In this document: positions 1 to 45,377 of the stretch, one piece after another
How positions within the stretch are numbered: position 1 is the first letter of the stretch
Layout of the letters: every line of letters starts with the position of its first letter
Source: Escherichia virus TH13
Sequence record: MT446391.1
Strand: one strand, 5' to 3'
Length of the DNA: 45,377 nucleotides
Translations under genes and position numbers: made by a program
The notes under the pieces: generated by a model
The model's input: the letters and a program-made list of their open reading frames with translations, nothing else
Databases searched by the model: none
What the model was told of the DNA's origin: nothing

Positions 1-11
1 TAACCATCCTA

Positions 12-36
12 GCCCGCCGATTTGGTGGGCTTTTTT
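12..36 (+). terminator. putative rho-independent terminator upstream of packaging genes
   Basis: stem gcccgcc/ggtgggc (one G-U pair) followed by a T6 run; coordinates approximate. Confidence 0.4.
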
Positions 37-41
37 GTGCC

Positions 42-50
42 TGTTATAAT
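42..50 (+). promoter_or_regulatory. extended -10-like element (TGtTATAAT)
   Basis: tgttataat about 50 nt upstream of the first ORF; no convincing -35. Confidence 0.3.
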
Positions 51-98
51 CCCCTTAGATGGCAGGGCCGTCTCTTATGTTGCCGATGGTCGGCGCAT

Positions 99-671
99 AT
101 GCACAAAAGGGCTTATATCATGGCAGAAATTAAAGTTAAGGGCCGACGCGCCAAACTGGACGGACGAGTAGCAGTAACCCCGCGCCGTAAACCAGGCGAG
201 CAAACCGAGCATACCAATCTCGGACCTGAAATCGAGTACGGCAAGCGCCGTAAAGGCGGCAAATGTGGACGCCCTACTGACTACAGATCCGTTTACTGCG
301 ACCAGCTTCGCCGCTATTTTGCCGACGCCGACGCCTGGCAGGTCAACTACTCCGATAAAGGCGCTGCGCAAGTAATCCCCCGCAACAAAATGCCAACCTT
401 CGGTCGTTTTGCCGCAGAAATTGGCGTAGGCGTTGCCTGCCTGTACCGCTGGGCGCGCGCGCATGAGGAGTTCGCCGAGGCGATGGCGGACGCTATGGAG
501 CTACAGAAAACTTTCCTGATGGAAGCCGGTGGCGTGACCATCGCGGCAGGCTTCGCTACGTTCCTGCTTAAGGCAAACCACGGCGTCCGCGACGATGTGC
601 CGCTGGATGACGACGAAGATGATAACGGCGACGTCGTAGTGGAACCTACCGGCAAAGGCCAGGGTGAATAA
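99..671 (+). CDS. terminase small subunit (putative); start may be the internal ATG at 120
   Basis: 190-aa ORF immediately upstream of and overlapping (TAATG) the large terminase gene; basic N-terminus and acidic C-terminal tail typical of TerS; position-based call. Confidence 0.55.
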   Translation: MHKRAYIMAEIKVKGRRAKLDGRVAVTPRRKPGEQTEHTNLGPEIEYGKRRKGGKCGRPTDYRSVYCDQLRRYFADADAWQVNYSDKGAAQVIPRNKMPTFGRFAAEIGVGVACLYRWARAHEEFAEAMADAMELQKTFLMEAGGVTIAAGFATFLLKANHGVRDDVPLDDDEDDNGDVVVEPTGKGQGE

Positions 672-2056
672 TGCGTAACTATGCGGCAGAACACCGCGCA
701 CTGGAACGCGCGATCGCAAAGCGCAACCGACCGCCGCGCCCGACACGCGTTGCGCAGGCCGTACGCCTTTACCAGCCCGATTGCCTTCCCCACCAGGTGG
801 AACTACTGCGCGACACAAAGACCAAAATACTCGGCCTGTGTTCCGGCTTCGGTGGCGGAAAGTCATGGGTCGCGGCGCGTAAGGTCATCCAGCTTCTGAC
901 ACTGAACCCGGGTCATGACGGCATCGTGACCGAGCCGACTATCCCACTCCTGGTTAAAATCATGTATCCGGAACTGGAGAAGGCTTTCGACGAGGCTGGA
1001 TTCCGGTGGAAGTTCAATAAGCAGGACAAGATTTATAGCGTGCTGGTGAAAGGCAAATGGACCCGCGTTATTTGCGAGTCAATGGAGAACTACACACGTC
1101 TTATCGGTGTTAACGCCGCGTGGATTGTTGCCGACGAGTTCGACACCACGAAGCAAGACGTTGCAATGGCGGCGTATCACAAATTGCTCGGTCGTCTGCG
1201 TGCTGGCTTGGTACGCCAGTTCGTCATCGTGTCCACCCCGGAAGGCTACCGGGCGATGTACCAGATTTTCGAAGTGGAGAAGGACAGCCAGAAACGTTTG
1301 ATCCGGGCGAAGACCACGGACAACCACCATTTACCGGCGGACTTTATAGACACGCTGCGCAGTCAGTACCCAGCTAACCTGATCGACGCGTACCTGAACG
1401 GCCTGTTTGTTAACCTTACGTCGGGCGCGGTGTACAAGATGTTCAACCGCGAGGAGAACGCCAGCACCGAAGAAGTGCAGCCGGACGACACACTGATTAT
1501 CGGTATGGACTTTAACGTCACGAAAATGGCGGCGGTTGTGTATGTCAGACGGCAGCGCGTCACCGAAAACAAGGAGTTCCGCGACGAGATTCACGCGGTG
1601 GATGAATTTGTGGACCTGTTTGACACCCCGGCTATGATTGAGGCGATCGAGGAGCGCTACCCGGAACATTGTGCCGCCGGTAGGGTCGTCGTTTACCCGG
1701 ATAGCAGCGGCAAATCCCGCAAGACGGTCAACGCGTCGTCGTCCGATATCGCACAACTGGAAGACGCTGGCTTCGAGGTGGAGTATGACAGCGTTAACCC
1801 GCCTGTGAAAGACCGACTGATCGCGATGAATACGATGATGTGCAACTCGAAGGGCGTGCGCCAGTATTTTGTCAACCTGGATAAATGCCCTACACTAGCG
1901 AAATGTCTGGAACAGCAGGTGTACGACCTGAAGAAAGGCGAACCGGATAAAACGGCCGGGGTGGACCACATGAATGATGCAGCGGGCTATCCAATTGCGC
2001 ACCTGTTCCCAGTGATTCGTCCGATCGCCGTTGTTCCAACTGTAGACTTCTACTAA
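671..2056 (+). CDS. terminase large subunit
   Basis: 461 aa; Walker A-like GFGGGKS near N-terminus; located between TerS and portal. Confidence 0.8.
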   Translation: MRNYAAEHRALERAIAKRNRPPRPTRVAQAVRLYQPDCLPHQVELLRDTKTKILGLCSGFGGGKSWVAARKVIQLLTLNPGHDGIVTEPTIPLLVKIMYPELEKAFDEAGFRWKFNKQDKIYSVLVKGKWTRVICESMENYTRLIGVNAAWIVADEFDTTKQDVAMAAYHKLLGRLRAGLVRQFVIVSTPEGYRAMYQIFEVEKDSQKRLIRAKTTDNHHLPADFIDTLRSQYPANLIDAYLNGLFVNLTSGAVYKMFNREENASTEEVQPDDTLIIGMDFNVTKMAAVVYVRRQRVTENKEFRDEIHAVDEFVDLFDTPAMIEAIEERYPEHCAAGRVVVYPDSSGKSRKTVNASSSDIAQLEDAGFEVEYDSVNPPVKDRLIAMNTMMCNSKGVRQYFVNLDKCPTLAKCLEQQVYDLKKGEPDKTAGVDHMNDAAGYPIAHLFPVIRPIAVVPTVDFY

Positions 2057-2066
2057 GGAAACGAAC

Positions 2067-3587
2067 ATGACCGTTAACGTTGACAACCAGCACCCCCTCT
2101 ATGCGCGCATCGCGCCAGAGTGGAAAATGATCCGGGATTGTGTAGCAGGGGAGCGCGCTGTGAAGGCGTGCGGCCCTTTGTACCTGCCACATCCTGCCAG
2201 CGGCGACAATACTGACCCGAAATCACGGGCGCGGTATAAGGCGTATAAGCAACGCGCTGTATTCCTGAACGCCACCGCCCGCACACTTAACGCGCTGTTA
2301 GGCGTTGCCTTTGCTAAACCGGTAAGTCTCGACCTTTCCGGGGCGATGGCGGACCTTATTGACGACGTAGACGGCAGTGGTATGCCGCTGCCGCAACTCC
2401 TGCGCGGTGCTATGTCTGAAGTTCTGCAATCAGGTCGTGCGGGCTTTATGGTGGACTACGATCGCCAGGCGCATTTTGATGAACTGGGTAACGTAGTACC
2501 GCAGACAGCCGCTGAGATGGCGTCACACCGCCCGCTTATCCGCCTGTACACGGCAGAACAGATCATCAACTGGCGGCAGACCCACGGAGCCGATACGCTG
2601 ATTGTGCTGAAGGAGACGGACGAAATCAGCACCGAAGACCCGGACGACTTCGCAAACCACGAAGTAACAATCTGGACTGAATTGCGCATGATTAACGGTG
2701 CAGCACACGCCCGCCGCTGGTACTACAACGCCGACACGTCCGAGGTGCAAATGGACTTGCCGCGCGGATTCACCCGCACCGACCTGGTGCCGCTGGTGGA
2801 TGCTACCGGTAAGGCACTGACACAACTTCCGTTTTGCTGGTGTGGCGCGGTGGACAACAACGCAACGCCAGACGCCGCTCCGCTGGCAGATATCGCGTCC
2901 ATCAACATTAAGCACTACAACGCCGAAGCGGACGTCGCCGAGATCGCGCACATCGTGGGCCAACCTACCCTGGTTGCGACGGGCTTGACTCAATCATGGG
3001 CGGACAAGAACCTGAAGGGAGGCATTGCCCTCGGTGCGACTAAGGGCGTTATCCTGGGCCAGAACATGGACGCTAAACTGATCCAGGCGGAGGAGCGCAA
3101 CTTGTCGGTTGCACTGTGTGAGCGTCGCGAGTTGCAAATGGCTAAACTTGGCGCAGCCCTGGTTGAGAAGGGGACCGCACCTAAGACGGCAACCGAGGCG
3201 GCCTACGATGCGCAGACTGATAACAGTATCCTGTCGCTTATTGCCGGTAACGTTGAGAAGGCTTTCAACCGTGCGCTGCAAATCGTGCAGCTATTCACGG
3301 GCGACACCGCCGACCAGCGCGTAACGCTGAACAAGTTCTACACTGAAATCACGGTTGATGCGCAGCTTATGACCGCGATGATGTCGGGTGTGCAGACTGG
3401 TACGGTCCGACTTGCTGACTTCATCAAGTGGATGATGGCCCAGGGCGTCATTGACGACTCGCAAACCGTCGAGCAGGTGGAAGACGAATTGCGAAATCAG
3501 AATCCATTGCCTCAAATGTCCCCTGATGCGGTAGAATCTACCGAAGAAGACCCGGACAAGGTAGCGGACAATGGCGAGAACGATTAA
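2067..3587 (+). CDS. portal protein
   Basis: 506 aa ORF with good RBS (aaggaaac) directly after the terminase; canonical position and size. Confidence 0.75.
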   Translation: MTVNVDNQHPLYARIAPEWKMIRDCVAGERAVKACGPLYLPHPASGDNTDPKSRARYKAYKQRAVFLNATARTLNALLGVAFAKPVSLDLSGAMADLIDDVDGSGMPLPQLLRGAMSEVLQSGRAGFMVDYDRQAHFDELGNVVPQTAAEMASHRPLIRLYTAEQIINWRQTHGADTLIVLKETDEISTEDPDDFANHEVTIWTELRMINGAAHARRWYYNADTSEVQMDLPRGFTRTDLVPLVDATGKALTQLPFCWCGAVDNNATPDAAPLADIASINIKHYNAEADVAEIAHIVGQPTLVATGLTQSWADKNLKGGIALGATKGVILGQNMDAKLIQAEERNLSVALCERRELQMAKLGAALVEKGTAPKTATEAAYDAQTDNSILSLIAGNVEKAFNRALQIVQLFTGDTADQRVTLNKFYTEITVDAQLMTAMMSGVQTGTVRLADFIKWMMAQGVIDDSQTVEQVEDELRNQNPLPQMSPDAVESTEEDPDKVADNGEND

Positions 3588-4674
3588 TCAACATATGGCG
3601 GATCGCATGATCCGTCGTCACATCTTCACCCAGCGCCTGAGCAATGACCAGGCGCGGCGGGTGCTGGCTATGTGGGAGAAGTTCCGGCCCACGTTACTGG
3701 GTAAGCTGACCGAGTTACTTGATGGCAAAAAGTCCATGAGCAACAAGGCACTTACCACACTATTAACGCAACTCGACAAGACCGTCAAAACGGAACTGCG
3801 CGCCGAGTTTAAAGTGCTGGCGGAGAGCCTTCGGGAGTTCGCCGACACCGAGGCTGATTATCTCGCTGACACACTAACGGCAGCGATCCAGCCCGCGGTC
3901 GCCGTGCCAGCGGTCGAAGTAGTGGGCGTTGTTACCGGCGCGCAGATTGCAGCGACGGCAATGAAAAACCAGTTCCAGGGTAACACCATGATGCAATGGC
4001 CTGACTCACTTTCCGAGTGGACCAGGACGCAGATCGGCAATCAGGTGCGCGCTGGATTCATCCAGGGCAAGCCGACTATGGAAATTATTGCGGACGTGAG
4101 GCGCGCGCTCGGCGGTCGAAGTGCGCAAGCTATCTCAAGCGTTGTTAAGTCCGCGGTCAACCACTATGCGGCGACCGCCCGCGAACTAATGGTAAAAGCA
4201 AATGACGATATTCTCGAAGGTCGCCAATGGTTGGCTACATTGGACACGCATACTTCTCCCATGTGCCAGCTACGCGATCGCCTGTTTTATCCGGTTGATG
4301 TTACTCCCGACACCAAAGGAAAGCGCGGCGGGAAAGTGGTGGCGGGGTCACAATATGGCGCTGGTCCGGGCAAGCTGCATTATTGCTGCCGTTCGACGGA
4401 GACGTGGAAAGTCAAAGGTATGGAAGATTGGCCCAGTGGTAAGCGTCCGGCACTGAAGGCTGACGCGGGCAGATTGCTGAGCGAGCAGGTCGACGCGCAG
4501 ACTGATTTCTTCTCATGGGTGCAGCGCCAGCCGCGCCATATTCTGGAAGAATTATACGGAGTGCAACGCGCCGACCAGATTATGCGCGGAGTGAAAGTGC
4601 CGAAGATGTTCACCGATTCCGGCGAACTAATGACTATCGCACAGCTTAAAAACCGGGGGTTATGGCGTGATTAA
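3571..4674 (+). CDS. head morphogenesis / minor capsid protein
   Basis: 367 aa ORF overlapping portal stop; canonical position after portal. Confidence 0.6.
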   Translation: MARTINQHMADRMIRRHIFTQRLSNDQARRVLAMWEKFRPTLLGKLTELLDGKKSMSNKALTTLLTQLDKTVKTELRAEFKVLAESLREFADTEADYLADTLTAAIQPAVAVPAVEVVGVVTGAQIAATAMKNQFQGNTMMQWPDSLSEWTRTQIGNQVRAGFIQGKPTMEIIADVRRALGGRSAQAISSVVKSAVNHYAATARELMVKANDDILEGRQWLATLDTHTSPMCQLRDRLFYPVDVTPDTKGKRGGKVVAGSQYGAGPGKLHYCCRSTETWKVKGMEDWPSGKRPALKADAGRLLSEQVDAQTDFFSWVQRQPRHILEELYGVQRADQIMRGVKVPKMFTDSGELMTIAQLKNRGLWRD

Positions 4675-4996
4675 ATATGCAGCGATTGGACTGGTTATCG
4701 GTCTGGCGGTAGGATTCTGGCTAGGCGACTCCTATCGTACTGGCGTAGTGGCGGAGGCGGCGCAAGAAGCGCAAGCCCAAGCCCAACGGCAGCAAACTAA
4801 AGTTGTTGAGCGCTCCGTGCAGGCCGAACAGGCCCGCGACGTAGAATACCGGACTATAACGAAAGAGGTTGTTAAATATGTTACGCGCCCTAACCGCCCT
4901 GATTGTAGTTTTGATGCTGAGCGCGTGCGGATCAAGCAACGTGCCGTTGATGCCGCTAACGGAGTCGGCACTGCGACCGCCGTGCAAGTTCGATAG
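4667..4996 (+). CDS. i-spanin (Rz-like inner membrane spanin)
   Basis: GTG start with GGGGG RBS; N-terminal TM helix (AAIGLVIGLAVGFWL) then Q/A/E/R-rich coiled-coil periplasmic region; contains the o-spanin gene in the +1 frame. Confidence 0.75.
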   Translation: MIKYAAIGLVIGLAVGFWLGDSYRTGVVAEAAQEAQAQAQRQQTKVVERSVQAEQARDVEYRTITKEVVKYVTRPNRPDCSFDAERVRIKQRAVDAANGVGTATAVQVR

Positions 4997-5108
4997 CCCG
5001 TCCGCAGACCCCGACGAAGACTTGCTGGTCGATGTTAAGAATATGGAATGTGGTGCGAAGCTGAGGGCGCAAGTGCTGGAGTTGCAGAAAATAATTCGGG
5101 GGCCGTGA
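4878..5108 (+). CDS. o-spanin (Rz1-like outer membrane lipoprotein)
   Basis: signal peptide with lipobox LSAC (LIVVLMLSAC GSS), short proline-rich mature region; starts inside the i-spanin gene and extends past it; ORF track start at TTG 4869, ATG with RBS at 4878. Confidence 0.75.
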   Translation: MLRALTALIVVLMLSACGSSNVPLMPLTESALRPPCKFDSPSADPDEDLLVDVKNMECGAKLRAQVLELQKIIRGP

Positions 5109-5121
5109 TGGCCCCCTTTTT
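5098..5121. terminator. bidirectional terminator between spanin genes and reverse-strand moron
   Basis: gggggcc-gtgat-ggccccc hairpin followed by T5; sits between convergent genes. Confidence 0.6.
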
Positions 5122-5122
5122 G

Positions 5123-5887
5123 TTAGCGCGGAATACCGCAAATCTCGTTTAGCGTCTTCACGTCCAGCGCCACCGCCGTGGACTTCGGCTTATCCGGGTA
5201 TGGAATAAACTGTTCAACTTCAGGCCACGCCTTGATCAGTTTCTTATCGGTATTGTGCATATCCAGTACGCCGGTAACTGTTAGTTTGAACGCGTCATAC
5301 TTCGCACGCAATTCGCGGCGGGCCTTGTCGTTGCGATCTAGGCGCTTGCAGAAGTCGTGGTCTGCCGGGTAGTCTACGCGACCGCGCGGAAGATATATCG
5401 GCAGCGATTTTCCGTCCTCGTCCACTTCGCACACTGAAGCCAGCATAACTTCCTCGTACCCCGGTACGATATCACCGAGATCGGGAGATAGCTTGTTCAA
5501 ATATTTCTCTTCCCAGTATCCGCGGTGCAGGCGGTATCGGTATCCATCGCCGCTCAATGATACGGTGCGAACATTACCGCCTGCGTTGATATCGAATCCG
5601 GCGCTATAAACGCTGCCGATGCCTTTTGGCCGGTCGGAGTTATAGCTATACGTCGCCTTGTCGGTGTAAACGCTAACGCCATACATCTGCGACTGGTTAT
5701 CGCGGATTTCTGCGATATATGCGCGTAACTCGGCGAACGTGCGAATGCCTTCCGGCATACAGTCCAGCGTAATGGCGTACGCCAAGTCGCGAGAGTCCAT
5801 CATGATGGATTTTGCTTCGGTCGCGATTTCATGGTCGCGCAGGATGTTAGCCAGAATCTTGTTTTTAACGTCTTTTGTCAGTCTCAT
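5123..5887 (-). CDS. hypothetical protein (reverse-oriented moron in head module)
   Basis: 254 aa from internal ATG (MRLTKDVKNK...) of the 403-aa track ORF; upstream extension would overlap the scaffold gene; no recognisable motifs. Confidence 0.6.
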   Translation of the reverse strand: MRLTKDVKNKILANILRDHEIATEAKSIMMDSRDLAYAITLDCMPEGIRTFAELRAYIAEIRDNQSQMYGVSVYTDKATYSYNSDRPKGIGSVYSAGFDINAGGNVRTVSLSGDGYRYRLHRGYWEEKYLNKLSPDLGDIVPGYEEVMLASVCEVDEDGKSLPIYLPRGRVDYPADHDFCKRLDRNDKARRELRAKYDAFKLTVTGVLDMHNTDKKLIKAWPEVEQFIPYPDKPKSTAVALDVKTLNEICGIPR

Positions 5888-5908
5888 TTTTGCGTCCTCG
5901 TTGTTGGT

Positions 5909-5931
5909 GTGCAACCAATATATGCAACCAA
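5909..5931. promoter_or_regulatory. paired TGCAACCAAT motifs in divergent control region
   Basis: two direct copies of tgcaaccaat 13 bp apart between divergent genes 5123..5887 and the scaffold gene; same motif recurs about 20 times in the window. Confidence 0.45.
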
Positions 5932-6035
5932 TACGCGGATTGCAAGCGAATTTTGCGATTATTTTTATCACTGATAATATTAGAGGCGTGAAGTCGAGCG
6001 GGTGGCCCGCTCTGCCACAATCCCAGGGGGATAGC

Positions 6036-6737
6036 ATGAAACTTACTAAAGCAGAATATGACGCGTTGCCGGAAGGTATGAAGGCGCTTTTTGTTGCCGA
6101 TGGTGACGGGTATAAATCAACGTTCATGACCGCAGAAGAAGTACAGGCGGAGATCAAGGGTCTGAAAGACAACAACGCGAAGCTGGTGAGCGAGAAGAAA
6201 GCAGAAGCTGAACGTCGCGCCGAAGCCGAGCGCCTTGCGAAAGAGAAAGAGGAAGCCGCCGCGCGCAAAAATGGCGACCTCGAAGCGATCGACAAGTCTT
6301 GGAAAGATAAGTTTGCGAAACACGAAGCAGACACATCGGGAAAAATCGAAGCCTATCGCAAGCAGATCCACGATCTAACCATCGGCAGCGCTGCCAAAGA
6401 CCTGGCGTCGAAGCTGTTCGGTAAGAATGCGGGCATCATGCAACGCCACGTAATGGACCGCCTGACGCTGGAAGACGGCGAAGACGGCAGCTTGAAAGTG
6501 CGTGTCTTGCAGGATGGCAAACCGTCCGCGCTGACTATGGAAGAGCTTGAAAAAGAGTTCCGTAATAACGCCGATTTCGCATCCGTCCTGGCCGGCACGC
6601 CAGCAGGAGGCGCTCCTAGCAAACCGACGCAGGTTGTCGAAGATGTGAAGTCTAAAATTACGATGGGCCATAGCTTCGGTATCACCGATCTCACCAAACA
6701 GGCCGGGGATATCATCGCTAAAATGGGCGACGAGTAA
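6036..6737 (+). CDS. scaffolding protein (putative)
   Basis: 233 aa from ATG with RBS caggggga; charged, coiled-coil-like (EAERRAEAERLAKEKEEAAARK); directly upstream of major capsid gene. Confidence 0.6.
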   Translation: MKLTKAEYDALPEGMKALFVADGDGYKSTFMTAEEVQAEIKGLKDNNAKLVSEKKAEAERRAEAERLAKEKEEAAARKNGDLEAIDKSWKDKFAKHEADTSGKIEAYRKQIHDLTIGSAAKDLASKLFGKNAGIMQRHVMDRLTLEDGEDGSLKVRVLQDGKPSALTMEELEKEFRNNADFASVLAGTPAGGAPSKPTQVVEDVKSKITMGHSFGITDLTKQAGDIIAKMGDE

Positions 6738-6834
6738 GCGGATTGCCCGCGAAAGCGGGCAATTTTGCGAGCGCGTAAAACTAAGGTAACATTAATGCCA
6801 CTGGGCGAATGCTCACAACTCAAAGGATTTCGAT

Positions 6835-7935
6835 ATGTCTTTAACAGTGTTCCAGCGTAAACTCGTTACCGCGGTTACGCAAATGATCCCCGACAACCTG
6901 AACGTTTTCAACGCCGCCGCCAATGGCGCTGTTGTTCTCGGTACTGGTGAAGTGCTGAAGGACGTTATTGAGAAAATGTCCGTAGGCTTGATCGCCAACC
7001 TCGTTACCGACCGTAACGCCTACGCCCCCGTCGGCACTCCGGCGACCGCGAAAGTGCTGGCGCGTATGCTAACCAACTCGGTTAACCTTTCCGCAAAAGT
7101 GGGTCCGGTAGCAATCACTAAGGCTATGATGGCTAAGATCGAAACCAACGTTAACAGCGTTGCGGCTGAGATTGCGGCACAGGCTACTCAAGCGATTATG
7201 CTGCACTACCTGAAAGCTGGTATCGGCGCAAGTAAAGCGGCGATCGAAAGCAACGCAGCGGCAAAATACACCCAACCGGCGCGCGTTGACGGCGTTGGCG
7301 GTCGTACCTTCCCGACCCTGGCAGACTTCCCGCTGGCGGCTTCTAAGTTCGGCGATCAGGCGTCTTTGATTAAGTCTTGGTTTATGGACGGCGTTACCTG
7401 GGCAAACTTCATTGCGTACCAGGCACTCCCTTCCGCTGAACAGGTATTCGCAATTGGCGATCTCCAGGTAATGGGTGATGGCCTGGGCCGTCGCTTCATT
7501 ATCTCCGATGCCGCTGCCGATGCTATGGGGGCGGGTAACATGCTGGGTCTGGTCCCTGGCGCGGTTGCAGTTACCACCAACGGCCTCGATATGCTGGCGC
7601 AGGAGAAAGGCGGTAACGAGAACATCGAGCGCTGGTGGCAGGGCGAGTTCGACTTCAACGTGGCTGTTAAAGGCTACCGTCTGAAGGCGTCCGCTCGAAC
7701 CCCGATCGAAGGTGTGCGCTCGTTCAAACTGGACGATATTACCACTTCCGCTAACTGGGAACTGGACCAGGGCCAGGTAGACAACGCACCGGCAACCGTT
7801 CAGGATGTTGGCGCTGTGGGTGATGGCGATACTAAAGGTCGTCGTAAGACCCAGGCCGCACAGGCAGTGCCTACCCGTCACATCAAGGAAACCGCGGGCG
7901 TACTGGTTACGCTGACGGCTACCACCGCGTCTTAA
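6835..7935 (+). CDS. major capsid protein
   Basis: 366 aa, RBS aaagga, follows scaffold gene and is followed by a strong terminator; canonical position. Confidence 0.7.
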   Translation: MSLTVFQRKLVTAVTQMIPDNLNVFNAAANGAVVLGTGEVLKDVIEKMSVGLIANLVTDRNAYAPVGTPATAKVLARMLTNSVNLSAKVGPVAITKAMMAKIETNVNSVAAEIAAQATQAIMLHYLKAGIGASKAAIESNAAAKYTQPARVDGVGGRTFPTLADFPLAASKFGDQASLIKSWFMDGVTWANFIAYQALPSAEQVFAIGDLQVMGDGLGRRFIISDAAADAMGAGNMLGLVPGAVAVTTNGLDMLAQEKGGNENIERWWQGEFDFNVAVKGYRLKASARTPIEGVRSFKLDDITTSANWELDQGQVDNAPATVQDVGAVGDGDTKGRRKTQAAQAVPTRHIKETAGVLVTLTATTAS

Positions 7936-7954
7936 TCGACGCACATCCCAAAGG

Positions 7955-7978
7955 GGCGGGCTTATGCCCGCCTTTTTT
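7955..7978 (+). terminator. rho-independent terminator after capsid gene
   Basis: ggcggg-cttatg-cccgcc hairpin followed by T6. Confidence 0.65.
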
Positions 7979-7993
7979 ATAGGAGTGAATACA

Positions 7994-8494
7994 ATGTATG
8001 GCGACCCGCAAACCTTTGTCGATTATGCCACTGCGCGAGGCGTTGAAATTACGCTGGGCGATGCAACGCGACACATTACCATCGTTAATGACTTCCTTAA
8101 CGGCATCAACTGGATCGGCGAACAGGCGGACCAGACAGGAATAGACGCATGGCCCCGCATCAATTACCCATCGGACGGGAAGCCGGTGCGCGACACGCTA
8201 ACCGAAGCCGTGGCGGTAGTGCCTGTCGGGCAAATCGTAGACTTTGCATCAATCCCCGTTGCCGTTGAGCAAGCTGTTTACCGGCTGGCGCTGTTGGTGG
8301 CGGACGAGATCGATATTTCTCCTGTCGGCGATGGTAAAGAGACTATTCGCGAAACGGTCGGCCCGATCACGATGGAATATGACCCGGCGTCGATTGGTAG
8401 CGGGGTGTCGTTCCCGTGGTGGGATGGCTTGTTAGGCCACTGGGTTGATTCAGGCGGCAACGCCGCAGGCAATTTCGACGTATACAGGGGGTGA
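7994..8494 (+). CDS. hypothetical head-tail joining region protein
   Basis: 166 aa from ATG with RBS aggagtg (track ORF starts upstream at 7964). Confidence 0.5.
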   Translation: MYGDPQTFVDYATARGVEITLGDATRHITIVNDFLNGINWIGEQADQTGIDAWPRINYPSDGKPVRDTLTEAVAVVPVGQIVDFASIPVAVEQAVYRLALLVADEIDISPVGDGKETIRETVGPITMEYDPASIGSGVSFPWWDGLLGHWVDSGGNAAGNFDVYRG

Positions 8495-8495
8495 T

Positions 8496-8615
8496 ATGAA
8501 TCCTGCATTACTCGCAGCTATTATCGCTGCAAATACTAAACAGCCGACGGAACAAGAACCGGAGCCAGAACCAGTACCACCAGCACAGGAGAGTGAAGAA
8601 GATGGCGGGCTTTAA
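8496..8615 (+). CDS. small hypothetical protein (39 aa, Pro/Glu-rich)
   Basis: ATG 3 nt after preceding stop with RBS gggggtga; below ORF-track cutoff; coordinates approximate. Confidence 0.25.
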   Translation: MNPALLAAIIAANTKQPTEQEPEPEPVPPAQESEEDGGL

Positions 8616-8955
8616 TTACGCGGGGTTAAAGCGGAAAGTCAATCCGCTGATTAAAAAGTTCGGCATGACGGCTACGGTGACGCGTCCGGGATCGGTTGAC
8701 CGCGTAGACGGCGACGAAGTGATAATCCCGCCAACGTCGTTCGACGTCATCGGTCTTCGCGAGGAGTACAAGCCTAGCGAGATCGACGGAACGCGTATCG
8801 TTGCCGGTGATGTGAAGTTTTTATGTCGGGCGGTTGAGCAATTGCGGGTGGGAGACCTGGTTAACCTGGACGGCACTGACTACCGGGTCGTCAACCCTAA
8901 CCCACTGCAACCGGCTGGCACTACCATGCTGTTTCAACTACAGCTAAGGGGCTAA
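8602..8955 (+). CDS. hypothetical head-tail connector region protein
   Basis: 117 aa from ATG (MAGFNYAGLK) with RBS caggagag. Confidence 0.5.
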   Translation: MAGFNYAGLKRKVNPLIKKFGMTATVTRPGSVDRVDGDEVIIPPTSFDVIGLREEYKPSEIDGTRIVAGDVKFLCRAVEQLRVGDLVNLDGTDYRVVNPNPLQPAGTTMLFQLQLRG

Positions 8956-8956
8956 C

Positions 8957-9550
8957 GTGGCTGAAGTCTACTCATTCGCCGCCACTATTGCTACGTGGGT
9001 GGATAAGACGAAGGAGAACAACGACAAGGCGGTGCGGGCGTACGGTATGCAAATACTCGGACGCCTTATTGAGATCTCCCCGGTGGGCGACCCCCGCCGG
9101 TGGAAAATTAACAAGGCTTACGCGCTTGCACGCGAACACGCGAACAAGGTGAACGCCGCACAGCGCCGCAAGAACGGCGGCAAACTGAAGCGCGGGCAGA
9201 AGAAGCACGCCAGTGTGCTCATCTCATTCAAAACTAAAAACGGCAACGTCACGTTCCGCCAGCGTGGCTGGGCCGCGAAGAATTACACCGGTGGGCGCTT
9301 CCGGGGAAACTGGCAGGTTACGTTCGACCGCCCGGCTGTCGGCGCTATCGACCGCGTGGACAAGGCCGGAACGGCAACATTAGCCGCGGGGCGTGAAGTG
9401 CTGGCGCATTACGATTCCGGGGAATACGGGTCGATCTGGTTTACTAACAATGTGCCGTATGCGCAGCGACTTGAGTATGGCTGGAGTAAACAAGCGCCTG
9501 CGGGTATTGTTCGCGTCGTAGCGGCAGAAATTAATTCGAAGGTGAAATAA
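8957..9550 (+). CDS. hypothetical head-tail / tail completion region protein
   Basis: 197 aa, GTG start with RBS aagggg; position between capsid and major tail genes. Confidence 0.5.
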   Translation: MAEVYSFAATIATWVDKTKENNDKAVRAYGMQILGRLIEISPVGDPRRWKINKAYALAREHANKVNAAQRRKNGGKLKRGQKKHASVLISFKTKNGNVTFRQRGWAAKNYTGGRFRGNWQVTFDRPAVGAIDRVDKAGTATLAAGREVLAHYDSGEYGSIWFTNNVPYAQRLEYGWSKQAPAGIVRVVAAEINSKVK

Positions 9551-9972
9551 TGAGCAATACTCTAATCCGCAAGGCGCTTAACAGCGTAGTAGAAGAATTA
9601 TCGGTTAGCCTGAGCACTAGCACGCGCCCGATAAAGGTTAACTGGGAGAACGTGAGTGGCGACCACGCAAACGGCAGCGGTGTCTACCTGGAACCATATC
9701 TGCTTCCGGCCCCTACCCAATTTGTGGGCTTCCAGCAGAAGGGCCGGATCTATGCAGGCGTGTATCAGATTGCCGTGGTATTTCCTGCGGGCACGGGCAC
9801 ACAGTATGCGAGCGAACTGGCTGACGCCATCGCGACGTCTGACAAGTGGCAGGCCGTAAGGCTTACCGGTGCTGCATTCCAGCTTCAAGACGCGCCATAC
9901 ACCAGTTCGGTGATTGAGGATGTTGATCGCGCCCGCATCGTGGTTACAGTGCCCTATTCCTGTTGTGCCTGA
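9550..9972 (+). CDS. putative tail terminator / tail completion protein
   Basis: 140 aa, translationally coupled (ATAATG) to preceding gene; immediately upstream of major tail protein. Confidence 0.45.
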   Translation: MSNTLIRKALNSVVEELSVSLSTSTRPIKVNWENVSGDHANGSGVYLEPYLLPAPTQFVGFQQKGRIYAGVYQIAVVFPAGTGTQYASELADAIATSDKWQAVRLTGAAFQLQDAPYTSSVIEDVDRARIVVTVPYSCCA

Positions 9973-10033
9973 TTTGGCGCAATTCTGCGCGTGCTGTATC
10001 ATTAAACCGTATATCTAAACAGGAGCGTTCATT

Positions 10034-10759
10034 ATGGGTTATCAACTTCCTAACGGGTCCAGCGTCCAGATTGGGTCCGTACTGGGCAGCGGCATCGCTG
10101 TTACGGCAGCTACCAACGCCGCCGCATCAATCTCTGACCTTACGCAAGGTTGCGTAATTACCTGCGCGGCTTCGCATGGTCTGGTTGTTGGCGACGTTGT
10201 TATGTTCACTAAAACCCCGTGGGTCCGAGCGCTTAATCGCGCATTCATCGTGGGTAAAGTAGCCGAGAACGACGTGACGCTGGCGCGCTTCGACTCCTCT
10301 GACGTCACAAAATACCCGACCGGCGCTTTCAACGCAGGCACTCCGGGCGAAGTGGTGAAGGTGTCGAGCTTTATCGACTTCCCTTTCATTACTAACGTTG
10401 CCGTGTCGGGTGGCGACCAGCAGACTACTACCTTCCAGCCGTTGCAGGTGAACACCGCAATCAGTCTTAACACCACGAAAAACCCGTTGGTACAGACTTA
10501 CACCTTCACCCACGACGAAGAAGACCCGATCCGCCCAATCCTGGAAGACCTGGACGACACACAGAAAACCACTGTGATTAAGTTCACTAACCCAGCGGCA
10601 GCAAGCGGCAAAGGTGAGATCCGTATCTACCCGGCAAAGGTATCTTTCCAGAAGATTCCTTCCGCTGAAGTAAACAACGTGGAAACTGTACAGTCCACTC
10701 TGACCATGCAGTCTGATATGGTTATCTACCGTAAGGATCTGGTCGAGGCGTTGTCTTGA
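10034..10759 (+). CDS. major tail protein (putative)
   Basis: 241 aa, strong RBS aggag, followed by strong terminator and then the G/GT chaperone and tape measure genes. Confidence 0.6.
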   Translation: MGYQLPNGSSVQIGSVLGSGIAVTAATNAAASISDLTQGCVITCAASHGLVVGDVVMFTKTPWVRALNRAFIVGKVAENDVTLARFDSSDVTKYPTGAFNAGTPGEVVKVSSFIDFPFITNVAVSGGDQQTTTFQPLQVNTAISLNTTKNPLVQTYTFTHDEEDPIRPILEDLDDTQKTTVIKFTNPAAASGKGEIRIYPAKVSFQKIPSAEVNNVETVQSTLTMQSDMVIYRKDLVEALS

Positions 10760-10789
10760 TTTGGTCGCTTAAATAGCGAGTGTTAATAT

Positions 10790-10815
10790 GGGGCCAGCAC
10801 GGCCCCTTTTTTTTT
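10790..10815 (+). terminator. rho-independent terminator after major tail gene
   Basis: ggggcc-agcac-ggcccc hairpin followed by T9. Confidence 0.65.
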
Positions 10816-10831
10816 ATTGGAGAATACTACA

Positions 10832-11194
10832 ATGGCTAAAGCACCACTCTTCACACTTGACCCAAAGCCGACCTTTAAGCTGCCGATTGAGATCCCGCGC
10901 CCTGGTGAGAACGAACCCGGCAAAATGACGTTTACCGTACGCCACCGCCCGATCGACGAATTTTCGCAGACCATGCAGGACACTGAACGCAAGCTGTCGG
11001 AATATGACGACAATGATCCGGACGGCTTTAATGTTATGGTTGAGGCCATCATGCACGTCGCCGAAGGCTGGAATCTGCCGGACGAATTTAACGCGGAGAA
11101 CGTCCGCCGCCTGGTGGTCAACTATCCACGCGCGTTCGGTGTGTTCCACACGTCGTACTATCTCGAACTGATGGGGTTGCGTGAAAAAAACTAA
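10832..11194 (+). CDS. tail assembly chaperone (gpG-like)
   Basis: 120 aa from ATG with RBS ggag; immediately upstream of tape measure region; ends ...GLREKN with slippery A_AAA_AAC heptamer before the stop. Confidence 0.65.
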   Translation: MAKAPLFTLDPKPTFKLPIEIPRPGENEPGKMTFTVRHRPIDEFSQTMQDTERKLSEYDDNDPDGFNVMVEAIMHVAEGWNLPDEFNAENVRRLVVNYPRAFGVFHTSYYLELMGLREKN

Positions 11195-11508
11195 TTGAGG
11201 CGGCGCGACGCTTTTATGGTCCGCCGCCACCCTCCGAAGATTTAGCCGCAAGTTTATGGGGTGCGGCCCCCGAAGATGTTTGTCCGCCTGTTGCGCTATG
11301 GCCCGACAACGCGAAGATAGTCGCAGTCTTCACAGATTGCGCCACGCAATGGCGCACCGGATTTGGTGGCGCATACGGCATCGACTACGGCGTGCTGGAG
11401 TGGTTATTTAAGATGCACGGTATCGAAAACGAGCAGCGCGCGTTTAAAGATATCAAGCTAATGGAACGAATCGCGCTTGATGAGATGGCGCAGCAGAACC
11501 CCGCATAA
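10832..11508 (+). CDS. tail assembly chaperone frameshift fusion (gpGT-like) via -1 shift at 11185..11191
   Basis: -1 frame after the slippery site reads LIEAARRFYGPPPPSEDLAASLWGAAPEDVCPPVALWPDNAKIVAVFTDCATQWRTGFGGAYGIDYGVLEWLFKMHGIENEQRAFKDIKLMERIALDEMAQQNPA, stop at 11506..11508; no ATG-initiated ORF covers this coding-looking stretch. Confidence 0.5.
11185..11191 (+). other. -1 programmed ribosomal frameshift slippery heptamer A_AAA_AAC
   Basis: heptamer in X_XXY_YYZ register at the last two codons of the G-like ORF; the -1 frame is open for 105 further codons. Confidence 0.55.
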
Positions 11509-11819
11509 TGCAGCGGGACGTCCCGTTTTGTCCCGCCTCTGTAAAACTGCATACCTACTCACACCCACTGCATAAACCAAAAACGGGACAAACGGGACGT
11601 CCCGATCTGTCCCGCCATGTAAATGTGCATACCTATTCAGATTTCGTGCATAAAGTAAGCGGGACAAAAAGCGGGACAAACAAGGAGCGGGACAAAGCGG
11701 GACAGCACCCCGTCCCCGCCAGTGCTGCCGCGGGTTGCGGCCGATCGGGACAAGCGGGACAAACCCCAGTCTTTCAGACTAGACGGGGGTCAATGGCCCC
11801 CCTCGTCTGAGACTGAATA
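11509..11819. repeat. GGGACA-iteron element copy 1 (shared ~175-bp core about 11647..11819 plus extra upstream GGGAC(G) repeats)
   Basis: multiple GCGGGACA(A) direct repeats, two CGGGACGTCCCG palindromes, terminal hairpin cagactagacggggg..cccccctcgtctgagactg; near-identical core recurs at 40388..40562. Confidence 0.7.
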
Positions 11820-11883
11820 AGGTTTGTTTTAAATTCGCTGATACAATGTCAATCGGCAACTGCATAAAAAAGGGGACTGCATA

Positions 11884-14526
11884 ATGGCAGATCAAGCGGC
11901 AGGCATCACGCTGAAGGCTGATGTTGCACAAATCAGAACGGCAAATACTGTGCTGGACTCCTTCGCACAGAAATCCGAGAACACAGAAAACAAGGTTAAG
12001 AAATTAAACGACACCCTCGGCAAATCCAAAAAGGTCACTGGCGACGCCGCTGGTGGAATGGAGAAGCTGGCGAACGAATCGCAGCGCGCCGCCGACGGCA
12101 TGACGAAACAGGAGAGACTTGCCAACAGGTTAGGCATGTCGACCAAAAACCTGGGCTTTGCCTCGCGTAACGCCGCATTCCAGTTACAGGATATCGCAGT
12201 TACGCTTGAGATGGGTATGCCTGTTCACCGCGTCATGCTTCAGCAGTTACCGCAGCTAACTGGGGCGTTCGGCGGTCTTGGTAACACGCTGCGTTTTGTT
12301 GCGGGCTTCCTCGGTCCGGTAGGGATCGGCATTGCAGCACTAACGGCAACGTTAGGCGTAGGAGTGGCGGTTACGTCCCGTGCCGAAAACCAGGTCGCAG
12401 CGCTTAACAAGACGCTGGCGCTGTCCGGTAACATTTCCGGCCTCACTGCAAACCAGATCCTTGTGCTATCCGAGAACGCCGAGCGCATGGGCGGGTCATT
12501 CCGCAAGACGCGTGACACAATCCAGGCGTTGGCGGCGGCGGGTGTGAAAGCGGGTGCGGACTTCGGCACGCTGGCGAAAGTGGTGAATGACTTTGCGAAG
12601 GTGTCCAGCCAGCCGGTCGAGGATGTGGTCGCGGCGGTGGCGAAGCTGTCTACAGACCCGGTAGGCGGCTTGCGAGCATTGGCTGATAAGTATCACGTCG
12701 TAAACGAAGCGCAGATCCAGCAGGTGCAGTCGCTTGTGGATATGGGTCGCGAAACCGAAGCGGTGGCGCTGGCTAACAAAACAGCCGCAGCGTCGTTTAC
12801 CACTATGACCAACGATATTAAGTCCAACATGGGTACGCTTGAGCGTTCGATGAACGTCGTCACATCGGCAGCTAAATCAATGTGGGATGCCATCCTGGAT
12901 GTTGGACGCGCGCAGTCCTCTAATGAGTCTGAGATGAAAGCGCGTGAATCATTGCAGAGGCTGACCACGGCTTACTATGCCGAGATGAAAGCGGTAAACG
13001 CTGCCGGTGGGGTGATGACCGAAGCGCAGAAAGCGCGTATTAACATGCTTTACAGCGAACTGGTAGCCCAGGAGAAGGTGGTGGCATCGCTCACCCTGCG
13101 CAACCGTGCCGAGCGAGACAACGCAAATGCCGCGGACGAAGCAGCAAAGGCGAACGAAGAGGCAAACCGCACCGCCCGCGACCGCGCTGCGTTTGAGAAG
13201 GAGTACGCAACCAACGCGAAGCGGCGAGCCGACGAGATCGCCCGCCTCAATTTGCTGAATAAGCGCGGTGTTATTAACGAGAAAGAGCTTGCCGAGGCGG
13301 TGAAGCAGGTAAACGAGCGTTACAAAGACCCCGCCCCGAAGAAGGCCGCCGCTGTTCGAGTCGATGCCGGGCTGAAAATGCTGGAAGTCGCGCGAAGCGA
13401 ATTAGCCCAGCTTCGTGAGTCTGGAAAGCAGATCGAAGCCAACTATTCGACGCAGACCCGCACGCAACGCGCGCAAGCGGCCCTTAACAAGCTGATTGCC
13501 GACAACGAGCAGTTAATCGCTGCGAGCAAAGAAAGGGCGCTGACGGCAGCAGAGAAGCAGCAAATGGCGGGATTCGAGGCGGTTAAATCTGTACGCGAGC
13601 AGATCGTCGAAGAAGCCAAATTGCTGGACGCGAAAGAGAAGCAGGTCAAGGCGCACGCGCAGATCGACGCCTTCGTTAAGAACCAGAACGCCGAGCTAAA
13701 AGCCACCGCGGCGGGCTATGCGCTTTCCACTCGCGAAGCGGCTAACCTGCGCGAAGAATTGCAGCTAATTGACCGCCTTAAGCGGGTGGGCGCTAGTGAT
13801 ACCGATATTGATCTGGCGGTGTCTAAGCTGCGCGAAGTGCAGGAAGCACAGACCGGTGCTAACGCCTCGCTATGGGATGGATTAAGCCGCGGGCTTAAGG
13901 ATAGCGTTGATGAAATGGGTAACGGCTATACGCAGATGGCGTCACTAACAAAATTCACGTTCGGCGCTATGCAGGACACGATGAACGAGTTTTTCGAGAC
14001 TGGCAAGCTGAACGCAAAGGATATGGTTAAGTCCATCCTGAGCGAATTAATCAAGCTGGCTACATCGCAGGCGTTCAAGTCCATCGTTAGCGCTTTCGGT
14101 GGCGACGGCGGCAAAAACGGATTGTTCGGTGCTATCTTCTCCGGCCTGACTAAGAATGCGGACGGCGGAGCGTACGCAGGGGGCAATCTCGCGGCCTATT
14201 CGGGGCAAGTGGTAAGCCAGCCTACCTTTTTCAGTTACGGCGTCCAGGCGTTCGCTAAGGGTGCTGGATTGATGGGGGAGGCTGGACCCGAGGCCATCAT
14301 GCCGCTGAAGCGCGGGCCAGACGGGAAACTTGGCGTTGCCGCTGCCGGTGTAGGCGGGGGGATGATTGTAACGACCAACGTTAACATGGGGACCGGTAAG
14401 ACGGATACCAGTGTTAGCGGACCAGACCCGCGCACCGCGCAGGCGTTCGGAAAGCAAATCACCGAGTCGGTCAAGGCCGAGATCGTGAAGGCGACGAAAC
14501 CGGGTGGTGTACTTTACAAACGATGA
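11884..14526 (+). CDS. tail tape measure protein
   Basis: 880 aa, largely alpha-helical/coiled-coil with Gly-rich C-terminal part; follows G/GT chaperone. Confidence 0.85.
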   Translation: MADQAAGITLKADVAQIRTANTVLDSFAQKSENTENKVKKLNDTLGKSKKVTGDAAGGMEKLANESQRAADGMTKQERLANRLGMSTKNLGFASRNAAFQLQDIAVTLEMGMPVHRVMLQQLPQLTGAFGGLGNTLRFVAGFLGPVGIGIAALTATLGVGVAVTSRAENQVAALNKTLALSGNISGLTANQILVLSENAERMGGSFRKTRDTIQALAAAGVKAGADFGTLAKVVNDFAKVSSQPVEDVVAAVAKLSTDPVGGLRALADKYHVVNEAQIQQVQSLVDMGRETEAVALANKTAAASFTTMTNDIKSNMGTLERSMNVVTSAAKSMWDAILDVGRAQSSNESEMKARESLQRLTTAYYAEMKAVNAAGGVMTEAQKARINMLYSELVAQEKVVASLTLRNRAERDNANAADEAAKANEEANRTARDRAAFEKEYATNAKRRADEIARLNLLNKRGVINEKELAEAVKQVNERYKDPAPKKAAAVRVDAGLKMLEVARSELAQLRESGKQIEANYSTQTRTQRAQAALNKLIADNEQLIAASKERALTAAEKQQMAGFEAVKSVREQIVEEAKLLDAKEKQVKAHAQIDAFVKNQNAELKATAAGYALSTREAANLREELQLIDRLKRVGASDTDIDLAVSKLREVQEAQTGANASLWDGLSRGLKDSVDEMGNGYTQMASLTKFTFGAMQDTMNEFFETGKLNAKDMVKSILSELIKLATSQAFKSIVSAFGGDGGKNGLFGAIFSGLTKNADGGAYAGGNLAAYSGQVVSQPTFFSYGVQAFAKGAGLMGEAGPEAIMPLKRGPDGKLGVAAAGVGGGMIVTTNVNMGTGKTDTSVSGPDPRTAQAFGKQITESVKAEIVKATKPGGVLYKR

Positions 14527-14561
14527 TAAAATGGCCCTCACTACAACGTGGGGGCTTTTTT

Positions 14562-15161
14562 ATGTCACAAGGTACAATCACACTAACGAACGGAAGTAAG
14601 ACCGTCACGGGCGCGGGGACGGCGTTCCTGAGCGAGATTGGGAAGGTCCGCGTATTTGCTCGCATCGACGGCAACGACTACACCGGCAAAATTGCAGCAT
14701 TCAACTCTAACACCGTCATCACCCTGGCGGATAACTGGGCAGGTCCGACAAAAGCCGGTGTGGCTTATGAGCTAATCGAAGCGCACGACCCGCGATCAAA
14801 CGAATGGCCATATTACTGGCACATGCAATTGCAGGGCGGCGGCGACGTGCAGTTAGCTTTCCGATCCGAGGAATTGCAATTCGGTAATGGTTACGGGCAG
14901 AACATCGCGGACGGCCCGAACGCCGAGACGAAACAATTTCCCGTGCAATTCATCGGACTGACTACTGACAAGTGGTGCGACCCTAAACTGGTTTACAACT
15001 TTCTTCGCGGTCACTTCGTCAAGCCGTTTGTTGTCACCGCGCCGGATGGCGAAACAGGTTTATTCGTGGTCGAGCGTTCGAGCTTGTCGTACACTGACAA
15101 CGGACACAACACGGCAACGGTATCCGCCACCCTTAAGACAGCTATTGGATTCGTAAGATGA
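14562..15161 (+). CDS. distal/minor tail protein (gpM-like C-terminal domain with N-terminal fiber-like domain)
   Basis: 199 aa from ATG 14562 (track ORF from 14523); C-terminal half resembles lambda gpM-type minor tail protein; N-terminus MSQGTITLTNGSKTVTGAGTAF resembles N-terminus of tail fiber at 22009. Confidence 0.55.
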   Translation: MSQGTITLTNGSKTVTGAGTAFLSEIGKVRVFARIDGNDYTGKIAAFNSNTVITLADNWAGPTKAGVAYELIEAHDPRSNEWPYYWHMQLQGGGDVQLAFRSEELQFGNGYGQNIADGPNAETKQFPVQFIGLTTDKWCDPKLVYNFLRGHFVKPFVVTAPDGETGLFVVERSSLSYTDNGHNTATVSATLKTAIGFVR

Positions 15162-15946
15162 ATAAACTATATCGCGAGGCGACGCGCTTTGACCCATCGG
15201 GCCGCGTTCGCCTGATTCACATTGACGCTCAGGACGTGGAGCCAGGCGATGGCGCGATCGGAGCGGGCCACCACTATTTTCACTACTGCTTTATTCCGCA
15301 CACTGCCGAAGATATTGCTGCCGCGGGTGGTGACGAGGACAAGCTAAAACCTAAATCCATCTTCTTCGGCGGGCAGGAGTTCGAATTTTGGCCCTTCGAT
15401 CTGTCCGGCCTTAACTTCTCCACATCAACGGCAGCAGAACCGCAGCTAACCATCGTTGATATTGGCGGCATAATCACCCGGCTGTCGCTGAATCACGACC
15501 AGCTACTGGGCGCGAAGGTTGAGATCATTGATACGTTCGCGAAGTTCCTGGATAACGGGTCGGATCCAGACCCGACGCAAAAACGTGTCCAGGAGTATTA
15601 CATCGACTCACAGGTAGGGCGCAATCCGGGCAAGCAGATCACCTTCGCGCTATCCTCCCCCGCGGATATGGAGGGGCAAGTAGTACCCCGCCGCCAGATC
15701 ATGAACATGTGCGAATGGGCGCTCAATGGGAAGTACGCCAGCGGTGACGGTTGCACATGGAACCTCGCACAGCCGGGCATCAAGTATTACGACGAGCGCG
15801 GAAACGAAGTCATCTCGATGACTATGGACCGATGCGGTGGATGCTTGTCGGACTGCTATCTTCGTTTTGGACAAGGTCTTGCGGACCCAAAAGCCGCAGT
15901 GTTGGACTTCGGCGGTTTTCCTGGGTCGAAATTGATTAAGGGGTAG
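15158..15946 (+). CDS. minor tail protein (gpL-like)
   Basis: 262 aa; synteny H-M-L-K-I-J; cysteine cluster near C-terminus (CGGCLSDC). Confidence 0.7.
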   Translation: MNKLYREATRFDPSGRVRLIHIDAQDVEPGDGAIGAGHHYFHYCFIPHTAEDIAAAGGDEDKLKPKSIFFGGQEFEFWPFDLSGLNFSTSTAAEPQLTIVDIGGIITRLSLNHDQLLGAKVEIIDTFAKFLDNGSDPDPTQKRVQEYYIDSQVGRNPGKQITFALSSPADMEGQVVPRRQIMNMCEWALNGKYASGDGCTWNLAQPGIKYYDERGNEVISMTMDRCGGCLSDCYLRFGQGLADPKAAVLDFGGFPGSKLIKG

Positions 15947-15948
15947 TC

Positions 15949-16689
15949 ATGTTGACGAAAAAGGTTAAAAGTGATATCGCCGCACACGTTGCGGCATGTC
16001 TGCCGGAAGAAGCCTGCGGGCTGGTCGTCATGGTGGGCCGTAAGCAAGTATTCATCCCGTGCCTGAACGTCTTCGAAGACCCGACCGGCGTGCGCTCACG
16101 CAGAGACGCATTCACGATTAGTGATATGGCCTGGATGGATGCCGAGGATATGGGCGACGTCGTGCGAGTAGTCCACTCGCATCCAGGCCAGCGAGAGCTT
16201 ACACCCTCACTTGGCGACGTTAACGGATGCAACGGCAGCGGCGTAGTCTGGACCATCACTAACGAATATGGCGACTTTATCGAGATCGACCCTGAAGACC
16301 CGCCGCTGGTAGGCCGCCGATTTGTTCTCGGAATTACAGATTGTTATGGCCTCGTCATGGACTGGCACAAAAAGCAGGGTGTAAACCTGCCAGACTTCCG
16401 CGTGCCGTATAACTGGTGGGAGACAGGCGAAAATCTGTATATGGATAATTGGTACGGTGCGGGCTTCAGGGAATGCGAGGAGAATACGCCGGGGGCAATG
16501 GTCATCATGCAGATTAGCGCGCCTGTGCCTAACCACGCTGGGATATTCCTTCCAGGCAACCAACTACTACACCATATCTACGGCAGCCTGTCGAGCGTGA
16601 TTCCCTTCCGGGCAGGATTTTTCCGCGACAATGTGGTTAAATGGGTACGTCATAAAGACCTACCAGGGAATATCACAGAATGGCAATGA
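15949..16689 (+). CDS. tail assembly protein (gpK-like, MPN/JAMM plus NlpC/P60-type)
   Basis: 246 aa; HSHPGQRELTPSLGD JAMM-like motif; synteny. Confidence 0.75.
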   Translation: MLTKKVKSDIAAHVAACLPEEACGLVVMVGRKQVFIPCLNVFEDPTGVRSRRDAFTISDMAWMDAEDMGDVVRVVHSHPGQRELTPSLGDVNGCNGSGVVWTITNEYGDFIEIDPEDPPLVGRRFVLGITDCYGLVMDWHKKQGVNLPDFRVPYNWWETGENLYMDNWYGAGFRECEENTPGAMVIMQISAPVPNHAGIFLPGNQLLHHIYGSLSSVIPFRAGFFRDNVVKWVRHKDLPGNITEWQ

Positions 16690-17297
16690 CCACGTTTAAA
16701 TTGTACGGCGTCTTAGGGCGTCGTTTTGGTAAAGTGCATAAGCTGGACTGCTTCACACCGGGAGAAGGCATCACCGGCCTGTGTGTGAAGTTGCCAGGGT
16801 TACAAGACTTTTTAATGTCGGCCCACCTGGACAATATGATGTTCAAGGTGCGCAAAGGCAACCACACGATGACCGGTTATGATGAGCTTGGCGAGTTCCA
16901 CGGCGACCGCGTCGTTACCATCGCGCCGGTTATGACGGGGGCAAAAAGCGGACTGGGCCAATTGCTGGCGGGTGTCGCGATTGTAGTGGCGTCGTTCTAT
17001 ACTGGCGGACTTGCTACTGCCGCTTTCGGGGCTTCGGCTGCAACCGCTGCCGCTATCGGTACGGCTACATTTTCGTTTGGCATGTCGCTTGCGCTGGGCG
17101 GTGCTATGCAATTGCTGTCGCCGCAGCCGAAAGGATTGCAGACCCGGCAGGACGTGGATAACAAAGCGTCGTATGCGTTCGGCGGCCCAGTAAACACGAC
17201 CGCGCAAGGTACGGCGCTTGGTGTATTATGGGGCGAGCGTGAGATCGGCGGCGCTATTATTTCAGCCGGAATCGTAACCGAGGATTTGAACGAATGA
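16680..17297 (+). CDS. tail assembly protein (gpI-like)
   Basis: 205 aa; N-terminal MAMTTFKLYGVLGRRFGK... typical of gpI-family; Gly/Ala-rich C-terminal region; synteny. Confidence 0.7.
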   Translation: MAMTTFKLYGVLGRRFGKVHKLDCFTPGEGITGLCVKLPGLQDFLMSAHLDNMMFKVRKGNHTMTGYDELGEFHGDRVVTIAPVMTGAKSGLGQLLAGVAIVVASFYTGGLATAAFGASAATAAAIGTATFSFGMSLALGGAMQLLSPQPKGLQTRQDVDNKASYAFGGPVNTTAQGTALGVLWGEREIGGAIISAGIVTEDLNE

Positions 17298-20200
17298 CGA
17301 TTGTCTATGACGTCACAGGCCATAAAGGCGGCGGTGGCAAACAGCACACCCCACAGGAGACACCCGATAGCCTGCATTCGCTGGCTAAAATCCGCATCTT
17401 GCTTGCGCTGGGAGAAGGTGAGTTCGAAGGTATTCCAGACCCTAACGAATTACGGCGGCGCGTATATCTGGACGGAACACCGATCCAGAATGCAGACCTG
17501 TCTGAAAACTTCCCAGGCGCGCGTGTGGAGTTCCGCCCCGGAACACAGCACCAGGATGTGATCCACGGATTTTCAGCGGTGGAAAGTGAGCAATCTGTCG
17601 GCGTAAAACTGGAAAACGGCACGCCGTGGGTGCGCCAGATTAACGACACCAGTTTGGACGCCGTGCGCATTCGCATCGGCATTCCGGCCCTGTACACAAA
17701 CGAAGATAATGGCGACCTGGTGGGCGGGCGCATCGACTATAAGATCGTTGTGTATACGGATAACGCGGACCCGCGTGAGTTCAGATTCGCCGCCGTTGGT
17801 AAAACAATGTCGCTGTATGAGCGTGACCACCGCATCGAATTACCTCCGAACGTTAACACCGGCTGGCGCGTGGAGGTGCACCGCATAACGGCAGACTCCA
17901 CATCGGCGAAAGTGGTTAATGATATCCAGGTGCAATCCATCACTGAGATTATTGACGCCCGCCTGCGTTACCCGCTAACCGCGCTGTTGTTCGTGGAGTT
18001 CGACGCTAAAGCGTTCCAGAACATCCCGCGCGTGTCCATTAAGTGCAAAGGTCGCAAGGTGTTGATCCCGAACAACTACGACCCGATTAACCATACCTAT
18101 TCGGGCGACTGGGACGGCACGTTTAAACGCGCATGGACGGATAACCCAGCGTGGCACTGGTACGATATTTGTATTACTGAGCGCTTCGGCCTCGGGCGTA
18201 GGATCAAGCCGCAAATGCTGAACCGGTACGCGCTATACCAGATTGCGCAGCGCTGCGACCAGATGGTAAGCGACGGCAACGGCGGGCAGGAAATCCGATT
18301 TAAGAATGATATGTACATCCAGTCGCAGACCGACGCCTGGACCGTGCTTAAGGATCTAGCTGCCATCTTTGCCGGTATGACCTGGTGGGGAAACCAGATG
18401 TTGAATATCGTAAGCGACCAGCCGGTCGCAGCGGTATCGCACACTATCACCAACGCCTCGGTTATTGATGGTAGATTCGACTACGCATCGGGTAGCCAGA
18501 AAACTCGCTATTCCACGTTCGCGGTAGCATACGGCAACCCGAAGAACCACTACGAAGACGCCATCGCAACGGGCCAGCGTGTCGAACTGGTGCGCCGCCA
18601 TAAAATCAACCGCCTTGATATTACGGCGATCGGCTGTACGCGTGAATCAGAAGCGCAACGCCGCGGTCACTGGGCGCTAATCTCCAACCAGCTTGACCAG
18701 CAAGTTAGCTTTAAGGTTGGCATGGAGGGACTTTTCTTTATTCCGGGTAGCGTAGTCGCGATCGCGGATACAAACATTTCTGGCGGCTTCGAGACTCGCG
18801 GCGGTCGCCTGTTGTCGGATCCTGGCACGCGGACGGTGCTGAACACAGACAGCGAAATCACGTTCCGCCCTGGCGATAAATTCCTGGTACGCACCGATAG
18901 CGGTAATGTGGAGACTCGCGAGATCGCCAGCGTCAACGGCAACAAGGTTACGCTAAAAACCGCACTGGATGCCGACCCGATTCCGGACCAGCCGTTTTGC
19001 GTTGATGGCGACGATATCCAGTTGCAGAAGTTCCGCATCACCGACCTGGAATATGACGACTCTACCAGCACTTTTTCAGTGCGCGGGATCGAGTACAACG
19101 ATAGCAAATACGATGCCGTTGATAATGGCGCTCGTCTTGACCCAGGCATCTTTACGCAAGTGCCTGACGGCGTAATGAAGGGGCCGGAGTCCGTGACCAT
19201 CACCCCGTCGCAGATTTCATCGCAAGGCCAGCTAATCACCAACGTGGATATTGTTTTCCCGCCGGTGAAGGATGCCGTTGTATATGAAATCCAGTGGCGG
19301 CGTACCAGCCTGCAGAATATGGAAATCCAGTGGGGTAACGACTGGGTGAACATTCCCCGCACGGCATCGAACGGTGCGCACATCCCGAACGTGTTTTCCG
19401 GAAACTATCAGGCGCGCGTTCGCGCAATCGGTATGGGCGAAATTTCATCCCCGTGGGTGTCGTCTGCCATCACGCCGATCGAAGGTCGTCTCGGTGGGCT
19501 TAACGCGCCTATCATCACAAACGCTATTCCGGGCCTCCACCAAATTCTATGGAAGTGGAACCACAACAACGCCGCTACGGATATATCATACACCGAGCTT
19601 GAAGTCCGCAAGCGGGGCGAAATGGAATGGAAGTTCTTGACCAACGTCCCATATCCGGGGTCAGACTATGCGCAAACGTCGCTGGAGTTCGGGATCTACC
19701 AGCAGTTGCGCGCCCGTGTAGCAGATAAAATCGGCAACCTGTCGGACTGGTCCGCCCCGTTTGAAGGCCAGGTGAGTGACAAAGTTGACGAGTACATGAA
19801 GGGGCTTGATGACGAGTTCTTGACTTCCGAGGATGGTAAACACTTCCAGGAAGCAATAGACACGATCCCGCAAGGTATCTATGAGTCTATGCTCACCGAC
19901 GCCCAGCAGCTATTCAATGCCCGCGCCGAGTATAAAGGGATTTATGCGGAAATAACGGTGGCGTATAACGTGGCGACGGACGCCCACAAGGCGGTAGCGC
20001 AACTTGAGACGTTGATCGGAACGCGCCTTGACGATGCGGAAGCGTCAATCCACACGTTGCAGACCGCGCAAAGCACGCACGAACAAGCGTTCGCCCAGTA
20101 CCAACAAACTGTTGCCGCTAAGTTCGGGGAACAGGAAGCCGCCATCCAGCAAGTACAAACGGCAACGGCAGACGTAGCGGGCGCACTGGCGGAGTATAAG

Positions 20201-20740
20201 ACCCAGGTCGCGGCGCAGTTCGGGCAGCAGTCCGCAGCTATCGAGCAGAAGATGACGTCCACGTTTAACCATGCCGGTGGCAACGCCACATACAGCCTTA
20301 AGGCGGGCGTGACGTATAACGGGACTTACTACGATGCCGGTATGCAGCTTTCAGTTGTGGCGGAAGGCGGTGCGGTTAAATCCCGCATCGCGTTCAAGGC
20401 GGACCAGTTCTACATCATGCACCCGTCGAATGGGTCGCTTACATCCGCGTTTATCGTCGACGGCGGGCAGGTGTACATCGACACAGCACGTATCAAGAAC
20501 GCGTCAATCAACTTCGCGCAGATCACTGACACGCTTCAGTCCAATAACTGGAATCCGGGCAGCAGCGGCTGGCGTATCGCGAAGGATGGCGGGGCGGAGT
20601 TCAACAACGTAACGGTACGCGGCAACCTGTTCGCGACCACGGGTAACTTCGGATTCTCCGGCGGGTCGGTACAGATCGACGCAACCGGCATTAACGTGCC
20701 ATTACCTGGAGGGGGTAGGGTGAAAGTAGGGACGTGGTAA
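17294..20740 (+). CDS. central tail fiber / host specificity protein (gpJ-like)
   Basis: 1148 aa; N-terminus MTIVYDVTGHKGGGGKQHTPQETPDSLHSLAKIRILLALGEGEFEG typical of gpJ-family; synteny after gpI. Confidence 0.85.
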   Translation: MTIVYDVTGHKGGGGKQHTPQETPDSLHSLAKIRILLALGEGEFEGIPDPNELRRRVYLDGTPIQNADLSENFPGARVEFRPGTQHQDVIHGFSAVESEQSVGVKLENGTPWVRQINDTSLDAVRIRIGIPALYTNEDNGDLVGGRIDYKIVVYTDNADPREFRFAAVGKTMSLYERDHRIELPPNVNTGWRVEVHRITADSTSAKVVNDIQVQSITEIIDARLRYPLTALLFVEFDAKAFQNIPRVSIKCKGRKVLIPNNYDPINHTYSGDWDGTFKRAWTDNPAWHWYDICITERFGLGRRIKPQMLNRYALYQIAQRCDQMVSDGNGGQEIRFKNDMYIQSQTDAWTVLKDLAAIFAGMTWWGNQMLNIVSDQPVAAVSHTITNASVIDGRFDYASGSQKTRYSTFAVAYGNPKNHYEDAIATGQRVELVRRHKINRLDITAIGCTRESEAQRRGHWALISNQLDQQVSFKVGMEGLFFIPGSVVAIADTNISGGFETRGGRLLSDPGTRTVLNTDSEITFRPGDKFLVRTDSGNVETREIASVNGNKVTLKTALDADPIPDQPFCVDGDDIQLQKFRITDLEYDDSTSTFSVRGIEYNDSKYDAVDNGARLDPGIFTQVPDGVMKGPESVTITPSQISSQGQLITNVDIVFPPVKDAVVYEIQWRRTSLQNMEIQWGNDWVNIPRTASNGAHIPNVFSGNYQARVRAIGMGEISSPWVSSAITPIEGRLGGLNAPIITNAIPGLHQILWKWNHNNAATDISYTELEVRKRGEMEWKFLTNVPYPGSDYAQTSLEFGIYQQLRARVADKIGNLSDWSAPFEGQVSDKVDEYMKGLDDEFLTSEDGKHFQEAIDTIPQGIYESMLTDAQQLFNARAEYKGIYAEITVAYNVATDAHKAVAQLETLIGTRLDDAEASIHTLQTAQSTHEQAFAQYQQTVAAKFGEQEAAIQQVQTATADVAGALAEYKTQVAAQFGQQSAAIEQKMTSTFNHAGGNATYSLKAGVTYNGTYYDAGMQLSVVAEGGAVKSRIAFKADQFYIMHPSNGSLTSAFIVDGGQVYIDTARIKNASINFAQITDTLQSNNWNPGSSGWRIAKDGGAEFNNVTVRGNLFATTGNFGFSGGSVQIDATGINVPLPGGGRVKVGTW

Positions 20741-20747
20741 ATGCGAA

Positions 20748-20767
20748 GGGGCCATATGGCCCCTTTT
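20748..20767. terminator. terminator after gpJ-like gene (possibly bidirectional)
   Basis: ggggcc-atat-ggcccc hairpin followed by T4; convergent gene on the minus strand ends inside the T-run. Confidence 0.55.
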
Positions 20768-21731
20768 AATATATGTTAGGAATGACGAGTAACGGGGTTG
20801 GTACTGCAATATTTTTACCCGGCATTTGGAATTGTTGCCGTGAGTAGTTGCCAATGACGCGGTTTTTAGCTATGCGCACATTATTGCCCGCCATTCGTAT
20901 ACCGTTCATGCGTACGTGGTTATAGCCGCCGTTGTTCTCAATAAGCGCGCCGGTGTATGAAAGCTGGACCAGGCTGTTACCGATGTACTGATCGCCGCCG
21001 CCGATATTAATAAGGCGGTCATAAACAAACGGCTTATTCACAGTTGAGAACGTGACCTGACCCTGGTTGTTTGTCATGGTGATGCCGTTCCCAGGGGTGG
21101 GCGGCGTATTGTTGAATATAACCAAGTCCATTTCAACAGCCGCGCCTACGTCGTCAATCCCACCATAGGATGCATTACGGACGATAATACTTCCGCCATC
21201 GAAGCCGACAGACACGTTTCCGTCGTCCCAGCGCGCGAACGGAACGCCGCTTACTGGTAACGGCATACTTCCGTTCACCCACACGCGCTGCGCATATTGG
21301 CAGGTCATCAGCCTGGATACGTTCGATATCGCGGTGAAGTCCGTCGAGTTCGCCACCAGTAAGCCCGCGTTGCGCGACCCCACCGGCAGCACTTCCATAA
21401 TCACCCCGCCCCATGAGGGAAGCCCGCTATATGCGTTATACGCGTCCTCACCGCGCAAGGTGATTCCGCTATCCCCGTTACGCTGTATTGACGTTATGTA
21501 AAACGGATCTGGCAAGACCAGTGTCTGGTCGAAGACTTCCATCACTTCAACGGGACTTGTTAGCACGACGACCAGATCTGACCCCGGCGTTAGCGGAGTG
21601 TTAATAGTTAGCGTCTTATCAGACTGGCAGCGCTGATAGAATGATGTACAGAATGACGGCGCGCGAAGTCCTGCGGTAATCTCCATGCGCGGCCTTCCGT
21701 CGTTGTAGTCGATAAGTATCCCAGCGCCCAT
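20766..21731 (-). CDS. hypothetical beta-rich (beta-helix-like) protein, reverse-oriented moron
   Basis: 321 aa from ATG 3 nt after the lipoprotein stop (track ORF from GTG 21740); Gly/Asn/Ser/Thr-rich repetitive beta-strand-like segments (NNGGYNHVRMNGIRMAGNNVRIAKNRVIGN); no signal peptide. Confidence 0.55.
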   Translation of the reverse strand: MGAGILIDYNDGRPRMEITAGLRAPSFCTSFYQRCQSDKTLTINTPLTPGSDLVVVLTSPVEVMEVFDQTLVLPDPFYITSIQRNGDSGITLRGEDAYNAYSGLPSWGGVIMEVLPVGSRNAGLLVANSTDFTAISNVSRLMTCQYAQRVWVNGSMPLPVSGVPFARWDDGNVSVGFDGGSIIVRNASYGGIDDVGAAVEMDLVIFNNTPPTPGNGITMTNNQGQVTFSTVNKPFVYDRLINIGGGDQYIGNSLVQLSYTGALIENNGGYNHVRMNGIRMAGNNVRIAKNRVIGNYSRQQFQMPGKNIAVPTPLLVIPNIY

Positions 21732-21733
21732 TA

Positions 21734-21955
21734 TTACCACTCCCGTGATTTAACTGATACCGTACCAGAGAAGTTGCCGTCACTATCGGCAGACAGACCA
21801 GTGAAGCGCATATCCACATCTCCGGCTGGCACTTTCTTCCCGTCGACGTAGCGCAACATGCAGCTACCGTAGGCAACCGTAATGCAATCGCCGTTGTTGC
21901 GTTCTACAGCACAACCGGACAACAGAACCGCACAAATCATAATTAAAGTTTTCAT
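21734..21955 (-). CDS. small lipoprotein (candidate receptor-blocking superinfection exclusion lipoprotein)
   Basis: 73 aa from ATG with strong RBS aggaga; signal peptide MKTLIMICAVLLSGC with lipobox LSGC; divergent from tail fiber gene; function inferred by analogy to Cor/Llp-type lipoproteins. Confidence 0.55.
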   Translation of the reverse strand: MKTLIMICAVLLSGCAVERNNGDCITVAYGSCMLRYVDGKKVPAGDVDMRFTGLSADSDGNFSGTVSVKSREW

Positions 21956-21985
21956 GGTATCATCTCCTATATTTGGTTGAGTTTT

Positions 21986-22014
21986 AGTATTACACCGCTC
22001 GATCAAGAATGCAA
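21986..22014 (-). promoter_or_regulatory. sigma70-like promoter for lipoprotein operon (TTGCAT-N16/17-TAATAC)
   Basis: -35 lies within an ATTGGTTGCAT motif overlapping the tail fiber start codon; coordinates approximate. Confidence 0.4.
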
Positions 22015-23859
22015 CCAATTTACGAGGATTTAGCTATGGCAGCGGGTACTCTATCCGTAACGAATAACAGCAAGGCGGTTGTCGGGGTAGGCACGACGTT
22101 TACCACGTTTACAGCTGGCGACTTCTTAACGCTGGTGGTAGGGCAAGTCCCATACACTGTTGCTATCGCGTCAGTCGAAAGCGACACCGCGCTTACGCTG
22201 GTGCTGCCGTTCGACGGCCCCACGGCAACCGATCTCGCGTGGGATGGCGTTAAGCGCGATACCATGTCACTGGCGACGATGGGCGTAACCGTACAGGCAC
22301 AGAAAGCATTGCGCTTGATGCTTGCAGATGAAAACAACTGGCGTGCAATCTTCGGCGACGCTGAAGAAATAACCGTGACGTTGCCTAACGGGCAGGTAAT
22401 GCAGGGTATGTCATGGGGATATCTGTCGCAGTTGATGAAACAGGTCGACCCAGTTGAGATGCGCAACCTGCAACAGCAAGCCGCCGCATCGGAAGCCGCC
22501 GCGCTGGTGTCACGCAACGAGGCCGAAGGCTTCAAGACTGAGACGGCAGGCATTCGCGACGCCACCAATCAGATTAAGGCAGACACACAGGCGATCCACG
22601 ACGCCACGAATACCATCAAGACGCAGACCGACCAGATTAAGACCGACACGCAGGCCATCAAGGACCAGACGAACCAGATCAAGACCGACACCGGCGTTAT
22701 GAGGGACGAGGCAAACACCGCGAAGACTGACGCGCAAGCCGCCAGCACTGCCGCGCAGGGATATCGCGACCAGGCCGAGGAATGGGCGCAAAGCGTTAAC
22801 GCGGATAACCTGCTAACCAAATCCGGCAACCTCGCGGGGCTTGCGGACAAAAGTGCGTCGTGGGCTAACCTTATGCCGTCCGGCCCGCTTCGAGTAGGCG
22901 CTGATCCCGTCGACAATCTGGACGCTGCGACTAGAGGATGGGTGTGGCGCGGTCTTGATGACGTGGGGGTGTGGGCCTTACGCAATAACTATGCTTCGGA
23001 ACCCGCTGGCGGCGCAGAAGTATACGGCGGTCGCTTCGACTCATCTGCGAACGTCGCAGGGGCCGAAAAATACAGAATGTCGCTGCAACTTCAGGGATTT
23101 AATAACGTAGACGCCTGGACACGTTTGGTTACCGCTGACGTCCGCAGCATGGTGAACGCGGCGACGTGGGACTTTAAGATCGATGGTAAGTTGCTTTTCA
23201 ACAAAGGATTGGTTACATCATCCATCTCGGCGTCGCCCGGTAACACCTATGTCACCCTTGCGAATACATGGAGTGACAGCCAATACTCAGGCCACGTAGG
23301 TTTTGTCGGAGGGGGAACTGGGGTGTCTAATGGTGGGTGGCGTAACTTTATTTCGTTCGGGGCGCTGATCCACCCACTAGCCGGTAACTCACACCCCCAC
23401 GCTATGATTTCGCAGGTCTTTGACTATGATTTGTCGACTGGGGTACAGCCCAACGGCGATATCGTTCGAAACACAACATTCAACCCCGAAGCATACGATA
23501 TTACTTTCGGCAACAACTCAGGGACTGTTAACTATCTTTTTTCAAAGTCCCCAGTATCCGACAGGGCGCTGAAGCATGATATCGCCAGGATCGATACTCA
23601 AGTCGCGTACGATAACGTTATGGCTATGGAGTACTCGTCCTTTGTTTATAACTACGACAAAAAAGAGACGGTTAGACGTGGTTTTATCGCGCAGCAGTTG
23701 GAAGAGATCGACCCGCAGTATGTCCGTAAGTACGCCAACGCAACCGGTAAAGAGTCTCTGGCATTGGATGAAAACGTTCTACTACTGGACCTTATCGCGA
23801 CTGTTCAGCATTTAGCGGCAAAGGTTGAAGCCTTAGAAAGTAAGTTAGCGGATAAATAA
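22009..23859 (+). CDS. tail fiber protein with C-terminal intramolecular chaperone (peptidase S74-like) domain
   Basis: 616 aa; repeated xTxxIKxDTQAIxD heptad-like repeats; C-terminal SDRALKHDIARIDTQVAYDNVMAMEYSSFVYNYDKKETVRRGFIAQQLEEIDPQYV matches the self-cleaving chaperone domain of phage fibers/tailspikes. Confidence 0.8.
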   Translation: MQPIYEDLAMAAGTLSVTNNSKAVVGVGTTFTTFTAGDFLTLVVGQVPYTVAIASVESDTALTLVLPFDGPTATDLAWDGVKRDTMSLATMGVTVQAQKALRLMLADENNWRAIFGDAEEITVTLPNGQVMQGMSWGYLSQLMKQVDPVEMRNLQQQAAASEAAALVSRNEAEGFKTETAGIRDATNQIKADTQAIHDATNTIKTQTDQIKTDTQAIKDQTNQIKTDTGVMRDEANTAKTDAQAASTAAQGYRDQAEEWAQSVNADNLLTKSGNLAGLADKSASWANLMPSGPLRVGADPVDNLDAATRGWVWRGLDDVGVWALRNNYASEPAGGAEVYGGRFDSSANVAGAEKYRMSLQLQGFNNVDAWTRLVTADVRSMVNAATWDFKIDGKLLFNKGLVTSSISASPGNTYVTLANTWSDSQYSGHVGFVGGGTGVSNGGWRNFISFGALIHPLAGNSHPHAMISQVFDYDLSTGVQPNGDIVRNTTFNPEAYDITFGNNSGTVNYLFSKSPVSDRALKHDIARIDTQVAYDNVMAMEYSSFVYNYDKKETVRRGFIAQQLEEIDPQYVRKYANATGKESLALDENVLLLDLIATVQHLAAKVEALESKLADK

Positions 23860-23865
23860 GGAGAA

Positions 23866-23886
23866 GGGGCCATACGGCCCCTTTTT
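23866..23886. terminator. bidirectional terminator between late and early arms
   Basis: ggggcc-atac-ggcccc hairpin followed by T5; convergent genes on both sides. Confidence 0.65.
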
Positions 23887-24460
23887 AGTTTGAGTTTTCC
23901 CAGTCCATTTTGCGCCGCACCAGCGGACTCTCGTAATACTCCTTACCCTCCACTTCCACCAAAGGCCAGTCGTTCACGATTACGTACGGTTCCGCGATAT
24001 CCTCAATCACGCCGTGCGCGCTATGTTGCCCGAACGCTACGCCAACCAGGATGACACCGGCAACTCGACGGGATAGATATTCTCGAGCGCAACGTGCCTC
24101 GACCAGTCCGCGACGGATGCCGCTGGTGGCTTTGACCTCGTAGGTCCAGACGGCATCAATCATGTGCTCACGGAAGTCGGGGCCGGACTTAACCTTGCGC
24201 TTACCGACCATGATAATATCGCCGCGGTCGATAGTATTTGCGCTAAACAGGCCAGTACGCATAAGCAAACCTTGCGGGATACAACTACGCCCGCCTGCCA
24301 GCCCTTCAAGGTACATGCCTGCAAACATCTCGCCCAGCACACCGACAAGACGGCTTTGCTTGCACGCGTCAGACTTTAAGCGCCACTGGTCAAACTCGAC
24401 GCTTGCTAACATTGCCGCGATGTGGAATTGTTTACCGGTTATTTCATATTCGCCGTACAT
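23885..24460 (-). CDS. hypothetical protein (possible PD-(D/E)XK-like nuclease)
   Basis: 191 aa; GDIIMV ... YEVK arrangement weakly reminiscent of PD-(D/E)XK; preceded by UUCG-tetraloop hairpin gcgggc-ttcg-gcccgc; last gene of early arm. Confidence 0.5.
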   Translation of the reverse strand: MYGEYEITGKQFHIAAMLASVEFDQWRLKSDACKQSRLVGVLGEMFAGMYLEGLAGGRSCIPQGLLMRTGLFSANTIDRGDIIMVGKRKVKSGPDFREHMIDAVWTYEVKATSGIRRGLVEARCAREYLSRRVAGVILVGVAFGQHSAHGVIEDIAEPYVIVNDWPLVEVEGKEYYESPLVRRKMDWENSN

Positions 24461-24502
24461 TGTGAAGCCCTCATTGCTGCGGGCCGAAGCCCGCTATTAG
24501 AA

Positions 24503-24835
24503 TTATTTAAGTGCGCTAGTCACCAGTGTTTTTTCCATATTGCGGAAGTCTTCCGGCGTCATGAGGATTTTGGACCCATCCTCGCCAGTGAGCACGACCA
24601 TAGGCTGGACTTCTTGATCCGCAATGCCGAAATTGGCGGCTTTAACGGTCTTCCCTAACGAGGCCACCGTATCCTCGGCAACGCGCATTCCACTGTTATA
24701 CGCATTAATCTCGCCATCCAGGCGCACGGACAGGTCCGAAGGCTTGAACGCGCCGCCGGTCTTGATAGGCCAGCCCTTGAGGCTGTCGAATTGCGCTGCC
24801 GTTGTATCGATCTGAATCTCGTCATGCACGGTCAT
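24503..24835 (-). CDS. hypothetical protein
   Basis: 110 aa from internal ATG (MTVHDEIQ...) of track ORF 24503..24910. Confidence 0.45.
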   Translation of the reverse strand: MTVHDEIQIDTTAAQFDSLKGWPIKTGGAFKPSDLSVRLDGEINAYNSGMRVAEDTVASLGKTVKAANFGIADQEVQPMVVLTGEDGSKILMTPEDFRNMEKTLVTSALK

Positions 24836-24977
24836 GTAAGACTCGCCCGGTAAGCGCGTTAAACACGGCAGCGATCTGTTTCGCGCTGCGTTCTTCTTTC
24901 GCGTTGTCATAGCCGTTTTCTTTTCCGCGCTGTTCCATAGTGGTGGCGGCGTTTTTGCAGTATTCGTATGCTTTCAT
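24822..24977 (-). CDS. small hypothetical protein (51 aa)
   Basis: ATG with strong RBS aaaaggagacaaacc; reads MKAYEYCKNAATTMEQRGKENGYDNAKEERSAKQIAAVFNALTGRVLHDRA; below track cutoff; coordinates approximate. Confidence 0.4.
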   Translation of the reverse strand: MKAYEYCKNAATTMEQRGKENGYDNAKEERSAKQIAAVFNALTGRVLHDRA

Positions 24978-24994
24978 GGTTTGTCTCCTTTTAG

Positions 24995-25016
24995 GGGAGG
25001 CAGTATTGCCTCCCGA
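24995..25016 (-). other. conserved 5-prime stem-loop element copy A
   Basis: gggaggca-atac-tgcctccc perfect hairpin flanked by conserved aaccacatc, about 20 nt upstream of a start codon; near-identical copy at 25322..25343. Confidence 0.5.
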
Positions 25017-25028
25017 TGTGGTTGTGTG

Positions 25029-25298
25029 TTATTTCTTGGCCCACTCCAGAGTTTTACACTCGTAGTCTTCTTCGGCCTGGCTGAGCACACACGTCATCAT
25101 GTGCTCCGCATTGTCAAATCCGCTGGATTTAGCGTATTTATCTGCTCCTCCAACCTCTGCAATCTCGGCGTTTAGCGCCTCTACAGAATGCAGTTCGATA
25201 TTATTAAGATAAGGGCTTGAAACGCCTTCTTTGTCTTCAATCATTGACCAGAATGCGTTGATTTTGTTGTCCAGGTCCGCACTAATGAATTGTTTCAT
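25029..25298 (-). CDS. hypothetical protein
   Basis: 89 aa from ATG (MKQFISADLD...) with RBS aaggtg; track ORF 25029..25376 extends upstream through the hairpin. Confidence 0.5.
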   Translation of the reverse strand: MKQFISADLDNKINAFWSMIEDKEGVSSPYLNNIELHSVEALNAEIAEVGGADKYAKSSGFDNAEHMMTCVLSQAEEDYECKTLEWAKK

Positions 25299-25321
25299 AA
25301 TATTCACCTTTTTGTTGCGGG

Positions 25322-25343
25322 AGGCGGTATTGCCTCCCGATGT
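25322..25343 (-). other. conserved 5-prime stem-loop element copy B
   Basis: cgggaggc-aatacc-gcctcccg hairpin; same flanks as copy A. Confidence 0.5.
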
Positions 25344-25363
25344 GGTTAATATAGTTGGTTGCA

Positions 25364-25834
25364 TTATTGGTTGCAAGTGAATTTTGCAAGATTCACAGAA
25401 TAAATATGCGGGACCAGTTCTTCACACGCCCGTTTGATGGCGGCGATGTTCTTCGCGCAGTCGTCAATGATGACCAGTTCGTTAACTTCTGCATAGCACA
25501 CCAGGCCAAATACGGAACGGGCCTTGTACTCTGGCGGCGGCGTGTCATCAAGCATATGGCGTAAGAACAGACGACCTTTCGGGAATCTATCCAATTGCTC
25601 TTTCGTTGACTCCCAGCAATCTGACTGGCGGTTTGACAGGTACGCAATGTCGAAGCCCTGTTTAGCGTACATGCGCAATAACGGCAGCATGTCATAATTA
25701 ATGTCTTCGCGGACGTGGGCCTTATGCCACTTCGCCCAAAACGTTGATTTAGTCTTGATCCCCGGAACTAGGTCGTCGCGCACACTGCTTGACCCGTTGA
25801 TAACGCCATCTAAATCGCAAATCAGTAGTTTCAT
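25364..25834 (-). CDS. HAD-superfamily hydrolase (putative nucleotidase/phosphatase)
   Basis: 156 aa; N-terminal MKLLICDLDGVI matches HAD motif I (DxDG[TV]). Confidence 0.6.
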   Translation of the reverse strand: MKLLICDLDGVINGSSSVRDDLVPGIKTKSTFWAKWHKAHVREDINYDMLPLLRMYAKQGFDIAYLSNRQSDCWESTKEQLDRFPKGRLFLRHMLDDTPPPEYKARSVFGLVCYAEVNELVIIDDCAKNIAAIKRACEELVPHIYSVNLAKFTCNQ

Positions 25835-26052
25835 TTTAATTCCGCCATTAAATTTTCACGTACAATACGGGCCGAGAATGCGTCGCACACAAGATGGCAA
25901 CGCGCCGTCATGACAAGCCAGCCAGTTAGGTCAAGGCCCAGCAATTGATGAGGTTGGCTTGCGCGCCTTACTTTATTTCCAGGGAAAACCTGGTAGCGTT
26001 TAATTATTTCATCCACGACGCGAGGACTTCGGTCGACGACTAAGATATTCAT
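25831..26052 (-). CDS. small hypothetical protein
   Basis: 73 aa track ORF; start uncertain because it overlaps the 3-prime end of the methyltransferase gene. Confidence 0.3.
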   Translation of the reverse strand: MNILVVDRSPRVVDEIIKRYQVFPGNKVRRASQPHQLLGLDLTGWLVMTARCHLVCDAFSARIVRENLMAELK

Positions 26053-26518
26053 TTAATTCACCTTCGCTCATTATTTCGATTTGTGCGCTGCCGTTTGGCG
26101 GCACTTCTTCAAAGATTATCAATTGCTGGCACTTGTTGTTACTCGGCCCGACTTCGCCGGTGACGGCGTGTATAAATCTAATCCGCCAGTCCAGAAGAAT
26201 TATCAGGTTTGCAGTCTTCCTGGCCAGCTTCGCCCACTTCGTCGACGTGTCCTGATTCAGTAGCATGACCGTCCGGCGTCCGTGCGCTGCGCACTCTACC
26301 CACGGCAGCGGATCGGAATACGGCGGATTGCACCACTTCCACCCTTTCAACTCGGACCAGTCCACATCAAGCGCACTGTGTTCCGCCGTGAAGTAACGCG
26401 GTAGCAGATGATTGGCGTCGCTTGCCGCCATATCGTAACGGAATCGGTATTTCCGACGAAGCGGTTTAAATAAAGCTGGCGGCGTGCGCCAGCTATCTTT
26501 TTGCTCATTCTCCGTCAT
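26009..26518 (-). CDS. DNA N6-adenine methyltransferase (phage Dam-like)
   Basis: 169 aa; W-x-TP...F near N-terminus and catalytic NPPYS motif (WKWCNPPYSD). Confidence 0.8.
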   Translation of the reverse strand: MTENEQKDSWRTPPALFKPLRRKYRFRYDMAASDANHLLPRYFTAEHSALDVDWSELKGWKWCNPPYSDPLPWVECAAHGRRTVMLLNQDTSTKWAKLARKTANLIILLDWRIRFIHAVTGEVGPSNNKCQQLIIFEEVPPNGSAQIEIMSEGELNEYLSRRPKSSRRG

Positions 26519-26963
26519 AGTCGGGATCTATCGCATACAGGGCGGTTTTCTTGCCACTGGATAGCACGCGTTGGACTCGGGATAGCTCCGCCCTACTGAG
26601 CGGTCGGCTATCGGAATAGTAGCTGCCGTTTGCACGCCACGCTATACGCACCAGTCCTTTCCGCGGGATCGAAGACTGGCTGCCCTTCGGACGGACGTAC
26701 TCCTCGGCCAGTTTGCAATGCTCGCGCAGACCTTCGGCAGTGATGCGGTTTAGCGCGACGGTGGTTGTGTACCCGGTGCGCTGCATAATACCCATCAACT
26801 CATACAGCAGTTCGAAGCGCTCCTCTAACTCCTTGCGCATCTTTTCCTCGCCTTCATAGCTCGCCAGGTAGGTATCCGCGAGCGCGTTCGCCCGTTCGAC
26901 CTGTTCGCGGGCTTCGAGGCATTGCGCGGCCCAGTAATTTTTCTCTTCTTGTAAAATTTTCAT
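26505..26963 (-). CDS. hypothetical protein
   Basis: 152 aa; RBS ggagacaacacg; no recognisable motif. Confidence 0.5.
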   Translation of the reverse strand: MKILQEEKNYWAAQCLEAREQVERANALADTYLASYEGEEKMRKELEERFELLYELMGIMQRTGYTTTVALNRITAEGLREHCKLAEEYVRPKGSQSSIPRKGLVRIAWRANGSYYSDSRPLSRAELSRVQRVLSSGKKTALYAIDPDYDGE

Positions 26964-26982
26964 CGTGTTGTCTCCAGGTATT

Positions 26983-27007
26983 AAAAAAGGCGTCCAAACC
27001 GGACACC
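26983..27007 (-). terminator. hairpin plus U-tract (terminator or 5-prime leader structure)
   Basis: minus-strand RNA ggugucc-gguuu-ggacgcc followed by U6; lies just downstream of a promoter-like paired motif, so it may instead be an attenuator. Confidence 0.4.
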
Positions 27008-27017
27008 CTTAAGATAA

Positions 27018-27044
27018 TGCAACCAATATGATTATGCAACCAAT
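27018..27044 (-). promoter_or_regulatory. paired ATGCAACCAAT motifs / candidate promoter (TTGCAT-N17-TATCTT on minus strand)
   Basis: two copies of atgcaaccaat 17 bp apart in the intergenic gap between 27045..27368 and 26505..26963. Confidence 0.4.
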
Positions 27045-27368
27045 TTACGCATAAAAGTTCGGGTCGCGTGCGACGTCTACCAGGTAAAGGTTGCTTATGC
27101 GGTTGCCGTAGTGCCCTGGAGTGCGCTGGCGGCACACAACGGCGAAGCCTGGAGGGATTGTATTGCCCGTCTCAATAATCCACGCCACGCGTGCGCCAGA
27201 CAGCGTCTTTCCGTTGCATTCGATACGTGTTCCACCATCGGCAGTATTGATGTTGCCAATCTTGCAGCCGGTGGACTTCAGACGGATGACTCCGGTTTTG
27301 CTGTCGTAGGTGAATAGCTGGTTAGTCATTGCGACTGAAAAATCGATGGTTTCGTATGTAGCGTTCAT
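27045..27368 (-). CDS. hypothetical protein (degenerate HNH-like?)
   Basis: 107 aa; ARVAWIIETGNTIPPGFAVVCRQ...NRISNLYLV loosely resembles the HNH_3-type core but catalytic His/Asn not clearly conserved. Confidence 0.4.
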   Translation of the reverse strand: MNATYETIDFSVAMTNQLFTYDSKTGVIRLKSTGCKIGNINTADGGTRIECNGKTLSGARVAWIIETGNTIPPGFAVVCRQRTPGHYGNRISNLYLVDVARDPNFYA

Positions 27369-28075
27369 TTTAAATTTTCCTCGTTAACCGCTATCGCGAA
27401 GCCGCGCGGAGTGAGTGAGCGGATTAATTTTGTACGAGCGGATTTACCACCGAGGCGACTATACTGTTTCGAGTACCCTTTTTCAACGAAAACAGGTTTC
27501 TTCTCTGGCATACGGAAGCCGTTGCCGGTCCATAAGCAAGTCAGCTTCGGATATGAATCGCGGGCGTTGATGTATTCCGGGAAGAGCGGGTGTACGTCAT
27601 CCTCCGGCAGATACCCCCCATACTCCCACGGGTCGAACGAGTGATCCGGCTTGCGCCACTGGGTGGAAAGCACACTGCGCGGATTCTCAATCATATATGG
27701 CACTTCGAAGAAGTCACCCAGGTAAGCGGCGATCTTCGCGGTGCGCACCGCCTTAAGCTGAAAGGCGGGGTCTTTTGCACGTTTGCGCGGGAAAGCTGGC
27801 GCGCCGCTCACTGCCAGATCCGTACACGGAGGGAACGCATAGATTATATCCGGCGTACCGAAATCGCCATTCATCGCGCGGTCCACAAAGTCCATATCGA
27901 TAAACTCATTGCGATATCGGATTCCACGACCATAAATCCGGTAGTCAAGGTATGATCCGTGATCGGCTTCGGAGTAGTTGAAGCAATAACACTTATGCCC
28001 CATCTCGGCAGCACGCTCAATCATCAAGCCGCTGCCGTCAAACAATGACCAGATTGTCATTTTCGCAATAGTCAT
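27365..28075 (-). CDS. DNA (cytosine-5)-methyltransferase-like protein, unusually short
   Basis: 236 aa; motif I-like SLFDGSG, motif IV-like FPPCTDLAVSG (Pro-Cys dipeptide), motif VI-like MIENP; no room for a typical target-recognition domain or motifs IX/X. Confidence 0.5.
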   Translation of the reverse strand: MTIAKMTIWSLFDGSGLMIERAAEMGHKCYCFNYSEADHGSYLDYRIYGRGIRYRNEFIDMDFVDRAMNGDFGTPDIIYAFPPCTDLAVSGAPAFPRKRAKDPAFQLKAVRTAKIAAYLGDFFEVPYMIENPRSVLSTQWRKPDHSFDPWEYGGYLPEDDVHPLFPEYINARDSYPKLTCLWTGNGFRMPEKKPVFVEKGYSKQYSRLGGKSARTKLIRSLTPRGFAIAVNEENLK

Positions 28076-29496
28076 TTGCGCGCCTTCTTAGCTTTCATGT
28101 ATTCCATCAAGTCGTCCTGAATGTCTCGCTTACTGTCGCGACGCTCGGCGACCAATTCGTCCAGTGTCCCGCGAGCCTGGATAATGTAGACGAATACTGG
28201 TCGAGGGTGTCCGGCTTGCATCTGGCGAACCGGCCCGATACGTTCAACGATCTGCGAAAAGTGTTCAAAGTTCCAGGTGTCTGAGAAGATTGCCAGGTGA
28301 TGACCGCCGTCCTGCAAGTTAAGGCCGTGACCAGCCGATGCCGGGTGTGCGAACATGATGGGGATCTCGCCTCTGTTCCACGCTTCCATATCCTTATTGC
28401 CTTGCTTACCCTTACCCAGCGCTACGCCGTGCGGAAATTTCTTCTTAAGACGTGCCAGGTCATGCTTATACTGATACGCAACGAGCAACGGCGCGCCGTT
28501 CAACTCCTCCACGATACTTTCCAGCGCGTCCAGTTTAGCGTCGTGAATTTTCACCCATTCATCGGTGCGCTCGCCGTCTTCGTCGACCTTATATACGGCC
28601 CCGGAAGCAAGCTGAAGGCACTTAATGGTCTTCGACGCGGCGTTTGCGGCCTCCACAGTTCCGCTTTCCAGTTCGGCAAATAGCTCACTTTCAAACTGGT
28701 CGTAAATCTTGCGGGCTTTCTTCGGCAGGTCCACGACAACCGGCGTATAGATTGGCTTGTCGCACCCGAAGTATTCAGCCGCGTCAACGGTTAGTGATAC
28801 GTCAGACAGGCGTTGTTGTATTTCTTTCTCGGAGTTCTTTAGCGGGGCGTGCTGCATAGTGAAGCTGCCAGGCTTAACCGGCTTGCTAATGAACCAGCGA
28901 TCGGTAAATGCCTTATAGCTACTGCCGAGGCGTTCGCCACCGTCGACAAACCACGTCTGACCCCACAGGTCTTTCAGTCCGTTTGGAGCGGGCGTGCCGG
29001 TCAGGTTAATCCAGCGCTTGACGTGCTTATGTGCGATCGCCGCCAGGGCGCGGGCGCGCTTACTGCCCTGCTTGCTGCGGTAGCCTTTCAGCTTAGTGGA
29101 TTCATCGGCAACAACGACCGTAAAGGGCCACGCATCGCCGTAATAGTCAACCAACCACTCAACCACATCATAGTTAACACAAACCACGTTAGCGTCGCTC
29201 TCAAGCGCTGCAATACGGTCCTTCTCAGGTCCAGTGCCGTCTACGACCAGCAGGGATGAGAATCGCCATTTCTCCTGCTCCGGTGGCCAGGTGCCGGACG
29301 CAACGCGCAGCGGGGCCAGCACCAGTACGCGGTCCTCATGATGGGACAGGACGCCAGTCTGGAACATTTTATTCAGCGCCCACATTGTCGCGCCGGTTTT
29401 ACCGGATCCCATTGTCGCCCATATATTACATCGCTTATGCTTGAGGATGAACGCGGTTATCAACTTCTGATATTCGCGGCGTCGGAATCTTGCCAT
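28072..29496 (-). CDS. SNF2/DEAD-like superfamily 2 helicase
   Basis: Walker A MGSGKTGAT, motif II-like VVADESTK, C-terminal helicase domain; start placed at internal ATG (MARFRRREYQ) to avoid an 86-nt overlap; track ORF extends to 29586. Confidence 0.75.
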   Translation of the reverse strand: MARFRRREYQKLITAFILKHKRCNIWATMGSGKTGATMWALNKMFQTGVLSHHEDRVLVLAPLRVASGTWPPEQEKWRFSSLLVVDGTGPEKDRIAALESDANVVCVNYDVVEWLVDYYGDAWPFTVVVADESTKLKGYRSKQGSKRARALAAIAHKHVKRWINLTGTPAPNGLKDLWGQTWFVDGGERLGSSYKAFTDRWFISKPVKPGSFTMQHAPLKNSEKEIQQRLSDVSLTVDAAEYFGCDKPIYTPVVVDLPKKARKIYDQFESELFAELESGTVEAANAASKTIKCLQLASGAVYKVDEDGERTDEWVKIHDAKLDALESIVEELNGAPLLVAYQYKHDLARLKKKFPHGVALGKGKQGNKDMEAWNRGEIPIMFAHPASAGHGLNLQDGGHHLAIFSDTWNFEHFSQIVERIGPVRQMQAGHPRPVFVYIIQARGTLDELVAERRDSKRDIQDDLMEYMKAKKARK

Positions 29497-29500
29497 GTCT

Positions 29501-29725
29501 TTATTCCGCCTTTTTCCAGACTTCTGTCTCACTGTTCCAGTTCCTTTTTGTGGCGTCGTAGTTGGTGGCGTGTCCGATGTGGACACCGGTAGCCCGGAAG
29601 CTCTTAAATTTTTGCCAGCACACCGTCAACGGCAGCGGGTAATTCATGCCTGCGATAAACCACACGCGATCGCCCGGTTTACATTCGCCCAGCTTGGTGA
29701 GTCGGTAATGTTCTTTCATCGTCAT
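29501..29725 (-). CDS. small hypothetical protein
   Basis: 74 aa; stop immediately precedes the helicase start. Confidence 0.45.
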   Translation of the reverse strand: MTMKEHYRLTKLGECKPGDRVWFIAGMNYPLPLTVCWQKFKSFRATGVHIGHATNYDATKRNWNSETEVWKKAE

Positions 29726-29763
29726 GTCTCTCTAAAAATGGCGGGACAAGCCCGCCGTATTGA

Positions 29764-29937
29764 TTATTCTTGTTCTGCGCGATAGCGGCGCTGCCGTTCG
29801 CGCTCTTTCTTATTGCGGCACGACTTGCACTCGGCCCGATGCCCGTCCGGGCTGCGCGCAGTCTTACCGGTGTATTTGTGGAACTGGGACAGCGGCTTGA
29901 TGCAGCCGCAATTACTGCAACGTTTTTCTTCAATCAT
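29764..29937 (-). CDS. zinc-ribbon protein (CxxC...CxxC)
   Basis: 57 aa from ATG (MIEEKRCSNCGC...ECKSCRNKK) with RBS gagga; track ORF start at 30009 lies inside the duplicated segment. Confidence 0.5.
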   Translation of the reverse strand: MIEEKRCSNCGCIKPLSQFHKYTGKTARSPDGHRAECKSCRNKKERERQRRYRAEQE

Positions 29938-29968
29938 TTCTAAAATCCTCGATAGTGCTAACCGGCAC

Positions 29969-29997
29969 ACTATACCGCTACGCGACCAATTCAGCAA
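29969..29997 (-). promoter_or_regulatory. sigma70-like promoter (TTGCTG-N17-TATAGT) at left edge of tandem duplication; second copy at about 30556..30584
   Basis: -35 overlaps an AGCAACCAAT motif; -10 TATAGT; coordinates approximate. Confidence 0.4.
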
Positions 29998-30256
29998 CCA
30001 ATAAATCACAGTCGGCTATGTTGTCGATAACGCGAACGTCCGCACCGCGGCGGGCCATTCGTTCATGTTCACGTACCTGGTGCGGCTTCGGTTTCCCACC
30101 TGGGCGCTTCACTTCGACGAACACTATTTTGCCGTTGATGATAATAATCAGGTCGGGCGCACCTGCGCGCCCCTCCCATGCCAGTTTTCGGCAGAATCCC
30201 CCAACGGCTTTAACCAGCTTCATCAGGTGACTTTGTATCTTGCCTTCTGGTGTCAT
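29978..30256 (-). CDS. VRR-NUC domain nuclease, copy 1
   Basis: 92 aa; ...FVEVKRPGGKPKPHQ... with conserved D/E-x-K catalytic core typical of VRR-NUC. Confidence 0.8.
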   Translation of the reverse strand: MTPEGKIQSHLMKLVKAVGGFCRKLAWEGRAGAPDLIIIINGKIVFVEVKRPGGKPKPHQVREHERMARRGADVRVIDNIADCDLLVAELVA

Positions 30257-30444
30257 TTGGTCTGCAACTCCACGTTACGCAGACGAAGGTCTACCGGTAT
30301 ATCCGACCGGCCGGTTAGTGCCAGCGCCAGGTTTTCAGGCGTGACGAGTGCCGTAATGGTCTTGCCACGTTCCAGTCTAATGACGATTCGAATCTCGTCA
30401 TTGTCCGTCGCGCCAGCGCGCATAATGCTCATTTCTGCTTTCAT
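30253..30444 (-). CDS. small hypothetical protein, copy 1
   Basis: 63 aa from ATG (MKAEMSIMRAG...) with RBS caggaag; ATGA overlap with VRR-NUC. Confidence 0.45.
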   Translation of the reverse strand: MKAEMSIMRAGATDNDEIRIVIRLERGKTITALVTPENLALALTGRSDIPVDLRLRNVELQTK

Positions 30445-30564
30445 AATCTTACTTCCTGTACCTGTACATAATGTCGCCTTCGGCGGCAAGTGGGAAGCCT
30501 TTCGCCCAAATAGGCAGGTCGCACATCTAAAATCCTCGATAGTGCTAACCGGCACACTATACCG

Positions 30565-30843
30565 CTACGCGACCAATTCAGCAACCAATAAATCACAGTC
30601 GGCTATGTTGTCGATAACGCGAACGTCCGCACCGCGGCGGGCCATTCGTTCATGTTCACGTACCTGGTGCGGCTTCGGTTTCCCACCTGGGCGCTTCACT
30701 TCGACGAACACTATTTTGCCGTTGATGATAATAATCAGGTCGGGCGCACCTGCGCGCCCCTCCCATGCCAGTTTTCGGCAGAATCCCCCAACGGCTTTAA
30801 CCAGCTTCATCAGGTGACTTTGTATCTTGCCTTCTGGTGTCAT
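30565..30843 (-). CDS. VRR-NUC domain nuclease, copy 2
   Basis: identical 92-aa translation to copy 1. Confidence 0.8.
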   Translation of the reverse strand: MTPEGKIQSHLMKLVKAVGGFCRKLAWEGRAGAPDLIIIINGKIVFVEVKRPGGKPKPHQVREHERMARRGADVRVIDNIADCDLLVAELVA

Positions 30844-31031
30844 TTGGTCTGCAACTCCACGTTACGCAGACGAAGGTCTACCGGTATATCCGACCGGCCG
30901 GTTAGTGCCAGCGCCAGGTTTTCAGGCGTGACGAGTGCCGTAATGGTCTTGCCACGTTCCAGTCTAATGACGATTCGAATCTCGTCATTGTCCGTCGCGC
31001 CAGCGCGCATAATGCTCATTTCTGCTTTCAT
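30840..31031 (-). CDS. small hypothetical protein, copy 2
   Basis: identical 63-aa translation; begins 5 nt after DNA polymerase stop. Confidence 0.45.
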   Translation of the reverse strand: MKAEMSIMRAGATDNDEIRIVIRLERGKTITALVTPENLALALTGRSDIPVDLRLRNVELQTK

Positions 31032-31035
31032 AATC

Positions 31036-33327
31036 TTACTTCCTGTACCTGTACATAATGTCGCCTTCGGCGGCAAGTGGGAAGCCTTTCGCCCAAATAG
31101 GCAGGTCGCACATCAGCGCGCAAAGCTCCTCGGTCGTGTAGTCGTCGGTGTCCGGCACTTCTGTGATCAATTCGTCGTGTACTGACAGGACGATTTCATA
31201 TCCGGCAGCTTCAACGCCTGGCATGGACCATGCGAGAATATCGCGGCACAACGCCTGTACGATGTTCTCCGTCAGTTTGCCGCCGTAGGTGTACTGGAAG
31301 CCCCACTGGCGCGTAGTCTGATTCTCGCCCTGGTATTTGATGCGGGTGCTGGTGCGCTTCTTGCCGGTGTCTTCGTCAATCTCGGTCGTGACCGACAGCG
31401 CGATGCCTGGGTAGCTCATGATGCGCCCGGACGGCAACTCAATTTTCAACCACCACCCAGCGGCGTTCGGGTCGTCGCGCTCCTCGTCGAAGGTTGGGTC
31501 GTGCTTCGCCTTCGTGCGCACAATCTTAAGCGCTTTCCTACCGTCCGGGCGAACGTTCGCGCCGGCCCAGTATGCTTTGCCAGGATTGCGGATCGCACAT
31601 AACACCGCGTCCTCAAGCTCGGCCCAAAAGGCTACCGTCTTCGGGTGAGCCTCGCGCCACATACGTTTGATTGCGTCACAAGTCAGCCATACGTTTTTCG
31701 GCAGTATGTATGTTGGGCGCTCGTCCTTCTTACCGGGCTTCGGCGGGCGCTTCGCTTCGTTAATGCGGGCGTACTCATAACCACGTTTCGCCGCGGCCCA
31801 AATGTGATCCGGGAACGTGCCTTTCATCACGTCCGCCATAGTGTAAAGGTCGAGGCCCAGGTTTTTAGCGAACTGCAAGAACGCCGCGACGCCGCCACCA
31901 TAGCCCAGTCCCAATTCACACGCCTTACCGATCTGGCGCAAGTCTTTGCGGTTGGCTTTGATGTAATCCGGGTCAAGGCCGAACATCTTACCGGCAGTCT
32001 CGCAATAGATATCGCGACCGGCCTTAAACACCATTAGCGCGGTTTTCTCGCCCGCGATCCAGGCAAGGCCACGCCCTTCCACGTTGGAGTAGTCCGCGAC
32101 GACAAACTTCTTGCCCTTCGCCGGAATGATGCACCCACGAACGGTCGAGGCGGTCAGCTTAGATATGTCATACGCCCAGTGCGCGGTCCCGCGTAACAGG
32201 GAGTTGATGCCGTTGGTGAGCATGTGCGACCGCACCCAAAACGAGACGTCGCTCTCGCCTTCGCGGCGCTTAATCTTCCCTTCGTGGTCGTCGCTATACT
32301 CGCCGCGTGCCAGGTTTTGCGGCTGGAAGCCTTTACCTGCCCAGCGCAGCGTGCGCTTTGCACCACCATACTGAAGACACCCACGGCGGCGACCATCTGC
32401 GGATAAGCCATTAACGAGCGGATTGTACTTAGTCGAGGCCGTTGATGACGCGCCGAGGCGCATTTCGATAAGCGCTTTGCCTTCGTCGGGGAAGTCCGTG
32501 TCTTCAAGCAGGTCGTTAAGTGTGGATTTCTGCGCGTTGTGGATTGTGAACGCCGGGGCGATATCACGCAGGATTGGCAGGAAGTCATTGCCTGTCAGTT
32601 TACCACCAAATCGCTCCCAGGCTTCCTCCTTCAATTCTTCCTTATGCGCCTGCACCGCTTTGATCGCGGCGTTCGCCAGGTCAACGTCCACATAGAATCC
32701 GCGGTCGTTGATCAACTGGTCAATAAGCAGTATCTCGTCTTCCTTCGGAGTATTACCCCAGTCCGGTATGCGCCAGTAGACCTCACGCATCGCGATAATA
32801 TCCAGCGCGGCATATCGCAGAAATTTGGCCCATTCTTCAGGGTGAGTCTCGCGCGTGTAGCGGCGTATTTTGTAGGTCTTAGGGGTAGGCTTACAGAATC
32901 GTTTGATCAGCGCCTTGCCTGCCTTATCCTTCGCGTGCTCTGCGTCAACGCCCAGCACCTGACACTGCATATCGAGGCTACCCGGCAGCGCGTGCCGAAA
33001 GGCCATAATCATGGTATCTTCGATCTGGCACACTGGCAGGTCAATGCCCCACTTCTCGCGAATGACCAGGCGGTCAAACAGGAGGCCGTTAGCCATCACG
33101 ATTTTTGCTTTCTTGCGGCATACCTGGCGGAGCGCCTTGCGCAGTTCACGCGGCATTGTTGGGGATTCAGTGGCATCCCATGTCTGCACGCGGCCCTCGT
33201 CGATGGCGTATGTGCAAATCATAATCTCGGTGGTTGGGTGCTCTGCGTAGGCGTACGCCCCTACTTTCTTCAGGTCAACCCCGCTGAATGTCTCGGTGTC
33301 GAGAAACAGGCGTTCGAAGTCTTTCAT
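31036..33327 (-). CDS. DNA polymerase, family A (Pol I-like) with N-terminal 3-prime-5-prime exonuclease-like region
   Basis: 763 aa; LSVHDELITEV (motif C-like HDE), ELGLGYGGG motif B-like region; last 26 codons are duplicated in the tandem repeat. Confidence 0.85.
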   Translation of the reverse strand: MKDFERLFLDTETFSGVDLKKVGAYAYAEHPTTEIMICTYAIDEGRVQTWDATESPTMPRELRKALRQVCRKKAKIVMANGLLFDRLVIREKWGIDLPVCQIEDTMIMAFRHALPGSLDMQCQVLGVDAEHAKDKAGKALIKRFCKPTPKTYKIRRYTRETHPEEWAKFLRYAALDIIAMREVYWRIPDWGNTPKEDEILLIDQLINDRGFYVDVDLANAAIKAVQAHKEELKEEAWERFGGKLTGNDFLPILRDIAPAFTIHNAQKSTLNDLLEDTDFPDEGKALIEMRLGASSTASTKYNPLVNGLSADGRRRGCLQYGGAKRTLRWAGKGFQPQNLARGEYSDDHEGKIKRREGESDVSFWVRSHMLTNGINSLLRGTAHWAYDISKLTASTVRGCIIPAKGKKFVVADYSNVEGRGLAWIAGEKTALMVFKAGRDIYCETAGKMFGLDPDYIKANRKDLRQIGKACELGLGYGGGVAAFLQFAKNLGLDLYTMADVMKGTFPDHIWAAAKRGYEYARINEAKRPPKPGKKDERPTYILPKNVWLTCDAIKRMWREAHPKTVAFWAELEDAVLCAIRNPGKAYWAGANVRPDGRKALKIVRTKAKHDPTFDEERDDPNAAGWWLKIELPSGRIMSYPGIALSVTTEIDEDTGKKRTSTRIKYQGENQTTRQWGFQYTYGGKLTENIVQALCRDILAWSMPGVEAAGYEIVLSVHDELITEVPDTDDYTTEELCALMCDLPIWAKGFPLAAEGDIMYRYRK

Positions 33328-33494
33328 TGCTTTATCCTCACTACGGCGTCAGCGCTGCCGATCATGGAGAAGATGCCGTCGGACAGGGCGATCTCTTCTC
33401 CATTGTTGCGAATCTCGGCAACTGTGAAATACTCGCCCAGCAATTTGGACCATACCTGCATTCCGACTTTTACTTCGCTGGCTTTAATACGCAT
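33324..33494 (-). CDS. small hypothetical protein (56 aa)
   Basis: ATG with RBS aggacaatgaaaa; stop overlaps polymerase start (ATGA); below track cutoff; coordinates approximate. Confidence 0.35.
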   Translation of the reverse strand: MRIKASEVKVGMQVWSKLLGEYFTVAEIRNNGEEIALSDGIFSMIGSADAVVRIKQ

Positions 33495-33508
33495 TTTTCA
33501 TTGTCCTA

Positions 33509-33533
33509 TTAAAAAGCCCGCATTAAGCGGGCT
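33509..33533 (-). terminator. rho-independent terminator after SSB-like gene
   Basis: minus-strand agcccgc-uuaau-gcgggcu hairpin followed by U5. Confidence 0.55.
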
Positions 33534-33552
33534 TGAATAGTGGGCTTTGCCC

Positions 33553-34338
33553 TTAACGGCGGCGACGTTTACGTGGCGCTTCGTCTTCGTCGTCGTCCTC
33601 ATCTTCGTCATCGCGTGGCTTACGACGTTTGCGAGGTTTTTCATCTTCCTCATCGTCGTCATCACGACGTTTTGACTTTTTGGACTTGCGCGGCTTGTCA
33701 TCTTCATCATCGTCATCACGACGTTTTGACTTTTTGGACTTGCGCGGTGCTTCGTCTTCGTCGTCGTTGTCGTTGTCCAGGTCTTCATCGGAGCAAGAAG
33801 ACCCGCCACCTCCGAAGGCTTCGCCGTCTTCACGGAATCGCAGACCCAGCAAGCCAGCCCCGAGACCTTTGCCGTTGGTATTGTTCCATGCCCAAATATC
33901 AAGGGACACGTTGCAATAACAACCGGAGTAGATCTCCTGGCCTTCGATCTCGTCGCCTTCTACGTTCAGACCTTGTTCCGTCTGCTTCTCGCCGAGTGAC
34001 GTTTGAATGATCGGCTGTTTGAACGATTTGGCGTTGATATACAACATGCCTTCGAATTCTTCGGTTACTTCGTCGCGCTCGTCACCGTCGCGAACTGCGC
34101 ATTCCTTAGAATCCTGGGCGTAGTGGCGGTCCATCCACTTATCGGCATTCTTCTCGGATTTCAGCTTATCGGTGAGCACTGCGCGCGCTGCCGCTTCCAC
34201 TTTGTCCACCTGCGGATCTTCTTTATCCAGAAGAATAACGGCACGGTATGCCGGTTTTTGACCATCCTGTTTAGGGGTATCACGTTCCCAAATTTTAAGG
34301 AAGCATACGCGCACATTTTTCAGGTTGACTTTAGCCAT
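33553..34338 (-). CDS. ssDNA-binding-like protein with C-terminal charged-repeat tail
   Basis: 261 aa from ATG (MAKVNLKNVRVCF...) with RBS gaggaa; N-terminal OB-fold-like region; C-terminal 18-aa repeats KPRKSKKSKRRDDDDEDD. Confidence 0.5.
   Translation of the reverse strand: MAKVNLKNVRVCFLKIWERDTPKQDGQKPAYRAVILLDKEDPQVDKVEAAARAVLTDKLKSEKNADKWMDRHYAQDSKECAVRDGDERDEVTEEFEGMLYINAKSFKQPIIQTSLGEKQTEQGLNVEGDEIEGQEIYSGCYCNVSLDIWAWNNTNGKGLGAGLLGLRFREDGEAFGGGGSSCSDEDLDNDNDDEDEAPRKSKKSKRRDDDDEDDKPRKSKKSKRRDDDDEEDEKPRKRRKPRDDEDEDDDEDEAPRKRRRR
33659..33747 (-). repeat. in-frame coding tandem repeat (54-bp period) in SSB-like gene
   Basis: tcatcacgacgttttgactttttggacttgcgcgg repeated twice. Confidence 0.6.
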
Positions 34339-34428
34339 TTTCCAATTCCTCATTTTCACATGTATCGGGGTTATTGTGAGCCACCCCGTCCGGCTTGGTT
34401 GCTAATCTACTTGGTTGCGCCTGAGCGG

Positions 34429-34671
34429 TCAAGCATTTTTATTAAAAAGATTTCGTGTCACGTAGTTGGTGGCGTTCTCGATCCAGCTTAACGGCGGGCG
34501 TTCGATGTTCTTTTCCACCCAATCGACGGCAACTTCGCTATAGCCGTCATCCAGCCAGCGGGTCGGATGGCGAATCATCCACGCCACCATTAACACGCCT
34601 TGCACGCAATGCAGGATAAAGCCCAGCGCTCCGAGCAAAAACATCAATAAGATTGCGAATACTTTATTCAT
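34429..34671 (-). CDS. small membrane protein
   Basis: 80 aa; N-terminal hydrophobic helices (VFAILLMFLLGALGFILHCVQGVLMVAWMI). Confidence 0.5.
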   Translation of the reverse strand: MNKVFAILLMFLLGALGFILHCVQGVLMVAWMIRHPTRWLDDGYSEVAVDWVEKNIERPPLSWIENATNYVTRNLFNKNA

Positions 34672-36094
34672 TGCTTAAGTCCTCGTCAGTAGCTTCCGAC
34701 CACGCAGGGCGCGGGTCGTCGATTGGTGCTAACACCGGTTTGGCAGGTGCGCGCGTGATTTTATCACACAGCTTCGCCCACACTTTCGGTTTTTCGTCCT
34801 TCAGTACCTTCTCGGCATCCGTAGGGCTGAGCAATGTTTCTTTGTACATCACATCGCGCTTGATCCGGGCCTTCGTGAAGATTTCAATAACTTCGCTCTC
34901 GTCCGCCCACTTACGGATCCCTTCCTTACCGGCAACCATCTTGAGGCCCAGCGATTCGCCATCGCCCGCCATAACCGCTTTGAATACCGCGGACTCGATA
35001 GCCTTGATGTGCTGGCGCATTGCGTCAAGACCTTCATATGCCTTGCGCAGTTCCGCCGCGCTCATAGCGCCTGGTGCCGCTTCTTTCTCACCACGCTTCG
35101 CACGTCGTGCCGCTTTGCGGGCTTCGCGGGCCATATTGCGGTCGTGATTGGCGCATTCTTCCTCTGTCGCAATACTCACGTCGTCGCCCAGGTCTTCGTC
35201 TGTTGCCGTTGGTGGGGTCATCGTGTCGATTGCAGCCTTAGCGCGGGCGCTACACTGATCCGCAAATCTGCACCACTGGCACGCATCGACGCTGGGCCGG
35301 AAGTCTGCGCGGGTTAGTCCCTTTTTGCCGCGGGCGTACGCTTCCAGGGCGGCGATAGCACGCTTGGACGCAAACTTCGCGAATATCTCCAGGGCTTCTA
35401 CAGAAATATCCCACTCCGACGCCCCGCCGCAATACGGCTGGAAGATAACCAGGCGCACGGTCGTAATATCGTACATGGTTTGCAGCTTGCGCAGCAGGCC
35501 CAGCGCATACAACATAAGCTGTTTGTTTTCTTTCGCCTCGACCTTATGTCGTCCCGTCTTCAGGTCGCCAACAATCAGCATGTACGTGCCGTCGGTCTTC
35601 TTCATGACCATGACCATATCGGCAGTACCGAACGTCTTAACCCGGTTGCCGTCGATCTCGAAGCCGGAGTGTAGGACGCGGGTAAGATCGGCGCGCATCT
35701 CAAGCTGAACAAACTCCGCCACTTCGAGGAGCGGTCGCCAGTGGTCGATGTATGCGTCGCACTGTTTCACCATATCGTCGTTGACCAGTACGCCACCTTT
35801 CGGTGCTTTCGGGTGCGCCTTTACCGGTCCCTTACCTTCGTTCTCTACGTAGCACCCTTTGTACGTCTTCGCTGTTATTCCCTTCTCACCGGCGATAATG
35901 CGGTTGAGCACGACTTCAGATACGGTGTGCATACTCGTACCGTTAATCGCCGCCTGCCCGGATTCGTTCGGGATATCTTTTTCTACCACCAGGGCGGCAG
36001 GGCAACCCATCCATTTTTTAGCACCGGATGGGCCGAGTAAAGAGTGTTCCGTGTTGCTACCGGATTGCGTTTTACGTTTTGGTTTAATCGCCAT
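34664..36094 (-). CDS. PD-(D/E)XK nuclease, Cas4/RecB-like with C-terminal Cys cluster
   Basis: 476 aa; N-terminal LLGPSGAKKWMGCP, core IVGDLKTGRHK, C-terminal CQWCRFADQC cysteine cluster as in Cas4/AddB-type Fe-S nucleases. Confidence 0.65.
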   Translation of the reverse strand: MAIKPKRKTQSGSNTEHSLLGPSGAKKWMGCPAALVVEKDIPNESGQAAINGTSMHTVSEVVLNRIIAGEKGITAKTYKGCYVENEGKGPVKAHPKAPKGGVLVNDDMVKQCDAYIDHWRPLLEVAEFVQLEMRADLTRVLHSGFEIDGNRVKTFGTADMVMVMKKTDGTYMLIVGDLKTGRHKVEAKENKQLMLYALGLLRKLQTMYDITTVRLVIFQPYCGGASEWDISVEALEIFAKFASKRAIAALEAYARGKKGLTRADFRPSVDACQWCRFADQCSARAKAAIDTMTPPTATDEDLGDDVSIATEEECANHDRNMAREARKAARRAKRGEKEAAPGAMSAAELRKAYEGLDAMRQHIKAIESAVFKAVMAGDGESLGLKMVAGKEGIRKWADESEVIEIFTKARIKRDVMYKETLLSPTDAEKVLKDEKPKVWAKLCDKITRAPAKPVLAPIDDPRPAWSEATDEDLSNE

Positions 36095-36282
36095 TATTCC
36101 ACCCTTGAAAATTGAGCAATGTAATAGTCGTGTTTAACATTGGCCCGCTTCGCGGCTTCGTTCATGGTCGATGCCAGTCCTCGGGCTTGCGTCCAGCAGC
36201 AATTCCAGTTTTGATTCATAACAATTTCGGGCTGCTCGTCGCCGGTGATACGGCAACGAAATAAAACAAAGAATATAGCCAT
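36094..36282 (-). CDS. small hypothetical protein
   Basis: 62 aa; ATG overlaps stop of upstream gene (TAAATG). Confidence 0.35.
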   Translation of the reverse strand: MAIFFVLFRCRITGDEQPEIVMNQNWNCCWTQARGLASTMNEAAKRANVKHDYYIAQFSRVE

Positions 36283-36534
36283 TTATTTCGTCTCCCAGCG
36301 GTCAATCGTTCTTGCTTCGGATGCAACCGCAAAGCGAACATATTCCAGATTGGAGTCCGCCCAAATATAAAAGTCGGGGTTAGTAAAGGTGGTGCGCTTG
36401 ATTTGCGCGGGCGTGTTACGGCGTTTATCTATTACGGCAACGCGGGATTGAAAGCTGCCGATGCGTTCGAATAGCCAATAGTACGGGCGCTGGTCGCGGG
36501 AATCCACCGCCTCGATTAGCGTGAATCGTGCCAT
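36283..36534 (-). CDS. hypothetical protein
   Basis: 83 aa; RBS gaggacgag. Confidence 0.5.
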   Translation of the reverse strand: MARFTLIEAVDSRDQRPYYWLFERIGSFQSRVAVIDKRRNTPAQIKRTTFTNPDFYIWADSNLEYVRFAVASEARTIDRWETK

Positions 36535-36544
36535 TGTCTCGTCC

Positions 36545-36573
36545 TCTAAAAAGAGGCCCGCTAATATGCGGGC
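36545..36573 (-). terminator. rho-independent terminator after first early genes
   Basis: minus-strand ggcccgc-auauua-gcgggcc hairpin followed by U5. Confidence 0.6.
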
Positions 36574-36582
36574 CGGATAATA

Positions 36583-36708
36583 TTAATCTTCACCGCCGAG
36601 TTGTTTATAAACCTCGTCCGGGTCGTCGCCTCTTTCTTCGCAGAAGGCGGTGAATGCCGCCCAATTTTCTGCTATGAAATCGAGCATGATTCTCATTTCA
36701 TAGTCCAT
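36583..36708 (-). CDS. small hypothetical protein (about 41 aa, acidic)
   Basis: MDYEMRIMLDFIAENWAAFTAFCEERGDDPDEVYKQLGGED; below track cutoff; coordinates approximate. Confidence 0.3.
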   Translation of the reverse strand: MDYEMRIMLDFIAENWAAFTAFCEERGDDPDEVYKQLGGED

Positions 36709-36712
36709 GATA

Positions 36713-37231
36713 TTAGTCTTCCAGTTCGAAATAAGTCTCGACGATTTCTTTTAAATCTTTGTGGAAGTCTTCGACGTCGTCGTCTTCCAGCTTGGCGATT
36801 GATTTGATCTCGAACGCTTCCAGCAGGTCGTCAAATTCGTCGTTAGCATCGTCGTCATCGCCACCGGCGATAATCGCGGCGTACTGCTTGATCTCGTCGC
36901 GCATCTCTGCCAGCGGATCGGCATCTTTCTTCCCTTTGCCTTTCGCCGGAGCTTTTTTACCCTTCGCCGGTTTTTCGTCTTCGGCTTCTTCATCGTCGTC
37001 ATCTTCTACGACTTCTTTTTTGGCCTTACCTTTAGCCGGGGATTTTTTAGATTTAGCCGGTTTTTCGTCTTCGGCGTCATCGTCGTCATCTTCGACAACT
37101 TCTTTTTTGGCCTTAGACGGCTTCTTATCTTCCTGTTTACCAACGGCAGCGCCAACGGTTTCATAATGCTTTGCAATGGTTTCCAGTGCTACTACGCCGC
37201 GAGTGATCAGGTTTACGATTTGCTCAAACAT
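36713..37231 (-). CDS. acidic charged-repeat protein, first gene of early arm
   Basis: 172 aa from ATG (MFEQIVNL...) with RBS ggagatatacc; two 30-aa repeats EVVEDDDD-AEDEKPAK-KK-PAKGK-KK and an acidic C-terminal helix; track ORF extends upstream without RBS support. Confidence 0.6.
   Translation of the reverse strand: MFEQIVNLITRGVVALETIAKHYETVGAAVGKQEDKKPSKAKKEVVEDDDDDAEDEKPAKSKKSPAKGKAKKEVVEDDDDEEAEDEKPAKGKKAPAKGKGKKDADPLAEMRDEIKQYAAIIAGGDDDDANDEFDDLLEAFEIKSIAKLEDDDVEDFHKDLKEIVETYFELED
36966..37114 (-). repeat. in-frame coding tandem repeat (90-bp period) in acidic early gene
   Basis: gccggtttttcgtcttcggc...cttcttttttggcctta repeated twice. Confidence 0.6.
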
Positions 37232-37468
37232 GGTATATCTCCGATTGGTTAAGTTTAGGTGTCGGCAGTTAACTTCGTCGCTGGCCTTAACATATTGCCA
37301 GGTTACGCGTTCTCCCGTTCGGGTAGTGGACCTGGTTATATAATCACGGTTGGGAATCCTGACACTTCGATCCGGCCCCTGCGTTGCCCCTCTCCAGTTT
37401 GCGTCCTGCATCCTGTCGACGGAGTGAATGATAGATTGGTTGCAGGATAGGTGTCAACAACTAATTTC

Positions 37469-37502
37469 AAAAAAAAAGCGCCGAGGCAAAATGCGACGGC
37501 GC
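37469..37502 (-). terminator. promoter-proximal rho-independent terminator in early control region
   Basis: minus-strand gcgccg..cggcgc hairpin (plus 37478..37502) followed by U9. Confidence 0.6.
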
Positions 37503-37527
37503 TAACCAATAAGAGACAATGAGACGA
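37469..37527 (-). ncRNA. candidate short leader/small RNA between leftward promoter and terminator
   Basis: predicted leftward promoter at 37533..37561 followed within about 60 nt by a strong terminator; no ORF. Confidence 0.25.
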
Positions 37528-37532
37528 GAATT

Positions 37533-37561
37533 ATTATTACACGCGTGCGCGCCCGTTTCAA
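37533..37561 (-). promoter_or_regulatory. sigma70-like leftward promoter (TTGAAA-N17-AATAAT)
   Basis: read on the minus strand; back-to-back with the rightward promoter. Confidence 0.45.
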
Positions 37562-37573
37562 TATCCAAAGGAT

Positions 37574-37602
37574 TTGACACCGTGCAGTTTTGGGTGTAGT
37601 TT
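37574..37602 (+). promoter_or_regulatory. sigma70-like rightward promoter (TTGACA-N17-TAGTTT)
   Basis: consensus -35 TTGACA, 17-bp spacer, weak -10; about 30 nt upstream of the HTH gene. Confidence 0.45.
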
Positions 37603-37633
37603 CGTTGGTCATTAACCAACTGAGGGCAGAGCA

Positions 37634-37963
37634 ATGAATGTAAACGACGCAATCGAAATGTTAACGAAGACTGTTTGCAGTGAGACAAGCCGGTCGTGGG
37701 CATACACCGATGCCGTGGGGGCTGTGTTATTTGAAATCGAACGACTGCGGCTTACCGAAAAAGAATTGCGCGCCAGGCTGGAACTACTCAACGGTACAGC
37801 AGCAAGCAAGCTGCAAAAACACAATGAAGAAATGGAAGAATACAAAAAGCAGGTTATCCGTTTGCGCGCCGAGGGTAAATCATGGGCGATGATTGCCGAG
37901 TTGACCGGGATTAATCAGAGCACAGTGCGCTCCTGGGTACGCAATAATAAAACTTCTAAGTAA
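37634..37963 (+). CDS. putative DNA-binding regulator (C-terminal helix-turn-helix)
   Basis: 109 aa; coiled-coil middle, C-terminal GKSWAMIAELTGINQSTVRSWVRNN HTH-like segment. Confidence 0.5.
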   Translation: MNVNDAIEMLTKTVCSETSRSWAYTDAVGAVLFEIERLRLTEKELRARLELLNGTAASKLQKHNEEMEEYKKQVIRLRAEGKSWAMIAELTGINQSTVRSWVRNNKTSK

Positions 37964-37973
37964 GGCCACGGCA

Positions 37974-40238
37974 ATGAGCTTGATTAAATTCGCTGTAACA
38001 AAACCCGCTAAAAAAGGCGAAAAAGCCAGGGCGGAAAACTTCCAGATGACGACCGATGAGTTTTTCGAATTTATCAAAGATGCGAAAGAAATCTCCTCGG
38101 TGCATATCAACAAGACGGAAGATAAAGCCGAGTATGCGCGCCGCAAGCGTAAGGCCGATGGCATCGTGGCGTATACCAGTGACGGATTGCGTCGTAAGAC
38201 CAGTGCGGTGGACCGCTCGATCCTGTTCTTTGATATTGACCGCACCGACACCCGCACCCTGCGCCGCTGCCGTAAGGCGTTCATCGACGCGGGACTGGAA
38301 CATGTATTTCACACCACAACCGGCGACCGCCACCCGCTGAAAGGTGGCACGCGTTGCGCTCGTTTCCTGGTGCTCACCGACAAGCCTGTACCGGCGGAAG
38401 ACCTAGGCCGCGTACAGTATGCACTGTTACACCAACTGGGCCTGTCAGATGTGGACTTCGATGATTGTACGAAAGACACAAACCGCCTTATGTACCTACC
38501 ACACCAGCAGTCCGTTGTTAAGTGTCACTACGGCAAACGTGCCCGCGTCCGTCGTCTGCTTCGCCTGGCGGATAAGCTGGGAGTGGAAAAAGAGGAAGTA
38601 CGACGCGAACTGACCCAGGGCGATGACGGCGTGGCTGACGGTATTCTGGATTGGTGCTTCCAGGCGGGATTCGAACCGCTGTCGTCCGGTCGTGGTTATG
38701 AAGTGCCATGCCCGAACGAACACCTGCACAGTGGTGAAGGGTCCACCGCTATCATGGTTAAGGATGGCGAGATCCGTTTCAAGTGTATGCATACCGGCAA
38801 CGAGTGTTGCTCGGAGCTGAACAGACACCAGCACCTGGCGCTACGTCTTATCGGGATCCCGGACCACCTGAACGTCGAACCGCACAACATGTCACGTAAG
38901 CAAATCGCCGCCATCCTTCCAGGACTGGACGACGAGGAAGTGGAATCGTGCTATGCGCATATCGTTGATGCGGTCGGAGACGGCGACGAGTACGGCGGAT
39001 GTACAGATGCAGACCTGGACAACGAGCCGGTTGCGCTGTTCAGTAAGCACGACCCGATCATCGAGGGGCTGATTAACTTCAAATCGACCTGGTATCTTGC
39101 TGGCGAGTCGAACATCGGTAAATCGTTCTACGTGCTGGGCCAGATGGCGTCAGTATCTGCCGGTATTCCGTTCGGCGGCGCGAAGGTCGTCCAGTGCCAC
39201 AACTTCTATTTCGACGCGGAAGGTGGTGAAGCCTCCAACCAGCGTAAGGAAGCATTGCAGATCAAATATGAGCACGACCTGGACAAGCTGCACATTATCG
39301 ATCTGCAGTCACGCGGCTGGGATATCACCAGCAAATCCGGCTTGCGTGAAGTTATCAGCTTTATCAACCGCACCGCTAACGGCGAGCCGGTTGGCCTGGT
39401 GGCGTTCGACTCACTCAACCAGACTGTCGCGTTGCGGTCAGCCGATGCTAAACCGTTCGACGAGAACAACGCCAGCGATATGGGCGAAGTGGTCAAAGCG
39501 CTGAAGGCTATTGCGGAAAACACAGGCGGCAGTGCGGGAGTCATCCACCACCCGGCGAAAGGTGCAAACGGCAGCAGATCTCCCCGCGGGTCCGGCGCGC
39601 TGCATGGTGCTGTCGATTCCGCGTTCTTCCTGGAGCAACCGGACGACAATCAGCCGGGCCAATTGAACCTGTACCATGAGAAGGCACGTAACGGCATCAA
39701 GCAAGCGCCGCGCGGCTTCGTCCTGCTTAAGTGCAAGGTTAAGGTGGATCTCCGCAAGTCAGAGGCGTTCGAATCGCACCAGTCCACCAGCACCGGGCCT
39801 GACTTCGGTGATGTGGTTGCAGGATGGGACGTCAAGCCGATCGCATCAACGCCACGCGACGAGACTCTTTACCTCGTACCTGTCGCCCTGGCACCGTTCG
39901 CTATTGAGCAGGCGAAGGCCGCGGGTAAGGCAGCAGTTAAGGAAGAGAACCCCGCAGGACCGCGCAACGAAAAAGAGAAAGTGCTTTATGCGGCGCTGGA
40001 AAAACTGATGGAAGATAACCCGGACCATACCGGATTCAGTAAATCGGCAATCGTCCGCCAGGCTGGACTTGCGAAAGGTGGCACATCGACGAAGGCAATA
40101 GACGATATGGTCGAGCGCGGCGTGCTCGGTTTCTATACAGATCCGCACACCGGGGCCATCTATGGGTCATCGAATATCGTCATCAAAACGAATATACCCA
40201 TCACGCTTTCGGCGACCGATGATGATTTAAAAGATTAA
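37974..40238 (+). CDS. DNA primase/helicase-like replication protein
   Basis: 754 aa; Zn-binding-like CPNEHLHSGEGS...CMHTGNECC; C-terminal RecA/DnaB-like ATPase segment (Walker A-like AGESNIGKS, ...VAFDSLNQ...). Confidence 0.6.
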   Translation: MSLIKFAVTKPAKKGEKARAENFQMTTDEFFEFIKDAKEISSVHINKTEDKAEYARRKRKADGIVAYTSDGLRRKTSAVDRSILFFDIDRTDTRTLRRCRKAFIDAGLEHVFHTTTGDRHPLKGGTRCARFLVLTDKPVPAEDLGRVQYALLHQLGLSDVDFDDCTKDTNRLMYLPHQQSVVKCHYGKRARVRRLLRLADKLGVEKEEVRRELTQGDDGVADGILDWCFQAGFEPLSSGRGYEVPCPNEHLHSGEGSTAIMVKDGEIRFKCMHTGNECCSELNRHQHLALRLIGIPDHLNVEPHNMSRKQIAAILPGLDDEEVESCYAHIVDAVGDGDEYGGCTDADLDNEPVALFSKHDPIIEGLINFKSTWYLAGESNIGKSFYVLGQMASVSAGIPFGGAKVVQCHNFYFDAEGGEASNQRKEALQIKYEHDLDKLHIIDLQSRGWDITSKSGLREVISFINRTANGEPVGLVAFDSLNQTVALRSADAKPFDENNASDMGEVVKALKAIAENTGGSAGVIHHPAKGANGSRSPRGSGALHGAVDSAFFLEQPDDNQPGQLNLYHEKARNGIKQAPRGFVLLKCKVKVDLRKSEAFESHQSTSTGPDFGDVVAGWDVKPIASTPRDETLYLVPVALAPFAIEQAKAAGKAAVKEENPAGPRNEKEKVLYAALEKLMEDNPDHTGFSKSAIVRQAGLAKGGTSTKAIDDMVERGVLGFYTDPHTGAIYGSSNIVIKTNIPITLSATDDDLKD

Positions 40239-40313
40239 ATTTTGCGCGCATTGGTTGCCGATATGGGAATTCCCATATCGCTAGAAGATTAAATTTTGCG
40301 CGCATTGGTTGCC
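40231..40313. repeat. 29-bp perfect direct repeats flanking a 22-bp perfect palindrome
   Basis: aagattaaattttgcgcgcattggttgcc x2 around cgatatgggaattcccatatcg; third partial copy (tattggttgcc) about 40339; first repeat contains the primase stop codon. Confidence 0.7.
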
Positions 40314-40387
40314 ATTTTGAGTGTTTTTATCTGGTCGTATTGGTTGCCGTGTAGTGTAAATATAGTGAATAGTTATGCAGTTTTATT

Positions 40388-40562
40388 GCATAAAGTAAGC
40401 GGGACAAAAAGCGGGACAAACAAGGGGCGGGACAAAGCGGGACAGCACCCCTGTCCCACCCCGGATGACGCGGCCTGGAGAGGAGCGGGACAGGCGGGAC
40501 AACCCCCAGTCTTTCAGACTAGACGGGGGGTCAATGGCCCCCCTCGTCTGAGACTGAATAAA
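40388..40562. repeat. GGGACA-iteron element copy 2
   Basis: tgcataaagtaagcgggacaaaaagcgggacaaacaagg-gcgggacaaagcgggacagcaccc ... agtctttcagactagacgggggg-tcaatgg-cccccctcgtctgagactgaataa; about 75 bp 5-prime and 60 bp 3-prime near-identical to copy 1, middle about 40 bp diverged. Confidence 0.7.
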
Positions 40563-40716
40563 ATCCGGGGATTGCAAAATACACGGCAGCATGATGCGAA
40601 GTGCGGTCGAGGATGAACTAGGCAACCAATGCGAGATGCATTATGCTGAGTGAAAAATGCAGTTTGCAGTCACAGCAGATAGCGATCAACTTTTTCATGC
40701 GCATGTTTGATATTGG

Positions 40717-40745
40717 TTGCATTCAACCCGGCACCTGGCTATATT
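40717..40745 (+). promoter_or_regulatory. sigma70-like promoter (TTGCAT-N17-TATATT) for 40774 operon
   Basis: -35 is part of an ATTGGTTGCAT motif; about 30 nt upstream of the start codon. Confidence 0.5.
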
Positions 40746-40773
40746 GGTTGCGCACCAACATGAGGACTGAACA

Positions 40774-41064
40774 ATGAGAGCGTTAATCTGGAATTACACA
40801 ATGGCAGTGGCAAAACCGGTCGAAGCGAGATATACCAACGGCAGAGCACCGTGGGAGCGCCTGGTAGCTCCGACCTGGTTTGCGGTCATGGATGCGACCG
40901 CGGGCATGGAAGACCCCGAGCCGTTGCGCGCGGCTATCAGGGCTTACGCGCTTGCATTTGCCCGTGAACGCCTGGCCTATCGCTTCGGTATTGGCGATAA
41001 GGCAGTGACAAACGTCGCCCGGATTAAAGCCCAGCGCGAACTATTCTCCAAGCTTGCGAAATAA
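40774..41064 (+). CDS. hypothetical protein
   Basis: 96 aa; RBS gagga. Confidence 0.5.
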   Translation: MRALIWNYTMAVAKPVEARYTNGRAPWERLVAPTWFAVMDATAGMEDPEPLRAAIRAYALAFARERLAYRFGIGDKAVTNVARIKAQRELFSKLAK

Positions 41065-41073
41065 GGGGCCAAA

Positions 41074-41343
41074 ATGAGCCGTAGGCGCGCTAAACAGCTT
41101 TCCTGGCATATCCCCCTGCATTGCATACGAATATGGGCTGAGAATGCGGTTGAGGGCGAATCTGTATTCTGGTGCTATCGCGATGATGTGAAGCCGTTGA
41201 CGCAGACTCGCTACTTGCACCAGTTCGCAGCACAACACGATTTCAGGGTGCGTACTTCCTTGCAACCAATTGGAATACGTATTACATTACGCCGGAAGCC
41301 CGCCGTTGAGCGGGTAGGCAAACACTGGAGACTGAGCAAATGA
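41074..41343 (+). CDS. hypothetical protein
   Basis: 89 aa. Confidence 0.45.
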   Translation: MSRRRAKQLSWHIPLHCIRIWAENAVEGESVFWCYRDDVKPLTQTRYLHQFAAQHDFRVRTSLQPIGIRITLRRKPAVERVGKHWRLSK

Positions 41344-41483
41344 CACCAGCACTAATGGCGGGATTCTCGCAGAAGTTTATTTCTGTTGATGCCTGCATAG
41401 CAGATTATGAGATGGACGGCATCGCTACTGTATGCGATGGCGACACGAAAACTGCCGATGAGATTGAGGAGACAGAGCAATGA
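41340..41483 (+). CDS. small hypothetical protein (47 aa)
   Basis: ATGA-coupled to both neighbours; below track cutoff. Confidence 0.3.
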   Translation: MTPALMAGFSQKFISVDACIADYEMDGIATVCDGDTKTADEIEETEQ

Positions 41484-42037
41484 AATTACTATTCCGCCGC
41501 AAATCGGACGGGCGCATTCTTAAGCCGATACAGACCCTGGACGCATACGTGCGCCTACAACAACCGGCAAACAAAAAAGTATTCCGCGCGCCAACAAGCA
41601 CGCTGCCGCAGTTCTTCACGGTACACGCCCACGATATCGAGCGCGGCGATGTGCTGCGTGATATTCGCGACTGCAGTATGTGGATCGTCGAGTATGTCGG
41701 GCTTCATGGCCTGCGTATGCAATCCCGCAAGGATGGCGTAGCCGGTATGACTTACTTCGGCCTCGTAAATTACGAGCGAGTGGGTCGCAAATACAGCCTT
41801 CGGGACCGCCAGCCGCATGAGCGCGTCGAGTTCCGCAAGTCGCAGCCAGCCTATGCCACCTACGACGCGAGCAAAGTGATGGAGCCGATCCGCCAGGCCA
41901 CGCGTGAGATAGTCAATCGCTTTGATGCCGTGACGAATGCACAGCGCCAGGCGCTGGAATACGGTGCGGGATTTATCCGTGTCGAACCAGACGGCAGCAT
42001 GAAGGCCATCGACCCGCGCTCGGTGATTCTGAAATGA
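41480..42037 (+). CDS. hypothetical protein
   Basis: 185 aa. Confidence 0.5.
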   Translation: MKLLFRRKSDGRILKPIQTLDAYVRLQQPANKKVFRAPTSTLPQFFTVHAHDIERGDVLRDIRDCSMWIVEYVGLHGLRMQSRKDGVAGMTYFGLVNYERVGRKYSLRDRQPHERVEFRKSQPAYATYDASKVMEPIRQATREIVNRFDAVTNAQRQALEYGAGFIRVEPDGSMKAIDPRSVILK

Positions 42038-42180
42038 GTGCGTCTATCCGTGATATGCTTCAGCATAACCGCTTCGAGATAGGCGGTAGGGTGTTTCGCA
42101 ATTACTTCGTGGCGCGTGCATGGGCGCGCCATATTGGCAAACCGGAAGGGGCAATTCGATGCTATACGTCTTCGCGGTAG
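42034..42180 (+). CDS. small hypothetical protein (48 aa)
   Basis: ATGA-coupled to preceding gene; below track cutoff. Confidence 0.25.
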   Translation: MSASIRDMLQHNRFEIGGRVFRNYFVARAWARHIGKPEGAIRCYTSSR

Positions 42181-42244
42181 TATGTGGCGGTAGTCTGGCG
42201 GCCCTGGTGCTGTTGGCGTCGGTTATTAGTCTGGTTAAATACCT

Positions 42245-42544
42245 ATGGGGCAGATTATGATTCATGATGTGATTTATTGGTTTGGTTTGATCTGCGGGCT
42301 ATGCCTGCTTACCGCGGTGCTGTTGGGCATCCTGATGTTCGTCGTATGGCCTGCAGTGGAAGCCGCCAGTATTACCCGCATGACGTTCGAGGTATACAAG
42401 CGCCGCGGGATCACGGAGCACCCGACCAGGTTACGCATGTGGTGGCTGTGGTATCGGGATATGATTGGGGGCCGGATGTTCGAGGCCGTCCGATCGGAAG
42501 GATGGGAATGGAAAGGCGTCGGCAAGTGGTCCGTTTTCGATTAA
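42245..42544 (+). CDS. small membrane protein
   Basis: 99 aa; N-terminal TM segment (VIYWFGLICGLCLLTAVLLGILMFVVWPAV). Confidence 0.5.
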   Translation: MGQIMIHDVIYWFGLICGLCLLTAVLLGILMFVVWPAVEAASITRMTFEVYKRRGITEHPTRLRMWWLWYRDMIGGRMFEAVRSEGWEWKGVGKWSVFD

Positions 42545-42562
42545 TTATGCAAGCGTGATATA

Positions 42563-42596
42563 GTCCCAGTGAGCTAAAACTTACTGGGACTTTTTT
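42563..42596 (+). terminator. hairpin plus T-run directly abutting holin start codon
   Basis: gtcccagt-(12 nt)-actgggac followed by T6, then ATG of the holin-like gene with no room for an SD. Confidence 0.5.
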
Positions 42597-42887
42597 ATGG
42601 ATAAGCTAAACGAGTGGTTATTTGCCCTCGCATGTCTGGCGGGTGGCTTCGTAGGCGCACGCATTCATGGTGAGGCTACGAAGGGGCCGCTAAACTTCGT
42701 TTTGTATGTTGTAGTTGGCTTCCTGTGTGCCATATTTGGCGCACCGGCTATTGCCGAGTGGGCTGGTTTGTCGGGGGAGCGCACTGTCGCCGGTTTGGGC
42801 TTCGTAACCGCAATCTTCTGGATGCCAATCGCCGACCGGATCAGGGAGACTATTGCGTCGTTCCGACTTCCGGGGGGTGCAAAATGA
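42597..42887 (+). CDS. holin-like membrane protein
   Basis: 96 aa, three predicted hydrophobic helices, immediately upstream of second small membrane protein and endolysin. Confidence 0.55.
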   Translation: MDKLNEWLFALACLAGGFVGARIHGEATKGPLNFVLYVVVGFLCAIFGAPAIAEWAGLSGERTVAGLGFVTAIFWMPIADRIRETIASFRLPGGAK

Positions 42888-43129
42888 TTATCTCCGTCCT
42901 GTTGTTTGTTATCATCGGGGCTTCGTCCCTGTTTAACGTGTATGCGCCGTCCGTCCGGGATGGCATTTTCGGTCGGGTGCTGTATCTGTTAACGGCAATG
43001 GTCTGTATTATCGGATTGTTGCAAACAGGAGACGTATCAGATGCCACCTGGACCGCGTTAATCTGGCTGTTTGCATTGCGCACACTGCGTAATGCTGTTT
43101 TGAATGGGGTAAAACATGCGATTCAGTGA
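42884..43129 (+). CDS. holin/antiholin-like small membrane protein
   Basis: 81 aa from ATG with RBS gggggg; two to three hydrophobic helices; overlaps endolysin start. Confidence 0.5.
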   Translation: MIISVLLFVIIGASSLFNVYAPSVRDGIFGRVLYLLTAMVCIIGLLQTGDVSDATWTALIWLFALRTLRNAVLNGVKHAIQ

Positions 43130-43607
43130 CAACGGTCTAAGATTTACGGCAGCATGGGAGGCTTTCAGCCCGGTGCCGTATTTCGCGACCAAGAAAGAGC
43201 AGGCCCGCGGCCTGTACACTTGGGGTTATGGTCATACCGGCACTAATCCGCCTCGAAGCATTACCCGAGCGGAAGCGCTGGATCTGCTTAAGCGCGATGT
43301 GGCGTATGCTGAGGACTGGGTGAACAAATACGCGCATAAGAGTATTAACCAGGCGCAATTTGACGCGCTGGTGGACCTGGTAATCAACGCCGGTCCTGGT
43401 CCGATCGTACCGGATGACGTCGCGAATGATTTCGATGATGCGGTACGGTTGGGCGACTGGGCGAAGGTCCGTGCTACGCTGCCGCTGTTCCGCAAGCAAG
43501 GCGGGGAAGTGCTTAAGGGTCTGGTGCGCCGTGCAATCGGCAGACAGGCGTTGTTTGATGGTAAGCAGTGGGACGTTGCCGAGCGAATCGGTCGTAACGC
43601 AGCATAA
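43116..43607 (+). CDS. endolysin (lysozyme-like muramidase)
   Basis: 163 aa; N-terminal ...FTAAWEAF...YTWGYGHTG... resembles the catalytic Glu and GYGHT region of phage lysozyme-type endolysins; follows holin-like genes. Confidence 0.65.
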   Translation: MRFSDNGLRFTAAWEAFSPVPYFATKKEQARGLYTWGYGHTGTNPPRSITRAEALDLLKRDVAYAEDWVNKYAHKSINQAQFDALVDLVINAGPGPIVPDDVANDFDDAVRLGDWAKVRATLPLFRKQGGEVLKGLVRRAIGRQALFDGKQWDVAERIGRNAA

Positions 43608-43623
43608 TACGAGGTGACACAGT

Positions 43624-43791
43624 ATGTTAAAAAGTATTCTTGATCATAATGCGGACGCGCTTGCCGCACTGGCTAAAACCGAAGATCCGGGCGCACGCGC
43701 TATCATCGCGGACACTATCAGCCACGCTGGGGTCTTCGATGCGAAGCTGCCAAGCCCACCACCGCAGGAGGAATCTGGTCCTGAAGCGTAA
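43624..43791 (+). CDS. small hypothetical protein (55 aa)
   Basis: ATG with RBS gaggtga; below track cutoff. Confidence 0.35.
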   Translation: MLKSILDHNADALAALAKTEDPGARAIIADTISHAGVFDAKLPSPPPQEESGPEA

Positions 43792-43798
43792 ACAATCA

Positions 43799-43823
43799 AG
43801 CCCGGAATTAACCGGGCTTTTTA
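43799..43823 (+). terminator. rho-independent terminator after lysis cassette
   Basis: agcccgg-aattaa-ccgggct followed by T5. Confidence 0.6.
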
Positions 43824-43886
43824 TTGCTTGACTTGCAACCAACATAGACTCCATACTGCGACCAATCAACGAGAGGAGTAATCAAG

Positions 43887-43967
43887 ATGGCACGTAAAGA
43901 TATTTGGGTATTAGCGATCTGGACCACCGCGGCTTTTATCGGCATGGTTATTTGCGAATTGATATAG
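43887..43967 (+). CDS. tiny hydrophobic peptide (26 aa)
   Basis: strong RBS gagaggag; MARKDIWVLAIWTTAAFIGMVICELI. Confidence 0.3.
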   Translation: MARKDIWVLAIWTTAAFIGMVICELI

Positions 43968-44028
43968 CCCGCCGCCATACGGACCGTGGTATATTGTCCC
44001 CGGTCCACTAATCAGGAATTAATTAAAT

Positions 44029-45171
44029 ATGCACCCGCAAACTAAAATTACCGATGAGCAATTGATCGCAGAAATTCAGGCAGGGACTACGGTTAAAGAT
44101 ATTGCGAAGAAATACGGGATTGCCCTACGCAATGTTTATATGCGGAAAGCCCGCCTATCGAAAAAAGGCATTGGACACGGCAACGATGCCGTAATCCGCA
44201 AGCGCGTTGCCGATGGCTTTGGGGTTAAGCGCGTATCGGCCCTGGTGCGCGGTAATGGCGAAGAGGTCATGTCGTGGATCATCACTGAGCAGGACAAGGA
44301 GCGCCAACTCGAAGCTATGCGCGCTGTTGTCGATGGTATGAACAGCGAAATCACACCGGCAGCGCCCGTAAACGCCCCGCCAGTACCGGTCCATGCACTG
44401 GACCTACTCAACCTGTACACCGTGTCCGACTTCCACCTGGGCATGTTGGCCTGGGGCGAGGAGACTGGCGAAGACTGGGATATGGCGATTGCAGAAGACC
44501 TGTTTTACCGCTGGTTTGTCGAAGCCTTCGCACGCGCACCGGACGCAGGCACTGCCGTAATTAATATCCTCGGTGATATGGCGCATTTTGATAGCCTTGA
44601 TGCGGTCACCCCAGCCAGCGGGCACGTACTGGACGCGGATACCCGCTACCAGAAACTGGTCCGCTACATGATTCGCATGGTGCGCAACGTGGTAGACTTG
44701 GCACTGCAAAAACACCACAAAGTCAAACTTCTAATCGTCCAGGGGAATCATGACGAATCGGGCATGATTTGGCTGGCTGAAATGTTCAACACCCTGTACG
44801 AGAACGAGCCGCGCGTCGATGTGGATACGTCCCCGGACGTATACAAAATGGTGCAACACGGCAAGACCACGCTGTTCTTCCACCACGGGCACAAAGCGCG
44901 CTTCGATGCTATTGAAACCGTCATGATTTCCAAATTCAGACAGGCGTTCGGGTCCAGCGAGTACAGCTACGCGCATGTAGGCCACTTGCACCACCAGAAG
45001 ATTGTAGAATCCCGCAACATGATTGTTGAACAACACCGGACCCTCGCCGCGAAAGACGCATATGCCAGCCGCGGCGGTTGGATGTCCGGTCGTAGCGCCA
45101 ACGTAATAACCTACAGCGCCAACTACGGCGAAGTAGCGCGCTTAACCATTAGCCCGGAAATGTTGAAATGA
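44029..45171 (+). CDS. HTH-domain / calcineurin-like metallophosphoesterase fusion protein
   Basis: 380 aa; N-terminal HTH-like TVKDIAKKYGIALRNVYMRKARL; phosphoesterase motifs DFHLG, GDMAHFD, GNHDE, HHGH, GHLHH. Confidence 0.65.
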   Translation: MHPQTKITDEQLIAEIQAGTTVKDIAKKYGIALRNVYMRKARLSKKGIGHGNDAVIRKRVADGFGVKRVSALVRGNGEEVMSWIITEQDKERQLEAMRAVVDGMNSEITPAAPVNAPPVPVHALDLLNLYTVSDFHLGMLAWGEETGEDWDMAIAEDLFYRWFVEAFARAPDAGTAVINILGDMAHFDSLDAVTPASGHVLDADTRYQKLVRYMIRMVRNVVDLALQKHHKVKLLIVQGNHDESGMIWLAEMFNTLYENEPRVDVDTSPDVYKMVQHGKTTLFFHHGHKARFDAIETVMISKFRQAFGSSEYSYAHVGHLHHQKIVESRNMIVEQHRTLAAKDAYASRGGWMSGRSANVITYSANYGEVARLTISPEMLK

Positions 45172-45185
45172 TTAGACAAGTATTC

Positions 45186-45377
45186 ATGAGCACGCAGGCT
45201 GACCGCCTGAAGGAATTACGCAAACAACTCGAAGGCTTGCGCCGATTCGAACGAACGGCAGCGGCTATAGGCATGTCTATCAGCGAGCGGATCGAGATAC
45301 TATCGCAAATACGCTACACAGAAGGCGCTATAAGCGAAGTAGAAAGCATGTTAACCCGATACTACGGTCGCCCCGTT
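45186..45377 (+). CDS. hypothetical protein, 3-prime truncated by window edge
   Basis: open frame from ATG to end of window (64 codons, MSTQADRLKELRKQ...). Confidence 0.4.
   Translation, partial: MSTQADRLKELRKQLEGLRRFERTAAAIGMSISERIEILSQIRYTEGAISEVESMLTRYYGRPV

Follow-up and report, generated by a model that had tools for sequence, protein, structure and literature searches.

Organization of the locus

Within the window, i.e. the whole stretch of 45,377 nucleotides that was analyzed, two overlapping plus-strand genes lie behind a head morphogenesis gene and code for a putative inner-membrane spanin (i-spanin) and a putative outer-membrane lipoprotein (o-spanin). These genes, their surroundings and the holin and endolysin genes are the following:

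3571..4674, plus strand: MuF-like head morphogenesis gene (phrog_241 head morphogenesis, 2.4e-114), directly upstream of the i-spanin gene
4654..4659, plus strand: CGGGGG, resembling a Shine-Dalgarno sequence, within the MuF-like gene (3' end) and 7 nt before the i-spanin GTG
4667..4996, plus strand: putative i-spanin gene, GTG start, 109 aa (open reading frame and phrog_2536 match)
4862..4868, plus strand: AAAGAGG, resembling a Shine-Dalgarno sequence, within the i-spanin coding sequence and 9 nt before the o-spanin ATG
4878..5108, plus strand: putative o-spanin gene, 76 aa, ATG start, frame +1 with respect to the i-spanin gene
5098..5122, both strands: intrinsic-terminator-like hairpin (stem-loop 5098-5116), GGGGGCC-GTGAT-GGCCCCC, then TTTTT
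5123-5890 or longer, minus strand: Nmad5 gene, convergent with the spanin genes, between the pair and the scaffold gene
42597..42887, plus strand: holin-like gene 1, 96 aa (phrog_2359 holin, 8.5e-32)
42884..43129, plus strand: holin-like gene 2, 81 aa (phrog_2508 holin, 1.3e-26, the longer ORF being scored)
43116..43607, plus strand: endolysin gene, 163 aa, Phage_lysozyme (PF00959, 2.6e-20; phrog_7 endolysin, 2.1e-35)

Read in the +1 frame, the o-spanin gene begins 211 nt into the i-spanin gene; the two have 119 nt in common, and 112 nt of the o-spanin gene lie 3' of the i-spanin stop codon. The pair, which the first-pass annotation had described as embedded, thus has an overlapped architecture. 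The i-spanin GTG overlaps the stop codon of the MuF-like gene by 8 nt; this start junction is kept in five Dhillonviruses and the upstream CGGGGG is invariant in their alignment. Likewise, the AAAGAGG upstream of the o-spanin gene is invariant in the nucleotide alignment (columns 196-202), and its ATG is the start used in the KarlBarth and GeorgBuechner annotations. Both ORFs were intact in all five aligned genomes, with variable sites at codon positions one, two and three numbering 7/5/25 in the part coding for the i-spanin only and 4/0/14 in the part coding for the o-spanin only, a pattern that indicates coding-type selection in each frame among the relatives.

PHROG and Pfam searches placed the holin-like genes and the lysozyme gene, reported earlier at 42.6-43.6 kb, at 42597-43607. 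This holin-holin-endolysin cassette is tightly packed, with an ATGA start/stop overlap between the two holin-like genes, and no hydrophobic N-terminal segment was detected in the endolysin.

Topology and family of the two proteins

The sole hydrophobic segment of the i-spanin covers residues ~4-20 (Kyte-Doolittle 15-residue maximum of 2.33 at residue 5); later windows never exceed 1.6, as expected for a single N-terminal transmembrane domain. This domain would be followed by a long helix, a proline-containing linker with Cys80 and a second helix. An AF2 single-sequence model, of low confidence (pLDDT 58, pTM 0.18) and used for secondary structure only, placed helices at residues 5-72 and 84-97 around the Pro/Cys linker. 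Cys80 is not conserved, since the Shemara i-spanin has no cysteine. The protein matches the PHROG 'Rz-like spanin' family phrog_2536 (2.1e-36), and tblastn found it in 666 phage records. Its only Pfam match was DUF945 at 0.086, below the cut-off of that model.

The o-spanin carries the signal peptide MLRALTALIVVLMLSAC, then GSS, and a lipobox LSAC with Cys17 and a Gly at +2. Hence, the lipobox cysteine, which is invariant in eight diverse homologues, is not followed by an Asp, the residue that retains lipoproteins in the inner membrane. The mature protein would be small (60 aa) and proline-rich (7 Pro), with two invariant periplasmic cysteines, Cys36 and Cys58, that could form homotypic disulfides between molecules. 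Across five phage groups, the invariant residues are C17, P35-C36, D44, D46-E47-D48-L49 (DEDL), D52, C58 and L62-R63. The o-spanin matches the PHROG 'Rz-like spanin' families phrog_5672 (4.3e-26) and phrog_1267 (1.7e-11) and was found by tblastn in 648 phage records. Taken together, the transmembrane segment, the lipobox and the family matches sustain the initial identification of the two genes as a spanin pair.

We also considered a unimolecular spanin of the T1 gp11 type. Kyte-Doolittle 15-residue values of the o-spanin exceed 1.6 only at residues 1-8, with no hydrophobic segment past the signal peptide; this type was rejected, as the protein lacks a C-terminal transmembrane domain and the window holds no other candidate. 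A lipobox scan of all ORFs of the circularized sequence gave no other spanin candidate in the window, and the ORF directly after the endolysin gene (43624-43791) has no hydrophobic segment and no lipobox. Only one other ORF in the scan was convincing as a lipoprotein gene (21734-21955, minus strand), beside the tail-fibre genes. By this position alone, it is a candidate superinfection-exclusion gene, and position alone was also the ground on which we rejected it as a spanin.

With regard to known families, the Pfam search (E <= 0.1) returned no match for the o-spanin and placed neither protein in the lambda Rz (Phage_lysis) or Rz1 families, and NCBIfam and PDB-sequence searches with both proteins gave nothing significant and no solved relative. 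At the sequence level, the pair thus shows no detectable link to lambda Rz/Rz1. Both components of the 'Jersey' overlapped family, which includes the Dhillonviruses HK578, JL1, EP23, EK99P-1, SSL-2009a and SO-1, have been described (Kongari et al. 2018, PMC6139136). The tblastn matches of the pair include Jerseyvirus, Cornellvirus and Kagunavirus, and its sequences (PHROGs 2536 and 5672/1267) assign it to this family.

Position of the pair on the circular genome

The window represents the complete TH11 genome (GenBank MT446389.1) in circularly permuted form, 100% identical to it, with a net length difference of 72 bp whose location was not found, both junctions being contiguous. The phage belongs to the genus Dhillonvirus and shares >90% identity with ~150 Dhillonvirus records. 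In MT446389.1, the last base of the window runs straight into its first base, and a 70-aa ORF spans this junction, its stop codon being bases 1-3 of the window. We searched for a terminal redundancy of 20-100 bp in the window and for tandem repeats at the junction of the TH11 record, and found none. Dhillonviruses use headful packaging, and writing their genomes from terS is only a convention (PMC9022532, PMC13348001).

Since the end and the start of the window are contiguous in MT446389.1 and an ORF crosses the junction, the spanin genes lie downstream of the endolysin gene, on the same strand and at a distance of 6437 bp (~6.4 kb) from the endolysin stop to the i-spanin start. The displacement of about 38 kb that had been proposed is therefore a coordinate artefact, and the apparent distance of 38.9 kb is a product of the linearization point. 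The case illustrates how distances taken from a linearized, circularly permuted phage genome can mislead. The interval comprises seven ORFs, and the order after the endolysin gene (which ends at 43607) is as follows: a soluble protein of 55 aa, an ORF of 380 aa that bears the annotation calcineurin-like phosphoesterase in relatives, the 70-aa ORF, terS, terL, portal, the MuF-like gene and the spanins. This circular order is lambda-like, with the lysis genes followed by the packaging and head genes; the exception is the spanins, which come after the early head genes.

The spanin genes are thus not directly 3' of the endolysin gene in a contiguous holin-endolysin-spanin cassette. Such a neighborhood is the typical context of spanins and not a defining feature. 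The first-pass annotation had also placed the pair between head morphogenesis and scaffold genes, which is correct on the upstream side, directly behind the MuF-like gene; on the other side, the scaffold gene is not next, as the hairpin (5098-5116) and the minus-strand Nmad5 gene intervene. Finally, the split placement had been presented as notable. It is invariant in ~150 Dhillonvirus records, common to Guernseyvirinae and annotated in GenBank, where relatives such as KarlBarth and GeorgBuechner carry i-spanin and o-spanin genes at exactly this spot. The split is therefore real but ordinary, and was already published for this phage group, with the family catalogued in PMC6139136 and the separation reported for phage Schulenberg in PMC6763661.

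Transcription of the spanin genes

The o-spanin stop codon lies within the loop of the 5098-5116 hairpin, which has a predicted folding energy of -18.5 kcal/mol (z = -2.58) and is kept in five Dhillonviruses. It matched the consensus scan on both strands, with an A/T-rich stretch upstream, so that it can serve both convergent genes. The promoter and terminator consensus scans gave site counts no higher than in shuffled sequence, and only the strongest hairpins were used, as inference. On the plus strand, the scan gave no promoter-like site from 1896 to 5098. Two good terminator-like hairpins were found between the endolysin gene and terS (43798-43819 and 11-31), and a TTGGTG-17-TATAAT motif can be read in the sequence at 22-50, just upstream of terS. 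The 5098-5116 hairpin, the 8-nt start/stop overlap and the absence of a promoter-like site from 1896 to 5098 suggest that in Dhillonvirus the spanin genes may be the last two cistrons of a terS-terL-portal-MuF unit that would end at the bidirectional terminator. Translation of the MuF-like gene and of the i-spanin gene is probably coupled.

Instead of belonging to a separate head unit, the spanins could be part of a single long late transcript that is initiated at or upstream of the lysis cassette and reads through the hairpins; this would link them transcriptionally to the holin and endolysin genes. The model for this is lambda, where late transcription proceeds from S-R-Rz across cos to the head genes. 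The lambda-like order from the lysis genes to terS, terL and portal is in keeping with it, as are the location of the spanins on the endolysin strand, no more than 6.4 kb further downstream once the map is circularized, and the chance level of the promoter scans, by which no independent promoter is demonstrated. However, the two hairpins at 43798-43819 and 11-31 intervene, the motif at 22-50 precedes terS, and in Guernseyvirinae minus-strand genes part the spanins from the upstream head genes. We consider the long transcript rather unlikely, and the intervening minus-strand genes imply that co-transcription is not a conserved requirement.

Identity of the pair

The pair is very probably a two-component spanin of Dhillonvirus belonging to the 'Jersey' overlapped family, its function being deduced from the topology, the family and the canonical context of one homologue. 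Alternatively, the inner-membrane protein and the lipoprotein might have a different function, for instance superinfection exclusion or envelope modification, and their genes might by chance occupy the variable slot that separates the MuF-like gene from the scaffold gene. Accessory genes do occupy this slot (Nmad5 here, a metallophosphatase and hypothetical genes in Shemara), and the pair resembles neither of the Pfam families for lambda Rz/Rz1. Against such a role, a lambdoid Klebsiella phage has homologues of the two proteins at the canonical spot behind its holin and lysozyme genes, the pair has all the topological hallmarks of two-component spanins, including the +1-frame overlap and the conserved periplasmic cysteines, and the genome would be left without any spanin. 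This makes a non-spanin function highly improbable.

A more radical possibility is that the +1 frame is open by chance, inside and after a real membrane-protein gene, as might be thought from its short length (76 aa) and from the several GenBank records that omit or truncate it. Nevertheless, the ORF is carried by 648 phage records, its lipobox cysteine and the motif PC...D.DEDL..D.....C...LR are invariant at 29-47% overall identity, its non-overlapping part shows the third-position bias given above, and it has its own ribosome-binding site (AAAGAGG). The conservation of the +1-frame ORF refutes a chance frame, to which we attach practically no probability.

Proposed mechanism

The lambda Rz/Rz1 model is established knowledge, and the mechanism proposed for the two-component spanin is taken from it. 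By analogy, the 109-aa product would be anchored in the inner membrane by its N-terminal helix, with a largely helical domain reaching into the periplasm. Signal peptidase II would cut the 76-aa product at Cys17, after which it would be lipidated and, because there is no Asp at +2, sorted to the outer membrane. The C-terminal parts of both proteins would then bind, and disulfide-stabilized complexes would cross the periplasm through the peptidoglycan mesh. Such complexes are expected to build up harmlessly in late infection and to act only once the holins and the endolysin (42597-43607) have removed the peptidoglycan; at that stage, they would cause fusion or disruption of the inner and outer membrane. 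Because the cell wall, and not the time of synthesis, would control spanin activity, the position of the spanin genes relative to the holin would be free, provided that they are expressed late.

We can further speculate on how the pair reached its position. The MuF-scaffold segment may be an ancestral 'accessory slot' of Dhillonvirus and Guernseyvirinae, in which a spanin cassette of lambdoid origin was captured once and fixed; in Dhillonvirus, its subsequent translational coupling to the MuF-like gene would tie spanin dosage to early head-gene expression and not to the holin clock. This scenario appears improbable to us as a whole. If the coupling to the MuF-like gene does affect lysis efficiency, it would add a small new point on how spanin stoichiometry is set.

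The value of these results lies mainly in correct annotation. The TH11 GenBank record is without annotation, and in many Dhillonvirus records one or both spanins are 'hypothetical' or the +1-frame o-spanin is missed; the coordinates given here are therefore useful for curation. They also bear on the engineering of Dhillonviruses, for example when synthetic genomes are rebooted, as the lysis function is divided between two places. More generally, peptidoglycan-gated spanins can sit outside the lysis cassette.

Comparison with known systems

In other Dhillonviruses (for example KarlBarth Bas17 bas17_0005/0006, GeorgBuechner, TheodorHerzl, HK578, JL1, EP23 and SO-1), the orthologues share 84-98% (i-spanin) and 80-100% (o-spanin) identity with the pair, and the place after the MuF-like gene, the 8-nt start overlap, the overlapped architecture and the terminator are the same as here. 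The only difference concerns the i-spanin C-terminus, with a protein of 109 aa here and in McMelon and of 102 aa in KarlBarth, GeorgBuechner and Lust; due to this longer C-terminus, the overlap is 119 nt here rather than 98 nt.

The Guernseyvirinae (Jerseyvirus BPS11T2, Cornellvirus Shemara, Kagunavirus-like Bas75 and Schulenberg) possess spanins of the same family, at 39-41% identity for the i-spanin and 42-47% for the o-spanin. Their pair, too, lies in the slot flanked by the head morphogenesis gene and the scaffold gene, and on the circular map two holin genes and an endolysin gene come shortly before terS. In contrast to the locus described here, additional genes, of which some are on the minus strand, and an intergenic region precede the pair, so that it lacks coupling to the MuF-like gene; the spanin overlap is shortest in Shemara, at 8 nt, and longest in BPS11T2 and Bas75, at 155 nt. 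For phage Schulenberg, the separation of the spanins from the lysis genes has been stated in print (PMC6763661).

The lambdoid Klebsiella phage ST13-OXA48phi12.5 carries the same family (36% and 29% identity), with the conserved motifs and the overlapped architecture, but in the canonical spot directly after holin and lysozyme, downstream of the antiterminator Q. That record lacks an annotation of the o-spanin. The functional class and topology of lambda Rz/Rz1 match those proposed for the pair, with a type II inner-membrane protein whose periplasmic part is helical (as predicted at low confidence here) and a small, proline-rich outer-membrane lipoprotein in the +1 frame, whereas no sequence similarity is detectable by Pfam. 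In lambda, Rz1 is fully embedded, Rz has 153 aa, and Rz/Rz1 directly follow the endolysin gene R. The T7 spanin pair gp18.5/18.7 is embedded and located between the terminase genes. In T4, the spanin genes PseT.3/PseT.2 are unlinked from the holin and endolysin genes and 'separated', i.e. non-overlapping (PMC6139136). Overall, the T4 and T7 pairs, although of sequence families different from the pair described here, are precedents for unlinked spanins.

Identification of an overlapped spanin gene pair

The first-pass annotation had proposed an i-spanin (inner-membrane component) and an o-spanin (lipoprotein component) at 4667-5108. The two ORFs are:

4667-4996, plus strand: i-spanin, GTG start, 109 aa, beginning MIKYAAIGLVIGLAVGFWLG
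4878-5108, plus strand: o-spanin, ATG start, 76 aa, +1 frame, N-terminus MLRALTALIVVLMLSAC then GSS

We retained this assignment, since the only hydrophobic segment of the i-spanin is N-terminal, the o-spanin carries the lipobox LSAC (Cys17, Gly at +2), and both proteins match PHROGs families annotated 'Rz-like spanin' (phrog_2536, 2.1e-36, for the i-spanin; phrog_5672, 4.3e-26, and phrog_1267, 1.7e-11, for the o-spanin). The o-spanin also has seven prolines and, besides Cys17, cysteines at positions 36 and 58. Plausible ribosome-binding sites were observed 7 nt 5' of the GTG (CGGGGG) and 9 nt 5' of the ATG (AAAGAGG). The o-spanin start lies 211 nt inside the i-spanin gene; 119 nt are common to both, and the o-spanin extends 112 nt beyond the i-spanin stop. 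In standard nomenclature this makes the pair 'overlapped' and not 'embedded', the term used in the first-pass annotation. In a single-sequence AF2 model of the i-spanin (pLDDT 58), a helix (5-72), a Pro/Cys linker and a second helix (84-97) were predicted, an Rz-like layout that is only suggestive at this pLDDT. Neither protein belongs by sequence to the lambda Rz/Rz1 Pfam families, and NCBIfam and PDB searches with both returned no relatives.

Conservation and coding evidence

The tblastn hits to the i-spanin came from 666 phage records, those to the o-spanin from 648. Across the o-spanins of eight phages (four Dhillonviruses, Cornellvirus Shemara, Jerseyvirus BPS11T2, Kagunavirus-like Bas75 and a lambdoid Klebsiella phage), the alignment showed no variation at the lipobox Cys, P35-C36, D44, D46-E47-D48-L49, D52, C58 and L62-R63, at an overall identity of 29-47% to the non-Dhillonvirus members. 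The i-spanin alignment kept the motif T..V.KY...P.R....F....V.....A...AN..G near residues 65-101. In a five-genome nucleotide alignment, both ORFs were intact in all five genomes, and variable sites outside the overlap piled up at third codon positions of each ORF's own frame (7/5/25 by codon position in the i-spanin-only part, 4/0/14 in the o-spanin-only part). Conservation thus refuted the +1-frame ORF as a chance open frame, and the sequences indicate that the pair as a whole is more than chance. Overall, the data show for this pair its topology signals, its family membership, selection on both coding frames and its genomic context.

Neighbouring genes and transcription

The pair is surrounded by the following features:

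99-671: terS, upstream
671-2056: terL, upstream
2067-3587: portal gene, upstream
3571-4674: MuF-like head-morphogenesis gene (phrog_241, 2.4e-114)
5098-5116: hairpin GGGGGCC-GTGAT-GGCCCCC then TTTTT, detected on both strands in a consensus scan, directly after the o-spanin gene
5123-5890, minus strand: Nmad5-domain protein gene (PF18757, 1.2e-56), convergent with the spanin genes inside the head module

The pair had been placed between head morphogenesis and scaffold genes. The MuF-like gene does lie directly upstream, its stop overlapping the i-spanin GTG by 8 nt (a junction invariant in five Dhillonviruses); downstream, the hairpin and the minus-strand Nmad5 gene precede the plus-strand scaffold and major capsid genes. 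This conserved hairpin (-18.5 kcal/mol, z = -2.58), whose loop contains the o-spanin stop codon, stands between the pair and the Nmad5 gene as a predicted terminator common to both.

The 8-nt overlap, the terminator at 5098-5116 and a consensus scan that predicted no plus-strand promoter from 1896 to 5098 point to the spanin genes as the last two, translationally coupled cistrons of a terS-MuF operon; as the promoter and terminator scans gave counts no higher than shuffled expectation, we only infer this operon. Just upstream of terS, a terminator-like hairpin (11-31, then T6) overlaps a TTGGTG-17-TATAAT motif (22-50), overlooked by the promoter scan because its -35 hexamer fits at only 3/6 positions. 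At 11-50, a terminator and a promoter may be paired where the packaging/head operon begins.

The Nmad5 start is ambiguous (255 aa from ATG; counted from the GTG at 6334, the open frame reaches 403 aa; 334 aa as annotated in the Dhillonvirus McMelon), and the longer forms overlap the opposite-strand scaffold ORF. In Dhillonvirus Nmad5, a single K-to-E change escapes the Tmn defence system (PMC11846954).

Distance to the lysis cassette on the circular map

The lysis cassette, tightly packed with overlapping starts and stops, and the region up to terS comprise:

42597-42887: holin-like gene 1
42884-43129: holin-like gene 2
43116-43607: endolysin
55-aa soluble ORF
43798-43819: terminator-like hairpin
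380-aa ORF (in relatives, a calcineurin-like phosphoesterase or DNA repair exonuclease by annotation)
45168-45377 + 1-3: 70-aa ORF spanning the window junction (TAA stop, bases 1-3)
11-31: terminator-like hairpin

By megablast, window 3500-7000 was 100% identical to Escherichia virus TH11 (MT446389.1, genus Dhillonvirus) and matched 157 further records, mostly at 90-96%, nearly all Escherichia/Shigella Dhillonviruses. The window and the TH11 record are circularly permuted relative to each other: window 41464-45377 corresponds to TH11 1-3914 and window 3500-7000 to TH11 7414-10914. Reading both sequences, we found window base 1 directly after base 45377 in TH11, and the ends of MT446389.1 contiguous inside the window at 41463/41464. 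That the linearisation point is arbitrary is shown by the 70-aa ORF, whose last three bases are split off by the window origin. Compared with MT446389.1 (45305 bp), the window (45377 bp) has a net excess of 72 bp, which lies somewhere within 7001-41249. Dhillonvirus assemblies circularise, headful packaging is predicted by PhageTerm, and terS-first is a writing convention for these genomes (PMC9022532, PMC13348001).

From endolysin stop to i-spanin start, the 38,940 bp in window coordinates, reported earlier as a 38 kb separation, become 6,437 bp on the circular map, where the spanins lie downstream of the endolysin and share its strand. Differently linearised records, such as TH11's own, place both loci contiguously; so does that of phage Sponge, whose lysis region spans 29.7-34.1 kb and whose spanins occupy 38.7-39.2 kb. 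The overall order (lysis, packaging, head genes) is that of lambda, except only that the spanin genes follow the MuF-like gene and are not next to the endolysin gene.

Further elements were observed around the cassette. At 42562-42599, the ATG of holin-like gene 1 is adjoined by a 12-bp hairpin (AGTCCCAGTGAG-CTAAAA-CTTACTGGGACT) with a trailing TTTTTT; the hairpin's 3' arm contains the gene's sole Shine-Dalgarno-like GGGA. This hairpin may be a terminator that polymerase has to pass or a translational control element like the lambda S upstream stem-loop. Just upstream, 42245-42544 encodes a 99-aa membrane protein (phrog_2531, unknown function) that may belong to the lysis region. Between the cassette and the 380-aa ORF, 43828-43968 holds a promoter-like TTGACT-18-CATACT, then GAGAGGAG, a strong ribosome-binding site, and an ORF for a hydrophobic 26-aa product (MARKDIWVLAIWTTAAFIGMVICELI). 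The only other convincing lipoprotein ORF (21734-21955, minus strand, 73 aa, MKTLIMICAVLLSGC) adjoins tail-fibre genes, a position that makes it a candidate Cor/Llp-type superinfection-exclusion lipoprotein.

Proposed mechanism and alternatives

The lambda Rz/Rz1 paradigm provides the basis for the proposed mechanism. By analogy, the i-spanin would be a type II inner-membrane protein and the o-spanin an outer-membrane lipoprotein; the two would interact through their C-terminal, periplasmic parts, and their disulfide-linked complexes would cross the periplasm via the murein mesh. Murein would keep these complexes inactive until degraded by holin-released endolysin, whereupon the freed complexes would disrupt or fuse the membranes. 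Because activity would be gated by the cell wall, the spanin genes would not have to be linked to the holin 'clock', and late expression alone would be enough.

Another envelope function for the pair is unlikely, given its full set of spanin hallmarks, a homologue in a canonical lysis context and a genome in which a lipobox scan of ORFs revealed no alternative spanin; the spanin interpretation is well supported. Co-transcription with the lysis cassette through read-through is disfavoured by the two intervening terminator-like hairpins (43798-43819 and 11-31) and by the TTGGTG-17-TATAAT motif.

Comparison with known spanins

Placement outside the lysis cassette, considered notable in the first-pass annotation, is already a known property of the Dhillonvirus lineage, being conserved, annotated and published there, with well-known precedents. 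Kongari et al. (2018, PMC6139136) already assign, for both components, the Dhillonviruses EK99P-1, EP23, HK578, JL1, SSL-2009a and SO-1, together with Jersey-like and K1G-like phages, to the 27-member 'Jersey' family of overlapped spanins; they also describe the T4 spanin genes as lying apart from t and e. The BASEL phages KarlBarth, GeorgBuechner, TheodorHerzl and Oekolampad carry an annotated 'i-spanin' and 'o-spanin' at the same position, and PHROG-based annotations read 'Rz-like spanin'.

The split is kept beyond the genus: Shemara encodes two holins and an endolysin at 41.1-42.1 kb, and its spanins, at 7.3-7.9 kb, occupy the slot flanked by head morphogenesis and scaffold that BPS11T2 and Bas75 also use. 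For phage Schulenberg, the separation has been described explicitly in the literature (PMC6763661). By contrast, in the lambdoid Klebsiella phage ST13-OXA48phi12.5 (MK714353.1), homologues of both proteins directly follow holin and lysozyme, downstream of Q: an i-spanin partner labelled 'hypothetical protein' (2851-3201) and an unannotated, overlapped 80-aa o-spanin with lipobox LCSC, homologous to that of TH11 (3077-3319). Of the contextual evidence, this canonical placement argues most strongly for a genuine spanin family.

Follow-up and report, generated by a model that had tools for sequence, protein, structure and literature searches.

The nmad5 gene of Escherichia virus TH13 occupies a reverse-strand payload slot within the Dhillonvirus head operon

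Introduction

Morons, as described for lambdoid phages by Hendrix and colleagues, are extra genes between conserved late genes that carry their own promoter and terminator and are dispensable for lytic growth. Dhillonviruses, which are considered here, are virulent phages. They encode a member of the Nmad5 protein family, the name of which reportedly goes back to contextual inference by Iyer et al. in 2013.

The closest described system is the nmad5 gene of the Dhillonviruses PhiSMA8 and PhiSMS22, for which Yamashita et al. (2025) mapped escape from Tmn to the substitution K216E, given as K296E in a longer annotation (PMC11846954). Reversion of the escape mutation brought Tmn sensitivity back, and a phage with nmad5 deleted was viable and still Tmn-sensitive, such that Nmad5 is not a simple Tmn trigger. 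Cloning of nmad5 failed, apparently due to toxicity, even without a defence system. The authors label the gene product a DNA-modification enzyme, citing Iyer et al. 2013 (PMC11846954). The gene studied here is orthologous to that of PhiSMA8 and PhiSMS22: both genes occupy the same locus close to the capsid genes, their lengths agree after correction of the start codon, and TH13 shares K216, without any substantive difference between the two.

Some related reports concern other genes or phages. The genuine anti-Tmn protein, whose specificity shifts with small sequence changes (PMC11846954), is the product of ORF35, which is located elsewhere in the genome. The SECphi18 immune trigger Ksap1 is a 74-aa protein, also encoded elsewhere, the RAZR trigger is the portal protein, and the knockout library of Ojima et al. 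was made for another phage.

More distant family members differ in length and surroundings. Nmad5 of M6-like Yuaviruses (SN1_019, LKO4 gp18) has about 186 aa compared to 254 aa in TH13, which carries an insertion of about 50 aa, and the C-terminal third shows 38-41% identity to TH13. The Yuavirus gene is located beside a thymidine-hypermodification cassette of hydroxymethylase, kinase, aGPT-Pplase, radical-SAM and PLP genes (PMC9476957), none of which is present in TH13. The Guernseyvirinae protein S11a_00016 of phage VLCpiS11a belongs to the same family with 28% identity over the full length, while lambdoid Nmad5 of the mEp235_037 type shows about 33% identity over the C-terminus. Both are non-structural, as is the Dhillonvirus protein. 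The VLCpiS11a and lambdoid copies are found beside recombination/replication genes and are co-transcribed in an early operon, whereas the Dhillonvirus copy stands alone in the head operon with its own predicted promoter. With regard to DNA modification, the BASEL study found Dhillonviruses restriction-sensitive compared to the 7-deazaguanine-modified Queuovirinae (PMC8594841).

Here, we analyze this gene in Escherichia virus TH13 (MT446391.1), using the whole stretch of 45,377 nt as our window. A sequence-only reading had described it as an independently transcribed moron within the head module, possibly with a host-interaction, exclusion or anti-defence function.

Results

Gene identity

The window is a Dhillonvirus genome. 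Over the 4 kb around the gene, Escherichia virus TH11 (MT446389.1) matches with 100% identity and about 150 other Dhillonvirus records with 92-97%. Phages KS_S9 and SM_S24, both from the laboratory of the nmad5 study, are among the close matches; for KS_S9, the DNA identity over the region 4000-8000 is 94%.

The encoded 254-aa protein matches the Pfam family Nmad5 (PF18757) over its full length (192.5 bits at a gathering cutoff of 27, E=1.2e-56), with residues 1-253 spanning profile positions 1-206 of 206. It also matches PHROG 1965, a family of unknown function (E=3e-60), and full-length homologues are found in about 145 phage records. Given these matches and homologues, the minus-strand ORF 5123..5887 is far beyond chance. 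Since the MRLT start is common to the Nmad5 family, translation begins at the ATG at 5887, and the longer readings of 403 aa and 334 aa, which extend into the scaffold gene in antisense, are artefacts. An in-frame ATG is found 80 codons upstream of 5887, antisense to the scaffold gene, which accounts for the K216/K296 numbering in PMC11846954, where one annotation is 80 residues longer.

Based on the Pfam match, the DNA identity to KS_S9 and the presence of K216, the gene is the TH13 copy of Dhillonvirus nmad5, and its product is a 29-kDa protein of the Nmad5 family. The earlier statement that the protein holds no recognizable motif is thus to be dropped: the Nmad5 signature is present and the gene is already known, since Pfam has listed the family for years and the Dhillonvirus orthologue was published in 2025 (PMC11846954). 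The homology search that the same reading had suggested finds the protein to be non-structural, i.e., it belongs to Nmad5/PHROG 1965 and to no structural or assembly family.

Layout and predicted expression signals

The features of the locus are as follows (flanking genes as annotated by PHROGs).

3571-4674, plus strand: head morphogenesis protein
4667-4996, plus strand: Rz-like spanin
4878-5108, plus strand: Rz-like spanin (Rz1)
5098..5121, both strands: bidirectional intrinsic terminator between the convergent genes Rz1 and nmad5
5123..5887, minus strand: nmad5 coding sequence, 254 aa, ATG at 5887, TAA at 5125-5123
5895..5899, minus strand: ribosome-binding site GAGGA, 7 nt before the ATG, as read from the sequence
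5932-5923 and 5919-5910, minus strand: two exact copies of the decamer ATTGGTTGCA
5917..5945, minus strand: predicted sigma-70-type promoter of the nmad5 cassette, -35 TTGCAA at 5945-5940, -10 TATATT at 5922-5917
5936..6035, no strand assigned: rest of the divergent intergenic region, highly conserved
5965-5977: palindrome TTATCACTGATAA in the divergent intergenic region
5996-6012: hairpin GAGCGGG-TGG-CCCGCTC ahead of the scaffold start
6036-6737, plus strand: head scaffolding protein
6835-7935, plus strand: major head protein
20766-21955, minus strand: second reverse cassette

Both the ORF and its PHROGs neighbours confirm a minus-strand gene of 254 aa between the spanin pair and the scaffold gene. 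That it interrupts an otherwise uniformly plus-strand late operon holds for 1-20740, where all genes except nmad5 are on the plus strand, and has to be amended by the second reverse cassette thereafter. In the fully annotated relative Bas84, the genome starts with a rightward late block (terminase to tail tip), followed by a leftward DNA-metabolism block; a further block, again rightward, then holds primase-helicase, small genes and lysis genes.

The bidirectional terminator proposed for 5098..5121 is likewise recovered, being called on both strands. Its hairpin GGGGGCC-GTGA-TGGCCCCC covers 5098-5116 with a 7-bp GC stem, followed by TTTTT up to 5121. That is, the T-run is on the plus strand, while the minus strand has the tail GAATTATTTT, and the hairpin folds with about -17 kcal/mol in either direction. 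The terminator loop contains the Rz1 stop codon, and 6 nt separate the stem from the nmad5 stop.

The promoter call matches 9/12 consensus positions with a spacer of 17 nt, and a single such match does not exceed the number given by the shuffled region. The credibility of the predicted promoter comes from its conservation rather than from this lone score: Bas84, SECphi18, Teewinot and the divergent Ioannina retain both hexamers, the decamers and the whole 148-nt intergenic region. In Ioannina, the Nmad5 protein has only 61% identity to TH13 while the control hexamers stay. Given the predicted promoter, ribosome-binding site and terminator, conserved even at this protein identity, nmad5 looks like its own transcription unit, as predicted from these signals. 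The remaining part 5936..6035 probably contains a putative restart signal for the late genes. The palindrome TTATCACTGATAA has no second copy in the genome, and none of the intergenic elements other than the decamer recur in it. An Rfam search of 4500-6500 gave no match, and a literature search for a Dhillonvirus transcriptome found none.

The decamer element

The paired motifs reported for the divergent region are exact decamers. Read on the plus strand, TGCAACCAAT is found at 5910-5919 and 5923-5932; ATTGGTTGCA is the reverse complement of this earlier motif. One ATTGGTTGCA copy is within the spacer of the nmad5 promoter and the other directly downstream of the -10. Allowing for up to one mismatch, the genome holds 20 matches (3.2 expected), a number reached by 0/100 shuffles. 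The copies often come in pairs, and the blocks of DNA-metabolism and small genes carry them in their control regions:

27018/27035, 37435, 40250-40339, 40712/40743 and 43834/43857: decamer sites in control regions
22010: decamer copy upstream of the second reverse cassette

Furthermore, the leader of the gene at 40774 (plus strand) is near-identical to the nmad5 leader. The decamer holds a -35-like TTGCA and is found in both orientations; it may be an operator rather than a mark of a promoter class. SO-1 and Teewinot, both without nmad5, keep 17 and 19 decamer matches compared to 20 in TH13, at corresponding intergenic positions, such that Nmad5 is unlikely to bind the decamer. From its distribution, ATTGGTTGCA appears to be a genus-wide control element marking early control regions, and nmad5 would be co-regulated with early genes.

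A variable slot

With regard to presence or absence in related phages, which the sequence-only reading had named as a check, nmad5 is kept at the same spot in about 145/158 Dhillonvirus records (about nine in ten). SO-1 is without nmad5, and JL1 and Teewinot are natural deletions. No genome with an empty slot was observed. The following contents are observed.

nmad5 alone: TH13 (as in TH11), Bas84, SECphi18
109-aa PHROG24635 gene, then nmad5: ZCEC11 and about 60 records
PHROG3007 gene of about 170 aa, then nmad5: EP23
109-aa gene, nmad5 and PHROG3007 gene: CHD5UKE2
PHROG3007 gene alone: SO-1 (gp07, annotated as 'possible moron gene product')
nmad5 remnant of 54 codons: JL1
nmad5 remnant of 38 codons: Teewinot

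The slot promoter is retained in nearly all relatives compared; JL1 is without one decamer and the -10. The locus is thus a payload slot on the reverse strand, interposed in the head operon between Rz1 and scaffold and usually occupied by nmad5.

The PHROG3007 protein, which is unrelated to Nmad5 and whose gene is absent from TH13, shows a weak, sub-threshold match to DNA_pol3_beta_2, the central domain of the beta-clamp. Like nmad5, this clamp-like gene is found on the reverse strand between spanin or MuF genes and scaffold. It adjoins nmad5 in EP23, CHD5UKE2 and the unrelated contig L013, where the family is directly downstream of Nmad5 (27-28% identity, E of about 1e-13 to 1e-15). In the Kagunavirus fPoEco01, a PHROG3007 gene (gp07) alone occupies the same head-module slot.

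Comparing TH13 to close relatives, Nmad5 shows 87-90% amino acid identity, while TerL, portal, MuF, scaffold and capsid reach 96-100% (MuF 94% in JL1). Judged by these identities, nmad5 evolves faster than its structural neighbours. Variable residues are found at about 51-90 and 111-130, whereas residues 181-254 and the N-terminal helix (MRLT..) are near-invariant.

These data also bear on the moron question. Like lambdoid morons, nmad5 sits between two late genes, has its own (here predicted) promoter and terminator and is dispensable; in addition, its slot is variable. Unlike them, it is near-universal in its genus, shows no compositional anomaly (GC 52.7% compared to 54.4% for the window) and has a phage-wide control element. 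Neither an integrase nor a repressor module is annotated in Bas84, leaving no prophage that could express nmad5. Hence, the moron description captures the arrangement of the gene, but nmad5 is not a moron in the strict sense; it is a near-core gene.

Genomic contexts of the family

We sampled about 10 independent family contexts, so that counts given here are counts within this sample. The profile search for related loci returned mostly lambdoid prophages. In these, the pL operon holds Nmad5 with N/Nun or Ral on one side and cIII on the other, and an ERF or Rad52-type recombinase and an SSB are encoded downstream; in a Providencia prophage, Nmad5 adjoins Ral. The Klebsiella phage VLCpiS11a (Guernseyvirinae) and contig L012 share an operon that starts with PHROG3127 and continues with Nmad5, two small ORFs, DUF2800 exonuclease, Enc34-type SSB and PolA. 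The TH13 operon from 37411 down to 31036 has the same order with Nmad5 alone missing. The 232-aa ORF 36713-37411 at the syntenic position is no paralogue of nmad5 (BLASTP E=0.68, no Nmad5 match) and belongs to PHROG3127. In L021, Nmad5 adjoins a gene for an Rv2179c-like exonuclease and is located about 2.8 kb upstream of a PolA gene. An N4-like Vibrio phage encodes it in a group of small early or middle genes.

Two further contexts are in or beside head genes. In L013, Nmad5 is part of a reverse-strand cassette, after an HTH gene, between capsid and connector genes; in L020, it is located between MuF/portal and decoration/capsid genes. The equivalent reverse cassette of Bas77 holds an annotated anti-restriction protein and a methyltransferase. 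Modification genes are found in 1/~10 contexts, i.e., in Yuavirus only. No partner modification genes are near nmad5 in TH13, where the neighbours are spanins and head genes; the TH13 methyltransferase genes are Dam-type and other ordinary ones, more than 20 kb away. Going by gene neighbourhood, the dominant association of Nmad5 would be with early replication and recombination, and the Dhillonvirus nmad5 appears displaced from the early operon into a separate unit.

Conserved residues and predicted fold

A profile search of 1.84 billion representative proteins identified 378 relatives (E<=1e-3), most with about 200 aa, and 60/60 diverse relatives also match Pfam Nmad5. The family motifs are an N-terminal helix (M)RLT..I...I..N, a central GG, ADH and the C-terminal T..KL...WPE....P......LN...G.P, all of which are present in TH13. 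The same holds for all residues that are invariant or at least 90% conserved (L3, N14, G103, G104, A175, D176, T213, L217, W221, P222, E223, P229, L246, N247, G251, P253). Very few polar positions are kept throughout the family. Like its relatives, the TH13 protein consists of a single domain, and its about 50 extra residues form an insertion at about 115-165 that is common to the closest subfamily. The C-terminal third is basic (pI of about 9) and helical. K216, with its codon at 5240-5242, falls on a conserved Lys/Arg position of the motif that is best conserved across the family.

From 34 sequences, AlphaFold2 gave a model of moderate quality (pLDDT 76.6 with four segments below 50, pTM 0.73). 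It consists of N-terminal helices, a small beta sheet, a long helix 178-209 and three short C-terminal helices. Foldseek found nothing in the PDB at E<=1e-3 for this model, which is weak negative evidence given the moderate model, and a sequence search against the PDB found no relative. Matches in the BFVD viral structure library are almost only Nmad5/Nmad-domain or unnamed proteins, the sole exception at E<=1e-3 being a marginal row labelled DNA polymerase A (E=9.7e-4). Among the conserved residues, A175-D176-H177 and G103-G104 might make up a catalytic or ligand site in a new fold. Such a catalytic fold would escape fold searches, and an enzyme thus stays conceivable. Searches with PADLOC and for other defence-related families gave no match, and NCBIfam gave only a noise-level sigma-factor match. 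Kinship to Mu Gam or Sipho_Gp157, hinted at by one weak Pfam match of one family member, was rejected (hhalign probability of 0.3%).

Discussion

Our preferred reading, which is tentative and of a little less than even confidence, is that Nmad5 is an early-expressed, non-catalytic binding or adaptor protein of the replication/recombination phase. Host RNA polymerase would transcribe nmad5 leftward from its own sigma-70-type promoter, whose ATTGGTTGCA element would cause expression with the early genes instead of the surrounding head genes, and transcription would end at the bidirectional hairpin shared with Rz1. Early-class expression is suggested by the decamer enrichment, the location of the decamer sites and the near-identical leader at 40774. 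A role in early DNA metabolism is suggested by the VLCpiS11a/L012 synteny and the lambdoid pL and L021 contexts. The non-enzyme reading is based on the missing fold and sequence matches in the PDB, the BFVD result and the few conserved polar positions. Given the variable middle and the near-invariant C-terminal third, the C-terminal module (T..KL...WPE....P......LN...G.P) may be a fixed docking module that binds a conserved nucleic-acid or protein partner. The charge reversal K216E within this module would then change the Tmn outcome, while loss of the whole gene is tolerated without escape (PMC11846954). The Tmn genetics fits a mutant that alters or masks a partner monitored by Tmn, and it also fits a mutation-retargeted inhibitor.

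The latter is the core of the next-ranked alternative, namely that Nmad5 is an anti-defence protein and K216E retargets or broadens its inhibition to Tmn. This would explain why escape requires a specific missense mutation and is not obtained by deletion, i.e., a gain-of-function behaviour (PMC11846954). It is also in accordance with the variable slot, the own predicted promoter, the evolution of nmad5 faster than its neighbours, the Ral neighbour in the Providencia prophage and the anti-restriction protein and methyltransferase in the Bas77 cassette. Furthermore, the genuine anti-Tmn protein also shifts its specificity upon small sequence changes (PMC11846954). We nevertheless consider it unlikely: wild-type Nmad5 is not known to inhibit any defence system. 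Tmn sensitivity is unchanged by nmad5 deletion, and cloning is toxic even without a defence system (PMC11846954). PADLOC and other defence searches are without match, and K216 is in the most conserved motif, whereas an arms-race surface is expected in the variable region. The anti-defence suggestion of the sequence-only reading survives as a rival, with the orthologue indeed genetically tied to Tmn (PMC11846954). Less likely still is that Nmad5 is a nucleotide- or DNA-modifying enzyme, or an obligatory cofactor of one, with Tmn responding to the modification. The authors of the Tmn study adopted this reading (PMC11846954), and the family name with the original contextual inference behind it, the Yuavirus hypermodification cassette (PMC9476957) and the family-wide Asp-His and Gly-Gly motifs speak for it. 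Yet the Yuavirus context is the single one out of about 10 with modification genes, the methyltransferase genes of TH13 are ordinary and distant, Dhillonviruses are restriction-sensitive relative to Queuovirinae (PMC8594841), and no known enzyme fold is detected. Tmn sensing that survives the deletion is also hard to square with an Nmad5-dependent modification (PMC11846954).

Two further functions are at the bottom of our ranking. Nmad5 might be a regulator that binds the ATTGGTTGCA decamers, including those of its own promoter, and thereby controls early transcription. The overlap of the paired decamers with the nmad5 promoter, the basic, helical C-terminal third and the preceding HTH gene in L013 are compatible with such a role. 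We regard it as very improbable, given that the decamers are almost fully kept where nmad5 is lost (SO-1, Teewinot), that the C-terminal motif is near-invariant also in phage groups without this operator and that the deletion phage is viable with no obvious defect (PMC11846954). Least credible of all is a head-assembly or virion role. Three unrelated lineages (Dhillonvirus, L013, L020) do encode Nmad5 within or next to the head genes, but in Dhillonvirus and L013 the gene runs opposite to them from a predicted early-type promoter of its own, and most lineages place it in early replication or pL operons. There is no similarity to structural protein families, the same head-module slot holds non-structural genes in relatives, and nmad5 is dispensable, as seen from natural deletions and an engineered one (PMC11846954).

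Extending the preferred reading of an early binding or adaptor protein, one may speculate that Nmad5 is no modification factor and founds a widespread early phage family with a new fold, whose C-terminal WPE...LN..G.P docks on a conserved replisome component or one guarded by host immunity. This interaction would be monitored indirectly by Tmn-like abortive-infection systems. The slot between MuF/spanin and scaffold would then be an early payload slot common to Dhillonvirus and Kagunavirus-like siphoviruses. Taken as a whole, this is a long shot. A docking partner of the sliding-clamp type is one candidate, since PHROG3007 adjoins nmad5 in two unrelated lineages.

For the annotation of the family, our results imply a correction. 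The DNA-modification label is without support from fold, neighbours or restriction phenotype in Dhillonvirus, and the propagated name 'DNA modification enzyme' rests solely on gene context in other phages. For Tmn, the puzzle is that a change of a conserved lysine in the most conserved motif escapes while a deletion does not; handles on it are the predicted early-type promoter, the apparent displacement from a replication operon, the C-terminal module with its putative fixed docking role and the variable slot, in which a clamp-like partner is found as well. Finally, the slot offers phage engineering a natural place within the head operon that tolerates insertions and comes with predicted expression signals of its own.

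Shared decamer and the region before the scaffold gene

The decamer ATTGGTTGCA, of which two copies are found at the nmad5 control region, matches 20 times within the window compared with 3.2 expected, i.e., it shows an about six-fold excess. Copies are located in intergenic control regions, frequently occur in pairs and include a -35-like TTGCA; examples within the window are the sites at 22010, 25354/25366, 27018/27035, 37435, 40250-40339, 40712/40743 and 43834/43857. Both number and position of the decamer are kept in the Dhillonvirus relatives Bas84, SO-1 and Teewinot.

The intergenic region between nmad5 and the scaffold gene shows the following features (window positions):

5936-6035: scaffold-proximal part, near-invariant genus-wide
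5965-5977: palindrome TTATCACTGATAA, unique
5996-6012: GC hairpin of 7 bp, immediately 5' of the scaffold ribosome-binding site

We detected no plus-strand sigma-70 promoter in the intergenic region at 5936-6035, where late-gene transcription must either restart or read through.

Second reverse-strand cassette

The tail genes are interrupted by another reverse-strand unit, which has a copy of the decamer about 55 nt upstream:

20766-21955, minus strand: second reverse cassette

Its products are a DUF6453 membrane protein of 324 aa and a 73-aa protein of the Phage_lipoprotein family. The cassette resembles a unit for superinfection exclusion or one of the moron type.

Replication operon and nuclease gene repeat

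Two further features of the window concern the replication operon and a repeat:

36713-37411, minus strand: PHROG3127 gene (232 aa), leading the leftward replication operon
29939-30238 and 30526-30825: direct repeat, identical over at least 300 nt, spacing 587 nt
29978-30444 and 30565-31031, minus strand: duplicated genes

The PHROG3127 gene, with a counterpart at 5462-5953 of locus L003 from our comparison set, is common to Dhillonvirus and Guernseyvirinae and lies directly upstream of Nmad5 in the latter group. The repeat is a tandem duplication comprising a VRR_NUC nuclease gene (92 aa) and a 63-aa ORF. Bas84 carries only one copy of this unit, and the tandem repeat in the window could be a true duplication or an assembly artefact.

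Variable cargo of the head-module slot

In several GenBank annotations of relatives, ORFs are over-extended across the promoter of the reverse-strand head-module slot and run antisense to the scaffold gene. Examples are L018 2356-3084 and L009 2148-3194; in the window, the ORF in question is 5123-6334. One such annotation is a 334-aa 'nmad5', whose length and residue numbering (shifted by 80) result from the over-extension.

Beside nmad5, two genes were found as slot cargo, with the following positions in loci from other phages and contigs:

L015 2398-2910, L016 1556-2074, L017 1557-2072, L013 8618-9160, L106 3965-4486: PHROG3007 gene (product of about 170 aa)
L017 2934-3263, L008 2632-2961: PHROG24635 gene (109 aa)

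The PHROG3007 gene shares the slot with nmad5 in some Dhillonviruses, is the lone occupant of the equivalent head-module slot in Kagunavirus and follows Nmad5 in an unrelated phage (L013). Its product is annotated either as 'RusA-like resolvase' or as 'DNA pol III beta'; the 'RusA' label looks wrong, and the only match to a beta-clamp central domain falls below threshold.

The PHROG24635 gene is inserted in about 60 Dhillonvirus records, flanked by the slot promoter on one side and nmad5 on the other, and has distant homologues in Escherichia and Salmonella phages of about 155 kb. It also contributes to one of three metagenomic proteins (P0047, P0053, P0055) that represent deletion derivatives of the slot, all retaining the Nmad5 C-terminus in frame. 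P0053 combines the N-terminus of the 109-aa protein with the ~42 C-terminal Nmad5 residues that start at 'TDKKLI'; P0055 joins a 16-residue upstream extension and Nmad5 residues 1-42 to the last 14 residues. Given these derivatives, the C-terminal module of Nmad5 may be selected on its own.

Follow-up and report, generated by a model that had tools for sequence, protein, structure and literature searches.

The 8-mer TTGGTTGC/GCAACCAA occurs in 22 exact copies on the two strands of the window, by which we mean the whole 45,377-bp stretch of Escherichia virus TH13 DNA (MT446391.1) analysed here, and almost every non-coding copy overlaps a predicted sigma-70-like promoter aimed in the direction of the neighbouring genes. 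Judged by this placement, TTGGTTGC(A) is probably an operator on the promoters of early and middle genes. For the complete model, in which the operator lies over sigma-70-type promoters and would be read by one protein, most likely the product of the gene at 37634..37963, we estimate a probability of about 0.5.

The window (54% G+C) represents all or nearly all of the genome of a Dhillonvirus, one of the HK578/SO-1-like virulent siphophages of E. coli, which are common coliphages in use in phage-therapy studies and reference collections. Escherichia phage slur06 matched it with approximately 93% identity across 20 kb, many other members showing 88-93% identity. The gene order of the window (Table 1) agrees with that of annotated Dhillonvirus relatives, and no lysogeny genes were found in the annotations of these relatives.

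Enrichment and conservation of the 8-mer

In 100 dinucleotide-preserving shuffles of the window, the 8-mer reached a mean of 1.89 copies (sd 1.38, maximum 6) and in no case at least 22, so that the enrichment at about 20 sites reported in a preliminary description withstood this control. All 20 positions listed there were right to within 1 base, and two more copies were found at 13207 and 16556. The intergenic bias was likewise borne out, as non-coding DNA makes up 8.9% of the window yet houses 15 of the 22 copies (binomial P about 2e-11). The extended consensus, (t)A-TTGGTTGC-(a) or tATTGGTTGCa, has no dyad symmetry of the kind expected of a palindromic operator, and its TTGG half is as invariant as its TTGC half. 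Copies with one mismatch were few, the relevant ones being TTGGTCGC at 29982 and 43858. Direct pairing, earlier given as 13-19 bp apart, was also observed, with measured spacings of 12, 13, 16, and 17 bp that make the former range roughly right; wider pairs are spaced 31, 35, and 54 bp. Because the copies at 29994 and 30581 represent one site doubled by an exact 587-bp tandem duplication, 21 motif copies are independent. Phage T1, by comparison, contained 8 scattered copies (1.9 expected). Seven of these are in coding sequence and not one is in a promoter context, suggesting that a handful of coding copies may mean nothing. The signal lies in the approximately 17 copies linked to promoters. 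No consistent bias in the polarity of the motif relative to replication or transcription was found, the promoter-linked copies being mixed in orientation relative to transcription (12 forward, 8 reverse).

In eight complete relatives (SO-1, PaulFeyerabend, Bas83, JL1, Opt212, slur06, HK578, and CHD5UKE2), 18-22 copies were found at the same loci. Three diverged metagenomic contigs, L009, L010, and L138, two of which encode a primase-helicase 67-69% identical to that of the window, were also enriched in the motif (9 copies within 6 kb in one, 10 within 10.7 kb in another, and 12 within 20 kb in the third). In local alignments, motif columns were 96% identical to the window compared to 88% for the 25 columns on each side, and 87.5% of motif columns were invariant compared to 70% of the flanks, which themselves include conserved promoter hexamers. 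Copy number shifts by repeat recombination: PaulFeyerabend carries three tandem 17-bp units at the 27036 locus, and two copies are fused to one at the 5924 locus of JL1 and at the 40744 locus of Opt212. Compared to the window and slur06, SO-1, JL1, Bas83, Opt212, and PaulFeyerabend have the spacer copy of the 25355 locus inverted with its place kept. Furthermore, within the VRR-NUC gene, the peptide E-L-V-A-E-L is encoded with GAA TTG GTT GCx in both the window and Klebsiella phage 37P2 and with GCT TTA GTG GCG in Salmonella phage SE1; the word is thus maintained at the DNA level.

Placement on predicted promoters and in the replication region

Sigma-70-like promoters were recognized by -35-like and -10-like hexamers 16-18 bp apart and aimed at a downstream gene. 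Twelve such stretches were found at 11 independent motif loci, along with one at the leader palindrome of the HTH gene (gp47), and all of them are gene-directed (Table 1). A promoter match of at least 8/12 was overlapped by 11 of the 22 copies compared to 10.7% of random positions, an approximately 5-fold excess. The proposal that TTGCA coincides with a -35 hexamer also held, a -10-like hexamer following TTGCnn after 16-18 nt in 8 of the 22 copies compared to 3.7% of all TTGNNN in the window (P about 6e-7).

Table 1. Motif copies, predicted promoters, and gene blocks in the window
Feature	Position	Strand	Remark
Packaging, head, and tail genes	99-20740	+	
Two membrane genes, then tail fibre gene	3' of structural block	- (membrane genes)	
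Long leftward replication/recombination operon	from 37411 down to 23885		
Divergent promoter region	37412-37633		
Rightward operon			109-aa HTH protein, 754-aa primase-helicase, small genes, lysis genes, phosphoesterase; continues towards terminase genes
109-aa candidate binder	37634..37963	+	First rightward early gene; variable N-terminus, long helix, invariant C-terminal HTH
Two direct copies, 5924-5931 and 5911-5918	5911..5931	-	First in spacer adjoining -10
Palindrome TTGGT-N5-ACCAA	5904-5918	-	Made by copy 5911-5918, which overlaps -10 end
Promoter TTGCAA-17-TATATT	5917..5945	-	For minus-strand accessory gene 5123..5887 (Nmad5 domain)
Single copy	22011..22018	-	Its TTGCAT is the -35
Promoter-like TTGCAT-17-AATACT	21986..22014	-	For minus-strand lipoprotein and membrane-protein genes
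Two copies, reversed relative to transcription	25355..25374	+	One gives -35 TTGCAA, other in spacer
Promoter TTGCAA-17-TATATT	25348..25376	-	Within leftward operon
Two direct copies 17 bp apart	27019..27043	-	First is the -35, second in spacer
Promoter-like TTGCAT-17-TATCTT	27011..27039	-	Between stop codon and terminator hairpin
Motif and degenerate TTGGTCGC	29982..30001	-	In 3' end of VRR-NUC gene, coding L-V-A
Promoter-like TTGCTG-17-TATAGT	29969-29997	-	Around VRR-NUC motif site
Exact duplicate of 29982..30001 site	30569..30588	-	Via 587-bp tandem duplication; promoter-like stretch 30556-30584
Two copies, reversed relative to transcription	34395..34418	+	One in spacer adjoining -10, one 1 nt past -10
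Promoter TTGACC-17-TAGATT	34404..34432	-	Upstream of ssDNA-binding gene 33553..34359
Single copy	37436..37443	+	In spacer of strongest leftward early promoter
Leftward early promoter TTGACA-18-TATCAT	37428..37457	-	11/12 matches, strongest prediction of the region
Rightward early promoter TTGACA-17-TAGTTT (37574-37602), then palindrome TTGGTCATTAACCAA (37605-37619)	37574..37619	+	Palindrome in HTH-gene (gp47) leader
Three direct copies CG(C/T)ATTGGTTGCC at 40251, 40305, 40340	40251..40347	+	Left of GCGGGACA block
Inverted copy GGCAACCAATGCG	40622..40629	-	Right of GCGGGACA block; 13-nt inverted repeat with the three left copies
Two copies; palindrome TTGGTTGCGCACCAA	40713..40758	+	40713 is the -35, 40744 just past -10
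Promoter TTGCAT-17-TATATT	40717-40745	+	Before gene 40774..41064
Promoter-like TTGCAA-17-TACATT	41260..41288	+	-35 from reversed motif 41262-41269, within gene 41074..41343
Promoter TTGACT-18-CATACT	43828..43865	+	After terminator, upstream of 44029..45171
Motif in spacer of 43828 promoter	43835-43842		Adjoining -35
Degenerate copy just past -10 of 43828 promoter	43858-43865		Full motif in JL1, slur06, Bas83
Copy in tape-measure gene	13207..13214	-	Probably background
Copy in minor tail gene	16556..16563	-	Probably background

The copies take up three arrangements on these promoters. The TTGCA(T/A) of the motif forms the -35 in forward orientation at 22011, 27036, 29994/30581, and 40713 and in reversed orientation (TTGCAAccaa) at 25367 and 41262; the motif ends 1-2 nt before the -10, within the spacer, at 5924, 25355, 27019, 34411, and 37436; and it starts within or just past the -10 at 5911, 40744, 34395, and, in degenerate form, 43858. 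Taken by hand from the promoter strings, the offsets of the motif start from the -10 were about -27, -21, -16, -10, +4, and +7, in both orientations. The palindrome TTGGT-N5-ACCAA was found at three sites compared to 0.05 expected, each placed directly past a -10, with a ribosome-binding site following a few bases on, and the one in the leader of the HTH gene (37605-37619) is perfectly conserved in six relatives. The promoter of the SSB gene in 37P2 carries a motif copy right after TTGACA, and its orthologues in Serratia phage Otaku, SE1, and Hafnia phage TS33 are plain TTGACA-17-TAAATT/TATATT/TATAGT promoters without the motif. The motif has neither the fixed position and orientation relative to the -10 nor the presence in orthologous promoters that would mark a core promoter element, and it overlaps core promoter elements, including those of the candidate regulator's own promoter, as an operator would. 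Its varying position, its occurrence in either orientation, the conserved TTGG half, and the motif-free SSB orthologues thus point to an operator over the promoter rather than a core element; as read from these promoter sequences, the motif is an addition to a working promoter design.

Of the promoter or operator element suggested before, the operator thus fits better, and the phage-wide extent was too broad. The promoter before the terminase gene, consisting of a terminator and then an extended -10 TGTTATAAT (11-50), is conserved in all Dhillonviruses without the motif. Within the structural block, promoter-linked copies are confined to the divergent 5917-5945 region. The promoters marked by the motif are the early/middle, lysis-side, and moron ones, so that the motif is not phage-wide. 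An RNA element was rejected, since a search of Rfam detected none in the window and many sites lie upstream of any predicted start. By eye, the consensus sequences of sigma-54, alternative sigma factors, DnaA, IHF, CRP, and Fis did not fit the motif.

Past the primase-helicase gene, the stretch 40239-40773 ('region B' of the SO-1 record) contains six motif copies. The GenBank record of SO-1 flags two repeat regions, one of them the counterpart of this stretch, with repeats described as direct, inverted, and palindromic. Four copies with the flank CG(C/T)ATTGGTTGCC, three direct and one inverted, bracket a block of GCGGGACA, which occurs 15 times in the window compared to 1.9 expected and is concentrated in two duplicated blocks of approximately 170 bp (11529-11761 and 40399-40501). 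In contig L138, GCGGGACA is replaced by GGGGTGCCA and TTGGTTGC is unchanged; TTGGTTGC is identical in lineages with primase-helicases 45-70% identical, so that GCGGGACA, and not TTGGTTGC, behaves as an iteron. From its lineage-dependent, tandem nature, we take GCGGGACA to be the origin element and TTGGTTGC to act in transcription, and the CG(C/T)ATTGGTTGCC copies flanking the block may govern transcription into the origin.

Candidate readers and competing explanations

Residues 65-105 of the 109-aa protein encoded by 37634..37963 scored 30.8 bits against HTH_23 in Pfam (cut-off 24.6), and the protein also exceeded the gathering cut-offs of HTH_28 (28.4 vs. 25) and Sigma70_r4_2 (27.8 vs. 25.7 bits). 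An AlphaFold model (pLDDT 85) comprised a short helix, a 54-residue helix, and the HTH, and a Foldseek search with this model returned generic HTH matches only, all with E >0.4. Homologues were confined to Dhillonvirus-like phages, among which residues 47-106 are nearly invariant and the first 45 residues have been replaced several times; in L009, the C-terminal 60 amino acids are approximately 85% identical compared to 69% for the primase-helicase. Such a nearly invariant HTH is as expected of a regulator locked to approximately 20 sites. In the window type, L009, and L010, whose leaders are otherwise different, the stretch from the -10 to the ribosome-binding site of the HTH gene contains the motif or a variant. 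The leftward early promoter always has one or two copies in its spacer. In HK578 and CHD5UKE2, the leader of a variant HTH gene is without the motif. In L138, the HTH protein is 45% identical, the recognition segment TGIN-ST(V/I)(R/K)-W is kept, and the motif is unchanged, which fits conserved recognition-helix residues and, equally, a conserved host reader. We regard the product of 37634..37963 as the best candidate for the motif binder, a tentative prediction from the sequence that falls somewhat short of even odds. The database names of this gene (transposase, resolvase, or Gam inhibitor) come from pipeline annotations and found no support here, and the transposase and Gam names were rejected because the protein contains an HTH and no other domain, with HTH_Tnp_1 at 15.2 bits, below its cut-off of 24.1. 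This suggests that a gene widely annotated as 'transposase' or 'Gam inhibitor' may be a regulator.

The other HTH protein initially put forward as a binder, 44029..45171, is a metallophosphoesterase with no more than a weak HTH signal at its N-terminus, in contrast to the genuine HTH of 37634..37963. It was rejected as the reader because its gene is missing from the lysozyme-to-terminase interval of L010 (10.7 of 31.6 kb read), which contains one 51-aa gene only, with the motif kept in this contig. The primase-helicase was rejected because it is the origin repeats, not TTGGTTGC, that change together with it.

The motif is also found in phages outside the Dhillonviruses. The Klebsiella phage 37P2 (Guernseyvirinae) has 13 copies compared to 1.5 expected, several of them in clear promoters, including TTGCAA-17-TATAGT at 732 and 23540. 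The Serratia phages Otaku and Tsm2 have 12 copies each, mostly in coding sequence, and many of these may be background. Motif positions orthologous to those of the window are the SSB promoter (37P2) and the 3' end of the VRR-NUC gene (37P2 and Otaku/Tsm2). SE1 and TS33 have one copy each. No homologue of the 109-aa protein was detected in 37P2, Otaku, Tsm2, SE1, or TS33, even by profile search; in all five, the early-regulator slot is occupied by a Cro/C1-type HTH protein unrelated to it, that of 37P2 being encoded at 13574..13810. This Cro-type protein is present in SE1 as well, and its recognition helix, read in the alignment, does not track the motif. A Pfam scan of 20 small 37P2 proteins revealed no other HTH protein, and a regular-expression search for the recognition-helix pattern gave no match. 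Among the ORFs of the window, 37P2, Otaku, and SE1 compared all against all, only a small Dam-type methyltransferase follows the presence and absence of the motif, being shared by the motif-bearing phages and missing from SE1 and TS33. An 83-aa protein (36283..36534) conserved in all these phages had no Pfam match and no DNA-binding signature by eye. From the few lineages in this comparison, the pattern of the methyltransferase is regarded as probably coincidental, and this enzyme was considered an unlikely reader of an asymmetric 8-bp site. A scan of viral contigs for paired motifs detected mostly coding tandem repeats and Dhillonviruses, along with an iteron cluster with the same 10-mer in an unrelated contig (L070) with no related proteins.

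The occurrence of the motif in phages without a homologue of the 109-aa protein leaves room for a host factor or an unrecognised phage factor. The operator may thus be read by a conserved protein of Enterobacterales hosts, or by a phage protein that has escaped recognition and is common to Dhillonviruses and some Guernseyvirinae, the 109-aa protein having a different role; we consider this less likely than not, though a serious competitor. It would account for the promoter copies of 37P2, the mostly coding copies of Otaku and Tsm2, and the orthologous positions in these three phages, for the invariance of the motif in L138 while the origin repeats change and the HTH protein falls to 45% identity, and for the lack of a further HTH protein among the small 37P2 proteins scanned. 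However, no host factor could be named. PdhR/UxuR-type boxes have the form ATTGGT-N3-ACCAAT and CytR boxes consist of GTTGCATT repeats. We take the motif to resemble in part CytR GTTGCATT and the ATTGGT half-sites of PdhR/UxuR, but these likenesses do not extend over the whole word. CytR would require a 3' flank that varies here, and the present palindromes are spaced N5, not N3. Against this explanation also stand the single copies in SE1 (Salmonella) and TS33 (Hafnia), the absence of promoter-linked copies from T1, the methyltransferase as the sole gene with a matching pattern, and the possible background among the copies of Otaku and Tsm2. That the same operator word is shared between Dhillonviruses and a subset of Guernseyvirinae (of Klebsiella and Serratia) with non-homologous early HTH regulators, through a host reader or as a frozen code, is in our view unlikely. 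If one conserved host protein did read the motif, almost all early and middle transcription of these virulent phages would be coupled to a host sensor. In the other case, the need to match approximately 20 sites would have kept two unrelated phage regulators on one 'frozen' operator code.

Two further explanations dispense with an operator. The motif may be no more than a core promoter variant in which a TTGCA-type -35 is extended upstream and which the RNA polymerase holoenzyme reads without a regulator, as the -10-like hexamers following TTGCnn in 8 of the 22 copies, the -35 supplied by the reversed TTGCAAccaa at 25376 and 41260, and the two TTGCAA-17-TATAGT promoters of 37P2 would suggest. 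This is improbable because approximately half of the copies lie in the spacer by the -10 or just downstream of the -10, in promoters that already have the -35 TTGAC(A/C/T), a -35 hexamer does not explain the invariance of the TTGG half, one copy flips in place, and orthologous promoters are entirely without the word. Still less probable is a replication element, that is, an iteron or loading site for the 754-aa primase-helicase like those of phage P4 alpha. Six copies do lie within approximately 500 bp (40251-40751) just past the primase-helicase gene, four of them with the CG(C/T)ATTGGTTGCC flank bracket the central repeats as inverted repeats, the corresponding SO-1 stretch is recorded as a repeat region, and the C-terminus of the primase-helicase looked winged-helix-like by eye in alignments, though domain searches gave this no support. 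Nevertheless, the tight tandem iteron-like clusters are formed by GCGGGACA in its two duplicated blocks, GCGGGACA changes with the primase-helicase lineage and TTGGTTGC does not, and most copies of TTGGTTGC are dispersed, single or paired, at promoters up to 35 kb away.

Proposed mode of action and comparison with known systems

In the literature searched, no binding, transcription, 5'-end, or RNA-seq data for any Dhillonvirus were found. Considering the present results, we propose the following scenario for the operator reading. TTGGTTGC(A) may act as a short asymmetric protein-recognition site over the early, middle, lysis-side, and accessory promoters of a virulent siphophage. A single sequence-specific protein would read it, most likely the product of 37634..37963, which probably forms a coiled-coil dimer and has its HTH at the C-terminus. 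RNA polymerase would be blocked by the bound protein at promoters that have a good -35 and the site in the spacer or just past the -10, namely 37457, 34432, 43828, and the leader of the protein's own gene, leading to a Cro-like shut-down of early transcription and to autoregulation. At promoters whose weak -35 (TTGCAT, TTGCTG) comes from the site, binding may either repress or activate. The motif-free extended -10 promoter of the terminase gene would escape this control, resulting in a simple early-to-late shift. With spacings of 12-17 bp, the two copies of a close pair do not fall in helical phase, contrary to what one would expect of a simple dimer.

As in the Cro/CI operators of lambda (OR, OL), the sites of an early HTH protein, here a candidate, overlap divergent early promoters, and the regulator, again a candidate here, is the first gene of the rightward operon with a site in its own promoter region. 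The lambda operators are 17-bp near-palindromes at two loci, whereas here an asymmetric word of 8-10 bp is placed at approximately 12 promoter loci in variable position and orientation. In T4, the MotA box is a 9-bp phage-specific word at about -30, fixed and in one orientation, in middle promoters that keep the sigma-70 -10. The present motif likewise replaces or overlaps the -35 region, but, unlike the fixed MotA box, only about a third of its copies are at the -35. The alpha protein of P4 binds octamer repeats at ori and crr; these lie by the primase-helicase gene in two blocks and correspond better to GCGGGACA (11529-11761 and 40399-40501) than to TTGGTTGC. The stoperators of mycobacteriophage L5 are reportedly asymmetric short sites, approximately 20-30 per genome and mostly in short intergenic gaps, and are said to be read by one phage protein, gp71, which also acts at the early promoter. 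The present site is similarly asymmetric and dispersed many times, mostly in intergenic DNA, but the stoperators have one orientation and act on elongation, whereas the motif is mixed in orientation and lies on core promoter elements. In the T1-like phage TLS, repeat analysis alone identified a 21-nt dispersed direct repeat, aaATAGCACnnnTTGnTAAAA, in approximately 20 conserved intergenic copies, for which L5 stoperators were cited as an analogy (PMC11447400). Though it differs in sequence from the present motif, this repeat is the closest uncharacterised analogue, in a virulent enterobacterial siphophage without its own RNA polymerase and with approximately 20 intergenic copies. By analogy, the motif behaves like lambda Cro operators in its logic, and its dispersed, asymmetric sites are like those of L5 stoperators.

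No description of the motif was found in the literature searched, the GenBank record of SO-1 only flagging the two repeat regions. The motif may also provide compact operator and promoter parts for phage engineering. It marks out some dozen putative promoters and suggests a testable model in which a single regulator would bring about the early-to-late shift of Dhillonvirus gene expression.

Motif promoters, palindromes and nearby genes

TTGGT-N5-ACCAA palindromes occurred three times in the window against 0.05 expected, each lying immediately 3' of a -10 hexamer and just 5' of a ribosome-binding site. The palindrome located in the HTH-gene leader was perfectly kept in six relatives; the product of this gene is the candidate binder of the operator-like 8-mer TTGGTTGC. 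At 26970-27043, a promoter-like motif pair is flanked by a stop codon on one side and an intrinsic terminator hairpin on the other; transcripts from this pair would have their 5' end within the hairpin's 5' arm and could avoid termination.

The C-terminal 60 residues of the HTH protein were almost invariant, and its N-terminal 45 residues were exchanged for unrelated sequence in several lineages; versions of 142-149 aa were present in the Dhillonvirus relatives HK578 and CHD5UKE2. Public annotations of this protein as a transposase, resolvase or Gam inhibitor were without support. The gene encoding nucleotide modification associated domain 5 (Nmad5) is under the motif promoter 5945-5917, and its slot is occupied by other genes in other relatives. 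Two motif copies were found in the promoter of 44029-45171, the 380-aa product of which combines a calcineurin-like phosphoesterase domain with a weak N-terminal HTH-like segment (residues ~8-48; GerE E = 1e-3, below the cut-off).

Coordinates of palindromes, repeat blocks and genes in the window
Feature	Coordinates	Strand	Remark
TTGGT-N5-ACCAA palindrome	5904-5918		
TTGGT-N5-ACCAA palindrome	37605-37619		HTH gene leader
TTGGT-N5-ACCAA palindrome	40744-40758		
HTH gene	37634-37963		109 aa
Nmad5 accessory gene	5123-5887	minus	Pfam E = 1e-56
GCGGGACA block 1	11529-11761		precedes tape-measure gene
GCGGGACA block 2	40399-40501		follows primase-helicase gene
587-bp unit, copy 1	29939-30525		
587-bp unit, copy 2	30526-31112		

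The motif outside Dhillonvirus

Klebsiella phage 37P2 (L134) carried 13 copies of TTGGTTGC against 1.5 expected (e.g. 732, 7086, 10587 and 23540), five of which formed a near-palindrome of 16 bp, ATGTTGGTTGCAATAT, in clear promoter contexts; a homologue of the Dhillonvirus HTH protein was absent from this phage. An iteron-like cluster was found in the unrelated viral contig L070 (IMG/VR 3300038463_000167), in which CTAATTGGTTGCATCC was repeated 12 or more times within 420 bp (2750-3180), in both orientations and accompanied by GGTTGCATC variants. Protein similarity between this contig and the window was not found.

Putative origin repeats, a tandem duplication and the terminase promoter

GCGGGACA was present 15 times in the window against 1.9 expected, mostly within two duplicated blocks of ~170 bp that have a hairpin in common. 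These blocks are probably origin iterons forming an ori/crr-like pair. The diverged metagenomic contig L138 has GGGGTGCCA in place of GCGGGACA, and the Serratia phages Otaku and Tsm2 possibly have TTCCGCACA.

The window also contains an exact 587-bp tandem duplication, the unit of which holds the VRR-NUC gene and a neighbouring ORF. Every relative examined had a single copy, and the duplication could be either a recent real event or an assembly artefact.

At 11-50, the perfect extended -10 promoter TGTTATAAT comes directly after a terminator hairpin, 50 bp upstream of the small terminase gene. This arrangement, identical in all Dhillonviruses checked, lacks TTGGTTGC, and the promoter is likely the late promoter.

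A second enriched octamer

The octamer ACGGCAGC occurred 28 times in the window (sites 1549 to 45255) against 2.6 in shuffles, an enrichment exceeding that of TTGGTTGC. It differs from the E. coli Chi sequence. The copies were scattered genome-wide in all three codon phases, with 17 sense, eight antisense and three intergenic, and 20 of the 28 on the plus strand. ACGGCAGC was the top enriched word in most Dhillonvirus and Guernseyvirinae genomes examined, including Salmonella phage SE1 and Hafnia phage TS33, both without TTGGTTGC. We conclude that ACGGCAGC is a signal at the DNA level.

Follow-up and report, generated by a model that had tools for sequence, protein, structure and literature searches.

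The tail assembly chaperones of phage lambda, G and G-T, are reportedly produced by a -1 frameshift at G_GGA_AAG, as Levin, Hendrix and Casjens are said to have described in 1993 and Xu, Hendrix and Duda in 2004, 2013 and 2014. The lambda slip site is not known to need a downstream structure. The ratio of G to GT in lambda is approximately 30:1, and the two proteins divide the labour of tail assembly such that G, both alone and within GT, binds the tape measure while T recruits the tube protein (PMC5009743).

Chaperone genes of a similar kind are found in the T1-like phages (Drexlerviridae), such as Klebsiella phage Shelby (gp39/gp40), Hafnia phage Pocis76 (ORF42), Citrobacter phage Stevie and E. 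coli phage Rogue1 (gp30/31). GenBank holds a joined CDS for Shelby, named 'tail assembly chaperone frameshift product', and another one for Pocis76, and the frameshift has been mentioned in print for Stevie (PMC4319613) and Rogue1 (PMC3496638). A conserved tail-assembly frameshift has also been named for ORF22/23 of Edwardsiella phage eiAU, flanked by the genes for the major tail protein and the tape measure (PMC3025963). This relative of Dhillonvirus SSL-2009a is a member of another phage group, its slip site is not specified in the publication, and eiAU is likened to the present locus by its published description.

We analyzed the corresponding locus of Escherichia virus TH13 (MT446391.1), using as the window the whole stretch of 45,377 nucleotides. 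In TH13, as in lambda, the genes for the major tail protein and the tape measure flank two overlapping ORFs, the second of which is in the -1 frame without a start codon of its own, and a canonical heptamer is present close to where G ends. In both phages, the expected outcome is an abundant short product and a rare fusion. However, no similarity to the lambda G/T sequences was detectable (BLASTP E 4.4; hhalign probability 0.9%), and no Pfam matches were obtained to PF06894 or PF06223, the lambda gpG and gpT families. The lambda proteins belong to Phage_TAC_2 and Phage_tail_T, whereas those of TH13 belong to Phage_TAC_4 and DUF1799. The TH13 heptamer ends in AAC, that of lambda in AAG; the TH13 stop codon abuts the heptamer, whereas the lambda stop is 19 nt past it; TH13 has a hairpin at 7 nt; and the distance from T to the tape-measure gene is 375 nt in TH13, whereas the lambda T gene overlaps H. 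TH13 G/T is predicted to work like lambda G/GT, but outside of lambda's sequence families.

The T1-like chaperones have T proteins that are 27–39% identical to TH13 T. Shelby and Pocis76 contain the same Pfam pair as TH13 (PF08748 + PF08809), and most of the T1-like chaperones have the same A_AAA_AAC-stop junction with a hairpin in the same register. They differ from TH13 in that Jk06 and Rogue1 would slip on A_AAG and Shelby on A_AAA_G, and in that the tape-measure gene follows within approximately 40 nt, with no GGGACA array in between. The TH13 site also resembles E. coli dnaX (A_AAA_AAG and a stem-loop) in its Lys-rich A-run heptamer and in the GC stem-loop a few nucleotides downstream. 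However, AAC takes the place of AAG at the end of the TH13 heptamer, an internal Shine-Dalgarno stimulator is not established for TH13, and the logic of genes and products is unrelated, in that the dnaX shift truncates its product whereas the TH13 shift would extend it.

Genomic setting

The window represents a Dhillonvirus (HK578-like) genome, complete or almost so, from a siphophage that infects E. coli. The gene order is as in HK578, with terminase, portal and head genes followed by the tail terminator, the major tail protein, two small ORFs and the tape measure, and downstream of these the lambda-like M/L/K/I/J tail-tip genes. The G/T pair is flanked by the genes for the major tail (tube) protein and the tape measure, both of which were recognized by their Pfam domains (Table 1). 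The G/T segment is 100% identical to that of Escherichia virus TH11 (MT446389.1, a record without annotation), and many Dhillonvirus records match the segment 10700-11950 at 94–95% identity.

At positions 10790-10815, downstream of the major tail gene and upstream of the chaperone gene, we observed a textbook intrinsic terminator, GGGGCC-agcac-GGCCCC with a T9 tract after it. It would reduce the transcription of the chaperone and tape-measure genes relative to that of the tube protein.

Organization of the two reading frames

The zero-frame end of G reads CGT GAA AAA AAC TAA, where codons AAA and AAC occupy positions 11186-88 and 11189-91. The first-pass annotation, which was made from the sequence, had placed an A_AAA_AAC heptamer in canonical X_XXY_YYZ register right before the G stop, and its coordinates check to the base. 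The same annotation had described the -1 frame as open for 105 codons with no ATG-initiated ORF to cover it. This agrees with our analysis: the frame opens exactly at the heptamer and continues for 105 sense codons (11191..11505) to a TAA at 11506-08. No ATG, GTG or TTG was found in the T frame before codon 84, which is the first ATG, and the ORF listing has no entry of 40 aa or more for this frame. The end of the -1 frame was also correctly said to adjoin the GGGACA element, with the first CGGGAC motif beginning at 11514, 6 nt beyond the T stop.

The region in which both frames are open comprises only 10 nt, which is essentially the heptamer itself. Because of this short overlap, and of the TGA that closes the -1 frame just upstream, a shift at any other place could not join G and T.

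Table 1. Features of the G/T locus of TH13 and its flanking genes (positions in the window)
Feature	Position	Strand	Remarks
Major tail (tube) gene	10034..10759		PF08813 Phage_tail_3
Shine-Dalgarno GGAG of the chaperone gene	10819..10822	+	9 nt upstream of ATG 10832; read from sequence
G, tail assembly chaperone, 120 aa, standard translation product	10832..11194	+	Pfam Phage_TAC_4, phrog_569
TGA closing the -1 frame just upstream of the heptamer	11182..11184	+	
Slippery heptamer A_AAA_AAC (Lys-Asn), X_XXY_YYZ register	11185..11191	+	
Zero-frame stop TAA	11192..11194	+	Abuts the 3' end of the heptamer; shares bases with the first -1 codon, CTA (Leu)
T extension, 105 -1 codons and stop, without own start codon	11191..11508	+	DUF1799, phrog_680
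GT, conceptual 225-aa fusion, ...GLREKN-LIEAARR...	10832..11508	+	phrog_17368; joined CDS in relatives Shelby and Pocis76
Hairpin GGCGGCG...CGCCGCC, candidate frameshift stimulator	11199..11228	+	7 nt 3' of the heptamer
Tape-measure gene	11884..14526		PF06791 + PF09718

Protein families of G and T

A homology search with the conceptual GT product, proposed earlier as a check, identified both of the domains in the order PF08748 and then PF08809, each above its Pfam gathering threshold. Phage_TAC_4 (PF08748) matched residues 1-120 of the fusion, which correspond to G, with an E-value of 7.6e-23 (81.5 bits versus a cut-off of 21.1), in line with the initial reading of the upstream ORF as a chaperone. 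DUF1799 (PF08809) matched residues 143-219, within T, with an E-value of 3.2e-20 (72.6 bits versus a cut-off of 26). In the PHROG collection, G matched phrog_569 (9.8e-41) and T matched phrog_680 (3.5e-30). A further family, phrog_17368, with 213 profile positions, was matched by the G half at positions 1-107 and by the T half at positions 150-212. This profile spans both halves, which shows that PHROGs already has members in which G and T are a single protein. A sequence search against PDB with GT gave nothing meaningful (E 0.72). Based on the domain content, we conclude that G/T is a member of the Phage_TAC_4 + DUF1799 chaperone family.

Conservation of the slip site in related phages

Using the T part as the query, tblastn retrieved 1,153 phage records, 12 diverse ones of which were opened; these represent Drexlerviridae of several subfamilies and phages of Pseudomonas, Ralstonia, Vibrio and Xanthomonas. 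Another 80 IMG/VR loci were added with a T-domain profile, for a total of 93 loci counting the window. In every locus, both from GenBank (12) and IMG/VR (80), T was encoded in the -1 frame relative to a chaperone ORF, with T proteins that are 27–48% identical. The last two sense codons of G constitute A_AAA_AAC or G_GGA_AAC in 91 of the 93 loci, among them Dhillonvirus, T1-like, Pseudomonas, Ralstonia, Vibrio and Xanthomonas phages. The stop codon is directly 3' of the heptamer in 79 of the 80 IMG/VR loci, and in one locus (L043) G_GGA_AAC precedes the stop by 9 nt. Of the 25 distinct junction contexts, 15 contain A_AAA_AAC, with an A-run of 6 or 7, and 8 contain G_GGA_AAC, with an A-run of 3. 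That two different canonical heptamers share one register, although the proteins are only 27–48% identical, argues for functional conservation of a ribosomal slip site rather than of a homopolymer.

The alignment of T with 11 distant relatives is gap-free and shows similarity from residue 1, which is the Leu residue at the junction. Its codon is made up of the last base of the heptamer and the first two bases of the stop codon. Since the homology extends to this first residue, translation must enter T through the junction. The extension, for which an absence of conservation had been named as part of the grounds for rejection, is thus conserved in related phages, both as a DUF1799 domain and in the alignment with distant relatives from residue 1 onwards. 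The heptamer keeps its register in relatives that are 35% identical, and within Dhillonvirus it is invariant in all sequences. In the phage 'rolling' the stop codon is TGA and the Leu codon is CTG, a single substitution that keeps both readings.

Two T1-like subgroups without a canonical heptamer were observed, represented by Jk06 with GCA_AAG_GTC_TAA (L013 1174-1183) and Shelby with GCA_AAA_GTT_TAA (L014 1057-1066). By their sequence, these motifs imply a putative slippage of a single tRNA-Lys, at A_AAG or A_AAA, with one codon left before the stop.

Substitution patterns in the two frames

Variable sites were counted among 19 distinct Dhillonvirus sequences, following an earlier pass with 10 sequences. 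In G, the variable sites at zero-frame codon positions 1, 2 and 3 numbered 10, 6 and 75, respectively (p=3e-22). In T, the corresponding numbers were 17, 6 and 63 when counted in the -1 frame (p=1.4e-14), and the peak shifted to position 2 when the T sites were counted in the zero frame. Thus, the codon-position signature of the substitutions changes frame at the heptamer, a pattern that shows purifying selection on the -1 frame of T.

Two antisense ORFs overlapping G on the minus strand, 10783..11121 and 10814..11251, were rejected as genes; the substitutions in them track the plus-strand G frame.

A probable hairpin downstream of the heptamer

In the hairpin that follows the heptamer, GGCGGCG at 11199-11205 pairs with CGCCGCC at 11222-11228, with a predicted free energy of -20 kcal/mol (z -2.8). 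All 19 Dhillonvirus sequences have identical arms, with four variable sites in the loop. The longest invariant run of the G/T gene pair in these sequences, 11178-11207, falls in a setting where 61% of the third positions are variable overall.

In the wider family, the outer 4 pairs of the stem are kept in the same register in a set of 64 distinct junction segments. Of these, 59 have G-C or G-U at pair 15-44 and 55 have G-C or G-U at pair 16-43. Pair 17-42 occurs as UA (32 segments), CG (12) and UG (7), and pair 18-41 as CG (29), UA (20) and GC (9). The covariation score was 0.272, as compared to 0.04–0.165 with slid partners, and was reached by none of 500 shuffles, a score in which codons for conserved Ala/Val and Pro are involved and for which the sequences are related. 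Each covarying pair combines a synonymous site with a non-synonymous site, and conservation of amino acids is therefore not sufficient as an explanation. The inner stem is not conserved and varies by clade. RNAalifold predicted no consensus structure for the 64 junction segments, and the fold of an 86-nt context was no better than that of shuffled sequences (z -1.03). The claim for the hairpin is founded on single-sequence folds, on the count of pairs for a named structure and on invariance at the level of the genus. With this moderate support, we regard the hairpin as probable and as a candidate frameshift stimulator. A structure downstream of the homologous Rogue1 site has been independently remarked upon in the Rogue1 paper (PMC3496638).

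Frequency of heptamers and open -1 frames in the window

The probability of finding such an arrangement by chance was estimated from a curated set of 34 genes in the window. In-frame X_XXY_YYZ heptamers occurred at a rate of 0.0015 per codon (17 in 11,473 codons of the window's genes), and only 1.0% of the -1 runs reached 105 codons. The joint rate of a heptamer followed by a 105-codon -1 run is approximately 1.5e-5 per codon, a number that does not include the additional requirement that the site should occupy the last two codons of a gene between the major tail and tape-measure genes.

The minus-strand gene 27365..28075 (236 aa) was observed to end with the in-frame heptamers A_AAT_TTA and T_TTA_AAA (27365-27375). 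It is the only other gene with a heptamer and a long -1 ORF downstream, which comprises 107 codons (27045..27368). A second frameshift at this gene was rejected; the downstream ORF has its own ATG, which overlaps the stop codon, as in ordinary translational coupling.

Proposed mechanism and alternative explanations

The first-pass annotation had matched the locus to the conserved tail chaperone frameshift of long-tailed phages, and the position of the genes, the domains, the conservation of the register and the substitution pattern all agree with that assignment. From these comparisons, we consider programmed -1 ribosomal frameshifting of the G/GT type at A_AAA_AAC to be very probable; that the GT fusion is made, in what abundance and with which role, is inferred. 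Most of the ribosomes would read GAA AAA AAC, stop at the UAA at 11192-94 and release G, whereas a minority would slip one base in the 5' direction on A_AAA_AAC. In these ribosomes, tRNA-Lys would move from AAA at 11186-88 to AAA at 11185-87 and tRNA-Asn from AAC at 11189-91 to AAA at 11188-90. The slipped ribosomes would continue with CUA at 11191-93 and add 105 codons, giving a GT protein of 225 aa with the junction ...REKN-LIEAARR.... Slippage may take place either with the heptamer in the P and A sites or with tRNA-Asn in the P site and the stop codon in the A site, and the product would be the same. By analogy with lambda, the G part of both proteins would coat the tape-measure protein and the T part of the rare GT would recruit the major tail subunit, in which case a single slip site would set the ratio of G to GT.

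The A_AAA_AAC heptamer is far less shift-prone than A_AAA_AAG in E. coli (PMC5009743), and the efficiency of slippage at the TH13 site may be very low. A weak heptamer fits a low ratio of GT to G, and it leaves a role for the hairpin and the abutting stop codon. The GC hairpin 7 nt downstream probably raises the slippage on this heptamer, and possibly the abutting stop codon does so too. As a tentative extension, which we regard as rather less than probable, the Phage_TAC_4 + DUF1799 family may have a composite cassette of a weak AAC heptamer, an abutting stop and a covarying hairpin at 7 nt, in which slow termination and the hairpin would jointly set the ratio of G to GT. If this were true, the family would provide a natural series to test stop-codon-assisted -1 slippage in bacteria.

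The same change of frame could also arise during transcription, if RNA polymerase were to add one A in the A7 run at 11184-11190 and thereby bring G and T in frame with the junction ...REKK-LIEAARR.... The site does contain a homopolymer of seven A residues, and a small contribution from polymerase slippage may occur. However, efficient slippage by the E. coli RNA polymerase needs longer runs, of about 8–9 or more, and it is the register of the heptamer that is conserved in the relatives rather than the homopolymer, with an A-run of only 3 in 8 of the 25 junction contexts and of 6 in five of them. The conserved hairpin at 7 nt also fits ribosomal frameshifting, and we consider polymerase slippage to be improbable. 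We find it more improbable still that T is made as a separate protein, by initiation or termination-reinitiation at the AUU at 11194-96 that adjoins the G stop. Such a start has been annotated for gp16 of HK578 (10795..11109), which begins on the last base of the gp15 stop codon, and AUU can act as a weak initiator codon. However, there is no Shine-Dalgarno sequence in range, and the frame offers no ATG, GTG or TTG as a substitute in its first 83 codons. The equivalent codon in the relatives is AAG, AAA, GAA, AGG or ATC, with no conserved start, and the homology begins upstream of AUU, at the Leu codon of the junction. A separate T would also leave the conservation of the heptamer without a reason.

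Finally, since homopolymer runs are error-prone in some sequencing chemistries, the two frames could represent a single ORF that was split by a sequencing error, or else the -1 frame could be non-coding and open by chance. The two-frame layout with a stop after the heptamer is present in 158 Dhillonvirus records and in all of the distant relatives examined, and the extension contains a Pfam domain and shows a bias of substitutions to position 3, in addition to the low joint chance estimated above (~1.5e-5). The probability that we assign to an artefact or to chance is close to nil, and this reading is already refuted by the comparative data.

Annotation in Dhillonvirus and significance

None of the 13 annotated Dhillonvirus records examined (L001-L004, L097-L106) contains a joined CDS for GT. 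In HK578, T is annotated as a separate CDS, whose ATT start shares its first base with the end of the G stop. Other Dhillonvirus records contain spurious ORFs of 96 nt or 156 nt within T, which start from Met84 or are in another frame, and in some records G is labelled 'tail length tape measure protein'.

The feature is of an already known kind in a known family, textbook for long-tailed phages, and only the family-wide arrangement of heptamer, stop and hairpin and the annotation gap in Dhillonvirus are mildly new. The value of the finding is mainly practical, in that approximately 158 deposited genomes would regain an assembly protein of 225 aa if they were annotated correctly. The arrangement of heptamer, stop and hairpin is a natural series for what tunes low-level -1 frameshifting in E. 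coli, which is an incremental question.

The region between T and the tape-measure gene

The gap from T to the tape-measure gene (11509-11883) comprises 375 nt, as compared to approximately 40 nt in the T1-like relatives, and is unusual for the family. It is not needed to explain the frameshift. The gap contains 9 CGGGACA motifs; the window contains 17, as compared to 6.9 expected, a number reached in none of 100 shuffles. Two CGGGACGTCCCG palindromes are present in the gap, at 11514 and 11593.

An ORF of 100 codons on the plus strand, 11508..11810, has an ATG that overlaps the T stop (TAATG) and is annotated in some records, such as that of Bas85. It matched no Pfam or PHROG family. As a gene coupled to T it was rejected, the variable sites being non-periodic (33/32/25), and it is probably no gene. 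The ORF stops after 11–19 codons in three of the four scorable relatives (L001-L003) and is open for 106 codons in the fourth, a slur05-like IMG/VR contig (L016).

The sequence TGATACAAT at 11839-11847, 37 nt upstream of the tape-measure ATG, resembles an extended -10 promoter element when read by eye; a promoter consensus scan, which requires a -35 element, gave no flag at this position.

A module of approximately 215 nt (11618-11835) is repeated near-exactly at about 40360-40575, downstream of the helicase-primase gene, with identical spacing of the motifs. In most of the listed Dhillonvirus records, the query segment matches at least two places, which would fit a duplication of the module that is common in the genus. 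A search of the window with Rfam at gathering thresholds gave no match. Within the repeated module, at 11756-11830, we observed a long GC-rich hairpin with a predicted free energy of -36.7 kcal/mol (z -3.85), for which none of 200 shuffles was as good. The hairpin is followed by GUUUGUUUU, is present in both copies of the module, and could be a terminator or a structured RNA.

Follow-up and report, generated by a model that had tools for sequence, protein, structure and literature searches.

Why a coliphage genome should carry the same short non-coding element twice, once among its tail genes and once beside a replication gene, is the question raised by this locus. The window analysed, a 45,377-nucleotide stretch of Escherichia virus TH13, belongs to Dhillonvirus (SO-1/HK578-like coliphages), and the element, which is ~175 bp in length, was located at 11647-11819 (copy 1) and 40388-40562 (copy 2), on the + strand in both cases. 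Each copy consists of four plus two direct CGGGACA repeats arranged about a centre of ~40 bp, followed by an imperfect hairpin of 49-50 nt. Copy 1 is housed in region A (11509-11883, + strand), the 375-bp non-coding gap between the stop codon of the tail-chaperone frameshift ORF (11506-11508) and the ATG of the tape measure gene at 11884. Copy 2 is housed in region B (40239-40773, + strand), the 535-bp non-coding gap 3' of the primase-helicase gene, and begins 150 bp 3' of the stop codon of that gene; copy 1 is not beside it. The repeat clusters of the two regions are 28.7 kb apart. The orthologous loci of Sodalis phage SO-1 are entered in record GQ502199 as the repeat_regions 'region A' and 'region B', which are described there as holding direct, inverted, and palindromic repeats, with the similarity of region A to region B stated; region B of the window is somewhat longer than its 480-bp counterpart. 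In the SO-1 record the two regions are known as annotation only, and a literature search found no paper analysing regions A and B or a Dhillonvirus replication origin.

Copy 1 starts with TGCATAAAG and extends through the hairpin to AATAA. Four direct GCGGGACA iterons occupy 11659-11705 (+ strand) with start-to-start distances of 12, 16, and 10 bp, a spacing that gives no helical phasing. They are followed by a locus-specific centre of A type at 11706-11744 (+ strand), which includes an inverted GTCCCC at 11712-11717, and by two direct CGGGACA iterons at 11745-11762 (+ strand). The corresponding features of copy 2, all on the + strand, are four direct GCGGGACA iterons at 40399-40445, a locus-specific centre of B type at 40446-40484 with an inverted CTGTCCC at 40451-40457, and two direct GCGGGACA iterons at 40485-40502. 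The individual CGGGAC(A) direct sites were mapped to 11660, 11672, 11688, and 11698, then 11746 and 11755, in copy 1, and to 40400, 40412, 40428, and 40438, then 40486 and 40495, in copy 2; one inverted GTCCC is present in each copy directly past the fourth direct site. Fifteen GCGGGACA sites were counted in the window against 1.9 expected, a number reached in none of 100 shuffles, and 13 of the 15 fall within regions A and B, as do 19 of the 29 CGGGAC sites. The 42-50 bp just 5' of the repeats are 69% A+T in region A and 74% A+T in region B (genome, 46%), and a value of 33% A+T (about 67% G+C) was obtained for the spacer that separates the iteron sets.

The three-segment imperfect hairpin that closes the element was placed at 11767-11815 in copy 1 (+ strand; -13.4 kcal/mol as DNA, z = -3.6) and at 40507-40556 in copy 2 (+ strand; -15.0 kcal/mol as DNA, z = -4.1), and none of 200 shuffles folded as stably as either one with DNA folding. 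Among 30 copies from within the genus the stems are near-invariant and the loop is variable. Folding of the whole of copy 1 gave a structure no better than that of shuffled sequences (z = -0.9). A Rho-independent terminator was considered for the hairpin and rejected, since it is followed by AATAAGG or AATAAAA and no U-tract, and the intrinsic terminator scan called none on the + strand at either copy.

Several other features were identified in the two regions. CGGGACGTCCCG palindromes are present at 11514-11525 and 11593-11604, within two units of ~79 bp in each of which the GGGAC sites are arranged as two forward and then two reverse. The palindrome cluster of unit 1 (11514-11537, no strand assigned; fold z = -3.2) reads CGGGAC directly followed by GTCCCG, then TTTT and GTCCCGCC, and in the window it is without the first forward site that is present in most relatives; that of unit 2 (11584-11616, no strand assigned; fold z = -3.4) has two forward and two reverse sites. 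An imperfect palindrome of 14-15 bp, TGMATA-NN-TATKCA (motif 3), has two copies on the - strand of region A, at 11548-11562 (2 mismatches to GTGAATAGTTATGCA) and at 11626-11640 in the A+T-rich stretch just 5' of the iterons, and one copy, GTGAATAGTTATGCA, on the + strand of region B at 40365-40379, again in the A+T-rich stretch 5' of the iterons. The region B copy of motif 3 is also kept in St162, phiEap-2, AH01, and L043. Past the hairpin of copy 1, an extended -10 promoter-like site, TGATACAAT, was read from the sequence at 11839-11847 (+ strand), ~37 nt 5' of the tape measure ATG; its CGCTGATACAAT core is constant in 14 orthologues except for the first base in one, and the site was skipped by a simple promoter scan because it has no -35.

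ORFs across region A were not conserved among orthologues in the coding-potential comparison. A 100-aa ORF at 11508-11810 was rejected as a gene, being missing or shifted in many orthologues and falling in different frames in the two copies. The small "hypothetical proteins" annotated across regions A and B are probably spurious, and the two regions serve as a caution for annotators calling such proteins there. No match was obtained in the tRNA/tmRNA scan; Rfam gave 0 matches at gathering thresholds and sub-threshold noise only at permissive E-values. GC skew tracks gene orientation, with no feature at copy 1 or copy 2. The original prediction, made from the letters of the window, had described a two-copy element of this length with four to six direct repeats and a long imperfect hairpin at its end, two palindromes at the copy 1 locus, and copy 2 after the primase/helicase gene in a non-coding gap of 535 bp. 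The two copies were borne out by direct alignment and shuffles, the repeats resolved into the 4 + 2 sites given above, the hairpin held up in the folding check, the palindromes proved to lie inside the wider units, and the position of copy 2 was confirmed. The wider regions, their other motif families, and the SO-1 annotation lie beyond what had been claimed.

A search of related phages for the element found both loci in 158 of 158 matching Dhillonvirus records. Copy 1 and copy 2 align without large gaps, with an identity of ~92% in the 5' iteron block, 55% in the centre, and 90% in the 3' block and hairpin. The CGGGACA blocks of copy 1 are near-invariant in 14 orthologues (single substitutions in three) and the spacers vary; in copy 2, too, the CGGGACA blocks are nearly constant and the intervening spacers variable. 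Orthologues of either locus have a centre that is ~87% conserved, and only the comparison of one locus with the other shows a difference. Both loci share the same rare variants in the 3' block and in the loop, and the identity between region A and region B was 0.897 within the same genome versus 0.873 between different genomes (permutation p = 0.054). The shared variants and the slightly higher same-genome identity suggest sequence exchange between region A and region B, which fits one trans-acting factor reading both sites.

An iteron array with a homologous three-segment hairpin was found directly 3' of the primase-helicase gene in several other phage lineages, with at least five iteron classes represented at this place. 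St162 has GGGGAGA, with 6 of its 7 genome copies in the 153 bp right after the primase-helicase stop, and phiEap-2 has CGGACAA, with 7 of 13 genome copies in 152 bp at the equivalent place, where Pantoea phage AH01 has CGGACAA as well. The repeat after the primase-helicase gene is AGGGATA in L042, Hafnia phage TS33, and L043, and CGCCCCG, with weaker enrichment, in eiAU. No obvious iteron array was found 3' of the primase-helicase gene in L039 (P0008 lineage). The position right after this gene is kept even where the downstream genes differ. Folding with RNA parameters gave a single long three-segment hairpin in 9 of 9 lineage versions (-24 to -33 kcal/mol), and folding as DNA gave z values of -2.8 to -4.7 in 8 of the 9. 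The outer stems vary by lineage yet pair (CAGTCT/AGACTG, AGTCTTAG/CTAAGACT, TATCCTC/GAGGATA, and CTTCG/CGAAG). The individual folds were relied on here; MAFFT/RNAalifold analysis of the nine hairpins recovered the G/C core only, because the MAFFT alignment is not structural. An IMG/VR search with the hairpin core pattern returned only eiAU and two chance matches in unrelated high-GC contigs.

The chaperone/tape-measure junction is tight in St162 and phiEap-2, each with a single copy of the element, and a second (region A) cluster is present in eiAU (Eiauvirus). The A-type centre of copy 1 resembles the centres of phiEap-2 and of region B of LM40P1. The best reading of these comparisons is that region B (copy 2) represents the ancestral site and that copy 1 would be an old duplicate that arose in the line leading to both Dhillonvirus and Eiauvirus. 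It had been proposed that copy 1 was inserted at a normally tight junction; this stands, and the insertion is to be regarded as old because it is fixed in every matching Dhillonvirus record and present in Eiauvirus. A likeness to protein-binding arrays had also been proposed from conserved flanks about a diverged centre; the conserved flanks stand, and the diverged centre is only half right, each locus having a conserved centre of its own. The roles listed for the element were an origin, a packaging or recombination site, and a structured RNA, among which the comparative evidence favours an origin for copy 2. The main new result of this work, as judged from sequence comparison, is the combination of lineage-specific iterons with a homologous hairpin 3' of the primase-helicase gene.

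The product of that gene (754 aa; 37974-40238, + strand) is the candidate initiator, and it is the sole homologous DNA-binding candidate common to all lineages; the small HTH gene upstream (37634-37963) encodes an HTH_23 protein here versus HTH_3 in St162, L039, and L041. Residues 357-531 form an AAA_25/RepA-like helicase core, for which the sole PDB sequence match was RSF1010 RepA at a non-significant E of 0.46. Pfam and PDB sequence searches with the N-terminal (primase) domain gave no match, and its AF2 model (pLDDT 46) was unusable for assigning a primase class. A winged-helix domain is predicted at the C-terminus, at about residues 666-739 (39969-40190, + strand), in the ~90 residues where conservation along the protein is lowest. 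This region was modelled as helix-helix-helix-strand-strand with a core pLDDT of about 70-77 and only 7 sequences behind the model, and nearly all of the top Foldseek matches to the model were winged-helix DNA-binding domains (MarR, LexA, ORC), with weak E-values of 0.015 or above. Protein searches with the C-terminal domain returned one fragment when a word index was used and 10 proteins when they were exhaustive. In the recognition-helix region TS33 and L042, both with the AGGGATA repeat, are identical, and phiEap-2 and AH01, to which CGGACAA is common, are similar. The recognition region of the predicted winged helix appears to vary with the repeat, a match that is confounded by phylogeny.

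The reading that we prefer, and to which we give about an even chance, is that regions B and A are iteron-plus-stem-loop replication-origin modules served by the phage primase-helicase, region A being either a second origin or a site comparable to crr of P4. As in iteron origins, at least three direct repeats far above chance are present in each copy, and copy 2, though not copy 1, is beside the candidate initiator gene; the hairpin is a stem-loop beside a replication gene with its integrity maintained. From the anatomy of the element, its conservation, the lineage-specific repeats, the retained hairpin potential, and the predicted winged helix we infer binding, unwinding, priming, and any replication activity, as follows. 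The predicted C-terminal winged helix would bind the CGGGACA repeats just 3' of its own gene, and oligomerisation on the iteron array would lead to opening of the neighbouring DNA. This opening may take place in the 69-74% A+T stretch, where the TGAATAGTTATGCA palindrome is found, or in the long palindrome at the opposite side of the array. Once extruded, the three-segment hairpin, with conserved bulges and a G/C core, could serve as a signal for helicase loading or priming, and region A might be either a further origin or a partner site needed in cis. Several points tell against the origin reading: GC skew is featureless at both copies, the iterons are not helically phased, the G+C-rich spacer is unlike the A+T-rich one of SaPI-type origins, the Foldseek E-values are weak, the match of repeat and recognition helix is confounded by phylogeny, and L039 has no obvious array; a second origin within a late tail operon would be odd, and the placement of both copies just 5' of conserved promoter or operator sequences could be explained by a regulatory role too.

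A broader proposal, which we regard as possible but somewhat doubtful, is that Dhillonvirus, Eiauvirus, and several Guernseyvirinae-like siphophages have one previously undescribed class of origin, inclusive of a copy in the tail operon that acts as a partner or late origin. The two halves of an IncQ-type origin may have been fused into one cis module of lineage-specific iterons and a three-segment stem-loop; a single protein may combine primase, RepA-like helicase, and winged helix; and the tail-operon copy of Dhillonvirus and Eiauvirus may be an obligatory partner or a late origin through which replication is tied to expression of the tail genes. Most likely, the element marks the place where the phage primase-helicase begins replication, and it would then be an ordinary kind of origin that is unusual in its second copy inside the tail-gene operon.

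The placement of the copies is also the basis of a rather unlikely alternative, in which the element is a transcription-unit boundary or regulatory module. It would be an operator array for the small HTH protein or an autoregulating primase-helicase, controlling the promoters that follow, and its hairpin, once transcribed, would stabilise an mRNA 3' end or be a processing site of RNase III type between the upstream operon and the next. Both copies are co-directional at the end of a gene block and just 5' of a conserved promoter-like sequence, namely TGATACAAT before the tape measure gene and a ATTGGTTGC-flanked TTGCAT-17-TATATT site before gene 40774, and region A of eiAU also holds a cluster of a genome-wide operator-like motif. 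Long, irregular, and interrupted by internal loops, the hairpin resembles the RNase III sites of T7, and its arms carry inverted repeats related to the iterons (AGAC versus GGAC), which recalls plasmid Rep operators. Yet the U-tract and a called terminator are missing, as described above, and the sequence invariance of the stems within the genus exceeds the need of a purely structural RNA stabiliser. The small HTH protein, moreover, is not homologous across the lineages that have the architecture, and the location right after the primase-helicase gene is constant though the downstream genes differ. If the element were instead a structured non-coding RNA of ~170 nt, for example one titrating a GGA-binding protein (CsrA or similar), its repeats would be single-stranded protein-binding motifs and its hairpin the 3' end. 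Six GGA motifs per copy, mostly predicted to be unpaired, do precede a strong terminal hairpin, and copy 1 gave a sub-threshold Rfam match to PrrB/RsmZ (17.7 bits, E = 0.063). The gathering score is much higher, at 44 bits, copy 2 gave no match to PrrB/RsmZ, a convincing upstream promoter and a U-tract are lacking, and the fold of copy 1 as a whole (z = -0.9) is unremarkable against shuffles. The CsrA-type context is also missing in the other lineages, CGGACAA having GGA in a different context and CGCCCCG having no GGA, and the palindromes formed by GGGAC sites in region A suggest recognition of double-stranded DNA; an RNA of this kind is accordingly judged highly improbable.

Lambda cosB and SPP1 pac also have short sites repeated about a bendable spacer, and the repeats and spacer of the element resemble these; the spacer of L042 and L043 has an AATCAA-N4-TTA similar to the IHF consensus. 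The small terminase subunit would in that case bind the repeats of a pac- or cosB-like packaging site, with the cut starting nearby. The eiAU record begins inside its region A and the phiEap-2 record ends ~330 bp past the hairpin, the phiEap-2 genome having been described as linear by restriction mapping in the phiEap-2 paper; the record end, however, falls exactly on a stop codon, which suggests that it was chosen and not mapped. We consider a packaging site improbable, given that the terminase genes are at 99-2056 and the copies about 5 kb and 9.5 kb distant, that two copies ~28.7 kb apart would entail two packaging series, that the PhageTerm call for Dhillonvirus Opt-212 is plain headful with no pac position reported, and that the repeat tracks the C-terminus of the product of the neighbouring gene, the primase-helicase. 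A selfish miniature mobile element, copied into the chaperone/tape-measure junction with no phage function, would account for the tight junction of the out-groups and for the 8-bp direct repeat GCATAATG that flanks region A at 11503 and 11879. The stop codon that precedes region A and the start codon that follows it are part of this repeat. The GCATAATG flank is found in some orthologues only, and TGCATAA recurs internally as a motif; there are no terminal inverted repeats, no copies were found among 5,426 E. coli genomes or 72,556 plasmids, and just two copies are present per genome, both at fixed positions. With purifying selection on the repeats and stems being strong in all of the Dhillonvirus records examined, this explanation is scarcely credible. 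A diversity-generating retroelement (template and variable repeat), considered in view of the conserved flanks and differing centre of the element, was rejected; the differences between the copies are not adenine-specific and the centres are conserved at each locus.

Dhillonviruses are common coliphages in therapy-oriented collections and in defence-system screens. If the origin reading is true, it would provide a concrete origin and a candidate initiator domain for the whole phage group, together with a set of naturally matched pairs of repeat and winged helix for studying or re-engineering origin specificity. Alongside P4, the group would also offer a second example of initiator-binding arrays present in two distant copies on one phage replicon.

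The proposed origin was compared with four kinds of known system. In SaPI/PICI elements the origin is located directly 3' of the gene of the initiator, Pri-Rep, and has a spacer with a group of short repeats on either side; the iterons are specific to each island and match a variable C-terminal portion of Pri-Rep. The Dhillonvirus element is similar in its site 3' of the gene, its two repeat sets, and a repeat that tracks a variable C-terminus; it differs in its G+C-rich spacer and hairpin, whereas the SaPI spacer is A+T-rich with no terminal hairpin, and no homology is involved. In addition to its origin, P4 requires a second cis site, crr, which is several kb away and has the same repeats. 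The two repeat clusters of regions A and B may parallel the P4 ori and crr. The alpha protein of P4 binds the origin repeats via a winged helix (PMC4234260), and in both phages primase, helicase, and a C-terminal winged helix (here predicted) are found on one polypeptide, with short repeats at the origin. P4 alpha, however, combines a Toprim bacterial-type primase with an SF3 helicase, as opposed to the AAA_25/RepA-like core here, with no sequence similarity detected, and the P4 ori is without a long terminal hairpin.

The oriV of the IncQ plasmid RSF1010 (ssiA/ssiB) likewise has an iteron array adjoining conserved stem-loops. In that plasmid the iterons are bound by RepC and the stem-loops are used by RepB', becoming single-strand priming signals after unwinding (PMC4234260). 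RSF1010 divides the work among RepC, RepA, and RepB', three activities that appear to be fused in one protein here, and it has paired hairpins on opposite strands and repeats of ~20 bp, whereas each Dhillonvirus element has one hairpin and repeats of 7-8 bp. A long stem-loop directly 3' of the gene of the replication protein is shared with the Sulfolobus plasmid pRN1 and with Bordetella phage BIP-1. The origin of pRN1 is a stem-loop just 3' of a primase-helicase-winged-helix gene, a layout that is the same in BIP-1, and in pRN1 the stem-loop is needed for replication and functional when relocated (PMC4234260). The pRN1 origin is without iterons and its helicase is of the SF3 type, whereas the Dhillonvirus element combines iterons with a stem-loop.

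DNA searches assigned the window to the genus Dhillonvirus, a group of virulent E. coli siphophages of the SO-1/HK578-like type. The terminase gene (99-2056) and the head and tail genes are on the plus strand, as are the tail chaperone gene G/GT (ending at 11508), the tape measure gene (11884-14526), a small HTH gene (37634-37963) and the gene for a 754-aa primase-helicase (37974-40238); between the tape measure and HTH genes, a replication block encoding an SNF2 helicase, a family A polymerase and a DUF2800 nuclease is on the minus strand. The element under study occupies 11647-11819 (copy 1), within the chaperone/tape-measure gap (region A, 11509-11883), and 40388-40562 (copy 2), within the stretch following the primase-helicase gene (region B, 40239-40773).

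The two copies were found to align nearly gap-free, in agreement with the original prediction of a two-copy element. The proposed clustering of repeats was likewise upheld: GCGGGACA occurs 15 times against 1.9 expected, a count reached by none of 100 shuffles, with 13 of the occurrences inside the two regions, and 19 of 29 CGGGAC sites also lie there. In each copy, four direct sites and a single inverted GTCCC are separated by a ~40-bp centre from two more direct sites, after which comes a 49-50-nt imperfect hairpin; the inter-repeat spacer is G+C-rich. Folded as single-stranded DNA, the terminal hairpins gave -13.4 and -15.0 kcal/mol (z = -3.6 and -4.1). The upstream part, 11509-11646, is made up of two ~79-bp units. 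In each, a GGGAC palindrome cluster (two sites forward followed by two in reverse) is accompanied by two TGCATA half-sites at a distance of 21 bp; unit 1 is one site short in the window, as it is in PTXU06.

The 8-mer GCATAATG stands on either side of region A (11503-11510 and 11879-11886) and includes the stop codon (TAA) of the chaperone gene and the start codon (ATG) of the tape measure gene; these flanks, found in some orthologues only, may be a trace of an original overlapping stop/start junction. Around the start of region B, two 32-nt direct repeats (40228-40259 and 40282-40313) enclose a perfect 22-bp palindrome, CGATATGGGAATTCCCATATCG (40259-40280), and the first repeat and the palindrome are missing from about half of the relatives. 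A small inverted repeat at 40373-40391, ATGCA-N7-TGCAT, has a 7-nt loop that reads GTTTTAT or ATAAAAC among orthologues, a flip of the kind expected to arise from hairpin or cruciform formation in vivo.

Both loci were matched by 158 phage records, with at least 80% query cover in 150 (region A) and 142 (region B) and identity mostly of 80-95%; region B of phage TH11 is 100% identical to that of the window. In an alignment of 14 region-A and 16 region-B orthologues (30 copies), the CGGGACA blocks are nearly invariant and the intervening spacers vary. The hairpin arms are unchanged in 27 of the 30, the exceptions being a T-to-G change in the stem of SO-1 region B and, in two copies, C-to-T where the 3' arm meets the loop; the 7-nt loop itself occurs in seven or more forms. 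The centre, originally described as diverged, is so between loci (only ~55% identity) but is ~87% conserved among the orthologues of each locus, and is therefore locus-specific rather than unconstrained. Rare 3'-block and loop variants are common to both loci; because A-B identity of the 3' block is slightly higher within a genome (0.897) than between genomes (0.873; permutation p = 0.054), the copies may exchange sequence occasionally. The element is real and strongly conserved, and is probably functional. Its existence is already flagged in one GenBank record, that of SO-1, where both loci were entered as repeat regions "A" and "B", similar to each other; a literature search found no paper analysing them. 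The closest database relative, TH11 (MT446389, an UNVERIFIED record), has at 280-1180 a ~520-bp tandem duplication of the chaperone gene end and the whole of region A, which reflects either misassembly or the instability of a repeat-rich region.

Relatives outside the genus were gathered via the primase-helicase protein and via DNA similarity. Directly after the primase-helicase stop codon they have, in order, an A+T-rich stretch with the palindrome TGAATAGTTATGCA, an array in which short direct repeats are joined by one inverted copy, a spacer, two or three further repeats and a long imperfect hairpin; one relative, of the P0008 lineage, shows no obvious array of this kind after the gene. The repeat itself is lineage-specific: CGGGACA in Dhillonvirus, CGGACAA in Enterobacter phage phiEap-2 (7 of 13 genome copies within 152 bp) and Pantoea phage AH01, AGGGATA in Hafnia phage TS33 and two metagenomic lineages (L042 and L043), GGGGAGA in Salmonella phage St162 (6 of 7 within 153 bp), and CGCCCCG in Edwardsiella phage eiAU, with weaker enrichment (6 of 18). 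With RNA parameters all nine hairpin versions fold into one three-segment stem-loop (-24 to -33 kcal/mol); as DNA, eight clearly beat shuffles (z of -2.8 to -4.7), and St162 is weaker (z = -1.5). The G/C core is alike in all lineages and both outer stems vary in sequence with complementarity kept, the pattern to be expected if the folded form matters. This cross-lineage architecture and its tie to the primase-helicase C-terminus appear to be previously undescribed.

Copy 1 had been taken for an insertion, and comparison bears this out, since in St162 and phiEap-2 the element occurs once and the chaperone and tape measure genes adjoin tightly. In eiAU, as in Dhillonvirus, a long non-coding gap precedes the tape measure gene; it has segments in common with that phage's own region B, and its hairpin top, GAGACGGGGG...CCCCTCGTC, matches the Dhillonvirus hairpin. 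This distribution indicates that the site after the primase-helicase gene is ancestral and that the tail-operon copy arose by an old duplication that became fixed in the line of Dhillonvirus and Eiauvirus. The Dhillonvirus region-A centre is nearer, by a small margin over shuffles, to the centre in phiEap-2 and to the region-B centre of the divergent Dhillonvirus LM40P1 than the usual region-B centre is. Also within the eiAU region A (~1.1 kb, 42121-43000 plus 1-221) are a minus-strand ORF (42365-42718) and, immediately following gp16, a canonical terminator, so the junction tolerates insertions.

As a candidate reader of the repeats, the primase-helicase is homologous in all lineages and has an AAA_25/RepA-like helicase core; the family of the small HTH gene differs (HTH_23 in the window, HTH_3 in other lineages). 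The last ~90 residues of the primase-helicase are its least conserved part and are predicted to form three helices and a beta-hairpin (core pLDDT ~70-77). Foldseek matches to this model were weak (E of at least 0.015), the best being nearly all winged-helix DNA-binding domains (MarR family, LexA, ORC, linker histone). Between TS33 and L042, which share AGGGATA, the putative recognition helix does not change, and between phiEap-2 and AH01, which share CGGACAA, it is similar; St162, eiAU and Dhillonvirus have different ones. Such tracking of the repeat would agree with an origin, but relatedness confounds it. The acidic end of the protein, DDDLKD (40224-40238; D-L-E-D/N in relatives), is conserved and recalls the acidic C-terminal tails through which other replisome proteins contact polymerase or SSB.

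A 9-mer, ATTGGTTGC, has 16 sites in the window (5911, 5924, 22011, 25366, 27019, 27036, 29994, 30581, 37435, 40250, 40304, 40339, 40622, 40712, 40743 and 41262), which appear mostly intergenic and mostly oriented with local transcription. Region B holds six, two of which bracket a promoter-like TTGCAT-17-TATATT ahead of gene 40774. Analogous motifs are GTTGGCTG(C) in St162, phiEap-2 and L042, and GCAACCAA in eiAU. The 9-mer probably serves a phage regulator as its operator or promoter motif, separate from the GGGACA system. One site and a 92-aa minus-strand ORF (29978-30256; 30565-30843) lie in each copy of a 100% identical 300-nt direct repeat (29939-30238 and 30526-30825, spacing 587 bp), which may have arisen by recent duplication or from misassembly. 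SO-1 gp58 ("putative transcriptional regulator") is the ortholog, equal in length and position, of window gene 44029-45171, which matches calcineurin-like phosphoesterase and DNA-repair exonuclease families; the label is probably wrong.

Element-spanning ORFs lack conservation among orthologues and differ in frame between the copies. A tRNA scan and Rfam search returned no tRNA and no family at threshold; the sole suggestive match in a permissive Rfam search was PrrB/RsmZ, in copy 1 only (17.7 bits vs a gathering score of 44), and a small RNA has little support and is very improbable. A plus-strand scan called no terminator at either copy, the hairpin being followed by AATAA and not a U-tract. 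Conserved promoter or operator sequence follows closely on both copies, as a regulatory or RNA-processing role would have it, and this role, though unlikely, is the strongest of the alternatives. A packaging site is suggested only by the cut points of two database records (eiAU and phiEap-2) and one restriction-mapping statement, whereas the terminase genes are distant and Opt-212 is called headful; we consider it improbable. Least probable of all is a selfish mobile element, which likewise has little support; the element is absent from E. coli genomes and plasmids.

The suggestion of an origin is supported by the cross-lineage layout after the primase-helicase gene and weakened by GC skew, which gene orientation dominates, and by the G+C-rich spacer. 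The best-supported reading, to which we give about an even chance, is a replication origin of iterons plus a stem-loop, used by a primase-helicase with its own predicted origin-binding winged helix. In general terms the element is most likely an origin of a known kind, what is unusual being its duplication; the second copy recalls P4 crr. For the origin itself there are close precedents. The pRN1 origin is a stem-loop directly downstream of a primase-helicase-winged-helix gene, a layout also present in phage BIP-1; the C-terminal winged helix of P4 alpha binds origin repeats; and in RSF1010 the RepC-bound iterons adjoin stem-loops that the RepB' primase uses once RepA has unwound the DNA (PMC4234260).

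Follow-up and report, generated by a model that had tools for sequence, protein, structure and literature searches.

A predicted LptD-type locus for a receptor-binding protein and an exclusion lipoprotein in Escherichia virus TH13

Receptor-binding protein loci of small siphoviruses

In small siphoviruses, the stretch directly downstream of gpJ holds allelic loci that Maffei et al. described in 2021 as 'bona fide RBP loci' (PMC8594841). Such loci, found in the Drexlerviridae and in Dhillonvirus, Nonagvirus and Seuratvirus, encode a receptor-binding protein (RBP) and the cognate protein for superinfection exclusion, and the terminal receptor of a phage corresponds to its allele (PMC8594841). 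The loci are exchanged horizontally and set specificity, and mutants resistant to one of the phages, Oekolampad, were mapped to lptD (PMC8594841).

The mechanism was solved by Dunbar et al. (PNAS 2025, PMC12685063), who obtained cryo-EM structures of RBP_Oeko-LptDE (9RPT, 9RPW, 9RQI) and of Rtp45-LptDE (9RPS). RBP_Oeko inserts deeply into the open-state translocon, with an interface of ~1,700 Å² and contacts to EL3-5 and EL11; infection by Oekolampad depends on the LptD loops EL4, EL5 and EL11, and the LptD substitutions D352Y and Y671N abolish both infection and the binding of RBP_Oeko in vitro (PMC12685063). Rtp45, the exclusion lipoprotein, docks to LptD from the periplasm; its hairpin shifts EL4 by as much as 20 Å, so that the RBP can no longer bind (PMC12685063). 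The lipoprotein of Oekolampad, SE_Oeko, could not be expressed in that study, and the exclusion structure is that of Rtp45; RBP_Oeko was expressed and active without the lipoprotein (PMC12685063).

The same logic, a monomeric tail-tip RBP with an adjacent small periplasmic lipoprotein, applies to pb5 (oad)/Llp of T5 and to Cor of T1, phi80 and N15 (PMC9586334). Like Rtp45, these lipoproteins change the extracellular loops of the receptor from inside (PMC12685063, PMC9586334); unlike the LptD-linked pairs, however, the T5 and Cor systems are directed to FhuA, a TonB-dependent transporter, and they work by long-range allostery, in contrast to the steric loop displacement of the Rtp45 type (PMC12685063).

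LptD use can also be followed through sequence families. According to a 2026 preprint, membership of one RBP family, delimited at >30% identity, goes with LptD use, with no exception so far in the Drexlerviridae and relatives, and Bas83-85 have been assigned to LptD from their RBP locus (Humolli et al. 2025, PMC11990801, and the 2026 preprint). One further phage, Bas01, requires NupG besides LptD, through a domain of J (2026 preprint).

Layout of the locus in a Dhillonvirus genome

The window analysed here is the whole stretch of 45,377 nucleotides from Escherichia virus TH13 (MT446391.1), an essentially complete Dhillonvirus genome. A preliminary description of this DNA had pointed to a two-gene minus-strand cassette between the gpJ-like and side tail fibre genes. 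The cassette is present as claimed: both ORFs can be read, they are co-oriented, and they are flanked on either side by a plus-strand tail gene. The four genes are the following.

17294..20740, plus strand: gpJ-like central tail fibre / tail tip protein, 1148 aa (PF24801, PF13550, PF09327; phrog_31 'central tail fiber J')
20766..21731, minus strand: predicted RBP gene, 321 aa and stop, DUF6453 / Rtp44 / RBP_Oeko family (PF20051, PDB 9rpt_C, identity to relatives)
21734..21955, minus strand: predicted superinfection-exclusion lipoprotein gene, 73 aa and stop, PF24052 / Rtp45 / SE_Oeko family (PF24052 profile, homologues, lipobox)
22036..23859, plus strand: lateral tail fibre with a C-terminal intramolecular chaperone (PF13884 Peptidase_S74 at residues 517-572; phrog_1980 tail fibre)

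Both ORFs of the cassette are real genes, with profile scores far above chance (75.6 bits against a cut-off of 27 for PF24052, 403.7 bits against 25 for PF20051). The first gene of the pair runs from an ATG at 21955 to a stop at 21736-21734 and the second from an ATG at 21731 to a stop at 20768-20766. The end of the second gene (20766) is separated from the J stop (20740) by 25 nt, and the RBP gene thus adjoins the gpJ homologue. The J-like protein is 95% identical to J of Oekolampad and is presumed to be the carrier of the 321-residue protein. On the other side, the longest ORF of the lateral tail fibre gene starts at 22009, and the equivalent of 22036 is the annotated start in relatives (Oekolampad, Bas84); this gene bounds the RBP locus there. 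No tRNA genes or Rfam families were found when the whole window was scanned.

The locus closely resembles those of its relatives. Over 20700-22100, identity is 100% to Escherichia virus TH11 (MT446389) and 84-98% to dozens of Dhillonvirus genomes, in which the local gene order is the same, and the order J, RBP, lateral fibre locus agrees with Oekolampad, Bas84, Rtp, OzMSK and mEp021. Oekolampad (Bas18), which belongs to the same genus, has the pair at the same position, in the same reverse orientation and with the same 2-nt spacing; the two phages differ by 38 substitutions in the RBP and by 2 in the lipoprotein. The alleles of Bas83-85 are near-identical to the TH13 locus, and Bas84 has the same cassette in the same orientation. 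In Rtp, which belongs to another phage family, the Drexlerviridae, the lipoprotein gene (rtp45) likewise lies directly upstream of the RBP gene (rtp44), the pair is convergent with J, and the two proteins fall in the same families (PF20051, 379.5 bits; PF24052, 128 bits), the anchor cysteine and the disulfide pair of the TH13 lipoprotein being kept; unlike in TH13, however, the two genes overlap by 1 nt, and identity is down to 33% for the RBP and 36% for the lipoprotein.

All together, these comparisons make it very probable that the cassette is the allelic RBP locus found downstream of gpJ, in its LptD-specific form, and no feature of the sequence speaks against this. It would correspond to the LptD-linked allele of the small-siphovirus RBP locus of the BASEL phages, with no substantive difference. 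The pairing of an RBP with an exclusion lipoprotein is already known, the locus type since 2021 and the mechanism since 2025, and since the pair has been described and solved in a very close relative, the finding is real but ordinary. The preliminary description had seen no obvious precedent for the 321-residue partner; precedents are T5 pb5/Llp (PMC9586334), rtp44/rtp45 of Rtp and the RBP loci of 2021 (PMC8594841). Little is added as discovery: in the phage whose mechanism was worked out in 2025, the RBP shares 88% and the lipoprotein 97% of its residues with its TH13 counterpart. The practical gain lies elsewhere: the terminal receptor of this phage becomes predictable as LptD, and the labels that the databases give to the two genes ('DUF6453', 'membrane protein / moron', 'hypothetical protein') are seen to be outdated.

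The 321-residue protein and its predicted receptor

The 321-residue protein is a full-length member of PF20051 (DUF6453; E 6e-121), its residues 4-297 aligning to profile positions 1-290 of 291. In the PDB it matches 'Tail fiber protein' of 9rpt_C / 9rpw / 9rqi (E 1.6e-190, residues 1-321 to 1-321), and this end-to-end match is one sequence: chain C of 9RPT, 9RPW and 9RQI is bas18_0025 of Oekolampad, that is RBP_Oeko. The two proteins are 88% identical over 321/321 residues without a gap, 38 of the 321 residues being different, and Gln299 of RBP_Oeko, which contacts Ser350 in EL4 of LptD in the structure, is kept. Identity reaches 99% with Bas84_0026 and falls to about 42% with the RBP of OzMSK and 33% with Rtp44. 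Judged from these matches, the protein is very probably the phage's own tail-tip receptor-binding protein, which would make it a virion tail-tip component, and from the tail tip it is predicted to engage LptD on its extracellular face. After synthesis in the cytoplasm, it would join the distal tip of the J-like central fibre; its engagement with the receptor would then trigger irreversible adsorption and DNA ejection.

This conclusion is at odds with the reading first given to the cassette, in which both proteins form an undescribed exclusion or host-interaction module in the envelope of the infected cell, the lipoprotein having a new kind of partner in the 321-residue protein. Such a module would fit two genes that are tightly linked, co-oriented and set apart from the tail operon, and PHROGs places the 321-residue family under 'membrane protein / moron, host takeover', a label for which we found no experimental basis. 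However, the protein has no transmembrane segment (max KD19 1.26), its N-terminus (MGAGILIDYNDGRPRM) shows no hydrophobic stretch resembling a signal peptide, it has zero PADLOC and zero NCBIfam matches, and its 88% identity is to a protein solved as a phage RBP on the outside of LptDE. By this identity the protein is probably a component of the virion tail, an outcome that the preliminary description had itself set against its proposal.

The arrangement of the family in other phages also argues against an envelope module. We compared 88 loci with RBP homologues, taken from annotated phages and from 80 IMG/VR contigs. The homologue is opposite to J in 11/88 loci (Dhillonvirus, Rtp, OzMSK and mEp021) and co-directional with J in 75/88, proportions that carry little weight because the sample is redundant. 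A PF24052-like lipobox ORF lies directly upstream of the homologue in all 11 opposite-orientation loci; none was found within about 4 kb in the 75 co-directional loci, which are mostly of the SPN3UB type (~52-55% identical) or from Klebsiella Webervirus. In SPN3UB and Kpn01BRG, the two annotated examples that we inspected, the homologue stands immediately after J in the tail operon, and in mEp021 it is annotated as 'virion structural protein'. Qualitatively, the pattern is nevertheless that of a tail gene to which a lipoprotein may or may not be added. With most sampled homologues running with J and having no lipoprotein nearby, we give an envelope module hardly any probability.

Nor does the protein look like a beta-helix, as had also been suggested. 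The profile searches called for in the preliminary description returned PF20051 and no beta-helix family, and neither Pfam nor PHROGs gave a match to one. Published models of the RBP family (Black 2025, OzMSK) show two lectin-like beta-sandwiches with tip loops; they contradict the suggestion and speak against a beta-helix tailspike or fibre. For the TH13 protein, the fold is known through these models and through the solved chain with 88% identity. Our own AlphaFold2 model, made from the single sequence, had a confidence too low for the fold to be read (pLDDT 29, pTM 0.17). The protein had further been called rich in glycine and asparagine, and this is true only to a moderate degree, Gly making up 11.2% and Asn 8.7% of the residues.

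The conserved N-terminal residues, about 35 in number, were considered as a possible J-docking module common to unrelated RBPs. This idea found no support by tblastn: residues 1-40 retrieved 272 records, against 435 with the full protein, and nothing outside the RBP family. A single record matched by the N-terminus only, a remnant overlapping the end of the J gene in an 'UNVERIFIED_ASMBLY' record of Citrobacter phage HCF1.

That the receptor is LptD is suggested by the family. With more than 30% identity at near-full coverage to a characterised LptD RBP, the TH13 protein falls within the group that the 2026 preprint links to LptD, and that group tracks LptD without exception so far in the Drexlerviridae and relatives. 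We could also imagine that the locus encodes an RBP and exclusion pair of the same family that has moved to a different terminal receptor, or that requires a further receptor besides LptD. The 12% divergence from RBP_Oeko leaves some room for this, RBP loci are horizontally exchanged and determine specificity (PMC8594841), the requirement of Bas01 for NupG together with LptD, through the J domain, offers an example (2026 preprint), and no receptor has been established for members from Klebsiella or for those of the Salmonella type (52-55% identical). However, the allele is 99% identical to that of Bas84, which is assigned to LptD by locus structure, and the lipoprotein and J are 97% and 95% identical to those of Oekolampad, so that a changed or additional receptor has, in our view, a very slim chance. 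We thus infer from homology the LptD specificity, the virion location and the exclusion phenotype of this phage. Under LptD specificity, the TH13 protein is one more natural allele, with 38 substitutions relative to a solved structure, and could help to map the tolerant positions of the interface; such tolerance is of interest for LptD-directed phage steering or for RBP engineering.

The lipoprotein, the gene junction and flanking signals

The 73-residue protein had been described as a lipobox lipoprotein, and its sequence bears this out. The N-terminus (MKTLIMICAVLLSGC, followed by AVERNN) contains the lipobox LSGC at residues 12-15, with the lipid-anchor cysteine at position 15 and Ala at +2; residues 1-15 form the signal peptide, and the mature protein has about 59 aa. 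The only Pfam match is PF24052, 'Phage lipoprotein family', and the protein also matches phrog_4281 (E 4.5e-33) and, in the PDB, 9rps_D 'Phage lipoprotein' (E 2.2e-8). It shares 97% identity with SE_Oeko (bas18_0026), with 2 substitutions, and 36% with Rtp45. Across six aligned homologues, the lipid-bearing Cys15 does not vary, nor do Cys24 and Cys32, which align with the Cys30-Cys38 disulfide of Rtp45 at the same 7-residue spacing, in agreement with the published alignment.

A role in exclusion of the Cor/Llp type had been proposed for the lipoprotein. The identity to SE_Oeko and the homology to Rtp45, which binds periplasmic LptD, speak for it. Searches of Pfam and PHROGs did not reveal family-level sequence similarity to Cor or Llp. 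The sole Cor match, to phrog_1119 (E 5.8e-4), covers residues 1-30; membership of the Cor family was rejected because this stretch is essentially the signal peptide with the first residues of the mature protein, and there is no Pfam match to Cor or Llp. PADLOC gave matches in 0 families and NCBIfam gave none. Judged from its sequence, the lipoprotein is of the Rtp45 type by family, not Cor, and probably Cor/Llp-like by function.

By analogy to Rtp45, the lipoprotein would be exported, lipidated at Cys15 and kept in the periplasm. There it would bind the periplasmic side of LptD and push its hairpin up the lumen, and this would displace extracellular loop 4, leaving LptD unable to accept the RBP. 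With LptD blocked in this way, no more particles of this phage, or of others that use LptD, would adsorb to the infected cell or, probably, to its debris.

Instead of acting in exclusion, the lipoprotein might be an accessory factor for folding or assembly of the RBP, or for host specificity. Its gene may share a transcript, and possibly translational coupling, with a late structural gene, and SE_Oeko itself was never assayed. However, the signal peptide and lipobox would take the lipoprotein out of the cytoplasm, where tails assemble, RBP_Oeko is active in its absence, the Rtp45 homologue binds periplasmic LptD and precludes RBP binding (PMC12685063), and most sampled DUF6453 genes lack such a neighbour. 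We give practically no weight to an accessory role. The signals that may govern expression of the gene pair are listed below.

21732..21744, minus strand: gene junction, with GGGAG at 21744-21740, still inside the lipoprotein gene and 8 nt ahead of the RBP start codon
21986..22014, minus strand: weak candidate for a sigma-70-like promoter between the divergent genes, found by eye (TTGCAT, 17 nt, (TG)n AATACT)
20748..20763, no strand assigned: perfect 16-nt palindrome GGGGCCATATGGCCCC in the gap where the J and RBP genes converge; terminator-like hairpin, bidirectional

At the junction, the lipoprotein stop and the RBP start read TAA-TA-ATG. The spacer is 2 nt, not 3 nt as previously stated, and the annotation of Oekolampad also gives 2 nt. 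The same spacing is found in eight loci, seven of Dhillonvirus and one of a 75%-identical relative (L013), and in Rtp, OzMSK and mEp021 the stop and start of the two genes overlap. With GGGAG placed 8 nt ahead of the second start codon, translational coupling of the two genes is plausible.

The preliminary description had also given the pair a sigma70-like promoter of its own. This was not confirmed: scanning for the sigma-70 consensus upstream of the lipoprotein gene returned no promoter with at least 9/12 matches, and the candidate found by eye combines TTGCAT (22014-22009), a 17-nt spacer and AATACT (21991-21986), with TG at 21994-21993, for 7/12 matches and an extended -10. The TG and the -10 hexamer do not vary among eight aligned Dhillonvirus loci; the sixth base of the -35 does (TTGCAT/TTGCAA). 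A ribosome-binding site, GGAG, precedes the lipoprotein gene at 21967-21964. A promoter upstream of the lipoprotein gene is thus plausible, and we infer that the gene pair is co-transcribed from this weak intergenic promoter.

All together, the lipoprotein and the RBP appear as one translationally coupled unit on the strand opposite to the tail operon, unlike in T5. Decker et al. are said to have found, in 1994, that Llp of T5 is produced early. If the TH13 pair were co-expressed late from a single promoter, the lipoprotein would mainly stop progeny from being wasted on LptD in the debris of lysed cells, and not superinfection, and it might perturb LPS export late in infection; we see only a slim chance of this.

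At the other end of the cassette, the palindrome folds with -16.9 kcal/mol on the plus strand and -15.7 kcal/mol on the minus strand (z-scores -2.7 and -3.4), and on the plus strand it is followed by UUUUAAUAU. A terminator consensus scan did not report this hairpin between the J and RBP genes; in mEp021, a terminator is annotated at the equivalent place.

Labels and relatives of the receptor-binding protein family

The family of the 321-aa receptor-binding protein (RBP; window 20766-21731, minus strand) carries the phrog_1265 label 'membrane protein; moron, auxiliary metabolic gene and host takeover', which has been propagated to the GenBank records of the homologues Bas84_0026, SPN3UB gp38 and Kpn01BRG CDS0035. 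Contrary to this label, no transmembrane segment was found in the 321-aa protein, and a receptor-binding protein of the family has been structurally characterised. The Pfam name is still DUF6453.

Among the 88 loci compared, a redundant sample, the DUF6453 gene lies in the same direction as J, the central tail fibre gene, in 75, and no PF24052-like lipoprotein gene is found within ~4 kb there. The Salmonella and Klebsiella versions are ~31-55% identical, and in the two annotated examples inspected, SPN3UB and Kpn01BRG, the DUF6453 gene directly follows J.

Loci concerned
L015-L088: IMG/VR loci
L089, 4501-5460: Salmonella phage SPN3UB
L007, 3001-3957: Klebsiella phage Kpn01BRG

A member of the family is also encoded by Gordonclarkvirinae/Kuravirus podoviruses.

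L008, 3830-4849: Bas92_0015, Escherichia phage JacquesWildberger_Bas92

Bas92_0015 matches PF20051 at 92.5 bits and the Oekolampad RBP (PDB 9rpt_C) with an E-value of 1e-10; it is located directly behind two tail fibre genes and ahead of the transglycosylase and ejection genes. Further podovirus matches were obtained in SU7, ES17, Paul and O18-011. As a podovirus relative of the siphovirus LptD-binding RBP, Bas92_0015 may be of interest.

Related loci under other host labels

Related versions of the RBP locus are present in phages whose recorded host is not Escherichia.

OQ221563.1: Acinetobacter phage NJ01; 86% DNA identity across the locus, RBP residues 1-40 90% identical
MG065665.1 / MG065663.1: Campylobacter phages A131/A134; RBP protein 62% identical
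GQ502199.1: Sodalis phage SO-1; RBP residues 1-40 87.5% identical

For NJ01 especially, contamination or mislabelling may be the source of the recorded host.

The lateral tail fibre gene and its surroundings

Scans of the window (1-45377) returned no tRNA gene and no Rfam family at the gathering threshold. Its ends share no exact direct repeat of 11-200 nt, even though it exceeds the TH11 record by 72 nt in length. An additional open reading frame in the opposite orientation lies directly downstream of the lateral tail fibre gene.

23885-24460, minus strand: 191-aa ORF

It has no Pfam match, and its sole match is phrog_10558 ('unknown function', E 6.7e-117). In Oekolampad a gene equal to it in length and position, bas18_0028, is annotated.

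Where the lateral tail fibre gene itself begins within 22009-22038 is ambiguous. The longest ORF begins at ATG 22009 (MQPIYEDLAMAAG...), a start that would place it over the possible promoter upstream of the divergent lipoprotein gene, and the start annotated in Oekolampad and Bas84 is the equivalent of ATG 22036 (MAAGTLSV...).
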